Source: Podarcis pityusensis (lineage: Eukaryota). From it: a DNA stretch of 64,000 nt. Positions within the stretch are counted from its first letter, which is position 1; each line of letters opens with the position of its first letter. Shown piece by piece: positions 1-64,000 of the stretch. The stretch lies in NCBI GenBank assembly GCA_964106645.2, contig OZ067039.1. One strand, 5' to 3'. The notes beneath the pieces are model-generated. The model saw nothing but the letters and a program-made list of their open reading frames with translations. It searched no databases and was not told where the DNA came from. A program made the translations under genes and the position numbers.

Positions 1-1737
1 AACATTATCTGAACTGCAGATTCCCATTTATCAGAGAGACTTTTTTAACAATCTTCAGGCTCAATTATCATAGTACCCAAGGAAGCAAAGTACCTTGGGT
101 TGGGCTATTGACCCTGGGAAGGTTGTGACTAGTCTGTTTACTCTGCTTGATGCAAAGTAGGGTATATTCCTCTGCAAGCAATGTATGGTATGAGAAGCTA
201 CAGAACCCATACAAATAAAAGGAGTTTGAACTGATAGTTTAACTTAATGTCAAGGATGTACAGAGGTTTGCTGTGTGTGCTGCTAAATTCCTAAGGTTTA
301 AGCATCTTTCTGAAGATCTCTTTCTCAGCCTCAGAATTAAGTTTCCTGCTTTCATCTGTCTTTATAATACTATTTTATTTGTTTTGTTGCCTGCGTAATA
401 GTAGTCAGCGACAGTTCCACCTTAGGAAAGGAATGACCAAACCTCTTTTGGTAGTGGGAAGACATACAACAAGAAAACCAAAAGGCTCTCTTCTCACAAG
501 GAAACTGACCCAATCATTTTGCTTTTTACTATTTCGGGAAGTGGGCAGGACTGCTGGTTTATGGGTAACAACACTAAATTCCCCGGAAACACAGCTCTGA
601 AAAGCCTGACTCACATTTCAAAGCATTGTGCTGGTCTCCTGCTCAGGTGATTGAAGACTACTGTGAATGTAAAGAGACACCTTCAGTCCAAGAAAGATTA
701 CTGTGTGTGCAAATGTCATTGGCAGCATTAGGATTTATACAGATGCATTTAGATGCATTTAGGTTTCAGAGCCTTAATTCGTATTAGTCACTTTGGGAGT
801 GTTCTGACTGTAATATTCAATAAATCTCATTTCTAGATACATAGTGTCCCTTGAGCAGCAATGTGATCAGAACTGTACATTCCCGAACCTTTTGGAGCCA
901 TTCCATTTAAGACTAAATCGCAAAGTGGCACATTACATCAGCTGACTGCAGGTTTTATTACCCCATTCTGTAATTTAACCCAAGGGGTCCAGCATTCTTT
1001 GGAAACAATCAGCTCTTTTAAAAATAGAAACATACAAGTCATTGATGTGGTGCCAAAAATATCCAGCCTTAGTTCGTGACACAAACACCATTCACTGCAT
1101 TAAATTATTCTCCCTCAACTACAAAACAAAGAAAGAATACACTGGCTTCCTTTATGCCATTAATTAAAAAAAAAAAAAAAACGTTTTCCTGGCTTGCATC
1201 TCTCTTGCAAAACACAACAACAACAGCAAATGCAACACATTTTCTTAATTAGCCTTAAGTTTTTCCAAATTTAATATTTAAAACATTTAAATAATGAACG
1301 GCTGTAGTGCACAGGCCATTTTCTGAAGGTTGCCTCATCAAGGCATTCAGGCATCTGGCCTGGTCGGGTGAAGATTATGTTATGGCTATGTAAAACTAAA
1401 TTATCAAACAATATTGCCAACAATGTCAATCTGGACTCTGTTATACCTGCAGAGTCAACAACTACAGCAAAATTTAAAAAGTGCAGCAGAGACGCCATGG
1501 TAGATCAAAATGGGTGACTGTGTCATTTCTGTGCAAACTGCTTGGAATTTTGTGCTAGGTTTCCCTCATGCTAAGTGAGAATCTGGTGTATTGAGTTATG
1601 ATAATATTATGAATTTACAGGGTGCCTTAAATTATTGGGTCTAGTAGGTATCAGAATTGAATCAATGCTTGGAGTATTCACCTGGTGACAGACGCTGGAT
1701 TTAGTGAAGTATTAAAATACGGGAAGAAACAGCTTCC

Positions 1738-2178
1738 TGTGTTCAGGAATTGTCTGGGAGATTAGCCATTAACCAAAGACAAAGGAAAGGTAATGGGCCA
1801 TTAGGAAAGTCAGAGAGAGGGACCCTCCTCCAGCTCTGAGCTTCTTAGCAGGATAAATGCGAGTTTTGAAGGAGAGCAGTTACTTAGGATTGCAGTTGGC
1901 TGGGATGTGAACTCAGGGGAAAAGGTGACACTGTTAAATGCAGCAAGATAGAAGCAGAGAAAGAGCTGTGACTGGTGCCTGTTTAAATCCAAGGCTGCTG
2001 TGGCTATGGGAGAAGCAGAACTCTCTTGGAGTGTTAATGCTGTGAGCCCCTCCATCACAGGCCCAGGTTGCATATATGTGTAAATAAACCATATGTCGTA
2101 AAGACACCCCAAGCTCCAAGCACCCAGGCACGATGGGTCTGTGTTTCCTTTTGGAAAATGAGAGGGGGCATGACTACA
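1738..2178 (+). mobile_element. Solo LTR (441 bp)
   Basis: TG...CA ends, imperfect terminal inverted repeats (TGTGTTCA/TGACTACA), 4-bp TSD TTCC (1734-1737, 2179-2182), internal AATAAA (~2082). Confidence 0.7.
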
Positions 2179-2688
2179 TTCCAGCCAGAAGGCATTTATG
2201 TATATCCTAGCTGGATGTTAGAGAGGGTTGCTGAATGAAAGGTGAGCAGCTAGGTAAGAGATAGCGGGAAGTTGAGAAGAGAGGGTAGGGGCAAGGTAAT
2301 TCAAAAAGCTAGGCACTGCAAAGAACTAGTAAAGAGAGATTTAAGAGACTGGAGATTTGGCTAGGGAAACATGAGGATGTTAGAATAAAAGGAGAGTGGA
2401 AAGGAACAAGGGCAGGGGAGGAAGGGAACTACTGGTCTGGGGAGCCAAGGGTTAGGCACTTATCAGAAGCCATTAAGGCTGTTCCTCAAGAAATCAAGGC
2501 TTGACATTTGCCGAGTTCTCCAAGTTGCAATGCCTTCATCTGGGATTTTTGACCCAAGTGGCAAGACCTCCACTCCATCTTCCAACTAGGGAGCTTATAG
2601 TTGCTGATCCTTACCATTACAGAACTATTGGACTGAAAATATTTCTTGAGGAGTTCCCAAGTGCTGTAATTAAATTAAATCAAATCAA

Positions 2689-2762
2689 AGAATTGTACAG
2701 TTGGAAGGGAATCTTTTGCTCAAAGAGATTGAGTCTCATGCTCTACCAAATGAGCTATCCCA
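2689..2762 (-). mobile_element. Internally deleted tRNA(Lys)-like SINE with CR1-type tail
   Basis: Reverse complement resembles both ends of the element at 21407-21540. Confidence 0.55.
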
Positions 2763-3239
2763 GCAATTACATTACTGTTACATTTTATTTTATTTCTGTT
2801 TTGTTGTGCCCTGGGCTTTGGGCTCATTATGAGGAAGGGTGAGAAGGAAATATTTTCAAATAAATGACAAAATAAATAAAGTATTAGTCTTAAAATAATT
2901 TAAAGTCTTTGACAAATGCACGTTTCAGGACTTTTCACACTCGTATGCATGCAAACTTCATGCAAATAATTTACTAAGCCGTTGCTGGAGTCAGGTCTAA
3001 AAGCATGACGACATACCAGTATTCCCAAGTTTCAACATTACATTGCATTATTCTCCATTCCAGGAAGTGAGTCACAATGCATGGATTTATGGATCTAGGA
3101 AAGGGCAGCAGTTGTGTAACATTTTTCCTTAGAACAAACAATTGACCTCATCTCCAGAAACCTGTAGTTTCTAGCCCAAGGTCTGTGTTTCAACAAGTTA
3201 AAACTATAAAACTATTCTTTTGGAAGTTTTCACAAACCT

Positions 3240-3600
3240 TTTTTGTTTTTGCGACCCTACACAATTTGGTGGCATGATCAAGCCTGGTCACTTTATTGCT
3301 CGCCTTCAAGTCATTTATGAACATGTTAAAGGCACATGTCCCAAAGCTGATCATTTTGGAACCCTACTGCTTACACTCCTCCATTGTGCTAACTGTCCAT
3401 TTATCCCCACTCTCTGTTTCCTCTTCCTTGTCCTCTTATGGATCATTAACCAGTTATCTCTATTTATTCCATGACTATTATTCATGAATCTTTGGGAAGG
3501 GACCTTATTGAAAGCCTAAGTACACAGTGTCTACTGAATCACCCCTATCCATATGCTTAATGACACAAAAGTTTAGCTAAGACAGGATTTACCATTAAAT
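3240..3600 (-). mobile_element. CR1 LINE reverse-transcriptase fragment (decayed)
   Basis: Minus strand resembles the CR1 ORF2 region around PQGSVLGP.LFNIFINDL, with frameshifts. Confidence 0.7.
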
Positions 3601-4009
3601 GGCATTTAATCTAGGTTTCTGGTTACAGTTTACTGTGGCACCTCAAACCTGCCTTGCTAGAGCAAAGCTAAAAACTAATCTTCTACAGGTTTAACACTCC
3701 AAGTTTCAGCTCCTGAGCTGTAAGTTACCTATCTTGGTTCTGGCTGTAGGAGGTGCTTACCTCTTTTGGATCTAACTCTTAGCACACAATGCCTTTGCTG
3801 TGTGCTTGTTAGTTTTAGCAAATGCTTTCTGCTTTCTCACCCCTTCCTGGATATGCCTAGGACTGAACATGTGACTTTCTACATGCAAAGTGCTTAGTCT
3901 GTCACTAAGTACTGCACCTCCCTTGAACGGTTCATACTGCAGGTGGGGGAATCCTTTTTTTAAAAAAAAAAATCCCCTATGGAAAGCCTCAATGCCGAAG
4001 GAAAACTAG

Positions 4010-4560
4010 GAACATAGAGAGCTGCCTTATACAAAGTCAGAGCATTGGTTCATCTAGCTCAGTAGTGTTCACATTAGCACAACAGGGAGGGGGCTGTGGC
4101 ACAACCTTTCTCCTAAGTAGTAGTCTTTCATTTGCAGAGTGTTTAGGCAAAAATGTTCTTCACTTCTGCAGTGCAGGAACTGCAGCCTGAATCGATAACA
4201 GTCCACTCTGCCACCTCAAAATCCTGTGACGCCATTGTTGTATGTATGCAACAGCCATCACAGATAGCACAGCTGGGGAAAAGATCTCACTTAAGGCATC
4301 ATAGCATTGCTGCTGGAGTCAACAATATTGATAGACCAAATTTCTGATTTTGCCTAAGGCTGCTTAATATGCTCCTAAATGCTGTAAGCCAGGACTGCAA
4401 GAAGCTGCCCTATACCTGAGTCAGAAACATTGTCCATCTAGCTGAGTACTATCTTACCCTGACCAGCAGCAACTGAAACATGGTTTCAACCAGGTCTTTC
4501 ACAGCCCTATTTGGAGGGTACCAAACTGCCGTGTGAGGGCAGGGACCTCTGAAATGTGGG
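4010..4560 (-). mobile_element. Two decayed Squam3-like SINE fragments (~4010-4140 and ~4400-4560)
   Basis: Both carry the motif agctgcc.tatac..agtcaga...att.gt.catctagct.agta. Confidence 0.5.
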
Positions 4561-4799
4561 CTGGAAGCCTTTTAAATATGCAAATGACTAAACAATTATT
4601 TTAACTAGTGTGCAACTGGATATTTTAATTTCGTTTTTAACATGTTATTACATACTCCAAGCCTCCAGAGTAGGGGGCAGAAGATATATTTAAATAAATG
4701 AATACAATAGCGAGCAGACTCCTGTCTACCTCCGATGCTAATGAAAGCCAGGGTCTGTCGTACAATCCTAAGATGTAGGCCATGTGGTTAAAATTATAT

Positions 4800-5990
4800 A
4801 TATAAGAAGAGGCGACCATTTTGCAATCAATTCCTGAAGCCGGTTTAGAAGGGACGGCGGCCTCTGAACAAACCGCCAAAACCAGCTTGCCGCCGCTCTT
4901 CCTTATCATATCACACACGCACACCTATGAACCGCGCTAAGGCTCCTGCGCATGCCCAGGGTCTTCCCGGTCAAGGGTGACGAACCTCTTTCTTCCCGAA
5001 CTTGCCAGAAATAAAGATGGCGCTTGCTACAGCCTTCCCGCGTAGCCTTGCGGGAAGAATAGGAGCTGAGGCTGATGCCCCCATTAAATAGGGCCGGTTA
5101 AGGAAGTCCCGCCTCCCATACAAACCTATACAGTATATTATTTTCTCGGGTGGGTGACCTCCGCGTGCCCCAAGGCGGAAGGTGGAACTTCCTGTTCCGA
5201 TCCGGGCGAGGACGCTAGCGTGGGCTGGGAAACAACCAGGTGGTCGGCTTCGTTGAGCGCGTTGTCCGGAGAGGCTGCGCCTCATCGCTGTGTAGGGACT
5301 TGTGGGCGGGAGGCCGCGCGCGCAGTGGGACGGGGTGAAAACGGAGGCCGGAGCTGAGGGAGAAGAAGCGGCGAGAAGCAGCAGCAGCAGGAGGCGACGA
5401 CGACGACCGCCCGCTCGCCTTGCCGGAAACCAAAACGGAGGGGCCATTGGCTGGGGGATGGAAGCGGAGAAAATGGATGAGAATGAATGGCGATACCACG
5501 GGGAAGGCAACAAGAGCCTCGTCGTCTCCCACAGACAGGTAAAAAAGAAAAAAGGCGCCGGCCGCCTCTTGCCTCGCGCGCGTCTGAAGTTAGCTGCCAA
5601 CCGCTCTCCTGAGTCTCGTGCTTAACGGTTTGGGCTTTTTTCTTCCTTTTTTGAAAAAACCCCCCCCAAAACCCCAACCCCCACCCCCGCCTTCCACCCT
5701 TAACGGAAATTTTGGCCGGTCAGTTAGAGGGGGGCGGGGAAGGAGGGAACTGAAGGCCCGTCAGTTCCTTCCGCTTCGCCTCTTCAGGGCTCCCTCCGCT
5801 GCTCCCCGCTTCCCTTGCCTCGGAAGAGGTGCCCGGGGGAGGCGGGGAGGGGAGGGGAGGGAGGACACCCCCGCGGAAAGCTCGCCTTTCTCCTTCATGA
5901 GCGGGTGAGCGAAGTGGTCCAACAGCCTCTCCTCCTCCTCCTCCTCCTCCTCCTCCTCTCGCTCCCCTCAGAAGCATAACGGTAAAATCT
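4800..5990 (+). promoter_or_regulatory. CpG-island promoter of IPPK
   Basis: Sharp rise in GC/CpG around exon 1; YY1-like AAGATGGCG (5014-5022), NRF1-like TGCGCATGC (4947-4955), GC-box CCCGCCTCC (~5108), ETS GGAAG cores. Confidence 0.85.
5458..5538 (+). CDS. IPPK: IPPK exon 1 (MEAEKMDENEWRYHGEGNKSLVVSHRQ)
   Basis: ATG at 5458 (GGGATGG context), glycine-rich GEGNKS loop, donor CAG|GTAAAA. Confidence 0.97.
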
Positions 5991-6794
5991 GACGCTCCTT
6001 ATTTCTCTCTCCGTGACACTTTTTTGGGGGGGAGTGGGGGGACATAAAACATTTTTATACCGCTTTCGCTAAGCTAACAGACTTTGAAAGAAGTTGGTAT
6101 CTTAAAGTATAACAACAAAAAACTGTGTCGAGACAACGAACTCTAATCGCAGTTGATCAGCAAATCAGATCTTCGGTTTTTTTGTGGGGAGGGGAGTAAG
6201 TTTTGGAAACTCCCCTCATGTATAGGGAAACTCACTGTGTACATGAAAGATATATAGCTAAAGGCTCCATCCCTGCCAAAATGGGTGCCATCCCCGATTT
6301 GTGTGCCGGAGAAGCATCGTTTTATTGGATGCCCATGGTCCTTAATCTATGCCTTAATGTGTGTTGCGTTGTGATAATTCAAGCTGAGTGACTTTCTTTT
6401 TCAGTGCTGAAAAGGGCTTGGGGGAGGAGAAAGAGTATTAAAAGCAAGTTATCTTAAAGCTGACTGGAAAGGGCCTGAGTCATGGTTGTGGAGCAGATCT
6501 TACACCTCTGACAAAATAAGTGGGGGAAATGGCTATGATGTCCTGGGAGGAAGGCTGTTCACTGCACCATGGCAGGAGGAAAAATTCCAAAATGGTGCAA
6601 GTCACTATTTAAAAGTGCTGGTGTGTTTAACACAGATGTCTTCTTTCTTCACACATCAAATGTAGTACATTTTATGAAATGGCAGACTTGTTTTCTAGGA
6701 AGGTGTAATCTAATGAAAGCTCTGTGCTAATTGAAATTTTTTTCGTTGTGTTTCGTCTATTGATTCCCTCCTCCAGTGACAACTAATGTAGTAT

Positions 6795-6930
6795 AGACCA
6801 GGAGACTCATATTAGAATCCGTGCTCAATCACAAACCTTGCTCTCAGCCTAACTTAACCTCACAAGGTGGTTATGAGGATAATAAGGGGGTATGTGCTTC
6901 TTGGAGTGGAATAAAAATGTACATGTGATT
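6795..6930 (+). mobile_element. MIR/CORE-like SINE remnant
   Basis: ctctcagcctaacttaacctcacaaggtggttatgaggataa core. Confidence 0.45.
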
Positions 6931-7381
6931 ATTAATATTATAGCATTATGGTACCTTTTTTGGGACCAACCAAGAATGTCACAAAAACATGACAGGCTTT
7001 CAAATTCTCCAGAACCTTTCCTCAGGCAAAATTTTGCACAAAGCAGGGGAAAGGGTGATGAGGAAGAGGAAGCAACTTGAAAGAAATTAGGCTGATACAG
7101 CCATGAGGTTAGTTTATAGACTTGGTTTCAAGATTAATATTGCAGGATGAAAATGTCCCTCACATGTGCTGCTGTGATATATATACTTAGGGTTCTGGGG
7201 AAAAGAAGCAATGGCTGCTTTCCATCTCTGAGAAATTGAAGTCTGGCTTGTAACTTCAGGTTGATAAATAAGAATCTAAGCATCCTTTGTCTCCCATTAT
7301 TTGGCACAACCATAACCATCTGTTTTAGTGCTCCTAAAAGAAAGTTGAATGATGCTGTTGCTGACTTGATACTGAATATAT

Positions 7382-8080
7382 ATGGTGTGTACTGGGTTTT
7401 AGGGGAGGGGTAGTACCTCCCCTCATCATGCTTCTTTTGGAGTAGTTTGTTCACCTTTGGTCCCCACCTTGCACTCAGCTCTCACCAGTGACTCCTAGAC
7501 TCTGCCAGCTCAGCATGCAACAGCAGCCATACCTGAGGTAATGGCTTTGACTAGTTGGCTAAACCAGGTGAGGGTAGCTAATGGATCTCAAAACCTTGGT
7601 GACTTAGGAACGTCTCCTGTATGCAGACACTTTCCAGCAGATTGAGTGGATGAAACCAATAGCGGGCCCAATGGCCAAGAAGGTGGTTTCTGTATGTGCT
7701 GTAGAGGGAAGTGAGGGACAGATGGGGCTCATCAACATGGGAAGGTATCCCATCTAGGAGAAGGAAAACTGATCCCAAATTTCCTCTGCCTTGAGGGATA
7801 TCTTCTGGAGAAGAAATCTGGAGTGGAGTCCTTAAGGCGCTTAGATTGTGCCTTGTACACCTTCTGGCAGCTCCCACAGCCAAGCTGGTGTCAAACATAT
7901 TGCTCTGCTTTCCTTTGGACCACATCATTATGCCGAGAGGGTATTGTTGTCTGGGCAGCCCAAGATTTCCATATACACTGTCCAGGCTTGTGCCCCAAGG
8001 TCACGCTGGTGCTGCTACAGCAGCATTTTGACTTCACCCCCAGAGGTGTACCCCATTGTCTCTTGAAACAGATGCCAACA
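7382..8080 (+). mobile_element. Apparently full-length non-autonomous RTE-type retroposon (699 bp)
   Basis: 11-bp TSD ACTGAATATAT (7371-7381, 8081-8091); 3' end ATTGTCTCTTGAAACAGATGCCAAC; a 3'-end fragment of the same family lies inverted at ~52118-52175. Confidence 0.7.
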
Positions 8081-11000
8081 ACTGAATATATTTACCTGCC
8101 TGTTAAAGAATTAGAAATGTGACTTGTGCAAGTAATTAATCCCTGAAACATGGGTCCAGTGCAAATGTAACTCTGCCCAGTTGCCTAATTCCTCCCTCAT
8201 CTCTTTAACTTTCAAAGCTAATTGTGGTTAGCATTACAACTAAAGTGGCATTTTCAATTTTAATTATTGTCAACAAATCAGTTAATTTTTTTGAAATCAT
8301 GGTTGCAAACTGTGGTTAGCATTAGCTTTATTGTAAATGTAATGCTCATCATAGTTTGTTCAAAAAACAAAGAAGGGGAAATACCTTCGTGAGAGGAGAT
8401 AAATTCATGTGCCTGCATCAGGGATGGGGAACCTTTGGTCCATGGGCCTAATTTGGCTTGCCAAGCCTGCCCACTTGGTCCATGAGGCAGTTTTGGCCAA
8501 GCCATGTTTGCCCTATGCCTGGCATGTTTGATATCAGATGTGGGGCTTGGACAAAAGGGGCTGATGCCTGCAAAGCCCTTTGTGCAGTGCCTCTGAGTAA
8601 CTATTTTAGTTATTTTTTTGCTCCTCCATTGGCAGGGGTAGAAAAAAGGAAACAGGTGTGCGAAGAATTGTATATTTGCACGGTATTCCGTGAAATATTC
8701 TGTCCCTTGCTGATCCTGTTCTTCTTCTCTTTGTAACAGAGCTTGAACATGCACACGGAAAAGGTCTGAGCAGGTTCTGCTGCTTTTTCCTTTTGTGCGC
8801 AAAGTTTATTGATCTGCCCTGTGCTGTTCTCACCCAAGTCTCGGTGTATATAATATGCTGAGCTAGTTTTGGTGCAGTGCTTGATGTTCAGCATAGTTGC
8901 ATCTCTCTGTTCCCAGCATTTGGATAAGCTGAAGAAACTAGTTACTAGGATATGAGGCTCGTATCTTTTTCTGTGGTGCCAAGATACTTGCATGTGATAC
9001 CTAAATACAGTTGGATTTTCAGTTAACAAAAGTAATAGCAACAGGGCTGAAAATATACTAGTTTGTGGTAGCTTAGCATAACCAAATGCATGTTCACGCA
9101 TAATGGTGCATATGTGTGTCCTTGTCAGTTTCAGCATCAGTTGAACAGCAGTGTGTACTAAAATCTGACATACAACAGGACATTTGGAGTAGTAAGGCAT
9201 TCAGTGATTATTGTGTTTAGAAATAATGCTAAGCCATGAAGTTCAGTTTGTGCAACTCTGCTGTGCAGACAACTTTTCAGTGTCGAAGCTAGAACTTGGG
9301 GCTTGTTATCAGCTTCCTGAACATGTTTTGTTTAGGAGAAATAAAGTGTGAATACTGTATTTACAGCATATCACAGAAAGTACTTAGGCACTTCCCTTAA
9401 GCAACTGGTTACATAAATATTGTGGGAACTGTGGGATGCTTGCTGGAACATGCATAAGACTGCATGTAAGGACTTATAGCACAGCTACTTCCACAACATG
9501 GTTAATATAATCACAATAAACAGTTGGTATTTATTTTTGACTAGTGAAGTCATGATAAAACTGAAGTAGCTCAGTTCCCTTGTGTTGACCAACAAATATT
9601 TTCCCTTGACCAACAAATATTTCCTCCCGCACCTTAATTGCCTGACAGAACAATGGGACTTGCAAAAGCATTTTTGTATTCCATTTTGGAAAATGATGTT
9701 TTTGAACTGGGGGCTGGGGCTGCACAGTTTTCTTAATCCAGTTATATTCACATGTTTCCAATACATTGTTAGACACAGAATTCAATTGTTAAATCTGTCT
9801 TTTTCAAAAGCAGGTCACACTAAATCTCAGAAAGAAATCTTTCTTTCACTGTTGAAAATAAATGTTCACTTAATTTATAGTATTGTGACTATATGGTAGC
9901 TACAGCTTTCTGACAAACTCCTATTTACTTCAATAATTTGAAAAATCCTTTTTTAGTAAGATGAACCTACGGAAAATGTGAGGGACGTGCTAGTAAGCTT
10001 ACAATAATAGAAATATTCAGGCAAGCATTTTACTTCCATGTAAGCAAATATGCAAGGGAGAGTTTCGGTGTTCTGCCAAGCCCTGCCCTCCTCTGTACAT
10101 CACTTTCACCCTGTTTACAGCCTTGCTTGTGGAGGGCTGTAATCATGTTGAAAGTTAAACAGATTTTTGACTTGATCAGTGTCATTGTAACCACATATAA
10201 TGTAGAAGCAACTGATACTAATCTTATTAAAATCTTGAGTCTGTTGTTAACCCTATAAATTATTTTTAAGAACCAAATTCCCCTGTAGTGCTACATAGTA
10301 CTAGTCAGAGTCCAATACCATTCATTAAATACTCATTTTTGCCTTTGTTATTTTGGAAACAAGGACAGTATAATAAACTAAGTTTCCCCAGAGACCATAT
10401 GTAATGAATTAAGAAGCAACTTCACTTCTTGTTGAGAGACAATTTGATGCTGTTTGGTAAATGGGCACCAGAGCTTGAATATATAAACTACTTTAATTGC
10501 TTTTACCCAATGTCTAGGCTTGCTGATTAAATGTTCACAGAACAGGTGGTCTTGAGCATTGCCAGAATTAGTGTTCCCAAGTTAAGGACAAATTATTCTT
10601 GTTGCTTAAAGCTAAGTTAACGCTCCCTTTTATTTTAAGGGGTGCTGCAGTAGAAATGAGTATGAGAGATGTATGCTGTGAAGTCTGCTTTGAGATTTCC
10701 AAGGGAGCAACACCATGTGCCTCACTGTAATAGTTCTCCTACACACAAATAGAACATTTTGAAGAGAGGGCTTCATTACATACGCAGCCACTGCTTGAAG
10801 ATGTTGAGAAATACAAATTGAAGTTGTAGTCTTATTGGACAAGCATATTATCCATTTGTTTGCATCTCTACGATGCCGTGGAAAAACCCATTTCAAACTT
10901 GGTCATCAGAAGTACCAACATCATGTCCCCTCTCCCACACCACCAGAATGATTGGTCCTATTAATCTTGAAAAACCAAGCTCAACTGATCATGTTTTGTA

Positions 11001-11951
11001 TTGCATTCTTGGCACAATGTTAGCCTGAACAAAAGCAAGGGAACAATACACACAGCCCTGCTGGTTTGAATAAAATCTGGATTATCAGCAGTATGGTAAA
11101 CATTTTAACTGTGGCTGACCACAGATGTGGCTTTTGAAAATCCTCCTATTTGGCTGTAAGAAACAGAAGAATTTACTGGAATCTAGTTCTGTTATTGAAA
11201 AGTTCATTTGCTGTGTATTTTGTTCTTGTACTTTTCAGAGTAAATAAGAAAGCAAGTTAGAAAAATAATTTAAACATAAAAGTTCTTGACAAACATGGAA
11301 TATCAGCAGAATGTTACTTAATTGTACAACTTTTAGTCTTACGTTTGTTTTTTAAAAAAAACTTGATTTGATTTCAAGCCTGGCAAATTCAGTGCCATGT
11401 TACTGTAAACAAAGTGAGGAAATCTTTGCTTCCTGTAGCTTTCAAGGAAGTATTGCACATACGCCAGCAAAGGACATAAGGTAAATGAGTTTGAAATAAC
11501 AAAATTCACTTCTAGTGCCTATTTGTGAAATATTTCTATAAGAGCATTTAGCTGGTTTCCGTAACAGCTGACAAACTGTAAGTTTATGAATAGTTGTGTT
11601 TACTGTGTCTCCTTAAGGAGAAAAGCTGTAAAATAGATGTGCATGCAACCTCTGTTGCTATAAAGCATAGAGGGATACATTATTTCTAAAATACCACTTA
11701 TGGACTAAAATAAATGTATTTTGTATTAAAGTAATGATCATTATCTACATATTGAAAATAATGCCTAAAAGGTCTGAGATTTGGAGAATAATACAGGTTG
11801 CACAAATGTGTATTTTTAAAATAATGACTAGGTCTGCAGAACATGTTAAACTTCTGTATTGCCTTTTTTCAAAGTTTGATGTGTATACAAATTCATAAGA
11901 TAACATGTCAACAGACAATAGAAGGATAAAAGAATAAAAAACACAAAATCA

Positions 11952-12496
11952 CTGTATATACTCGAGTATAAGCCGACCCGAATATAAGCCGAGGCACCTA
12001 ATTTTAGGACAAAAAACTGGGAAAACTTATTGACTTGAGTATAAGCCAGTTCACCACACCACAAACCTGGTGGTGACGGCAGCGGAGTAGGAAGAACAAG
12101 CGGCCCGAAAAGGCTGCTTTTGGGCTGCTCGTTCCACCGCTGCTGACAGCGGAAAAGGCGGAGAAGGAGGAAGGAGCAGCCCGAAAGGGCTCCTTTTGGG
12201 CTGCTCGTTCCCCCTCCGCTGCCGCCAATAGCAGCAAAGGCGGAGGAGGAGAAAGGAGCAGCCGCCTGTCCCTCCGCCACCTCCTCTGCCACTTGCAAGA
12301 GCAGGCATAGGAGCCTGGTTGGGAGAGGCGCAGCACAGCGTCTCTACCAGCCGCGGCTCCTGTGCCTGCCCTCCTCCCTCCTGTGCCTGCCCTCGTCCTT
12401 CTGCAGCCACCCGCCTCACTCGAGTATAAGCTGAGGCAGGCTTTTTCAGCATAAAAAATATGCTGAAAAAGTTGGCTTATATTCGAGTATATACAG
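11952..12496. mobile_element. Tc1/Mariner-superfamily (Tc2/pogo-like) MITE
   Basis: TIRs CTGTATATACTCGAGTATAAGCC / GGCTTATATTCGAGTATATACAG, TA (CA) flanks, internal repeats of CGAGTATAAGCC. Confidence 0.85.
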
Positions 12497-13589
12497 TAGT
12501 ATTAACTTAAATAGCTGTCTGAAACACAGGCAGTTATAAAACTTTCTCTTACAACTGTTTAGATATTTCTTTTTTTGGTCTTCAGGCTAAATACGTGTAC
12601 CCCATGTACAGATTTTCATATTTTTATTGATTCTAGGATAGTTGTTTCTGTTTTCTTGCACTGAAGACAGGGGAGATGTTGAACGTAATCAAGGCAGGCA
12701 CATTCTGATTTTTGAGACAGTCTTTAACATCTGCTCATATTTGCTGTGTAGCAATATTTGCAGAAAATAACTTCTAGGGCCTACCTGATCTCAAACCTAT
12801 CATAGGGAAGATCTATCCTGGTGGCTAGGTGAAAAGGAATGGCAAACTACAGAGATTCCAGGGAAAGTGCATTCAAAAGGAAGAGAATACAGCAGGTCTT
12901 TAGGAGCAGGAGCCCTGTGATTCATGTTGCCTGGTATCCAAACAACTCATTTATCACTGACTTCACTCAATTGTTAAAATATCTGAGAAACAGGAGCAGC
13001 CAGATTGGCTTATTTCACAGAAATTGCTATGAATACCTGCACATTTTGGTTTATAAATTTCTTTCTTGGAGTGCTAGACACTTTTTAAAAAAATCAAATG
13101 AAAGTTTATAGTTTAGGGCCTCTGGCTAGAGCACCAGTGTGGGTACCAGGTTGACAGTTCCCAATCTAAATGGACTGCTGATCTGATCCAGTAAAATCAG
13201 TTGATATGTTTTGTTTGATAACTAAATAAAGAATGCACAGAATACTGAGCAAATGTATGCTTGCTTCCCCTAAAAGCAGGGGCACTGCTAAGTACTTAAA
13301 GGATTCAGGAACAGGCTTACAACACAGATTTGCAAATGAAGATAGTGGATGGCTGTGATCCTATGGGCACTGCACTTTGCATTGAGCCTAGCTGCCATGT
13401 AAAGAAAGTAAAAAAATAAAAAGGTAGAAAAGGGCAGGAATCCTGAGGCCTGCCACATACAACAGTGCCCCTGCTTAATAGATAAAGTGGTTTACTTGTG
13501 CAAATTATTTTACTGCAATGGGTTGGTACAGCTTGTTTTCCAAATTACAAATCTATATTAATTCACTCATTTTTTAAATTAAATTTCAG

Positions 13590-13637
13590 CGTTGTGTGGT
13601 ACTACGTTTTTTGAAGTTTCCTCCAAATCGAGACAAG
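13590..13637 (+). CDS. IPPK: IPPK exon 2 (RCVVLRFLKFPPNRDK)
   Basis: tttcag acceptor, AAG|GTGAGA donor, 48 nt, phase 0-0. Confidence 0.96.
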
Positions 13638-14677
13638 GTGAGACCATTATCATTTGTTATTCCCTTTTATCCTTCTTGTTTCCCACCAAAGAAATTTCAG
13701 CTAGTTCTATTTAAAAAGGAGAATTAATTTTCATTCCCACTTTCTGTGAGCTCAAGGAGGCCTCAGCATTATTTTTTTTAAAAACCAACAGCAGCTTGAT
13801 TAAAACATTATCTGAGATCTGAGGATTTGCAATCCTTTGATTAGCTGGGCTTTTAACCAATTAGTAGATTGAGATATTGCCAGATCTTGATAAACGTGCT
13901 TTTGATGATCTTCAGTGAAAAGCACTGTAGAATAGTAACTATTCTTATGAATTATTTCATTGTAATAAGCAAAAATGGCTCCAGTAGAAGAAACAAAGTC
14001 AATGCATATTAGTATTGCAGAAGACTTGGGATTTTAGAACACAGTTTGATAATTGGTTAGATCCCCCTGTGGAGAAGTGTCTTTGCTAACCGGATTTTGA
14101 AAATCAAGTTTTGCATATGGGAGCAGTAGTAGAAAAACTTGCTGCTTATAATGGCTTGATTCTCATGTCACATTAACCCATAGTTTAAAAATATGGTTTG
14201 ATATGAACATGCAGCATGCTGTTTTATGTTGTAAACCTCCCTATGATCTTTGGATGAGGGGTGGTATATAAATTTAATAAATAATGCTTGAGCACACTGC
14301 TAAAAAGCCGTCATTGTGCCTTTCTCCCACTTCTGCTATTGCCACTCCACAGGGACACAAGCCAGTATATGGCTTGTCGTGACAAAGGCCTGGCCGAAGG
14401 CCTGGCCCGGCTGCAGCTTGCCTCTCTGCAGCTGCAGGAGCTCAGCCACATGGCATTGATGAGTGGGCCTGTAGTGAGGACACCTGGTTGCGCCCCTTCA
14501 GAATTTTGTGCCCAGAGCAATTGCCCCTATGGCCTTGCCACACCACTGCGTACAGCAAGAAGATTTAAGCAACGTGTCACTTCTATTTAAATTCATTCTT
14601 ACTAATATGACATGTGAGCCAGACCATTTTGTTTGGTAGCTTATGGTGGGTGTTGTGAACTTTGCAAATTTAAAGTA

Positions 14678-14897
14678 CAGTGGTAGCTCGGGTTACATAC
14701 GCTTCAGGTTACAGACTCTGCTAACCCAGAAATAGTACCTCGGGTTAAGAATTTTGCTTCAGGATGAGAACAGAAATTGTGCTCTGGCGCCGTGGTGGCA
14801 GCGGGAAGCCCCATTAGCTAAAGTGGTGCTTCAGGTTAAGAACAGTTTCAGGTTAAGAACAGACCTCCGGAACGAATTAAGTTCTTAACCCGAGGTA
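14678..14897. mobile_element. Mariner/Tigger-like MITE, one end truncated
   Basis: TA-CAGTGGTAGCTCGGGTTA start; inverted copy of the 18506 and 53274 elements. Confidence 0.85.
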
Positions 14898-14992
14898 ATC
14901 TTTTTCAGATGTTGTTTCTAAGTGGATTTAACTGTTATCTAGTAATGATGCATAATCTGTGTTTCAACAGCAATTTATAATTTGTTTTTTAG

Positions 14993-15088
14993 ACACCAGA
15001 AGAAATCTTTCAACATCTTCAGAACATAGTATACTTTGGCAAACATATAATGAAGCAGTTTTTTGGGGAGAAGTATGTTCACCATGGG
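14993..15088 (+). CDS. IPPK: IPPK exon 3 (TPEEIFQHLQNIVYFGKHIMKQFFGEKYVHHG)
   Basis: ttttttag acceptor, GGG|GTAACT donor, 96 nt. Confidence 0.96.
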
Positions 15089-16485
15089 GTAACTATTATT
15101 TCTTGTTTCATTTAGTGTTTTTCCTACTGTTGTGTTTTTGTTAACATCTGTAGCCAAGCTGGTTGGTTTGGTTTTTGTATGAAGGAACATTGCATTAAAT
15201 CTCCATATTTAACCTGCTTTTAGATTGCTCATATAGAACATAGAGCAGTGGACAAAATGTCTATTATGTATCTCTAGGATTAGTTGTGCTCACCTTTGCA
15301 GCATAGACTGAGCTGTAGAGTAGCAACAGGAGTGTGTGGGTTTCCTGCGACTCTATTGACTGTTCAATCTTAATTCTGCTACTAAAATTTTAAAATACCC
15401 CAATTCTGATAGGTTATCCTTCAGTTGAGTGAGGAATGCAGTAAACATTTATTCCTTTTTTTAAAAAAAAGGTCTTAAAATGTTTATGTGAAAAGAATCT
15501 CTGAAGAAAAATGTAACTTGTATACTACTTCCTTATGAAAATGTAAACTGTTGCATATGAAAGAATCCCAAAGCTCTATATTTGAAGGAAAAGAGGACCC
15601 CCCCCGATTAGCATGATGCTACCTTTATATCAGACTACTGTTTCTTCCAAGGAGAACTCTTCTCTGATGTGTATGTTCTTAATGTCTTTAATTTTTTTGT
15701 ATTGTCTGATTCCCTGGGCTCCTTTTATGAAAAAGGGCAGGATGAATGGATAGTTACAAAGCTGACCTATCAGAAAAACTGCCCTACTCTTACAGGGCCA
15801 TTTTCTGTGCTTCATTATCAATTGATCAAAAAATTTAAAACTGTTCTGGTTGATTGCTACTTAGATATAAAAGAGAAAATACTACTTAAATATTTAAATA
15901 TACTACTTAAATATTAAATATTCAGCAGTAACCTGAATATTCCTAAGAAGTGCATATTGCTTAAGATTGGAGTCTCCTTTGAGTTCAGTGGAAAGCCTAA
16001 TCAGCCTTGTCTCTTCAAGGAAAGGTGATGGAGCGCTGGGGACTTTCCACTTAATTTATTCTCCTGAATTCCAGCTGGAGTGTTTAATGCTAATGATTAA
16101 TGACTTAAGGGCTGTTTGCTCCTGACTGATAAACTTAAAATGTGAAGACATTTTTTCAGTCACTGCTGTGGCTACAGAAGTGCTTAGGAGCTTAGCACAT
16201 AGTGACAAATGGGATGAACTGTTAATGTAAATATGAGTACTTCTTACTAGGAATGTGACATAACTTGAACACCGGTTTTTCCCATTTGTCACAATTACGG
16301 TTTTATAAGAAGAGTTGGGCAAGATTGCCAGACAAAACTATTTTTCCCCACCAAAGGAATGTCATGTAAATTTTTGTCTTTTTTTATTCCACCTTTCCAC
16401 CTAAAGGATCCTCAAAGTGACTCTGTTTCAAGTCAGTGCTCTTTCACAATTCATTGTGTAAAATAATGTTTCCTTTTTTCTTTAG

Positions 16486-16552
16486 GAAGTTGTGCAGCTG
16501 TCTTTGGACTTTCTGAAACAGCTTTGTTTAAAGATCCAGTCAGAGAGGCCAG
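16486..16552 (+). CDS. IPPK: IPPK exon 4 (EVVQLSLDFLKQLCLKIQSERP)
   Basis: polypyrimidine-tttag acceptor, CAG|GTAAGG donor, 67 nt. Confidence 0.96.
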
Positions 16553-18505
16553 GTAAGGAATTAAAATAATGGCATGACTACTTGCACAAAATATGGAATG
16601 TGCCTTATCTGAAATCTGCTTTAAAAAAAATACAGAATTGCAAAATGTGTCACACACGTTAATCAGTATTGGAAATGCTTTCTTGGTTGCCTTAGAGAAT
16701 TGAATTGCCTCTCAAGTGAGCAGGCAAGAGAGCCATGTGTGCACCCTCTGCAATTTTGGGGTTGGTGTGTGAGAGTTTTTACTTTTCCCATTTCCTGGAA
16801 GGCAAAATGGGGCTGTTATGTGTCCTTATTTCTGGAGGCAGAGTATAGGGGTTGCTTTTCTGAACACCCTCCCTCCTTGGAGACAGAGAAACATCTTTGT
16901 GCACTGCTCCAGAATGGAGCACCAGAATTCTGAAGACTACTGCTGACTGTGAGTCTCTTTCCTGGAAGGGAAGGGTGAGGAGAAAATGTCACACGCTGAC
17001 TCCAAAAGTGAGACATTTTCTGGCTAGATCGATTCCTCCAGTATGTGAGCTCTTTGTTTTCATTTGAGTCTTTCTTATGCACCTGGGGCATAAATGAAAT
17101 TTGGATGGATTCTGCCCACCTGATTCTCTTATTGTCTACTAGTTTCATCTTGTCCAAGGATTTTTGTTAGGGGGCAAAACAGCTGTCCCCCCCCCCCGAA
17201 TAACCCTACAAAAATGATTTTTCCCCTTCTGTGAAATTAATAAAGGTAGGTGCTGCCCTTAATTACCTCTGTCTACAGATGCATCTAAGTTAAGCATTGC
17301 CTGAATAATTCCCTGTATGCATTGCCTCTCTCCATCCATACCTCCCATGGAATGTTTGTGGAGTTGAGTTTCTGTTTGGTAGCAGGTGGGCACTAGTACT
17401 TTTCTAAAGGAGTGTTTCAGTTATGGTGTATGTTTGCATTTGAATCGAATTGTTTGGCAGTGAAGCTTGTGCAGGTTAATAGTTTAAGGTGGTGTTTCTG
17501 AAAAGTTAGCCAGGCCCATGCAAACATGTTATATCACCAAGATGATAAAGAATATAACCCCTCTTTCAAAATAAACTTGCCCTAAAATAAACTTGTCCTC
17601 ATTAGGGATAAAAAATAGTACAATGGCCTATTGTTTTGGTAAAGCTGGCGCATTTGTATTTGGATGCAAAATGATACACAACCCGAGGCCTTGCTAAGAG
17701 GGAGAAAATTTGCTTAATATTTGAATGGTGGGTCACTTAGTCCTGGTGAAATTCCAGTTCCTGTGATTAATGGAGCCTAATTTATTTGTGCATATAATCC
17801 TGGTGGATGAATTATTCACTTCTCTTCTTAGATTTAACAATATTGTGCAGTGTTGCTGGCTCAGATAAATTCCGTTCTAGGTGTCACACCTGTTAAATTA
17901 GCCATTTTCTGCAGCATGGTGCAGATTCTTCTGTCAGGTCAGGTCAGGTAAATTTACAGGCTTGCATTTCTCAAGCAGCTACTTCACAACCAGTGCATAA
18001 AATCACAGTGGTTTTTCTGTAATATAGTTCATGCATATAGTTTTGGCAAACCAAATTCTCTAACTTTGGGAAGCATTTGCAAAAGGAAAGTTAAAACTAT
18101 GCATGTCAAATGTTATAAAACACTCTGGCTAGAAAATAGCTTATGCTCTATTTATAACTGCACTTGACTGAACTTTTCTCTGGCATTTATGTTGCTTTGG
18201 AGAAGGGACACAAAACAAAGTTATTGACCTCTTGTAGTAAACTTCATGGAGGCTTTTGACAGAATAATGTTGCCTGCAATTTTATTCTACCCTTCCTTCC
18301 TCCAAAGAACTCAGAGCAGCACTTGTAGCCTCAACAATTACTCTGAGGTAGGTTAAAGCTGTTTGTGCCTCATAGTCAGCAGGGACTTAATGTGGGTTTC
18401 CCATGTTGAAGCCCAGAAGCTTAGCCATGGTACCACATTGATTCTTTGGTCAGTTTAAAAGACTTGCTGAACTGCCTCTGGCCTTACTGTCCTGTAGTTA
18501 ATGTA

Positions 18506-18727
18506 CAGTGGTACCTCGGGTTAAGTACTTAATTCGCTCCAGAGGTCTGTTCTTAACCTGAAGCACCACTTTAGCTAATGGGGCCTCCTGCTGCCGCGCC
18601 GCTGGAGCACGATTTCTGTTCTCATCCTGAAGCAAAGTTCTTAACCTGAGGTACTATTTCTGGGTTAGCGGAGTGTGTAACCTGAAGCGTATGTAACCTG
18701 AAGCATATGTAACCCAAGGTACCACTG
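18506..18727. mobile_element. Mariner/Tigger-like MITE
   Basis: TIRs CAGTGGTACCTCGGGTTA / TAACCCAAGGTACCACTG with TA TSD. Confidence 0.9.
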
Positions 18728-19999
18728 TAGTTCTTTCTAAGTAGTAGTTGCTTTTGCAGCGTCTTGTACAAAGATGTTAATAGATTATGCTTTTAGTCTA
18801 AAGATTGTATATAATTCTGGACTTCAAAGAGATCTTTCTGTGTTTATGGAAAATTTTACAAAATAGTTTCCAGTTGTGCGAATAACTTAATGGAAGTCCT
18901 GTTTTATTAGTGCGTAGCTGGTAAAAATCAGAACCTCTTAGATACTGTATGATGCAAACATTTGTAGTAAGTGTAATCACACTAGCTAAGTGCTTTGAAA
19001 ATGCAGGGTTTGCTGGACCACTTAAGCAATGGAACCATGCCTCCAGATTGTTGGTCCTGCTTCACACACATGACTTCCTCTCTGGAATAAAGCCACAAAA
19101 TACAGTTTGTCCTTGCATTTGAAGTGTCCTGCTAGCTTACTGTGGCTGTCAAGTTGTCTGTGCACAACAGCATTGGTGCTACATCATGCTTGATGTAGCA
19201 GTTCTTTTTGCCTGAATGACTGTGGCACCTTGTGTCTCCCACTACATGTTTATGGGGTCTGCCTTTCTTGCACTTACTTCAGGAGACATGAGTAAAGAGT
19301 GATACTTAATTTTGCTTCTGAAGAAGATGGGATTAGGAGAGAATGGCCTTTTCTAAAAGTTTTTTTGATGCCTGCTAGACGGGCAGACTGTTATGTATTA
19401 AAGAGGCAGGTTGTTTGGGTGAAATGCAAAGTGTTCTTGCTCTTATATAGGTGAAAACATGCTTGGAGATCCCTTTTACTCAAGTTTTTGAATGTTTGGC
19501 TTGACTGTGCTGGTTCACAAAAGCCACATCAAAGGTGTTTTCTGCTTAAACTCTGAAACATTTGGTGTAGTTCTTCTATTGGTCGGTTTTATTACATTTA
19601 TAGGGACACTTCCTTTGAAGTCCAGAGTAGCTTACACTTGGGCTCTAAGGTAGCTTCACAGCCAAGTACTGACTAGACTTTTAAGTCACGCTTATGTTAA
19701 GCAGTGGAACAACATTGTGTGATTTCAGTATATTCACGAAGGTAAATGAAGCAGGAGTATCTCCTGCATGCAGGCGAAGCAGTGTAATGTGGGTTCCTGT
19801 CTGTTTTCTTTTTACTTATCGCATTTCATGATGGATACAGATGCGGGAGAGACTATTTCTGGAAAACTCTTCTACAGTGTAATGTAAGACAACATTTCCT
19901 CTTAAAGGTGGTAAACTGATGGCTGTGAGTTTATTTGTATTGCCCATAACACTTCAGCACTGAACATGGATGCAAACAGTTATTTCTTTTTATCCACAG

Positions 20000-20112
20000 A
20001 GTCTCGCTGTGATAAAGACATGGATGCTCTTAGTGGTTATGCTATGTGCCTTCCTAACCTTACTAGGCTACATGTTGTTGAACATCGACCAATACTTTGT
20101 GTAGAGATTAAG
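20000..20112 (+). CDS. IPPK: IPPK exon 5 (ESRCDKDMDALSGYAMCLPNLTRLHVVEHRPILCVEIK)
   Basis: ccacag acceptor, AAG|GTGAGT donor, 113 nt, phase 1-0. Confidence 0.97.
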
Positions 20113-21074
20113 GTGAGTCTGTCAGGATTTTAAAAGCAAAAATAAACAAACAAACAAAAAACCCTCAACTTTGAACAGCCCCATTCGCCTGGCAGCTGGT
20201 CTGTCAAGAAAAATGTGTCTCATTTTAAATTATTGGAGCCAAGGCCTGTTCTTGTATACTCACTTTGTGTTTAGTAATAACTAGTTGCTGAGAGTATGAG
20301 CCCCTGTTTCTTTGGTCTTGCCACCCCTTCAACTCCCTGTGGAGCTATTTTACTGGAAATTATGGGCCCCAAAGTACTTTGAATTTGAACAGTCTGAATT
20401 CTGTGTCACCGTTAGAGGTACAGTGAAGACGTGATTTGATATAATAGGTGAAACGTTTTATGCCAGCCAGTTGTTTAACTTTGTATAAACATTTGAACCT
20501 GTAGAATTAGAAGCTTAGAGCAATAATAATAATAATAAATAATACAGACTGTTTTCCCTCATGCTGAGAGTTGCTCTTGTCACAAAGGAGATAGGAACAG
20601 ACAACAGGACTACAGAGAATGATTTTGTATTTCTATTTGATAATACAAAAGACATGTATAAATGACCTCTTCTCATTTATGCAAATTTAAATTATTTACA
20701 AACCTGAAAACTGAACAGTTAACACATAACTCTTTCTAAAAACTACCAGTTATGCGTTGGATTGGTTAAATGTTAGCTTAACTGAGATGTTTTATAGGTA
20801 TTGAGGGAGATATTGCTTTGGGATGTATCAGAAATCATTAAGGTAGCCCTTCTCTATATTAATCAGAGAGCATGAAGAGAGATAATCCTGATGTTCACAT
20901 GTATCTGGGGTGATGCAAATATATACACTTCTACCAAAACTTATTTATGGAGAAAGGCTAGATCCAGAGACAAAGACACTTCAAATGTCATTTTAGACCC
21001 CCTCGCCCAAATAGTGCCTTTTAAATACAAAGTGTGCTAATAATTTTAATATATTTAAATATTTATTCTTGCAG

Positions 21075-21164
21075 CCCAAATGTGGCTTCCTCCCTTTCTC
21101 CAGTCATGTTTCACAGGAAATAAAGCACAAAGTATGTCGTTACTGCATGCATCAACATCTAAAG
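21075..21164 (+). CDS. IPPK: IPPK exon 6 (PKCGFLPFSSHVSQEIKHKVCRYCMHQHLK)
   Basis: ttgcag acceptor, AAG|GTAATG donor, 90 nt. Confidence 0.97.
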
Positions 21165-21406
21165 GTAATGTCTTATCTACAAGATATTCCCCCCCCTTTG
21201 GTTAGTAAAATGATAGAACTAACATTCCATCTTGGGTACAGTCCACCAAACAAGAACTATTGAAATTGTGCCTATTGCTTGCTTTACTGAAACATATTTT
21301 AAGGAGATTAGTACTTGCATATAATTTTGTTTTCTCTAAGGAATAAATAAAGTACCATTCTTAGTTGAGCATTTTTGGGTGTAATTTGTAATTGAGAACT
21401 GGGATG

Positions 21407-21540
21407 CCTCAGAGCATGAGACTCTTAATCTCAGGGTTGTGGGTTCAGGTCCCATGTTGGGTGAGATTCCTGCATTGCACTGGATTGGACTAGATTACCC
21501 TTGTGGCATCTTCCAACTCTACACTTCTATGATTCTGTGA
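21407..21540 (+). mobile_element. tRNA(Lys)-like SINE with CR1-type 3' tail
   Basis: GAGCATGAGACTCTTAATCTCAGGGTTGTGGGTTCAGGTCCC head; TTCCAACTCTACACTTCTATGATTCT tail. Confidence 0.75.
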
Positions 21541-21987
21541 ATGCCTTTATGATAAAAAAATATGAAAAAACTCATTTAACCCACTGTGTCTTCATCAAAA
21601 AGCATTAGTGTAACTTCTTATGTTCCTTGACATATTGTTTTCATTGAGAAACATATAGATTTATGTGGAGGAGAATTTCCACATCACCATAGACCTTTCT
21701 GCACTTGCAAAAATTCTCTACATTACAGTGAAACTAGAGACGAAATGCTTTTGTTAGAGAAAACAAAAGACAAGTAACTGCTAGATGATCAAATCTTAAC
21801 ATTTAACAGGTGATGTTATATGACAAATAACATGTGGACACCACTGAAGTTTAAATTGCATGAGCTACTTGTATATTTGAGATCCTAAAGGTTCTACGGG
21901 TGTAATGCTTGTTGCAGATGTTTTCTAGAAAATGTGACTACATAGTTGGGATCTCCCCTTGTACTCATAAATAATGTGTTTTAACAG

Positions 21988-22046
21988 GTAGCAAAAGGAA
22001 AGTGGAAACGGCAAAGTAAATATTGTCCTCTGGATCTCTTCTCAGG
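21988..22046 (+). CDS. IPPK: IPPK exon 7 (VAKGKWKRQSKYCPLDLFSG)
   Basis: taacag acceptor, AGG|GTGAGA donor, 59 nt. Confidence 0.96.
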
Positions 22047-22528
22047 GTGAGAGCTGTTACGTTTTTATGAATGCTTTGTGTTAGGTTTGTATCACTACCA
22101 TTAATACTTCTTATTTACTGTTACTTAATTTATTTATTTTTAAATTTCTGTATTGCTTTGTATTTTTAATAAAAATCTTTTCAATTTTGTGTAGGGTCAG
22201 GTGCTATAGGTGCTGAATGAAAGGCAAGGACAGTATTCCTAGCTTGAGAATCTTCTCTGTTAGAGAAAAAAGGATGGGTTCTGGTGGAGATATCAAAGGG
22301 GCAAGTAATGTGGCAATGGCAGTTACGGGCAAGTGTAAATGTGGCTTCAGAAAGACCTTGCTGAAGAAGGAGGTCTTGAAGATGGTGCCCAAGCATTAGA
22401 GGCAGGTTTCTTGAGAATAAAGGTTAGGAAGGAAATATTGAGTACAGATTAGAGGCAGCAAGAGTGTTTTAGTGTTTGCCTGGTCACATTTCTTCATTTT
22501 AAATAGTCCAATGTGGTTTTCCTTTTAG

Positions 22529-22601
22529 AAATAAACAGCGAATGCACTTTGCCTTGAGAAGTCTGCTACAGGAAGCACAGAATAACTTAAAAATATTTAA
22601 G
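22529..22601 (+). CDS. IPPK: IPPK exon 8 (NKQRMHFALRSLLQEAQNNLKIFK)
   Basis: cttttag acceptor, AAG|GTAAGG donor, 73 nt. Confidence 0.97.
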
Positions 22602-25060
22602 GTAAGGTGCACTGGAAATTGCAATAAGTTTTTGTTCTTCACCATGTCTGTTGCCCCTTGTTAGTATGCTTTACTGTGTGACCAGCTGCTAGTCCCACAA
22701 ACTGAAATACAACAAGGTCAGTCTTTACTGGATAAAAATTGGATACATATTGATGCATATAGAAACAAAGTTATTTATTTCATTTCCTAAAATAAAAAAA
22801 TCTGTAGAGATAGGCAAGGAAATGGAGGAAGTGCAAATATGGTTATGTAAAGTTGAATTGAAGTGTGAAACTACTGCCTGTTGCTGTCAAAGAGGACATA
22901 GAGGCTTATTTTTTATCTTAGTACTAAGTACCACAGTACCAATATTTGCAATGTCAGCTACAAAGATCATATGATGAGAAAGATCTGTTATCATATGACT
23001 TCCGGTGGCTGACATGTTGGTGTGTTTTACTCAAAATGATCTTATTAGCCAAATTCAAAGGCCTGGTGGGATTAATTAGACCTGAGGGCTAAAGGTTCTC
23101 CTGCTGTACTAAGCCATAGTTTAGCATTTGGCTTGCACACTTTTGAGATGTGCTACAAGGAGATGTTTGGAAGTGTTTACTTCTTGTTTAGATTGACTGC
23201 AACTTGCCATGTCTAAACATGGTGCAACTGGCTTAATCTTTCCTATAGTTGGCTAAAATGAGCCTGCTTCAAACCATGTTTTATAAAGCTGCTTTATTTC
23301 AGTTAACCATTGTCAAGATTAACTACATTTTAGGGTTCAGGCAACTTGTAAACTGGTTAATATAAAATGAAAGAACTTGGTGATTTCATGACTGAATAGC
23401 TGTGCAGTGTGATCCCAAGGGTTGCTCACTCAGCCTTATTATTGCAGTGCCAGCTATAGATAAGCATTGCATCTCAGCACAACCACTGACTGTCCTCCCG
23501 AGTCTCCTCGGTTTATGTGATGGTTCTTTTGGTGAATCCTACCACAACAGAGACCATGGGAGGAATTCAATGTCATAATCTTCTGATTGTTCTGTCAGTG
23601 CAAGCATTTCAGCTAGCCAGATGAAATGGTTCTCCATCTCCCCCACCCTGCATACTGTTCTGGGGGTTATCCCAACCTCCAGAGCCAATTTTTTTTGGGG
23701 GGGGGGATGTACTGGGGAGGAGAGGGTAAACACCCATTGTGTAAGCGTATGTCCTCATTAGGTGTATCCCGCCTGCTTTCTCATTTTTTAGCCCTGTATT
23801 AGCCAAATTCAACAGGATCTTTCCTTCCTAGTGGCATTCAGATAAGGTGTGTGGTGAACATAAGGAATTGTTCTATAAAGGAAGTCTTTATCTAGCACTT
23901 AATCTCATTATAAACCAAAATAGCAAACTTGACTAGTTGTACACCAGTACATGGCTGTACATACTCTGTGTTTTAAAAGTGCAGAGTCTGCTCCATGAAA
24001 AGCTTAATTCTAGAAACTATAAAAGTTCATAAGCAAATGTTTGTGTTTTGCATTACTTGTTCCACTTTAAACTGAAATAGTGAGAATTCTGAAATCTGCA
24101 CCTGCATGGCACAGTTGTAGATTAATGGCATACATGAGCCCTGTCTCCCTCTGCTGACTGTCTTTAGTTTTTGATGGTACTGTTAGTAATTTGATCTGTT
24201 CAGTGGTGAGCCTGTATGTTAGCACAATGATCAAATAATGTTTTGAACAAACCTTGCCTTTATTAATTTGTTAATATGCTTTGTACCGATTTATCAGATA
24301 ATTCTGAAGAAAGCAAAACGAGAGGAAAAAGACTTGCTTGCTAAATATACATGGCTAAACTAATTCACTGAAGTCAGTGGGTGTCTTTCTATCTAATTTG
24401 TTTTTAAGTTGTGTTCTGTGTCAATAACTTTTTTTGTTTATCTTTTTTCCTGTCAGAGGCTAAGCTTCTTCCTCATGACTTATAATTAGTAGTATCCCAC
24501 TTAGCAGTTGAATAAGCTCCTTGTTTTAACTTAGGTCTGTATTTTGGCCTTCTTCCAGAGAGCTGAGGCTGGAACTATGCTTGGCAGTAGTTCTAGGTCT
24601 GAGAAACCAGGTTGCTGCTTAGCTCTTGAAAAAGTGGCAGTGGAGACTGAAATTTGGAAGAGGAAAGCAGCAGCATGGCTTCTTAATCTCTAGCTAAGGT
24701 TTGCAGATGTGTTTGCCCCTTCCTTTGCCTGCTGCTTTCCCTTGCCAAATCACACCTTTCTCCTGCCGCACTTCAATCTGGCTACCCAGATTGTTCCCAG
24801 ACTTGATCTGCTGCTGTACATTTAGTTCACAACCTGACAATATCTCTGTGAGGTAGGAGAAGTGTCCCCTTATGCAAGGTTATTTAGTGTGCTTCACAGC
24901 TGAGCAGGAATCAGTCCTTAGCTTCCCACTTTGAAACCTAGTTTTCCAAGCCACAAAAGCACAGGACATACAAGCATGCAGTGTCTGTTACTCCATACAT
25001 TTTGCTAATATGAAAAAATAAAATTTTAGATGTATGACTTCTTGTTCCTTCCTGTTACAG

Positions 25061-25340
25061 AATGGTGAGCTAATTTATGGTTGTAAAGATAATGAGGACG
25101 CTCTCTCTGATTTGAATGAACTTACTTGCCACCTGAAGCCTTTTTTCTTTCCTTCAAATGGCCTGGTCAATGGAACTCATTGTACACGGACAGTTCTGAA
25201 AGAATTAATCCATGTAATAACAATGGCACTACTGAGTAGCACAGATGCCTGCAAAGCAGGTGATATGAAGACAGTTCCCTCCTCACAAGGAAGGAGTTTC
25301 TGTGAAGCTAGTGCTTTCAGTAAAGAAATAGCAAGAAATG
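25061..25340 (+). CDS. IPPK: IPPK exon 9 (NGELIYGCKD...FCEASAFSKEIARNG)
   Basis: ttacag acceptor, ATG|GTAAGC donor, 280 nt; lies within track ORF 25034..25441. Confidence 0.97.
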
Positions 25341-26815
25341 GTAAGCAATTTCTGAGTTTCATCTGCCCATCTAGAATTCAAATGATAAAATACTGTACAG
25401 CAAGATATGCATTGCTGTCAGTGTGGTTGCCACTGGGTTGAACTGTAAGTAATCTCTGTCTAATCTGGGTTTTCTGGCTTCCCAATAATGTACTTAGCTT
25501 TTAAATCAGAAAATCTGCTATGCTTCCGACCTTAATACTTGTCAGGAAAGCATACAAGTATGAGTCTAGATGTGCATATGCTTCCCCACTGTGTCTGCAT
25601 AATATACATAAAAGTATGTGAATCAATCAATTACTTTAGTAATCATTTTTCAGAATGCATTGATAAAATGATTGTCTGCAGTGTAATTTTCAAGTTGTCT
25701 ATTTGCTGCAAAGCCCCGTGTGTTTCACATGTATATTGCAGAGTTTCCAAGAGATTTTTCAGTGTAGAAAACGCAAAGCTAATTCTGGGCATCCCACTTC
25801 TTCAGACTTGTAGAATTTGCATATTTTGTTTCTCTAGGCCTATGCTGTTGCTTTTAGAGCTGTAGTTAATAGAATATTTCAGCAGCTTCTGCACTTCCCG
25901 TCCTTGCCACGGACTGCTTGAAAATTGATGAGTCCTGACAGCAGAAGCCCATGCAAGAACTGATGCTTGTGCATTGGGGCTTCCTCCCACTGTGCCTCCC
26001 TAAATTATCTCATGAAGGTGTAGGAAAACCTCCAGAACAGCATGTGGTGGGAGATAAGGAGTACTTGCCCTAATGAAACAATCAACATAGTGCAACATTG
26101 AAATGTTGAGAAATAAAAGTGGCAATAAAAACACAATTAAAAATCAATATGAATACTGAATGCACTGTACGTGCTGTTCACAATTGCTGCTCCTGCTGTT
26201 CTTCATGGCCACACTTGTAGACCACCTGAATGAAGCTTGCAGACCACTGATGGTCTGTGGACCATAGTTTGGGAACCCCCGGAATATGGCATTAAAAATC
26301 TACACTGTGTAAAATGTGCCTTTTATACAAAACTTAGATTTGCAAAGATGTGCATGATTAAAAATCAATTAAATCAGTTTGGTGAAATTTTTCTTCTGAA
26401 TAACTTGAGGGTGGGGGACTGGGTATTTTCAAAATGTGCTAAGATAATATTTCTTCTTAGGATTGACACTCAAATATTGTACAACTTGAGGCCTTGACAT
26501 TTAAAAATGTATGCCATTTGCAATAGTATTAGCATATCACCATAAATCTTCCCTCAATATTGGGAGCAGTAAAGGACTTATATTTCTCTGTTGTTTTGGA
26601 AATGTCCTTTGTAACTAGAGCTGAACATTGAATTACAGTGCCTCATTGTTTCCTTTTTTGAACTGGGGGTACAAATCTGGCTTTTGTTTTGAAATACGTA
26701 AATTGGGCATGGTTAATCTCCCCTGCTCCATAACTTTGCTTTTGTTAGTTGTGAGCAGAGAGGTTTGTATATATTTTTTTGTCAAACCAGTTTTGAAAAC
26801 ATGCTTTCCTTTCAG

Positions 26816-26966
26816 GCAAAAATAAAATGGAGACCTCCGGCTTGCCCAAAGAATGTCTCCTCTACAAAACCCTCCAGGCTCAGATGCTGGATATGCTGGA
26901 TATTGAGGGTGTATATCCTTTGTACAACAGAGTGGAGCAATACTTGGAAGAGTTTCCCAAAGAGAG
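26816..26966 (+). CDS. IPPK: IPPK exon 10 (KNKMETSGLPKECLLYKTLQAQMLDMLDIEGVYPLYNRVEQYLEEFPKER)
   Basis: tttcag acceptor, GAG|GTAAGA donor, 151 nt. Confidence 0.97.
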
Positions 26967-27914
26967 GTAAGATTTCATGGCACCAAACAAGTGGAATGGA
27001 GTAGAGCTTAGTGAAGCTCACTGAGCAATGTGGAAGATTGTTCTCAAAGGCTCATTAAGGTTTCTTTAAAACTCGGAGGGCCTGTTCAGCTATTCTAGGA
27101 TTATCTTCACCATGATACTGGGGATTAGGGCTTGCGGGAAGATGCTGCATTTATTTGACCCTTCAGATCTACCAGTTTAAGAAAACAATGATGTCACTCT
27201 ATGTACAGCTCTGAGTCGTAATATACAGCTTAGCTTAGCGTTTTGAGTAAAGAAGGTGGTCTGTAATATTACAACCTCTGCATAAATCCAGAAGTTATAC
27301 TGCAGAAATTACCCACAGTTCACTGACCCAAATGCCACACTACCAATATTGTTGGCAATTGCCCTTCTTTCATACCACATTGGATAAAGGACTCCTGTCA
27401 CAAAATAGCTTTTTTGACAGTTCTTGTTCTTATTTACACAGCTTTTCTTTAACACAGTAATAGTTATTCATTTTCTGTGTTGGGAAAAGAAAGACAGTAA
27501 TGGGCTGGTTCTTATAAAATGCACACTCCTCCTCTGTTAAGAAGAGGATCTACCAACAATATTGCAGTGTGGCATTTGAGTTAATGACATATGGATTATT
27601 TCTGCAGTTCTGGAATATAACATTTGGACTGATGCAGAGGTTGTAATATTCTTTTCTGCCAATATTGCTTTTGGTTTCAAAGAATATAACATATAGCATA
27701 GTGTTATATGTGAACCAGGAGTGCTGGTTTAAAACAAACAATGGTATCTGATAAACAAGCCAACTTCAAACTGTGGATGGCGTTTTCAACTAACCATTAC
27801 TTATTTTAAACCAGGATTCCTGGTTCACACAACACTAAGCTCAGTTTCTTCGAACCTGAAATTAAACTCAGTGGAAGTGGACATTGTTCAGGTTCACCCA
27901 CACAGCACTACATG

Positions 27915-28042
27915 CAGGCGTGGGGGAACCTGTCTGCTTCCAGACAACTCCCATTATCCCCTGACCATTGGCCACGTTGGCTTGGGGTGATGGGAGTTGG
28001 AAGTTGAACATCATCTGGAGGGCCATAGGTTCCTCACCTCTG
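27915..28042. mobile_element. Short hAT-like MITE common in lizards
   Basis: CAGGCGTGGGGGAACCTGT...AGGTTCCTCACCTCTG inverted ends, palindromic ACAACTCCCAT/ATGGGAGTTG core; related copy at ~44809-44922. Confidence 0.6.
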
Positions 28043-28675
28043 GGGACTAAACCAAAATTTAATGTTAAGTGCAAGCCAGTGGATTCTGCTCACATTAGGA
28101 ATTAAAGAGAGACTTCTGCATTGTTAGAGACTTGCTTTGTTAGGGACTTGCTTCTTTCTAAGTCAGTGTAGACCCAAAAAACAAGAGTGTTGCTAAGTAT
28201 TTATATACTGAATTTCTTATTTCAAAAAGTACACACAAAGTACACACAAATGGACTGACAAGTTGGTCTGGACTATGAAGAGCATCTTGCAGCAGTACAA
28301 AAACACTTTAAAATGGACATGACAGACTAGACAGAACCCTGAACAAAAGCACTTTGCTCTGCAACATTTTTATTTCAGGTTCTATTTCAAAAACAAAAGA
28401 CTAGAATGTTACTTTGGAGATGCCTTGTTTTTGCAATATTAGTTCCATGGCTCATCTCTTGTGATTTTAGACAAAGGTCACTAGAGGGTGCAACAGCCTC
28501 ACTTGTTAAAAACACATTTTTTTTGAGCAGCTAGATGTACGGTAAGAAAACAGCAGCGGAAACAAATTTTGTGCAATTGTTTAATGATACACAAATATAG
28601 TATAATCGGCAATACAGTTATGTAATTCTAGTTTTTGACCTGTTCTCTAATTGGTTTCCCCCCCTGTTTTTTAAG

Positions 28676-28778
28676 GAATGTGCTACAGATAGATGGGCCT
28701 TATAATGAATCATTCTATGAGAAGCTACTAGATATCTCAACTGAAGATGATGGAACAGTAGCATATGCACTGACAAAG
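28676..28778 (+). CDS. IPPK: IPPK exon 11 (NVLQIDGPYNESFYEKLLDISTEDDGTVAYALTK), ends at a GC donor
   Basis: ttttaag acceptor; homology and phase require the AAG|GCAAGG donor; 103 nt. Confidence 0.94.
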
Positions 28779-28821
28779 GCAAGGATCCGAAGTTCCTTCT
28801 TATTAATTATTAGTAGATGCC

Positions 28822-29565
28822 ATTTTCAGATAATTATTATACTCGCATATGTTCTGAACAGTTGTTGAAGACAGAGAGGCTAGGGCCTAGCATAGCAGAA
28901 GATCTACATCTAAGTCCTAATGCCAGCTTCTCTGTTGGGAGGCAGGGGAAGATGGGGTTCCTGCTGCAGGTGACCTCCCTGCCTTCCAGGCCACCTGGTA
29001 CCAACTACCCTGTGAAGAAGATACAAGGAGAGAGACACCAGATGCCTGCTCCAGATGCACGCATTTTGTTTGGCTTTTTACATATCAATTTGCATTTCAT
29101 AAAAGTTGTAAGCTGTTCTGAGGACTCCAGTTGAAAAGGAGGGTATACATCTAGTAAATAAATACAATTCTGAACATAAGGGCAATGTAGGAAAGTTGTG
29201 ATATGCCAGATCAGGCTGTTTGTCCATCTATTCCATTACTGTTTCATCTGACCGGTGGTTTATCTCCACAGTATCAGGCAGGAGTTTTCCCTGTTATCTG
29301 CTACCTTATTCCTTTTATTGAAGATGCCAGGAAATGAACCTGCATCTTTCAGTATGCATAGCATGTGGTCTACCACCAAGTTATGATCTTTCTAGACTGA
29401 ACATAGATTCAGCCTGGTAGTGAGAAGGAACATATCTTTGGAAGCCTCTTTATGAGGCCTCCCTCTCCAGGACTTAGGATGATCCGAGGCAGCAGGTACT
29501 TGTGAAATATAGTTCTCCAAGGCATCTGTGCCTTCTGAAGGCCTTCTGATGGGTAAGGTGTAGTG
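28822..29565 (+). repeat. Donor copy of a ~750-bp local duplication (IPPK intron 11)
   Basis: Near-identical to 39835-40597 in the same orientation. Confidence 0.95.
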
Positions 29566-31315
29566 GTAGCGTTCCAGTTACCAGACAATGATTCACTTGC
29601 TCAGATAACAGTCCAAACTGGAGGAAAACGTCTGAGACAAATCATGCTTAGTTTATAATACAGATGAGGTAATTACAATTTTTGGTGACACCACTAATTA
29701 CTATGCAGATTTTGCTAATGGTACCGTATATTAAGACCAGCTTTGCATGGAAGGCATTGCCTTACTTTGAACCAATTTTAAGTAAAGATAAGAAGCCCCC
29801 CCCAAGGAATTCTTAATGCACTCCCAATTCAGTTTGTATTAGCAATACAAGTCCTTTGCCTCTGTACACTTGGTCAAAGGGAACAGGAAATGGTTTCTTT
29901 CTTTTAGTAAGTAAAATGCTGGTATTAATAGCCACCACCCAATCATTTCACTCTGCATTAGAAGTGGAACAGGGCTTCATCTGACCTTGCCACATATTGG
30001 GGCTGATGCGATTGACGCAACCTGAGTGCTTTCTCCCACATTGCCCCTGGAACCAATGAAGCCATCCACCTATGCTTGAATTCTTTATGTGCTTACGTGA
30101 CTCAGAAGTGATGGATCACAGCATCATTTGTGTGCTATATAAATAGAGACTAACATTCTAATTGGACACTCCTGTGGCAGGAAATGGAAGGCAATTTTGA
30201 GCAATCCCCCACACTACCCCTGCTGTCTCTGCACTACCTCTCACATTGTTCCAGGGAATACTCTGACTCTCCAGAGCTTGTTTTCATTCAGCATAGGATG
30301 CTGCAGGTGGGAGGAATTTGTGTCCAAAATTGCCCCTTCCCCTTGTGTCAGTGGGAGCCTCCAGTTAGCAAAGTTCGGCCAAAGATAAGTCTGGAGCCAG
30401 CACAATGAAACCTAAACATGTTAAAGCTCTAATAAGGCTCCAGGTGTAAGAACTGCTTAATTTTTTTTTTGTTTTATGGCTTGGTTTTATTAGCAGCTTT
30501 GAGGGAAAGTGGTGTATTAATGTTGAGAATAAAACTGTCTGCTGAATGTGTTGGCTGATATTTCTCTGCTGGTTACTAGTGTTGTAGGCTCCAACATGTG
30601 GCTCAGTAGAACAGAGGTAGGGTTGTAATGTTGTCAATTAATTGGTTACTTGACTACTTGGAGTACAGTGAAATATTCCATGAAGTTGATGTACCTATAC
30701 CTGTGTGGCCTACCAGTGGCATAATTTGACAACAGCATGAATACAATCTGATTTTTGCTTGATCAAATTCCCAAACATATATAAATGTACAGGATTGTGT
30801 AGAGGAACATAAGACCCATTCATGTGGGTAAGGGGCAGCCTCTTGCATCCATGCAGAGTTGGTGTCTGACCAGGGGAAGGCTTGCAAGCATAGGTCTCTC
30901 TATATGTATATGTTTCCATGCAGACTGCATGGAAGCTTACACATCGGCTTCATTGGCTTAATGTAGGGGCTAGGGCCAGCAGCATGCCCTGCTTCCTAAT
31001 AACTACTTCCTTGATTCCTCTTCCTTGATTAATACAAGAAAGGGACTCTCTCATACCCCAGATAATATACGGGTACAATCAACAGTGGCCAGCAGCTGTT
31101 TCTGGTATCATATCAACTGGCAAAATTGAAATGGGGGCAGACCCTTGCAGTATTTATCTATGTATACAGGAGGTCAAGATTTATACTCTTGTTTTGCCAC
31201 ACAATACAGACAATAAAGATGTAAGAGGCTGGCTTGCATTTGTGATTGGCTGAGTCACCATTATAATTCTTAAGTAATTGTCTGTTAGATGAGTCCCGTC
31301 TTAATTTTGTTGCAG

Positions 31316-31395
31316 GTTCAGCAGTACAGAGTTGCAATGACAGCAAAGGACTGCTCCATTATGATTGCCCTCTCACCTTGCCAGCAGGATGAATG
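31316..31395 (+). CDS. IPPK: IPPK exon 12 (VQQYRVAMTAKDCSIMIALSPCQQDEC)
   Basis: ttgcag acceptor, ATG|GTAAGA donor, 80 nt, conserved DCSIMI motif. Confidence 0.97.
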
Positions 31396-32717
31396 GTAAG
31401 ATGATCTAGAATGTTATGCATGCTTCTTGGAGGTTCTCTGTCCACACTCTTCAGAATGATCAGTATACATTGAAGTTAACGCTGCTTTGGTTCAAATTTT
31501 ATTGTCCATTGATCATAATTTAAGCTCCAAACCCCATTCAACTAAAAGCATGCAAAAGTGATGATGCCTATGACAGCCTTTATTGAAAACCTAGTAATCT
31601 ATTTTTTAGATTTCTTAATAGTACACATAGCTTGGTCAAGAGGTTCGTGACATATTAGAATGCTTGGGGTGACACCCATATGTACTGGCCGATGGGCACT
31701 TCTTCCCTTGAGGGGAACTCCTTCATTTTGCCCCTTGCTCTGTCAGCATTGGCCAGTCATTGATAAATATGTCTGCTACATTCTAACTCACTTTGCAAAG
31801 TTCTGAATGTCTCTAGAAAGGCTCTGGTTTTAATTTAAAATATAATTATGGTAGTTACATTGAAATTTATATATATTTTCAGTTAGGGAAACAGTTAAAA
31901 CATATAAATAGGGGTTCTTCAACTAAACTTTACCAGCATAGCTTCTGCTCCCTGCTCCTATGCCAGTAAGGGAATAATGGTAAAGTCTTTGTCCCATGAG
32001 GATGGGAGTCTCATATTGTGGTTAGCAACTGCACAGATGATGCACCTTCCAAGGGACTAGCCATTAATGCTGGTTTCTATCTGCAGTGTCGGGCACATAA
32101 ATGTATGGAATACTTGACACATTCCTGTACTGGTATGGTAGCACCAGAATGAATGACTTTACTTACCAGGGAATCTTAGAGAAATGCCTCATGGGACCAC
32201 AGCTGTATTATTTACATATCAGAACAAAATTTGTGTAACAGGACATACTGCTATATTAACTTCTATGCAGATCTTTATTTCTTCAGATTTAAGACCTAAA
32301 TGTCTTGGTTTAGGGAAATGATTACTAATACTATATATTCTCCCTGTGTTATAACTGATGCAATATAATCTGGTGAAAATGGTGACTTAAATTTAAGTAA
32401 GCAGATTGCTAACATCTCAGTGCAGTTCATTTTTATGGCAATGTTGGTGGTATAACAATTTAGGGATGCTTGGCATAAACTGAGGTGGAAAATGATCAAC
32501 ATGATCAACTAAATTTTCATTCCACCACATTTTGGACTGGAAAAGCTGTATCTTATTTAAGACCACAGCTACTTCAAAAATGCAGCATCAGCTGAAGCTG
32601 GTCATGATTAGGTAATGGGTAAACTTTTTCATGTGTAGAAGATTTTTAAAAGTCTATTAATGTCATAATTTTTTCTTGGGGCAAGAAGTAACTTTTCTTT
32701 TTAAATTCAAACTACAG

Positions 32718-32943
32718 TGCAGTGCAGAGGCCACTGGTTTTAACTTCTAAATCAAGATTCACCTTTTCCGTCTCCGTCTTGGACCTAGACCTTAAGCCAT
32801 ATGAAAGCATTCACCATCAGTACAAACTTGATAGGAAGATAGTAAACTTCTATTTGAAGAACACACAGGCCAAAGACGACTCGGTGATGTCAAATCTCTT
32901 GAAAGAAAATGAAGACTGCACACTACTTCTCCATAAAATGTAA
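32718..32943 (+). CDS. IPPK: IPPK exon 13 coding part (AVQRPLVLTSKSRFTFSVSVLDLDLKPYESIHHQYKL...CTLLLHKM*)
   Basis: ctacag acceptor keeps the frame; LDLDLKP motif; TAA stop at 32941-32943. Confidence 0.96.
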
Positions 32944-35795
32944 CTGGCTAAATATTTATCAAACACAGAATGGGAATAATTAAGTTATGTTGGTTTTCTA
33001 TTATTTTCAGTTGTGCTTTAAATTTATCTGCCTTTCAGAAACACAGAATACCACTCAGACTACCTTGAAGGAATGTATTTATGGTAAAAGAGTTAGACAG
33101 ACATATGCACCCTACAGACCCTTAGTAAACTGGTTGCTGGGAAAGTAGTTAAGTTTGAATCAAATGACTACTGTATGAAGCAGAGAAGTGAGTATCTTGA
33201 ATTTAATTCTTCAATGCAGGGAACCAGTGTTCCTATGAGGTTTGCAGATGAAACTTTGCAAACAATAGTATGTGAACTGCTGAATAGCACTTGCTCAAAT
33301 TAATTGTAAAAGTGAACCAGCTCCTATTTAAAGTAGTTATTAAGCTGGAGAGTGGATATATGGTGCTGCCTAGGTTTTCAGCTTGAATCTTAATATTTTT
33401 TAGTCTTGTGACAAAATATGAGTTTGGTTGTTTCCAAAAATGGTATTGTAGTGGCCATTCTAAAAAAGCGATTGGAATACATGCGAGTAAACTTACAAAA
33501 CAAAGGAAACTTAATGGTATAGAGAAAAACAGCCTTATCAAACTAAACCAGCTCATCCTTACTCAAATAGGTGTTGCTTTTAAAAGTTCACTAGAACGAT
33601 TTAATTATGAAGCTCTTTCAAATGGTCCAGTGTTAACACAATTACATTCAATTGTCCCCCCGCCCCCCGATATTTTTAACTCCATGTAAAATAACTATAC
33701 ATGTGCCTCATTTATATACAGAAACCCTCCAGTAAAGCAAGCCATCCTGTGTTTTGCTGCTGTGGGAAGCATTTGTGAAGTTAAAGAGTGGCTTTATTAT
33801 CCCTGCCCATGAGTAATAAGTTTTGTACTTAATATTTTGTTGATTTCCCCCTTCTACATTAAACACCTGCAACTCTCCCAGAGCTGGGTAAAATAAAGTC
33901 ATTGCTAATTGAGATGTTCCTCAAAGTGAACTCTATGAATTTGAAACTTACCTCACATTAGTTATTAGTTAGCAAGGAGCATTTTCTCTAGAAGTGCCTG
34001 TGCATGATTATTACTGTCTCTTACCCTATCTTGCATACAGATAATAGGATATATGCCTCAGGTTTGGCAGGCTGCAGGGCTCATCTGCTCAGACTCTTTT
34101 CCCACTGTGCTGTGCAATGGCAATAGGCTTCTCTTATTGTATAGGAATATTACTGTTCTTATTCTGGCTGCGTGACTTGAGCCTCTGAATTCAAAATGCT
34201 GGAAAGGCAAGTCATGTCATGGGCTTTTTGTAGAACAGGAGAAACTTTCATAGGGGTTGCCAGGGGGCAAGATACTTGAAGTGGGTGAAGGCTATCTGTG
34301 AGAAACCCAGATTTTAAGCTGCTTTAGCCATTCAAAAATTAGTATCGATATTCAACTGTAGGCATTTATGTTCTAACTGACATTTTGTGTGTGTCATCAG
34401 TGATCCAGTTTATTCATTGTCTTTAAGGTACAGTATCTATCCCTAAAAATCTAAAAGAATACTCTTGCCATTACCAATTAAGCTGCTACAGTTAACATTA
34501 AATATAATGGTAACATTTCAAAACTTGTATAATTTGAATACTTGTTCTCATCTTACACAGAACATAATTTTGTTAGTGTCTCTATTCATTCCCATTACTT
34601 CTAAAAACTGTCTTGTGATAGCTGTACAGCTTAATTATAAGATGTGGTTATATAGTTACAGACCTCAATTCACAGGATGTCAAGGAACCCAACTGCAGGT
34701 TAAGGCATTTATCTAGAATAAGACTTATAACTAGGTTGAAGTTAGTAAACTGCTATGCCTAATGGTTGGTTACAATCAGTACTTAAATTTGTTAGCTGAC
34801 TGAAGTGTCAGGTAATATCTTATATCAGGTTTCCTCTTGGTATGTAAAGGTTCTGCAAGGAAGACTGTCATTCCCATATTCCTGAAGCAATAAGCAAAAC
34901 AAGGCAATGGCACAAATAGATGTGCAGCAATGCTTATTTGATTTTGCATATTCTGGTCAGAACTAACTGATCAGAAGTAGGTAAAATTCTACATTTATAA
35001 TCTAGGGCCAGGGAGTCAAGTGAGTTAAATTGCTGTTTAAGGGGTTTGCTTGAGGACTAGGTTTCCACCTTTTGAAAACAGCTACAAAGCTTGCTTTTAT
35101 GCAAATACTGTTGCGGCACTCAAAAAGAGCAGGGAGACCTTTGAAATGGTTGTGCTACTTAACTTGGAAAGCAAAAAAACAGCAAGTACATGGGATAAGT
35201 TGTATGTGGGTCAATGATCTTGACCTTGCTATTTTCATTATAAGCAATCCTGGGACTAAAAATAAATAGGTTACATTTTGTAAATTGTAGCTATGCCTTC
35301 TGATCCATTGTAAATTAAAATTTCACAATTCTATTTTATGAAAGGTTTGATAAACCTGGTTTTGCCTTTAATCACTGATTGAGGAAAGAAGCAGTTGCGA
35401 ATACTGAGTGAAGTTTTTTGCATCTTGAAACTTCCTTTCATTTAACTTTTCAGTGTCATTTCTAATCTAAGAATCTGTTACATATACAGCTGTGAACAGA
35501 AACTGTCACTTTTTATAAACTTGAGTTTACCAGGTCGATCTGAAGAGGTTCTAGGAAATGCTATTGAAGGGGGGGGGGGGGGAGAAACCACTTCAATTCA
35601 GAAAGTTAACTTTTTAAAAATAAAATTCACTTATCTATTTGGCATTTTGTATTTAAAATGGCTGTATTTATTTGTCATGATGATTTATATATATATGTGC
35701 CATAATTGTACAGATAGCATGTTTTATGGGTTTGATTTCTAAATGAAAAATAACTTAATGTTTATATTCAATAAACTATAGATGCATATTTTATT
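32944..35795 (+). other. IPPK: Probable long IPPK 3' UTR with candidate poly(A) signals at 33892, 35261, 35619 and 35770
   Basis: AT-rich, repeat-poor sequence after the stop; AATAAA hexamers; TGTA motifs upstream of the distal signal. Confidence 0.6.
35770..35795. terminator. Convergent poly(A) signals: AATAAA (+, 35770-35775, IPPK) and AATAAA (-, 35790-35795, CENPP)
   Basis: Direct sequence: caataaactatagatgcatattttattg. Confidence 0.65.
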
Positions 35796-35805
35796 GTTCT
35801 GGTAT

Positions 35806-35924
35806 TCATTTATCATTGCAAAGTGACTTGATCAGTGTTTCAATGCATGCTTGTATTCCAAGCACATGTAGTAGACTTCTGAAGCAGTACGGAGCATCTG
35901 ATGCAAACTTGTTAGCTTCCACCA
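35806..35924 (-). CDS. CENPP: CENPP last exon (VVEANKFASDAPYCFRSLLHVLGIQACIETLIKSLCNDK*)
   Basis: Minus-strand acceptor ttccctcttacag; phase 1 matches the previous exon; resembles the CENP-P C-terminus (AP.SFR.L...LGIEA..E.LIKSLC). Confidence 0.92.
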
Positions 35925-38146
35925 CTGTAAGAGGGAAAAAAATGGAGTTAACAATTCACTTTAAATACTAATAATGACTTGAAATGGTCTAGCACTGCAA
36001 TTTTGAATGAGGTCCAGAATTTATGCATTCATCTGTATTTAGGAAGAAAATACTTTTTTACATTAGCAGTATACAACCCATTTCTACCTCTGTGTCATTA
36101 GGATTTGTACTGTTTCTCAGGTGTGGATAAGCTAAGCCTGGCTATGTACTTTTAGTTGCCTACTGGATTACCTATAAGGGGCGGTAGATGGTGGGAGTGC
36201 ATTCCTGTTATTTCCCTAGAAGTCTGAAGTTTTTGATTATGCTGGTTATGCTACCCTTTGCAAACTGGGAGATGGGCTTGGAAGGATATTTTGGTTTGGT
36301 GGCTTGGATACTTTCTTGAAGGGAGGCTCCCTAAAGAAAGGGGGGGGGGACACTAGAACTATCAGTTCTACCCCAACTGCATAGGCCTATAGGTACACTA
36401 AATATATATAGTCTGCTCTCAACATCTAGCATGTCTATCACGGTACATATCTTTGTCCTATTCTAAGCTTTGGTAGTTTTAAAGACACTTTGCCTCCACA
36501 CTCAAGAATGTGGCTTGAGTGTAAGATAATAAATAGATGAACTAGGTATGCCATACGAAGTTGCATAGCAGCCTCACAGGGTGAATCAATCCCTGGCTTC
36601 TGTATATTACCCCAGGATGGTTTAAATTTTAATTTCCTGATAATGATTTTCAGCGTAAAGTTTGCAGTCCAAAATCGATGTAGGGGGCATCTAACGGATA
36701 ACTAATAGGATGCATGCCATATCATAATTATCTAATTATAACTTGCCAACTGTTGCAAACATTTAATATTTATAATTTGTATTGCCTCTGTGGCTTTGCC
36801 AAACTGCCTAAGGAGCAACACTGCCAGAATTTTCACAGAAGAAAAAGGAAAATGAGGTGTTGAAGACAGGAAATCTTGGGCATCTGGCTAAAGAAAATGG
36901 TAGTGGCTGAAAATCAGTGGCAGGTCTAAAGAAATTGAGTGGAGAAAAGATGATCTCCCTGTCCCCCCCACTTCTTTTCCATCATTTCCTCACTCCAATG
37001 GGGATGAATGAAACCCATCCCCCCACTGATCTACATGGGCTGTGGGTGCGTGTTCTTGCTTTAGGGTCTGACTCCACCCACAGCTAAAATGCAGCCCCCA
37101 AGAGCTATCCAGCCTGAAAAGGGGTCATAACTTGGTTAGATGCTTGAACGGGCTGCTGCTTAAAACAAGCAAAATTAGGTCAGTTACTTTTTTATAAAAA
37201 TAATAAATGTAAAATGGAAATTGCAAATATTAATAGCCAAGTTGTAATAAGGGGCAACCATAAACTCTTGAAATGTGTGTTCATTATTTGCCGTCTCTGA
37301 AATTTCTTGTCAGATTGGCTAGCCTCTGTGTCACAGAGATTCCACTCCTTCAATACAGGAGATTTATAATTAATATTTTTGCTCTTCTGGATAAATGCCA
37401 AACAAACTTGATGTTTAGTTCACACTACTCAATACCAATATTCAAGCATTTCTACATTTGGGGACAATTCAAACAAAATATGGAGAAAATCAGCTATTGG
37501 TTGAAAGTAATTAAACCCTGTAGGTCTTGAATTTCTGTTTATGTAGGAAGTTTGGCAAGATGAAGAGAGCCTATACTGAGTGAATTGAAAACTTGCAACC
37601 CAGTATCTCTCCCCCCCCCCCATTAGTTGTAAGTTGATAGGTAATGAATGGGACAATTATCCTTTACAATTCTTTACTAAAAATCAGACTTTCAAAAGGG
37701 GTTTCAGGTCCCCAGCCTTACATTCTCAGTTGAAAATACTGAAACTGAGAGAAGTAAACTGGTTATTTGGTGGCTTAAAGAATTTCCTTCTTGGACTACC
37801 TCCCTAAACTGTGTAGTATTATAGTGGATCCAGTGGAGATTACTCCCCTTAAACAAGAAAGTCACAAATGAAGCAGTAGTCAAGGCTTCATGCGTACTAC
37901 TATCACAGCTGTATTTTGATCTGATAGCCTACAGGGAATAACAAGGGCCAAGAAGCGGGAGGAAAGTAGCTGAACATCACATACCAACTGAACTAGCCAG
38001 CAAAGTCTTTGTAGGCATTTAATAAACAGATGCGGATTTTGTTGAACTACATATTATATGCAAGTGTGACATACTAAACCCATTGGGGGCTTCATTAAAC
38101 TAAACTGATTATCTCAGCAAGCTGCAGCTTGGGGCAGAGAAGCAGG

Positions 38147-38150
<4 letters not shown>

Positions 38151-38193
<43 letters not shown>

Positions 38194-38210
38194 TGTGTTT
38201 GTGTGTGTGT
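38151..38210. repeat. (GT)n microsatellite
   Basis: Direct. Confidence 0.95.
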
Positions 38211-38483
38211 CTCCAATATGCTTTTTCTTTGCAGAGAAAAGGCTAAATAAGTTGCTTTCTATTTAAAACAAAGCGAACGAGGACTTTATTCTTGTTATTA
38301 ATATGTATTGTGTAGTTTGTCTTTAAGTGCTGCCAAAAGAATACTGTTATCAAGACAATGAATGTTTTGCAGGATGTACTTTCAGGAATGCAAAGCAAGA
38401 AGACTTTCAGAGAGAGAATGAAGCTGGAATTAAATGGTTGGAACAAGGAAAGAAATACTTTATACAGTACTGTGTAGGCATAC

Positions 38484-38575
38484 CTGACATTGGTATTTTG
38501 TGGAGGAGATCCAAGACTGGTGTAACTTTTCCTTCTTCATCTACATATATCTTCCAAACAATCATTAACTCAAGT
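38484..38575 (-). CDS. CENPP: CENPP penultimate exon (LELMIVWKIYVDEEGKVTPVLDLLHKIPMS)
   Basis: 92 nt, tatag acceptor and gtatgc donor on minus; matches CENP-P ELVIVWRIQIDEDGKV.P.LDLL.K.P. Confidence 0.94.
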
Positions 38576-39563
38576 CTATAAAAGGCAAATGATATTAAAT
38601 GTCAGAGCTTCAGAGGTCAAATTCTGTATTGCAAAAAACTCTGCAGTTAGCAAATACACACTACTAGGCGTATGTATACCTGCTGCTGCAGAATTTCTGA
38701 TGCTAAGGAAGAATGTTATTTTGCTCTTAAGTCTTTTTCAGCCTTTTCTCTTCGGGCTGCTGCTTTCAGAGGCAGGAAAACTCTACAGTTACCCCTTCAA
38801 GAGACGTGCCTGGTACCAACTGTGTAGTTGCTAAACACACTTTTGTACACCAGGACTACCACCTCAGCCATATCCTGCTAAGGCACATTAATGCTGGGCA
38901 AGGTCAGTTGCAATGAAAGCAATTTCCTGTTCCAAGACTTATCTACCTATTGCAATTTATTCATGTAAAGGAAGGTTGGCTCATAGGAGAAGTGCAATAT
39001 GGAATATGGAAGGGCACTTACAATGACTTGAGTTGTCAAACAAAATAATGAAGGGTGCGTACTTTCTGGTACTGGACTTTTATCATGGCCTTGAGGCCTT
39101 TATAAGAAATGCTAGAAATTGTAAATCTACTTTGAGGATTTCAACATCTTTTTAGCGAAGACTATGAACCAAATCATTAATTTACTTTCAAATGTTGAAG
39201 CAGGTAAAGTTATGAAACTCACCTTATTCTGCATTTTGAAGAAATGCATTTTGCAGATTCTAAAGAGATTTTATTTTGAGAAATTTTCCCTGCTAAAATA
39301 TGTGTTCCTGCTCAATCAATAATATTTCTATTGCCATCAATTTCAAATACAGCAAATTGTGTCATCATGTTTCAATACTGTGAACCTTTGAAAAACTACC
39401 ACCACTTTTCCATTATGTCAGTTTCTATGCAGTTGCTGCCTTGGCCTCCTTTGGAAGGAAGGAAAGGCTGTAAACAGAATAAATAAATAAATTCCACTTA
39501 TAATTTATAACTATGACCATTCATCAACAACTTTCATTAATGTGTATCATAAAGCTTCCTTAC

Positions 39564-39643
39564 CCAGGAAGGTTAGCACTTCTTAAGATCATGTAATCTC
39601 CAGATGATCCTTCGGGAAGTACTACAACATCAGGATACTTATT
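39564..39643 (-). CDS. CENPP: CENPP antepenultimate exon (NKYPDVVVLPEGSSGDYMILRSANLPG)
   Basis: 80 nt, taatag acceptor and gtaagg donor on minus; matches CENP-P KYPD.V.L.EG.S...M..RSA..PG. Confidence 0.93.
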
Positions 39644-39834
39644 CTATTAAATGTAAAAAAAGACAATACTATAGCCAGTCTGTAAAGATATTAATAGGTA
39701 CAATCCTACTGATAAGCCAAATATTAGTTATAGCCTGTCTGCCCCCCCTCCCCCCGGAAGTATACATGAGTTGAGAGTCAATATGAAGTAATATTGAGTA
39801 GACTCTGGACACTGATGATGATCCAACAATTGTG

Positions 39835-40597
39835 ATTTTCAGGTAATTATTATACTTGCATATGTTCTGAAAAATTGCTGAAGACAGAGAGGCTAGGGCC
39901 TAGCATAGCAGAAGATCTACATCTAAGTCCTAATGCCAGCTTCTCTGTTGGGAGGCAGGGGAAGATGGGGTTCCTGCTGCAGGCGGCCTCCCTGCCTTCC
40001 AGGCCACCTATTACTAACTGCCCTGTGAGAAGATACAAGGAGGAGACAGACACCAGATGCCTGCTCCAGACGCACTCATTTTGTTTGGCTTTTTACATAT
40101 CAATTTGCATTTCATAAAAGTTGTAAGCTGTTCTGAGGACTCCAGTTGAAAAGGAGTTATTTACATCTAGTAAATAAATACAATTCTGAACATAAGTGCA
40201 ATGTAGGAAAGTTGTGATAAGCCAGCTTAGACTGCTTGTCCATCTATTCCATTACTGTTTCATCTGACCGGTGGTTTATCTCCACAGTATCAGGCAGGAG
40301 TCTTCCCTGTTATCTGCTTCCTTATTCCTTTTATTGAAGATGCCAGGGATTGAATCTGCGCCTTTCAGTATGCATAGCATGTGGTCTACCACCAAGTTAT
40401 GATCTTTCTAGAGTGAACATAGATTCAGCCTGGTAGTGAGAAGGAACATCTTTTTGGAAGCCTCTTTATGAGGCCTCCCTCTCCAGGACTTAGGATGAAC
40501 CGAGGCAGCAGGTATTTGTGAAATGTAGTTCCCCAAGGCATCTGTGCCCATGGTTTGAACTAGAATTCCAAGGCCTTCTGATGGGTAAGGTGTAGTG
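39835..40597 (+). repeat. Inserted copy of the ~750-bp duplication (CENPP intron), flanked by 28-bp direct repeats
   Basis: Matches 28822-29565; flanks CAC(T/G)GATGATGAT(C/A)CAACAATTGTGATT at 39810-39837 and 40600-40627. Confidence 0.95.
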
Positions 40598-40874
40598 TGC
40601 ACGGATGATGATACAACAATTGTGATTGCACAAAAGACCACTTGAAGAAAAATTCTTATGGGTTGGACATAATGAGACAAGGTGATTTTTTGCCAGTGCC
40701 TCATGCAACCCTCTGGTATGGCCTCCCCACAACCCTCTGTAGCAGGTTTTAGTTGGGCATTGGGGGCTGTAGGGAAATTGGCAAATATGGCCTCCCCACT
40801 TTTCCTCCAACAGAGTTGTTCAGTTAGTGGATTTCCACTCTCACCAAGTCTGGATTTAACAATATAAAAACAAC

Positions 40875-41022
40875 TATCTGACTTTAAGATAGGGCTAAAG
40901 GCAGCCCTGTTTAGGGAAGTTTTTAATGTTTGATGTTGTCGCTTTTTTATTAATATTCTGTTGGGAGCCGCCCAGAGTGGGTGGGGTATGTATGTATGTA
41001 TGTATGTATGTATAAATAAATA
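40875..41022 (+). mobile_element. L2-type LINE 3' end with (TATG)n/(TAAA)n tail
   Basis: aaggcagccctgtttagggaagtttttaatg...gggagccgcccagagtgg...ggggtat followed by a simple-repeat tail. Confidence 0.65.
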
Positions 41023-41433
41023 TTACCATACACCCACATTCACTGGAAAAAAGTCCAAGTACAGCAGACTGTTTCTGCTATGATAAAAAAACCCTTTCCA
41101 TTATTCTTTATTTTGTGTCCAAGTAAGAGGAAGCAAATACTTCTACAGGGAACTTTATATGAGTGTCATGAAATGAATTCTCATATAATTACTTGTGTGT
41201 GTATTAGATCACTTTCAGTTTACCATGCTTGCAGAGAGCTTTGAATTGCATCCTTTTTTTTACACTGTACAGTACTTGGATTTATATCCTGATCATATAA
41301 ACAAATATAAACAAACAAACTGAAGTGATCACTGGAGTTATTATTCCTGAGTAACTGCTGCATTAATAAGCATGATCTAAGCTGAAGATCCTCAAATTGC
41401 TATGATGTGTTTACAAAAAAACCAACCCACATT

Positions 41434-41479
41434 ACAAACAAACAAACAAACAAACAAACAAACAAACAAACAAACAAAC
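41434..41479. repeat. (AAAC)n microsatellite
   Basis: Direct. Confidence 0.95.
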
Positions 41480-42739
41480 CACTTTCTTCCTGCTTGATAT
41501 TTGGCTGGTTTACAGAGTAAGAAATCTTGTGAAATGTGAAAAGAAACTAGTTTAAATTAGTTTACACAGATCAAAGCAGGAAGAGAATAAATGGTAGTGA
41601 TAAAGGGTCAGGATGTTTCTTTGAAGTGCACTGGAGACAAATCATTTTGCAAGATCCTATCTACATCTGGCAAACAGAAATGGCTACCACATGCTCCCTT
41701 TTATTGTTGCTTGGGAATACAATACATTAAACTGCGATCTCAGTGTAATGTGCGGACCTTGCTGCTGGAATCCATATGAACAAGAAAAACAAAAGATGTT
41801 GCACTGAACTGAGTAGTGACAAGAGATTTATTACAAAAAAGGCAGATAATTAGTATGGTATTTTACTACAGTGAGAAAAGCATGGAAGATTATGATGCAA
41901 AATTATGATGCTCAGTACCTAGGCCCAGGGAAGTCCACCCTTCCCTCTTCCCAATAAAACACAGCAAACTGCAGTATGCATATGATTTTGTGACATATTC
42001 AAATTGTGGTTACCTAAGTCAGCAGATTTGGGTCATGATCTAGAGGTGTTTATGTACTGGACTTTTCCAGTACATGAGGAGTTTCCTCCTCGGCAGAGTC
42101 TTCTATAGAACCCCCAGTGTTTGGAATTTGCTTACAGAAACTTCCACTGACAACACAGACTATTTTTGCAAAGGCTGTAGGCAAATAAAATGCTAGACTT
42201 CCTCAAACAATGAATATAAAAAGAAGGGTTTTCTCAAATGTTTTCCAACCTTAACTTGAATGGTCAGCAACTGAGCTGGCAAAGGAAGGTGAAGGGCAGA
42301 CAAAGAAAGGGAACCCACAACAACCCACAATGGTTTTCTCATGGTTATTTTCAGAAATCTTATTCCAGTACGGAACAAATTGGATGGTTAAAGAAAAGAA
42401 CAAAGATCGAAGGAAAGAAGGATAGCATTTTTCTTTGGCTGGTATCTCAGCTGAGGGCCTGTAGTCAACCACTGAATAAGTCTTGCTGCATCAAGTCCTG
42501 CTGGACCAAGCTGTTTTTTATCTTGTATTTTATTTTGTGAACTTCCCTGAGATCTTTTGATGAAGGGCTGTATATTTTTCCCCTTCAGACCTTGTTTCCT
42601 TCCTGTGCCCCCCCCATGCTATCTGAGGTTCTACCGCCCTAACAAAAGCCTGCCCCCTAACAAAAATCCTGGCCACGCCCATGCCCCCTCCTAGTCCTAC
42701 CGGTAGAAAGGTAGCTATTTAAATGTTTTCTTTGTAAAT

Positions 42740-43350
42740 TATGACTGGTAGCCACTGGTAGCCTTATCCTCCATGAATTTGCCTAAATCTCTTTTAAAGC
42801 CATTCAGGTTGATGTAAATCATAACATATTTAAGAATGAATTCCACAGTAACAGTGCACTGTATTTCCTGTTATCTGTCCTGAAACTTCCAACGTACAGC
42901 TTCACTGGATGACCTCAGCTTCTGCTATCATGAGAGACTGAAAACTTCTATGTACTTTTTCACAGCATTCCTTATTGTCTGTTCTCATTTCTTTTGTCAA
43001 AGTTTGTATTTCTTTTTATTCCCTACATTTAGACAAAACTTCTATTTTTCAAAGGAAGCCTTATTGTGCCCAGATAGTTCCCTTTACTCTTTGTGGCCCT
43101 GGTCTGCAGCATACATTCTAGCTGAGTAGAGTATCTAGCAAGAATTACAGAGAAATTTGACCTGCTTCACTTTCCCTTTCAGCTTCCTTTTTACCAATCC
43201 TGTCATTTTTGGGAAGCTTCCTTTTCTGAACTCAGAAGTTACTGGACTTCCTTGGCAATTTCCCCACATAAATATGTGTTGAACTTGATAGCACTGGGGT
43301 CATTATTAGTTTAATAGCACTTACATCTCACACCAAGTCCTGGGCATAAG
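42740..43350 (-). mobile_element. CR1 LINE fragments (3' region ~42740-42965; ORF2 fragment ~42970-43350)
   Basis: Similar to 62545-63250; minus strand reads KGSFPKMTGLVKRKLKGKVKQVK, a CR1 ORF2-like segment. Confidence 0.7.
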
Positions 43351-46300
43351 CCATAAATAACTAAAAACCTAGCTACAGCTTTCAGACATTGGTTACTTTG
43401 GATGATTTTTGCAACTTCAACTTCCTTGACATGTTCCTAAGACAAAGGAAATGGATTCCCCAACAAAAAGTTCTAGAATATTCACAGGACCTTTTTCAAC
43501 AGAGACAGAGATTCACATGTTGACAACCTCCATTCTTAGAAGTCCTGGATAAAAAAATATGATTGTGTTAGGATTTCCTCACAGGAATGGAAAAACTTTC
43601 ATATCCAAGGTGAAAAGCAATCACTCATCTTTTAATGTTTCTACACCTTTGGGAGATAACAAAGAAATATCTGTAGTCCACATTTGATGAAACAGAATTG
43701 AAGATTTCCAATAAGACACATGTTTCAGTTTAGCACACAGACAAACCCAGCTGTGGTATGCATATTTGTTCCAAACAACTTTTGAAACTGTCAGTTTTGA
43801 GAGAGAGCCTGCCCTTTTAAGGTCTGCATAGAAGGGAGACTTCTATGATGTCCATCTTTATCCATCACTGCAAGTTGATGGCAAGACCTGTACCTAGTGA
43901 AGTTCTCCTGTCAGCATAGAAAATGTGATTCTGAAAGAAGACATATCAGTCATTGCAACACTGTAGTTGGAAAAGCCACCCCTAGATGCTTTTAGGTCTC
44001 GGCCTGGACAACCTACCCAGAGCTTGTTCCAGATCTCATGTAACTGTCCTCAATTTTTTGTTCCCTTTCAGAATATGCCATACAGTCTGCAGAAGCTGCA
44101 TATTGATGTGACACCTATCTCTTCTCACCTACCTTCCACTAGCTGCTGTCGAGACAATAATACTATTGAGCAACAACTAATTTAACTTATTGCTAATTTA
44201 ACTTATTAGGCTCTGGCTCTTAAACTCCTGGATGCTCTAGGAACACCTAGCTATAAAAATAATGTTCTAAACATTTTGCTAGTGCCGGGAGAAAGCATTT
44301 TCAGGTGGTGTATATTATTTTCTCACTCACCCAAACTGAAAGCCTAAAACTGATATCCAGTAATTAGAGCACACTGCTTATAAGCTTGATGTGGGACATG
44401 TGGTTGGGTGTCCTTCCTCTTATATAGACTGCTGAAAGCAAATAGCTGAGTAGTAACTTATCATGGTGTACACACAAGGGATATCTGGTAAGTGTGTACT
44501 CTTCTGGAAAGTGGCGACTCATCTCTTGTCAGGAGAATACAGATGACTGGTGGTCACATACAGTGTGGTCAATTATCATTTGGTAAATGATCACCTATAT
44601 TCACCCCCCTCTGCAGATGCAGAACAACCAGAAGAAGGGCGATGGAGAAGAATCATCAACAGAGACTGCTTTCCAAAGTTAGACTCAGCTGTCATATGTG
44701 TGAAGGCATGCAGGCCTCTGTTGAACAACTCCACTTAGGTAGATGAGAACACTTTCCTAATCCCTTTCAATCGCATTGATCTTACAGTGGATTGGACTTT
44801 GCTTAAAACAGAGGTGGTTAACCTTTGGCTTGCCAGATGTTGCTGGGCTGCAGCCCATGCTGGCTGGGGCTGATGGGAGTTTGAGTCTAGTAACAGCTGG
44901 ATGGCCAAGATTAGCCACCCCTAAATTAAAGGGTAATTTTCCATCCAATAAATCTGTGACCTAACTAAATAAAGGAGAAATGGGAAGCTAAACTTTAAAA
45001 ACAACACTGTGAATGCTTCCCAATCCATGAAAAATATGTTTCTCTAGTTTCAGTGCCAATTGTATTACAGTTTCAAGGACTTTTTAAAGGGTAGGCAACT
45101 GATTCATTCTACAACTCAGCTGGGTTAAAAAAAGTGCATGTCAGACACCTCAGAATGTACACCGTTTTTGTTATTGGAGTAGATGAGGAAATGGAAAGTA
45201 TTTTTGGTTGAACCAAACACTTCACTTCATTTGAAAATCCATTATTTTTCCAGGATCTGGTTATACTTTGTAGCAAGTTAAGAGTTTAAATGGATGTTCC
45301 TGGGATTTTAGAAACATTAAGTAACTGCCCTGTCTGGAATTGTTTTCCAAGTCTCACAAGCACTGTCAGCTACAACAGATGCCAAAACCAAACTGACTGA
45401 GTAAGAACTTTAGTTTGTACTTACTAGTTGATTTTTTATTTTTTATTACCTTTGTGCCTCTCCCACTCCCAACATAAAAGTTGTGTAAAATGTAGAATCT
45501 ATTGAGTTGGAGATTTTTGCATAATTGTAACATAATCCCAGGGTATATTCTGGAGGCACACGAAGCCACCATCTTGCTGAAGATGAGCAAGCAAGATAGA
45601 AAAGCACCTGGAATTTACGTGTATACTTTGGGTCCTTGGTGATGTGATTGGCAAATCACATCACATTGGGTTCCTTGACAGAAGAAAGGCCAGATAAAAA
45701 TGTAGTAATTTTTTTGGAAGTATACTTATATCATAATTTTTTTACACCAGGTTTATATCCACCCAACTCTTTGCTGGATTATAGTCAATATCTATGGAAA
45801 GTTGTATCTCACATTCTTTTCAGCACAGAAAATCTCATCAGAAAGTGGATGGAACAGCAAAGTGATAGTACAAAAGGACTTCTTAATTCCTATAGTGCTA
45901 TGGTCTGAAAAAGTTAAAGATCCATTAATCGCTTTTTCAGGTCACACCCCTTCACCACAATTTAGCATTTTGTAATGGGAATGCTGTGTGATTATTTGCA
46001 GTCCATGTGCTATTGCTGTCATCATGACATTTTAGAATCAAATAAAAGCAATCTGAAATTTGACTACTTAAGCTCTGTACCACAAATTTAAATTTAACAT
46101 GTCGCAACAAATGTAGCTACTGAAACAGCAATACAAAACAAGAAAGAAACAGCACACATACGGTTTGTGTGACTTATACTGGAAAAAGTGATGGATTAAG
46201 ACTTAAACCTCAAGGACTTTTAAATTAAAATCATCTGAACAAAGAATGTAAATTAAAAAAACATGAATGTTATAGCTTAAATACAATTACATAGTCAGCA

Positions 46301-47535
46301 GTTTTTCATAGAGCAGACTAGAGGATTGTTTAGTATACAGCACATGGAAAATATTAAATGTAGACACCACCACCATCGAGAATTTTATAAGCTACACAAA
46401 GTAACACACATTTACAGACACAATTCCTTTAATTTCCAAGGGGAAGCTGTGTTAGTTTGTTGGAAAAACAACAATAAGTCTTTTGGCACCTTAAAGATTA
46501 ACCAAATAATTTAATATGACATAAACTTTTATGGACTAGAGTCCCCTACATCAGATGAATGGAGTGCAACCCTCATTTTACCTGCAACTGAAGGTGACAC
46601 TTCATGCACAATCAATTATGCCCTATTTAGATATGTTAGTTTTCAAGGTATCACAAGACTCTCCATTATTTATTTCCTTAATGGAAAGCCAGAGTATGAA
46701 ATTCTATAACCCATTCTATTGATGTGCTGTTTCCTCAACTTTGAAACACAGTGTTGGTAGTAGGTTACCTTACTATCTCACAGATGCAACAAATGTGCAG
46801 AGGTGCCAATCCTCAGAGCCAAGGCTTTCCTACCCATGGAACATCCAATGAGGCTGGACTCACTGAAAAGGGTTAACTGTAAATAATCTGAAGTAAGCAT
46901 TGCTTGTTAGATTAAAAACCAGACCTTATAGGTTCATTAATCCTTGTTGGTTATCTTGGATTTCAAGGGCTGTTCCATGCCTAGCATTATTATGCTTAAT
47001 AATTAAGACTGGTGTTCATACAAACTTCTGTGTTCCACTGCATTAGCAGATTCCAGAAGTGTGGCTGTGTTAGGCTGTTGTAGATTAAAATCGAAAGTTT
47101 TTAACCTACTAGAGCATCGTTTATCTGATAGATAACTTCAAAAATATATATTAGCCTAGGTTCTGTCAGTTTAAATGCTAATTAGTCACAAGAATGTACA
47201 AAATATAGCTGTATTGGGTGGGGTGGGGTGGAAGAAGAATTAAGATCCAATTTGTGGTTGGGAAGAGTTAAGATACTGGTGCCAAGAAGTTTAGAATTTT
47301 TTTCACATCTTTTCCCATGCTCTTGGGACAGACACAAATGATAGTACTTACCCAGTTTACTGACTCAGAAAATTCCCTTGATAATAATTGTGGTTTTTAA
47401 AAATTATATATAACAATACATTAGTATTGTTTGGAAGGAAATATACTATATCATCAGCCAAAGTTCCAGTTGCTGTTATAAAGGTTTTTATAAAAAACTC
47501 TTTCTCAGAAAGGAAGGCCACTTCCCCAAGGAGTA

Positions 47536-47898
47536 CCCGTATTTTTTGCACCATGACACTCACTTTTTTCCTCATAGAAAGTAAGGGGAAATGTCTGTGC
47601 GTGTTATGGAGCAAATGCCTGCGGGTGGTGGTGGGGATCTGCTGCAGTCGTGAGCAGAGGATCCATGGTTCCCCTTCCTTCCCTCCTCCGTGGTTACAAA
47701 GCATGGATCCACATGGATCCTCAGGATTTTTGCATTGGGCTACTCCAAACTCACTGTCAGATCACATGTCTGTGGCCACAGCATGAACCACAAAAATCAT
47801 ATAATCCACTATTTCGTTTAGAATTTTTTTTTGTTTTCCTCCTCTAAAAACTACGTGTGTGTTATGGTCTGGTGCGTGTTATAGAGCGAAAAAAACGG
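47536..47898. mobile_element. Tc2/Mariner-like MITE
   Basis: TA-CCCGTATTTTTTGCACCATGACAC ... GTGTTATAGAGCGAAAAAAACGG-TA imperfect TIRs; internal GGATCC palindromes. Confidence 0.75.
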
Positions 47899-48946
47899 TA
47901 ATCCCCAGTTGTCTCACCAGCCATTGTCCACTTCTGTTCTGTTCCCCTTTCTTTTAGATAGCACACATAGTTTCCCCTCTCCACATTTTAGTATCACAAT
48001 AACTGTGTGAGATAGGTTACAGTTAAACTATCGGTAACTGATGTGGCAAACTGTGCACACATAAAAACTTAATCTGCTTCAAAACAGCCTATTTGCGAGA
48101 TAACACCCTCAGCTGGAAACATCCCTTATGTCCTCATTGCAAATATGCATGGATTCACTGGGCAAGATGGTTACTGAGGAGTTAGTGAACAGAACTGAGC
48201 AAACCATCATTCTCTGTATTATTCACTGCTTTAAAAGGACAAGGAAAACGAGAGTAGTCCTTCCTTTCATACTCTTAATAGAAATATGGCATCCTATAGT
48301 CAGGGCTTGAAGTTACTTGTATCTCTCACAGTTGTAAATATAACAAAACTTTCTCAAAAGGGCTGTCACATGATGTCTTTCCAAATGAAAGATACTTTTG
48401 ACTTCTTTTGACACTAAGTGTATTCATGCAGAGGACAATAAATGGCAGAAATAACTGAAAGAGATACTATTGTTGTACAAGTTGCCTAACAACCAAAACA
48501 GAGATATGGCACAGGAATGCTTTTCAATGCCCTTAGTGCAGCACTTCAGAGGCTGGGTATAATATTCATCAACTTGGTATGAAACTATTCTAAAATGTTG
48601 TTTATGTACACATTCCTGTTCAAGACTTAAGTGCACTGGACAAAAGGAGGGTTCCCCCTCCCAACCCAAAATGAGATTCTGTAGGCTGCTTTTAAATAGC
48701 TGCAGAAACACTATGCCAAATTTACGTAAGAAGACTGTACTACGACATGTACTGAAACTTCAGATTTTGTGGGAAACAACACTGTTCTCTAGAACATTTT
48801 AAAAAGTAGTAATGCATTTTCAAGACTGGCAAATTAGAAGTGGTTCAGAAGAGAGCTTTGAAGATGTGGGGTAGGCTTAGTTTAGTCCTAGAACAAACTA
48901 TATATTAGGAGGCTTACTTTGGTCAGAATCGAGTATATACTTCCAG

Positions 48947-49240
48947 GTAAAGGGACCCCTGACCATTAGGTTCAGTCGTGGCCGACTCTGGGGTTGTGGC
49001 ACTCATCTTGCTTTATTGGCCGAGGGAGCCGGTGTACGGCTTCTGGGTCATGTGGCCAGCATGACTAAGCCGCTTCTGGCAAACCAGAGCAGCGCACGGA
49101 AACATCTTTCGAACTGCTAGGTTGGCAGGAACAGGGACCAAGCAACGGGAGCTCACCCCGTCGCAGGGATTTAAACCGCCAACCTTCTGATCGGCAAGTC
49201 CTAGGCTCTGTGGTTTAACCCACAGTGCCACCCGTGTCCT
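48947..49240 (-). mobile_element. Sauria SINE, internally deleted
   Basis: GTAAAGGGACCCCTGACCATTAGG...GGTTTAACCCACAGTGCCACCCGTGTCC; perfect 13-bp TSD TATATACTTCCAG (48934-48946, 49241-49253). Confidence 0.9.
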
Positions 49241-52200
49241 TATATACTTCCAGAGTTAATGCTAAATACATTACTTCTGGTAAATGAGCCATCATAGCCA
49301 CCAGAGGGCCATGAAAATTTGTGTACCGGGCCTTTTAAACTCAGCTTCCCATAGAACTTATATTCCACTTTCCCCCTCCACAAAGGAATTGCTCAAAGTG
49401 GCTTACAAATATAAAGGCAATCATAAGAGCACAACTATTAAAACACATTTGAGATGCTGATATTGCTTTCATATCAATACTTTGGCATAGTCTAGAATCG
49501 TAAACGCTATTTTTTTTGGCTAAAAGAAACTTCAACATTTCTTCAAGAAGCTTTATGAAGCTTGTAGAGCTTATTTTCTTGTTGTTAAAGAGTGTTCAGG
49601 TACCTTTTAAATTATGCACACATGCCTTAATATTGGAGGGAATTGCTATCAAGACTAACTCAAACCATGTCTGAAGTTTCAGGTAGTCTGGATGCAAGTT
49701 ATTGCACTTCTGAATATTATGTGCAGCATAATGCTATAAAATTTTCTTGATGAAAAGCTTGGGTAAATTAAAATAATTACCTCAACACTTGGCATTCTGT
49801 GTTAGATCCTGCCTTTATGCAACAGATATTGTCTAAAAAGCCCAACACTAACATCATTGTCATGAAAGAAACAAGACCGGCTTTTAAGCTTGAGCAGTTT
49901 TTCAGGAATGCAACCCATTTTCTTTTTGTCCCAAAGAAGATATTTGTGATATGAGAGAGTTTCATTACTTTGTTTTCCCCCAACTCATACAAATGAATTC
50001 CAACTCCCTCTCTCTTTTCTTTTTATACCCAAAGTTTCATCTGGTAATTTAGTATCACAGGCACTTCACTTTGTATATCTCTTCAGGTTGTTTTACATAG
50101 AGCAAAGTAATTAAATAATGTTTTCTCTGTATGCACTTTTGATGATGATCACAAAAATGTACAACAGTCTTATTAACTAATGTGGTGGGTACTGCCGAGA
50201 TTATTATTTTTTAGATTAGGCATTTGACAGAAATGGAAAATTCCTGAGTTATGGTGAGGATGCCATCATGAAAACAATCAAGTGACCCAGTCTTAAATTT
50301 GGATGTGTTGCCCAGAGACTTTGAAATCCCTGATCAACAATAAATATCACATCACATATACAATATACTCATATCACCAAAAGGTTCCAATCTTGCTTTA
50401 GACGCAGAGTTGCCAGCTGGGATTGGGAAGAGTTTTGAGTGTATCTCAGAAAGGCTGAGACAACCAGTAAAATGCGCTGGTTAGTCTGAATATCTGGAGT
50501 ACAGGTATGGTGAAGAAGGAAAGTATAGAGAGAGAACACTTCCCAGGATGTGATTCCCCTTGTTCACAACCCCAGTGTAGGCTTGGGTACTGCATGCCCT
50601 GCAAGCAGAAATAACCTGCATGTGGAACTCTGTCCCAGATGGCCCAGACTTCTGTAAGTGAGATTCTAGAGACCTTGCCATTTCCTGCTCTGGTTCTGTG
50701 GTTCTGTGCTATGACAAGAAAGGTGGGCTCCACATACACATTTGCCTCTGGAGGCTGAATGAAGATGCCAGTGACACAGTGTCCCACAATCCCAATGAAG
50801 GCCTCTGCCCTCTGTCATTCATGCCTATGACTCAAGGAGTGGCTCATGGTAAGAGTACAAACTCATCATGTAATGCCATCTTTCACAAACACAAGAAGGA
50901 TATTACAAATTTAAGTGCAAATATTCTGAATAAGTTGAAGGGAGAACTATTACTTTATTGATTTATTTCACTATGGGTTGGAGTCTGAATTTATTATCAT
51001 GGGCTGAATGGAGTTCTACTCATCCCAGCACCACCTCCCATGCTGTTCTGGGATGGTTCAGGGGGGTATTTTTACTTTAAGCAATTTTATCACAAAATCT
51101 TCAAAGACAGGGAGGGTTGAGTTTCAAATATGCTGTTATGAAAGAGGAAAAAGAGTTTTTGAGAAGCTCAGGGATCAAAGCCGAGAATTGGTTAGATGAG
51201 GTTTTCTGAACTCTCTTGCTGGGATAACTGGGCAATATCACCATGTGAAAAATATCAGAAAGCCATAAATTAGCTATTAAATTTCTGTACTTCTTTGAAT
51301 CCTATTGAATCTTTGTCTAAAGAAAGCAAATTCTTCCTCATATGTACGCACTAGACAGTTTCATGTTGAGCTTGAAGAGTCTTACTTTACAACTGAATGT
51401 TCACATGCTATGACTACATATGTTTCCTATTTATTCATTGATGAGATGAAAATCTGACTAAAGTGCTTTATTTGATGTTTAGTGTTAAATCAAAAGCATA
51501 TTAAATGTACTAAACCAAGGTAGAATATGCTTCAAAAACAATTTGAAAACCTGTGAGAAATTTCTGATTCCTGTAGAAGTCAGTGTCAGAATATGAATTA
51601 TATATATTGGATATGGCAGAGTAGATACGATTTATGTCCTGACACTTCTACATTTTCAACCCAAGGCTTGCATTTCCCTATGAGCAACTTTTCAGAGGCC
51701 AAATGCCAATGGTGAACATGGCCAGAGGCAAAAGTGGGTGAGGTAACTGATGCAACTCTTTTGTTTGAACAGTAGGCTACATTTCAGCCATGAAAAAGCC
51801 AGAGGCTTCTACACTCCCTCCTCATATCTCTTCATCTTCCATCCAGGCATTATCACAGTTCAAGTACACATTCCAGTCAGGCAAAAGCACTCAAGGAGGA
51901 TGCGGAGCAAAGTCAGTGAGGAACTGTGGCTTGGGAAAGAGGTGTAGCCTAGGAAATTTCCCAAGAATCTGGTAGAAAAGCTGGGAGGAATGCATTTGTC
52001 TTACCCACCTTCTAGGCCTTAAGTTCCCTGCATAATTATAGCGAGTTCCAGAGCATAATTATAGCCATTATGGGTGGATGCTACAGACTTCTGATTCTAT
52101 TGCAATTAGAAAATAGTGTTGGTGGCATCCATTTGTCTCGGGAGACAATGGAGGAATGCACATTTGGGGGTGAAAATGGAATCCTGCAAACTGTTCAGTT

Positions 52201-53273
52201 GGGAAAATTTACATTGCTGGAATGGGAAATTCTGTATCTGTTACTGTTCCAGAAACAGCAAAATCCCCCAAAATAAATATTTGAAATAGCTGTTCCCCGT
52301 GTGTTTCTGGAGGATAGTGAAAATGATTACTTTAATATTTGCATTATTTTTTTTAAAAAAACAATTGATAATAGAAGTAAATGTGAAGCATTTTACCACA
52401 CACAGTAACCGATCCAATCTAACAGTGCAATGTTTTACACATCTATTCAGAAGGAAGCACCACTAAGAACAAGGATACTTTCATGTCCTATTTGTGGGTT
52501 TCTCATAGACATCTGATTGGTCACTCTGGGAATCTAAATACTGGACAAGATGGCTTAGACTGCATAGAACTGTAGCCTAAAATAATCATATACACACTTA
52601 CTGGGAATAAATTCCATTTATATCAATGGGTATTAATTATAAACAAGCATGCATAAGTTTGTACTGTATTTTTAAAAAGCATATAAATATTGAAATTATA
52701 CATTTGTAAACATAAATATATAAAGACAAATGGGGTCTGCAACAAAATGTTGCAGTATGGAGTGCTTCTGTTCAGAGTTGCAGAAACTCTATTCCATTCC
52801 TTCTCCAATGCAGTTTGCTGTCCACCCGGCTTTACAGTCAACATTACATGGTCATTTATGCCCAGCCCTCATTAGACTGCTTTTGGTCCTGCTCTTAGGG
52901 TCGTCTCCTAAAGTTTGCACTTCTGCAAACCTTGGGGCTCTCCCAAGCCTAGTGATACCTACCTCCTGTGAATGGGTGCTGACATTTTGGCTACATAAGC
53001 AATGGTACTCACAGCCTGAATACTGCAAATAGAGGTAATGATAGCCATGATTGTAAAGGAGTGATTCATGGGGCAAACAACAAAAGACTGTAATGGGAGA
53101 GTTATGTTTAGTTTTTAGTTAAAAGACTTCCTTCCAATAGCATAGTCTTTTAAAAAATGGATTTCGAATGGAGTCCTAATTTTAGCTTATTTGAAGACCA
53201 TGCAGCACGACATATAGGTCAGAGAGACAGTAAAAGGTGATTCTGTGGGATATATTTATTCTGAATGTATTTA

Positions 53274-53491
53274 CAGTGGTACCTCGGGTTAAGTACTTAA
53301 TTCGTTCCGGAGGTCCGTTCTTAACCTGAAACTGTTCTTAACCTGAAGCACCACTTTAGCTAATGGGGCCTCCTGCTGCCGCCGGAGCATGATTTCTGTT
53401 CTCATCCTGAAGCAAAGTTCTTAACCCGAGGTACTATTTCTCAGTTAGCGGAGTATGTAACCTGAAGCATAAGTAACCAGAGGTACCACTG
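53274..53491. mobile_element. Mariner/Tigger-like MITE
   Basis: CAGTGGTACCTC TIRs with TA TSD; same family as 18506-18727. Confidence 0.9.
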
Positions 53492-55144
53492 TATTTAAGA
53501 ATGTAAGCAAAATAGTCTTTTATGAAGTGAAAGGTGTCCGGCTCTTCATGTTTTTGTATCTGCTCAAAAACCTGAGTCATCTGAATTCAGACTGAAAATA
53601 ACACGATTCATTTTCTCCTTTGCCATACTCCAGTCCAGCTGTTTTCAGTTTATTTCACTTGAACCAAGAAGGCTGTTTGCAAGCTCAAAACTTGTGTCTG
53701 TAAAATTCCCAGCCCATTTCCCCCTCCTAAGTCAGTAGGAACTAGAGAACCTCTTGTTCACCAATGAAATCCAACCAAAAATGATTCATGACAAGTTGAA
53801 ATATATATCATCCTATTCAGCATAAACAGATTCCTTACTACTACAGAAACCATACTAATTTAGAAACCTAATCTATATTATTTTCCTAACTTGGACTAAA
53901 TAGTATGTCTGCAGTAATGTAATAGGATTCTTTATGCTTAAATGGCACTGCTTTATGTACCTTAGAAAAGCATTTGCTTTGAATACAGCCTCTTTAAACA
54001 GTAACCACATGTGTATAAGTATAGGATATTTTAGGTATTGTTGTAAACCTAAATGAAGTAGGAACAAAATGGATCCAGGCAATGACCACACAATGAAAGG
54101 CCAGCAACTGAGAACTGGGCTGGGTTTGTCTTACACTATGGAATTATGAAGAAGTAAACATGATAAAGCATTCTCTGATGTGGATCCCCCAGCAACCTAT
54201 GGCCCAGTCCTATAAGCCGCTGTGCAAAATCAGATCATAGAATCCAGCCCAAGGATTGTAGCACCAACCAAAGGCAGACTTAAATTCTGCTGGAAATTTC
54301 TATTCCATACCACAGATGAACCCTGACATATGTGAAATGTGTATTAAGTAAATTTTAACTGCAAAGATGAAGTGTGCCTTTCTTCAACAATGGAAAAGCC
54401 ACAGCCTATCTGCCCCAGCCCCCCAAAAAATTAAGAGCAAGGAACAAGACTTCTAGACAGGGTTGAGCAGCAACTTTTTCTCTTAGAAACTATAAATCAG
54501 GCTACAGGAACAGAGCTGCCATCTTAAATTCAATATGAGTCATGAAGCCAAGTAGGAGGGTGAAGATTACAGAAAACAACACGAAAAATATATTCTTTTA
54601 CAAAATGAAAACCAATATTTATTCAAGAGTCCCGATGCATTTCAAACCAAAACATTTCTTCAGAGCAGTTCATTGCAATTCACATGTCCAGAAAGCAGAT
54701 CTGTCTTTTGACAACCTGAATCCCCCTGAAGAAACAGGCTGTGACTCTTGAAAAAACACCGGCTTACACCATTTTGAATTCCCCCTTTTGTCCTTGTCCT
54801 TAAATTTAACCCCAATTCTTGTAAAAGAATATTTCTTTGCACCCTACTGTGCCACTGTTTTTCCTTTAGGCCTTGTATGGCACAGTTGTGTTGTAATACT
54901 ACGTCACATATTGACATGTGATCATCAAGCTGTTCTCTGATTTCTAACAGCCACAAAACAATTCTACAACAGAATGGCACACATATTCTACCTATTTTTG
55001 AGACCTTCAAGCACAACCATTTTAAAAGGATTGTTTGTTCCCATTTGTAGAATTACTTCAGTTCTCTTGGAAAGAAACTTGTTTTGCAAAGAGAACAAGT
55101 GTTAGCAAGCATGGCACAGATTCTAAGATAACATACGCATGCTA

Positions 55145-55491
55145 AAAAGGTAAAGGGACCCCTGACCATTAGGTCCAGACCGACTCTGGGGTTGCAGCGC
55201 TCATCTCGCTTTATTGACTGAGCGAGCCGGAGTACAGCTTCCAGGTAATGTGGCCAGCATGACTAAGCTGCTTCTGGCAAACCAGAGCAGTGCACGGAAA
55301 TGCCATTTACCTTCCTGCCGGAGCGGTACCTATTTATCTACTTGCACTTTGATGTGCTTTCGAACTGCCAGGTTGGCAGGAGCAGGGACCGAGCAACAGG
55401 AGCCCACCCCGTTGCGGGGATTCAAACCGCCGACCTTCTGACCAGCAAGTCCTAGGCTCTGTGGTTTAACCCACAGCACCAACCGCGTCCC
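55145..55491 (-). mobile_element. Sauria SINE, near full length
   Basis: Same family as 48947-49240; 12-bp TSD ATAC(G/A)CATGCTA (55133-55144, 55494-55505). Confidence 0.9.
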
Positions 55492-58099
55492 TTATACACA
55501 TGCTACTATTAGTCAATTGGCTGAAAAAAGATATAGCTGAAAGTAGGGAAAAGGTTGTTTGCTGTACATGAGATGGTAGTCAATGAATACTCTAATTTCA
55601 TTGTGTGTTTTGGCTTTAAAAATAAAATTGATAGTGTGGGATTGATTGTAAAACCAAGCACAATGAGCATGTATCTATTCAAGGATATCATCACCTTTGT
55701 TTGTTATTTTATGTTGCTACTGTTTGTGGGGGTTGATAGTGGTACTCCACAATGAGCATCTGGCACAGTAAGGAAGTGCGTGTGGAGTTTATCACAGTCC
55801 CTTTGTGATGGCTGGAGCTTAGGTGACAGCAGCCTTGGTGGATCAGGGCATAATTGTATGCCAGCTGCAAATTTTAATGGTTTGAGCATAGTGAATGATT
55901 CTTGAGTTCATAGTGTGTGGAGATGGGTGAATGTAATAATCTTTACCTTACTTGTTAGCTGCTGTATTGACAGTACTATTTTATCATCTATAATTATTTA
56001 TAATGGTTTTAATGATGTTTGTTAATTATGCACAGTGCTATTTTTCTATTAAAAGGGGTGCCAGCACTCACCATGAACACCTCCCTTGTTCTCTAAGAAT
56101 GGCAATGGCGCCAACCTGAAAGGTGCTCTAACTGAATTTCAGTGAGTTCTGGCTGGAAAAAAACCTTGATTATATAGGCAGTGACCATTTTAGGCGCATC
56201 CAATTGATGCACAGGTCCTTTTGAACCCAGAAGAAGGCGGAACAGGGAGGAACATGCTTATATGCGCTCTGCCAGTGCACGTGGGGGCCAAGTATCTAAG
56301 ATGTGGTTTAACTAAGATGTTATGTTACATTGCTGCTGTTTATCATTTGTAAGACATCTTGGAATACATTGTATGGAAAGTGGCAGAGAAATACAATAAA
56401 TCAACCATATTGTATCAGTCAATCATGAACACAGGTCTGCACAGCTTAAAGGCCAAGAGTCAATTGCTCCCCCCAATTTGTCTGTTTATGCTACTTCCAA
56501 AGGAAGTCTTATATTCACTGTCTGTGTTCCTTTTTCACTGTTGGTAAGAAAATCTAATTCATCATATGTGCTGGAGGGAACAGAATAATGCCTCATCACT
56601 GTTTTTGTAGCTTCTCTGGCATGAGTTAGAAGTTCATGGCTGAGTTACCTTCAGTTTTTTCATCACAATGCAGCCAGTTCTATTGAATGGTCTAGCTATG
56701 CTCAAACCCCCTTTGCTGGTGTGGAGTCCTACAGACTGAATGGCTTGTGTGTTGCTGCTGCTCAAGTTAAAAAAAGAGGAGTGGAGATAAGGAGGAACTG
56801 GCTGAGAAAGGATGCTCCAGAGGGCCCTGTGGATGAATAGCAGAAAAAAGGAGAACAAAAAACAGGGTTGCAGTGTTCTCTTGACAGACGAACAAACAGC
56901 ATGGGATAGAAGAGATAGAAAAGGAGAGGAAATTAACAGAGTGGTTCAGAAAGAGAATATTTTTATGGGGTGAACATAGAAAAAGAGTGTTAAAGGAGAA
57001 TGTATTAAATAACTTGCAAATGATTTTTTTTAAGCAAAAAAATGTGGTGCTTTGGATATAGCAAAAATATAAAAATTGCATTCAGTGTGATCTGAGCTTT
57101 GTACCCTGCTTTAATTTAACAGAACCAATACTTAATGCCATTAAAAATATTATACACAAGTGATAATTTTTCCTTTTCTAATTGACACTGGGAGTCACTG
57201 GGCATGCTCACTCCACTTGACAGGTTCCCCTGTTTTAATGTTTTGCACTTTTGCATTCTTCCAGAACATATCAATACATTAATCATGCTTCTTTGTGGCA
57301 TCATTTTGGCTCCAGTCTTAATGACATTCAGCTATGAGAAGGAATGACATTAACTCTCAAGGCAGCAATTTAAAAATTCATTTCACAGTAGAATTTTGAG
57401 GGGTTGCCGCCTCTTCCTCCTCGTTTGTGCTTCATGCTGTTGCCTCTCCCCCCCCCCCCCATATTTCACTGGCTCCCAAGTCAATAGCTGGTTAATCTTG
57501 TATGGTTTTATAACATTTACGTATGGAAATGTTGCAAAATCATATAAGATTATCCAGCAATTGGTGCATATTCCATTTGCTATCAGCCAGAGATTCTATT
57601 TTGATATAGTTTTAATTCTTGCATACATGTGTTAAATAAATATATGCAGTGCATTTATACCTTGATTTCATTTGTTTACTTGCCTTCAAGCTGGGCATCA
57701 TCTTTGCAATGTAACACCCAAAAAGCTGTCTAGCACTTAAGGAGATTGCAAAATATTATTATTGTAATTTGCTAAATCTCTGAAGATGTGTTTCAAACCA
57801 TTCTCAAATGCACATGCTTCCTTAAAAAAAAAAAGTCAGAATGACTATACAGCACTAAATCATTATTTGGAAAGGTCTAAGCAGACATGTTTTATGATCT
57901 CACATCTTAAGTATTGTTTGTTTGATTCAGATCCTTTCGCAATGAAGCACTGGGTGGAAAATTATTAAAATATGCTCCAAGGAATGGCTTGATTTATAAT
58001 GCGGCCTTTCCTTTTATTTAATAAAACTTTTTGGAGTTTAAAACATAGCCAATTAAAAAATATTAATTTTCATTAATGAATTTCTATATAAAATTAACA

Positions 58100-58104
<5 letters not shown>

Positions 58105-58133
<29 letters not shown>
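58105..58133. repeat. (AC)n microsatellite
   Basis: Direct. Confidence 0.95.
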
Positions 58134-58135
<2 letters not shown>

Positions 58136-58997
58136 TGTTATTTATTAAAAATTTACTGAATTCTTAACGTATTATTACTTAATATTTTAAACACATTAAT
58201 TTTTTTAGCACAGATCTTCCTTGCCTACTTAACAGAAATGTCCCAAATGTCTCCAAAACAAAAGTGACAAAATTTACCACTTTTGGTTGTTTGAACCATA
58301 ATTCAAGGCAGTATCAGATATATATGGGAAGGAGGAAAAAGGTTTTCATTCTTATTTCAGAACTATTAAAAAAACTTTTCAGTGAATTGCTTTAAAATGA
58401 AGGGGGCAGGGAATCACATTTGCTGATCATTTGTTATTATCCATTTTAATCCAGACATGATGTGAATCTTGGTTATACATGTGTTTCAGGAATGCAGTCA
58501 TATTTTCCTAGCATTCAAATTGTAGTAATTGTCTCTGTGGACAACTAGTGACAGCATCATAATGTTGATTGTTGTTTGGAACAGGGTTGTACAAGTGCCA
58601 TGGGGACTAACTGAATTGTTCCTCTGATATCACTGATAACTTTCAAGGTGTTTTGTCACCCTGCCACTAGAAGGGATTTTCACAGGAGCTGAAAGAGCCA
58701 AAGACAAAGAGCCTTCCAGCAAAGTCATTGTGTAAGAGGACAATGCACAATTAAATCCCCCCCCTGCCCTGCCCTCTCAAATCTGCTACCTCAACCCTTC
58801 AGAGCAGATATTTTTTACTAGGTTGCTGATAGTCTAACATGTCTGTGTGCTGCCAGAGCTTCCTTTGGCTGTTATGTTTGTTTGCTTGCTTAGTTTTATG
58901 ATGTAATATAATTAATTTGTGTTTTTAATAATGTTGCAAGTTACTTGGAGACTTTTGTGAAATAAGTGACTAACAAGAGTAATAGATAGTAATAGTT

Positions 58998-59043
<46 letters not shown>
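58998..59043. repeat. (AAC)n microsatellite
   Basis: Direct. Confidence 0.95.
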
Positions 59044-59077
59044 GACTGTCAGCTCTTGTGCAAAACCCATTTCAGTA

Positions 59078-59312
59078 CAGTGGTACCTTGGTTTTCGAAT
59101 TTAATCCATTCCAGGTGTCCGTTCAACTCCTGATATGGTCCAAAAACCAAGGCGCGGCTTCCAATTTGCTGCAGGAGCTTCCTGCACCCAATCAGAAGCC
59201 GCGGAAGCCACAGAGGGCGGTTGGCTTCCGAAAAGCGTTTGCAAACTGGAGCACTCACTTCCGGGTTTGCGGCGTTCAGGAGCCAAGCTGTTCAAGTACC
59301 AAGGTACCACTG
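59078..59312. mobile_element. Mariner/Tigger-like MITE, second internal type
   Basis: CAGTGGTACCTTGGT / ACCAAGGTACCACTG TIRs, TA TSD. Confidence 0.85.
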
Positions 59313-61272
59313 TACATTGAAATGAACATTCATATTTATGATTACAATAAAAACCAATTGTACTGTTGAACAAGCCTAGATTCATTAGCTAGCAGCATAT
59401 TGACTACACAAGGGCATAACATGTTATGCTTATACTTAAATTTGTATGTCAGACAGAGGACCAGATCTAGTTCACAAGCTTATATGCTGACAGACCATAG
59501 CAGCTATGGTTAATTACTGCCTGGGGTCAAAGGAGCAGGGGACACAGACTTGCTGACAAAGGGAAGGGCAAAAGTTAAGTAATGTAAAAGACTTCTTCAT
59601 GCATTTGTATCCATGCCCTTCTCCAAAGGAACACAAAGTAGCATACATCTAGTTTCCAGGCCATCTTACTTCCAGGCCAAATACTGGTTAGCTTCAGAGA
59701 TGGAATTTCCAGAGCATGTTCTGGGACTTGCTGTTCTTGATACACAGTCAGAGTAACTCTGTATTTAGTTATGGAATTCTCCCTACAGTCAGAATATTGA
59801 AGGACTATTTTTATCCTTTCTTCTTCAACCTGTTTTTATATTACTTGTTTTCAACATTCCTGCAGCTCTAGAATTTTTCATTCAACTACCAGAAAATGGT
59901 TTCTGCTTTCTGCCATTGGTATTAACATGTGCTCATATTCTTTGCATCACTGAACTATTTCTAGCTGGATAGCTAGACAAGGAGATAACTGATCTGCCAA
60001 CATGTCTTTTAAAAAAGCAAAGCAAAGCAACATGAATATTGGGCTTGGACAGTCTTTTGCACATACCAAACACTAAAAACATATGCTACTCCTGGATTCA
60101 TAAAAAACAGAACTTAATTCCAAGGGCAGGAAAATTACTCATTTTTATATACTCTGCATCCATTTTTTTATAAACCACAAGGGTGGAAAGGTACTTTACA
60201 ACTGAAATTTCTATCAGACATTCATCTGTTCATGTTCTGACATCACAGTCCTTGGTACTTATAATGCAAACAAAACACCAGGCCAATAGTTCAGATTGTA
60301 TTCTCATTGACTGGTGTATAAGTAAAAAAAAATACTGTCCATGCTTATTGGAATTATAATGAAATTCTATAAATACAGATGAGATCAGAATTGGCCCACT
60401 ATTCTAACTTACTGCAACTTACAATTCTTGAAACTAGATCTGCTTAATACCATCTGAAGTGAGATAAAGCCCCCTAACTAGTTCAAACTAGTTTTCTCCT
60501 TCAGAAATCAGGGGTAACTGAAAGGGAGGTGCAAAATTACAGGGAGGAAGAGGTTCCCGGGGCAGTTAGAGCCACTCTTTCCCTATGAGCTAAGAACTAG
60601 GGGGACTGAATGGCACACCTTGGATGTGTGAGAATGTATGCATCCCTGGTACCCACATCATCCCAATTTGATTTGGGAAGAAGGAAGATCAGTTTTTTCT
60701 AACAATAGTCCCCTGTTTTAGGAGACCGGAGATGTCCTACTCATCTATACTGTGTTGGATAAATAACTCAATCCATAATATTTTCCTGCATCAGGAAGCT
60801 GCCCATAAGGATCTCTGTGTTAAACAGATTAGTATGGGGGTGAAGGGGTATAAGGTAGAGTGAGTTCAGAAGGGGCTAAATTCAGAATGTCTGAGAGGCA
60901 TTACACATCCGATATCCAGAAAGGCATTATGTTTTCAGCTACCTATAATGTGGAAGTAAATGAGTTGTCTTCAGTTTTTGGAAGAGCAGTAATATTTATT
61001 TATTTCACAGGATAGCTGCTCCTTATGTTGCTCTTATGTTTATTATGACATTTTATTATTATTTTGCTCTTTTTTGTGAACTTGGTTTCCTATTTTATTT
61101 ATCTAAGATTTGTACTGTGAAAAGTACTTAGGAGCCTTACTGGATTGAAAGGCAGTATGTAAGTTTCAGAATAATGCAAGCTAAGTATTCCTGATTCCTT
61201 TGATGAGAATGTATAGTTCACAGGAAGTAAATCAAGCCCAGCTCTACCAGACTCAGACTGAATTTGTTACTA

Positions 61273-61518
61273 CAGTCATACCTCAGGTTAAAGTTGCTTC
61301 AGGTTGAGCGTTTTCGGGTTGTGCTCAGCGGTGACCTGGAAGTAATGGAACATGTTACTTCCGGGTTTCACCCCTTGCGCATGCACAGATGCTCAAAATG
61401 ACATCACGCGCATGCACAGAAGCGGCGAATTGCGACCTGCACAGATGCGGGTGGTGTTCGCTTCAGGATGTGAACGGGGCTCCAGAACAGATCCCATTCG
61501 CATGCAGAGGTACCACTG
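61273..61518. mobile_element. Mariner/Tigger-like MITE, third internal type
   Basis: CAGTCATACCTC / GAGGTACCACTG TIRs, TA TSD. Confidence 0.8.
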
Positions 61519-62619
61519 TATTTAAAAATTTATTAACATTCAGCTTTCAGTTTATAGTTTATAGTGCTAAGCAGTATAAATTGAAAGAAAGAAAAAAGAT
61601 TAAAGCAGTTAAGACTATTTTGTGAGGAGTATTTTGGTCTAGTACATTCTTAACTTTAACCTCCACCCACTCCCCCCAAAAATCAGTTTTTTAAAAAGGT
61701 ACCCGGAATTTATATTTTATCCATAGAAATATTTTCCAGTTTACAATGTAAGAGGCTTTATGAGAAGTTGCTCAGAAAAACTAAACTGCATAGTCTCTTC
61801 TAAAATACTGAACTTGAGTTTATCAAATAAATATGTCCTTCAGATTCCACCAGTTGCGCTGTCAGCTTTCTAAATCCTAGAAGTCCTCACCCATAATATA
61901 TTTGTGACTGGACAATAATGATTATACAATCAAAGCTTTCTATCATAATGTGTGTAAGCCTATTTTTCAGGTACTGAGTTCGGGAGAAAAAATGGATCTG
62001 AACAGCAGCCATCTGAAAAAGTCCCAAGACCCCTACATGGTCTGGCCCTCCAGGCAAGAGAGAGAACCTGTATATGTAGTGACATGTCCTTTCCAGGAGG
62101 ACTTTTCCATCATGAGCATCTATCTGAGGGATAAGATGGAACTAAAGGCTGGAGAAGATAGTTAAGACAATTTCTCAAAAGACAGTCCAGGGAGATGTGG
62201 CAGATAATTAGCAGTTCTGATGGGAATAAGAAAATAAAGAAAAGCCTGTAAGAAAGGTGAGCAGGCCAAAACATGCCAGTGCAAACCATGGGGAAGAGTT
62301 TTTGTGCTGCACAAAGTCTGCTAAAACATGGATGAGGTTTGAGGGTATAATCAGAGTGGGATGGGGTGAAGAAAGGCAAACCAATAAACGTGATTTAGGT
62401 TCTAGGAGCTGTTAACAAAAGCAGTGGCTCAGGGAGTTCCATCCCTCACTCCTCCATACTCCATTTCCCTTCCTCAGACTAAATATCCTATTTATCTATT
62501 TGTCTCCCATCTAACTGGGATTCAGTTAGTAATTAGCAACTGTTATTCAGAGGCATACCACCTCCAATAACGCAGTTCGTATATAGTCATGGTTAGCAGC
62601 CAGGATAACTTTATCCTCC

Positions 62620-62696
62620 GGCTCCCTCACCCTGAAAGCAGAGATGAGCACCACACCCCACAGTTGAATTCAATTGTATTTAACCGTCCAGGGATC
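62620..62696 (+). mobile_element. 5'-truncated Sauria SINE inside CR1
   Basis: GGCTCCCTC...GAGATGAGCACCACACCCC...GGGATCCTTT; TSD CTTTATC(C/A)TCC (62609-62619, 62697-62707). Confidence 0.7.
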
Positions 62697-63009
62697 CTTT
62701 ATCATCCATTAATTTACCTAAACCCTTTTAAAGTCATCCAAGCTGGTGGCCATCACTACATCTAGTAGGAGTGAACTCCATGGTTTAACTATGTGCTGTG
62801 TGAAGAAGTATTTCCTTTTGTCTGCCCTAAATCCTCCAACATTCAGTTTCACTGGATGCCCCTGACTTCTAGTATTATGAGAAATATATTTCTCTTATCT
62901 AATTACACACAATGTATAATTTTATACACCTCTATCATGTCCCATCTTACTTTTCTACTAAACTAAAAAGTCCCGAATGTTTTAGCCTTTCTTCATAGTG
63001 GAGTTGTTT

Positions 63010-63215
63010 TTGTTGTTTAGTCATTTAGTTGTGTCTGACTCTTCATGACCCCCATGGACCAGCACGCCAGGCACTCCTGTCTTCCACTGCCTCCCGCAGT
63101 TTGGTAGCTTCAAGAACACTGTCCAACCATCTTGTCCTCTGTTGTCCCCTTCTCCTTGTGCGCTCAATCTTTCCCAACATCAGGGTCTTTTCCAGGGAGT
63201 CTTCTCTTTTCATGA
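63010..63215 (-). mobile_element. Bov-B (RTE) LINE 3' end inside CR1
   Basis: CTCAATCTTTCCCAACATCAGGGTCTTTTCCA...CATGAGG signature, (CAA)n tail, TSD GGAGTTGTTT (63000-63009, 63216-63225). Confidence 0.85.
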
Positions 63216-64000
63216 GGAGTTGTTTACCCTATTATTATTTTGCTTGCCCTTTTAAATTTGCAAATATTCAGATAATAACTAGACTAATATGAAATAATGT
63301 GACTGTAAACATGTTAACCCTATAGTTAAATCCTTAAATGGAATCATGCCTCTATCCAATAGAAAAGCCTCCTTTAACTCAGTCTATGTAAATGAAATAC
63401 CAATTTGACCCTTCTCCAATAAGGCTCTTTACATTCAAATATAGGCACATGGAAGAATAAAAAAATTAAATCTCTTTCGAAAGCTGATGTAGGTCAAGGT
63501 CCAAAGATGTTCCTGGGTGTCTACAAATGTTCTCCACAAACCTAGACTTTCCTAAATTCCCTTTCTGTCCAAAGCTCCTCATGCTGTATAAAAAGTTAAG
63601 TATTAATGGACTATGATGAGAGCTTGTGGTCCCAAAAGGAGATTCTAAGACCTTGCCCATGTAACTCTTTTGATCATATCAATTACAGGTTAGTATCAAA
63701 TAGCAATGCACATTATTTTTCCGCAGCACAGAATGTGTCACAACTGGAATGTGAGCTCTAGACAGGTCTTCGTAATCAAGTTTGACATTGTCTTCAAAAA
63801 CTGTTTTGAAGTATTCCAGCTCAAGGTGATGCTGACATTGCACGGATACACTTGTGGAAAACTGAACAAAATCTTTCTTGTCCCACCTTAAATATGCCCA
63901 GTTTCATGTAAACTGAAGTGTCAGCATGAAACCATGCTGACATTTACTTTGCAAGGAAAAATAGGGCTAAAGAAACTTGTTAAAATAAGGATGAACATTT

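Follow-up and report, generated by a model that had tools for sequence, protein, structure and literature searches.

Repair-mediated duplications (RDs), in which proximal DNA is captured by a process of the SDSA type, were described by Pace, Sen, Batzer, and Feschotte in 2009 (PMC2671141). In the portions of that report on which we draw, 824 of 1,136 human duplicons have a donor within 5 kb, a poly(A/T) tail occurs in 0 of 39 proximal cases, and the structural class termed 'MH+TSD+Filler' accounts for 2 of the 39 proximal human cases and for 1 of the 12 that are interchromosomal and tailless, MH+TSD adding 3 further proximal cases (Table 1 of PMC2671141; TSD, target-site duplication). Where the two copies lie more than 5 kb apart, the same portions give no confident repair-mediated call. 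Excerpts of two other studies bear on structures of this kind: small tandem duplications arise from paired nicks that leave 3' overhangs (PMC8355091), and the 'cycle' of templated insertion is defined by re-replication of a segment of the host (PMC7025897).

Here we describe a lizard locus that is most likely a further instance of this class of event, known since 2009. It lies in a 64-kb stretch of the Podarcis pityusensis genome (contig OZ067039.1; 64,000 nucleotides, hereafter the window). None of the papers listed under the term 'repair-mediated duplication' was, by its title, about squamates.

Self-BLAST of the window (E ≤ 1e-8) returned nine off-diagonal matches, the strongest of which joins 28822-29565 to 39835-40597 on the same strand with 92.3% identity when gaps are counted; the remaining matches all cover 357 columns or fewer. 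A preliminary description of this DNA had read the pair by eye as a same-orientation match of roughly 93 to 95% identity, and local alignment bears this out, with 705 matches and 36 substitutions (22 of them transitions) over 741 columns, that is, 95.1% ungapped identity, 4.9% differing positions, and a JC distance of 0.050. The substitutions are spread evenly along the alignment and are accompanied by several indels, and CpG decay is seen in both copies (1 and 3 sites). The insert is at least 50 bp long (763 bp), its parental copy is intact and more than 50 bp away (10,244 bp), and the arrangement is non-tandem. The distance of 11 kb first given for the template is right from start to start (11.0 kb) but not for the gap between the copies (10.2 kb). 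No third full copy was found within the window by self-BLAST or nhmmer, and no tandem array inside the segment. As first described, neither a terminal inverted repeat (TIR) nor an LTR was detected (scores of 4 and 7 against null means of 5.8 and 9.0), nor any other terminal repeat pair; both segment ends lack a poly(A/T) or microsatellite tail, including (CAA)n and (ACCTTT)n, and no AATAAA or ATTAAA poly(A) signal is close to either of them.

Direct repeats flank the CENPP copy only, as had been noticed at the outset. They are identical at 26 of 28 positions and score 22, whereas random position pairs 740 to 790 bp apart reached a maximum of 14, with 0 of 2,984 scoring 15 or more. The best repeat around the IPPK copy scores 8, a value equalled by 236 of the 2,984 random pairs, and is a chance match. 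No further copy of the 28-mer with fewer than 10 mismatches was found elsewhere in the window. The divergence of the two repeats (2/28) is compatible with that of the insert, to which it had been likened, in a test of little power (Fisher p = 0.64). At the left junction, the ATT microhomology of the preliminary description is confirmed: the last 3 nt of the left repeat are also the start of the donor, an overlap of at least 3 nt having a chance of ~0.06, and since these bases are common to both, the true TSD measures 25 to 28 bp. What had been overlooked is the right junction, where two filler bases, TG, match neither the continuation of the donor nor the bases preceding the left TSD copy. The whole structure can be written as two jumps, one back over 11,013 bp at the 3-nt microhomology and one forward over 10,244 bp with the two filler bases, the latter landing 25 to 28 bp behind the point of departure. 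An AT-rich quasi-palindrome (28801-28839) is centred 2 nt off the left breakpoint of the donor. A role for a hairpin there was rejected: of 2,000 random positions, 2.75% score as high for inverted repeats, and although this is a low share, the site was one of four breakpoints tested, and it folds at only -0.6 kcal/mol, with 91% of 1,500 random windows folding equally well or better.

Exon mapping by tblastn placed both copies in their genes as first proposed, the donor in IPPK intron 11 and the recipient site in a CENPP intron. With an Anolis-named IPPK query, a filter of at least 60% identity or E < 1e-3 kept 15 rows, 13 of them collinear coding exons on the plus strand and 2 noise (E of 4.3 and 9.7). 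The donor starts 43 nt past the splice donor site of exon 11, in an intron that extends from 28779 to 31315; this intron opens with a non-canonical GC donor (28779-28780, plus strand), and the next exon begins at 31316 with the phase unchanged. The last three CENPP exons, on the minus strand (39643-39564, 38574-38485, and 35934-35809), are 100%, 90%, and 95% identical to those of Podarcis raffonei (3 real rows of 12), a result that indicates a lacertid. No further CENPP exons were found up to 64 kb, which places the inserted copy in the long upstream CENPP intron, 164 nt ahead of the acceptor AG. The two genes are thus convergent, IPPK on the plus and CENPP on the minus strand, and a candidate CENPP poly(A) signal lies at 35795-35790, with the donor 6.2 kb beyond it. 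A Pfam scan of 239 stop-free frames of at least 62 aa gave three matches to the IPPK family (plus strand) and one to CENP-P (minus strand); two additional weak matches, both under the cut-off, lie outside both copies. Elsewhere in IPPK, intron 1 holds a GC-rich tandem repeat (12082-12263, a 76-bp unit repeated 2.3 times), and intron 10 holds nested inverted matches at 27265-27841 (27265-27369 with 27539-27650, and a self-palindromic 27695-27841), possibly decayed foldback or MITE remnants. The duplication and its place in the two genes are established, as are its two junctions and the presence of a TSD at one copy only; the features are collected in Table 1.

Table 1. Coordinates of the duplicated segment, its junctions, and the neighboring exons in the window
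Feature	Positions	Strand	Remarks
IPPK coding exon 11	28674..28778	+	left limit from tblastn; followed by GC splice donor
Donor segment, 744 bp, IPPK intron 11	28822..29565	+	no flanking direct repeat
Deletion scar in IPPK copy (21 nt lost, 5 nt gained)	29530..29549	+	polarity by parsimony
IPPK coding exons 12 and 13, between both copies	31316..32943	+	
CENPP last three coding exons, between both copies	35806..39643	-	
Left TSD copy	39810..39837	+	last 3 nt (39835-39837) common to donor start
Inserted copy, 763 bp including microhomology, long CENPP intron	39835..40597	+	95.1% ungapped identity with donor
Decayed L2-type 3' end with short TAAA-type tail	40121..40180 (donor: 29106 onward)	+	motif tuned by eye against Squam3 consensus
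Decayed SINE-like remnant with tRNA-like head	40185..40490	-	SINE reading and left limit by eye
Filler, 2 bases	40598..40599	+	right junction
Right TSD copy	40600..40627	+	26/28 identical to left copy

The segment itself contains two decayed repeat remnants in opposite orientation. The plus-strand remnant is similar to the LINE-derived end of the Squam3 consensus, and a 17-nt degenerate L2-type motif, tuned by eye, matches both copies and one other site, while a 22-nt version of the 3'-end motif gave no matches. The Squam3-like SINE label of the preliminary description is supported in part, by this L2-type 3' end; the tRNA-derived head and the CORE-like body motif of Squam3 each gave 0 matches at up to 3 mismatches, a search that an old, ~60%-similar copy could escape. 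Such an L2-derived 3' end is common to L2 LINEs and is not diagnostic of Squam3. The minus-strand remnant, which may be Squam2-like, has a dispersed relative at 3823-4002 (nhmmer E of 4.7e-7 for 40308-40489); this relative is too divergent to polarize the substitutions between the copies. Coding sequence or structured RNA in the segment was rejected, as the nine stop-free frames of at least 62 aa that overlap either copy gave no Pfam match and the window gave 0 Rfam and 0 ARAGORN matches; a box-B-like motif occurs in neither copy (one chance-level match elsewhere). A 204-codon stop-free frame on the minus strand (40411-41022) runs across the right TSD into the insert, has no Pfam match, and is probably due to chance. 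Since the remnants oppose each other, element ends are lacking, and the IPPK copy has no TSD, we favor the view, already taken when the segment was called a mosaic, that it is copied intron and not one element.

Measured against the RDs of Pace and colleagues, in the portions of that report used here, the locus is alike in being a non-tandem local copy of less than 1 kb, tailless and with an intact donor, of the class MH+TSD+Filler, with a microhomology of 3 nt (published range, 2 to 9) and a filler of 2 nt (published range, 1 to 68), and in having both donor and acceptor in introns (PMC2671141). It differs in its TSD (25 to 28 bp against 4 to 21 bp), its length (741 to 744 bp against a proximal maximum of 619 bp), and its distance, which at 10.2 kb exceeds the 5-kb cut-off and puts it in the 'distant' bin, outside the confident set; squamates are absent from the genomes surveyed, and these ranges are human (PMC2671141). 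The lizard duplication therefore works like an RD yet misses the published operational limits on distance, length, and TSD.

Other described systems share parts of this structure, as far as the sections of these reports used here extend. As in the templated-insertion cycles and local jumps of cancer genomes (Li et al. 2020, PMC7025897), the path proposed for the lizard event runs from the host site to a template, which is copied, and back to a point behind its departure, so that a segment of the host is replicated again; those events are somatic, in tumors, with templates typically on other chromosomes, whereas this one is in the germline, with one local template and a 25- to 28-bp overlap, and is indistinguishable from a duplication followed by a deletion (PMC7025897). 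Templated sequence insertion polymorphisms (TSIPs; Onozawa and Aplan 2016, PMC5110952) are likewise intronic sequence copied elsewhere, but from distant donors, whereas the donor here is near. Of their class 1 features the locus has a TSD of at least 5 bp (25 to 28 bp) but lacks poly(A), a poly(A) signal, and the TTTT/A site, and it has the microhomology and untemplated junction bases of class 2, which is without the TSD present here (PMC5110952). Tailless retropseudogenes (Noll et al. 2015, PMC5322556) resemble it in having a TSD and no tail and in possible internal priming, here at a short minus-strand A run; they are products of therian L1 with the target TT/WAAAAWW, a motif missing here, where moreover the source is adjacent (PMC5322556). 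As for insertion mediated by Bov-B (RTE), the machinery is present in lacertids, and the minus-strand TSD starts with A and has a T run upstream, but this run lies at -8 to -5 and not at about -10, the cut is without TA, the TSD is about twice the usual 10 to 13 bp, and there is no (CAA)n or (ACCTTT)n tail. The CTGAA at the minus-strand end, which recalls bovine Bov-B, was dismissed as coincidence because the reptile tail is (CAA)n.

Other repeats are present in the window. A short repeat occurs in three copies 83 to 89% alike (14670-14897, 18501-18730, and 53280-53498), with ends that resemble terminal inverted repeats beside TA, and is presumably a MITE of the Tc1/mariner type. Two copies at 48934-49253 and 55133-55505 (-), probably Sauria-like SINEs, have TSDs of 13 and 12 bp and served as internal controls for TSD length. 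Their ACCT(TT)-type tail is a feature of Sauria SINEs (PMC13295347).

The best explanation, to which we assign a somewhat better than even probability, is a single germline copy-and-paste repair event in cis on a DNA template, that is, a repair-mediated local duplication. A staggered break, or a stalled fork, would have arisen in the CENPP intron, and the plus-strand 3' end at 39837 would have annealed through ATT to IPPK intron 11, 11.0 kb off on the same chromosome, and copied ~741 nt of it. The copied strand would then have been released and, through the two filler bases, joined to the opposite side of the break at 39810, 25 to 28 bp behind its departure, and filling in of the staggered ends would leave these 25 to 28 bp present twice, as an apparent TSD. 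Both copies would since have drifted (5.0%), the IPPK copy later undergoing a small deletion that was patched with 5 nt from a local template. IPPK is likely the donor and the CENPP intron the recipient, because the TSD is found at the CENPP copy only and both ends of the homology adjoin it, which agrees with the direction first proposed. We infer this direction, the single event, the DNA template, and the geometry of the break, as well as the age of the insert and its probable neutrality. The account is supported by the one-sided direct repeat of 25 to 28 bp, far above chance, and by the lack of a tail, poly(A) signal, TIR, or LTR; the 3-nt microhomology is weak evidence by itself (p ~0.06). 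With a genome size of 1.4 Gb, the chance that a random insertion lands within 11 kb of its source is ~1.6e-5, a proximity that is partly forced because only pairs inside the 64-kb window could be noticed. Staggered-break repair from a nearby template, the first mechanism of the preliminary description, is supported and matches a published class, in the parts of that report used here (PMC2671141).

That description had overlooked a two-step history, in which the 11,016-bp block 28822-39837 would first be duplicated in tandem, with an ATT junction, and the second copy would then lose 10,244 bp, leaving the 2-nt filler where the deletion closed; the '28-bp TSD' would then be the surviving right end of the duplicated block. 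The exact order, orientation, proximity, and junction types observed (an 11,013-bp duplication-type and a 10,244-bp deletion-type jump) follow from it, as does a repeat longer than any listed TSD, and its intermediate leaves both genes intact, with the end of IPPK in the first copy and that of CENPP in the second. A deletion that clears the duplicated CENPP exons must end within 39646-39837, where 28 of 192 positions (15%) leave a remnant of 28 bp or less. We hold this history to be rather unlikely in that it requires two rare events, no other trace of a 10.2-kb second copy was found in the window, and tandem duplicates collapse more simply by unequal recombination; on one genome, the two routes are inseparable. 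A multi-copy non-autonomous mobile element of an uncharacterized kind, inserted at both loci from a master elsewhere, would suit the 5% divergence, which is typical of young repeat families, and the repeat-like pieces within the segment. It is very improbable given that the IPPK copy has no TSD, which 5% divergence would have kept, that TIR, LTR, and tail are lacking and the nine overlapping frames have no Pfam match, and that the inner remnants point opposite ways and no third full copy occurs in 64 kb. A Helitron was rejected by eye, neither the termini of the segment nor so long a TSD being characteristic of these elements. An assembly artefact, whether a false duplication or a mis-joined haplotype, is extremely improbable, the 36 evenly spread substitutions, the indels, the CpG decay at 1 and 3 sites, and the two differences between the TSD copies all being signs of age.

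Copying from RNA is the remaining class of explanation. The reverse transcriptase of a LINE (L1 or Bov-B), primed internally on intronic RNA, would give a tailless retrocopy with a TSD, the source being IPPK pre-mRNA (plus strand) or RNA from the minus strand, for example CENPP read-through. Target-primed reverse transcription typically leaves a clean TSD. Read on the minus strand, the copy has as its last bases a run of four A that shares AAT with the start of the TSD, whose first base is A, and 5 to 8 nt upstream there is a T run. This loose Bov-B-like context is met at ~6% of window positions and holds at 2 of 7 candidate starts, while the strict Bov-B Tn-TA context (a cut at TA with about three T around P-10) is false at 7 of 7, and the L1 motif TT/AAAA, which may not be the preference of squamate L1, is mismatched at 3 to 5 of its 6 positions in each of the 7. 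Should the microhomology be the priming end, the minus strand, antisense to IPPK, would have served as template; in L1 insertions microhomology can also mark a truncated 5' end, which would fit an IPPK pre-mRNA template, and either could apply here. Retrocopies are expected to land anywhere, not 10 kb off. The in-window Sauria-like SINE controls have TSDs about half as long as the 25 to 28 bp found here, and Bov-B TSDs in Podarcis muralis measure 10 to 18 bp (first 15 of 357 entries, some probably false matches). In the sections of the published work used here, TSDs range from 7 to 18 bp for L1 and from 7 to 15 bp for RTE (PMC6007223), although a 2026 preprint reports longer squamate L1 TSDs (PMC13320814), which weakens the argument from TSD length against L1. 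Likewise, tailless L1 retrocopies primed at internal A-rich sites were screened with TSDs of 8 to 35 nt (PMC5322556), and 5 of 12 tailless interchromosomal cases are of the Filler+TSD type without a tail (PMC2671141), but class 1 TSIPs need both poly(A) and a poly(A) signal, neither of which is present here (PMC5110952). Capture of IPPK intronic RNA by a LINE reverse transcriptase, the second mechanism first put forward, is disfavored by the lack of a tail and, on both strands, of an L1 or strict Bov-B motif, by the long TSD, and by the proximity, and we judge an RNA-templated origin unlikely. One further reading, which we consider improbable, is an in-cis RNA-templated germline insertion from tethered CENPP read-through RNA, by a LINE reverse transcriptase or a repair polymerase. 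Since CENPP and IPPK are convergent and the donor lies 6.2 kb past the candidate poly(A) signal, such a tethered RNA would contain both target and donor; a nick in the CENPP intron would prime through the 3-nt match beside the four-A run, and ~741 nt would be copied into the same transcription unit. It would jointly account for the proximity, the orientation, the missing tail, and the long TSD.

Under the preferred DNA-templated repair, the later history of the copies can be followed near 29533, where 21 nt of the CENPP copy are aligned opposite 5 nt of the IPPK copy. These 5 nt recreate a neighboring 9-mer, giving the direct repeat 29530-29538 and 29541-29549, and a search of the window for a source of the 21 CENPP-only nt gave nothing below 6 mismatches. 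By parsimony, the simplest reading is that the IPPK copy underwent a single later deletion, patched from a local template; a later deletion is also how the indel had first been read. Gene conversion between the copies was not supported (longest perfect run, 105 bp; p = 0.06). At 0.0013 substitutions per site per My, the copies would have split about 19 My ago (range, 13 to 26). A faster substitution rate in lacertids would shorten this estimate. The rate applied is a squamate one (used in PMC13295347).

By itself, a single locus of this kind is of little weight, being intronic, probably neutral, and of a known class, and its wider interest is limited to the in-cis RNA reading, which, if true, would make it a natural fossil of RNA-templated repair from a gene's own read-through transcript. 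The copies (28822-40597) form direct repeats that enclose IPPK exons 12 and 13 and the last three CENPP exons, with a longest perfect run of 105 bp; from repeats 95% identical that flank both gene 3' ends, we infer that unequal recombination would delete or duplicate both ends. The CENPP copy keeps 21 nt seemingly lost from the IPPK intron, and as a presence/absence insertion ~10 to 25 My old, it might be of use as a marker in lacertid phylogeny. The locus is a clean case, from a lizard, of local duplication of the repair type that exceeds the ranges published for humans, and it suggests caution in assuming that a reptile insert flanked by a TSD arose by retrotransposition.
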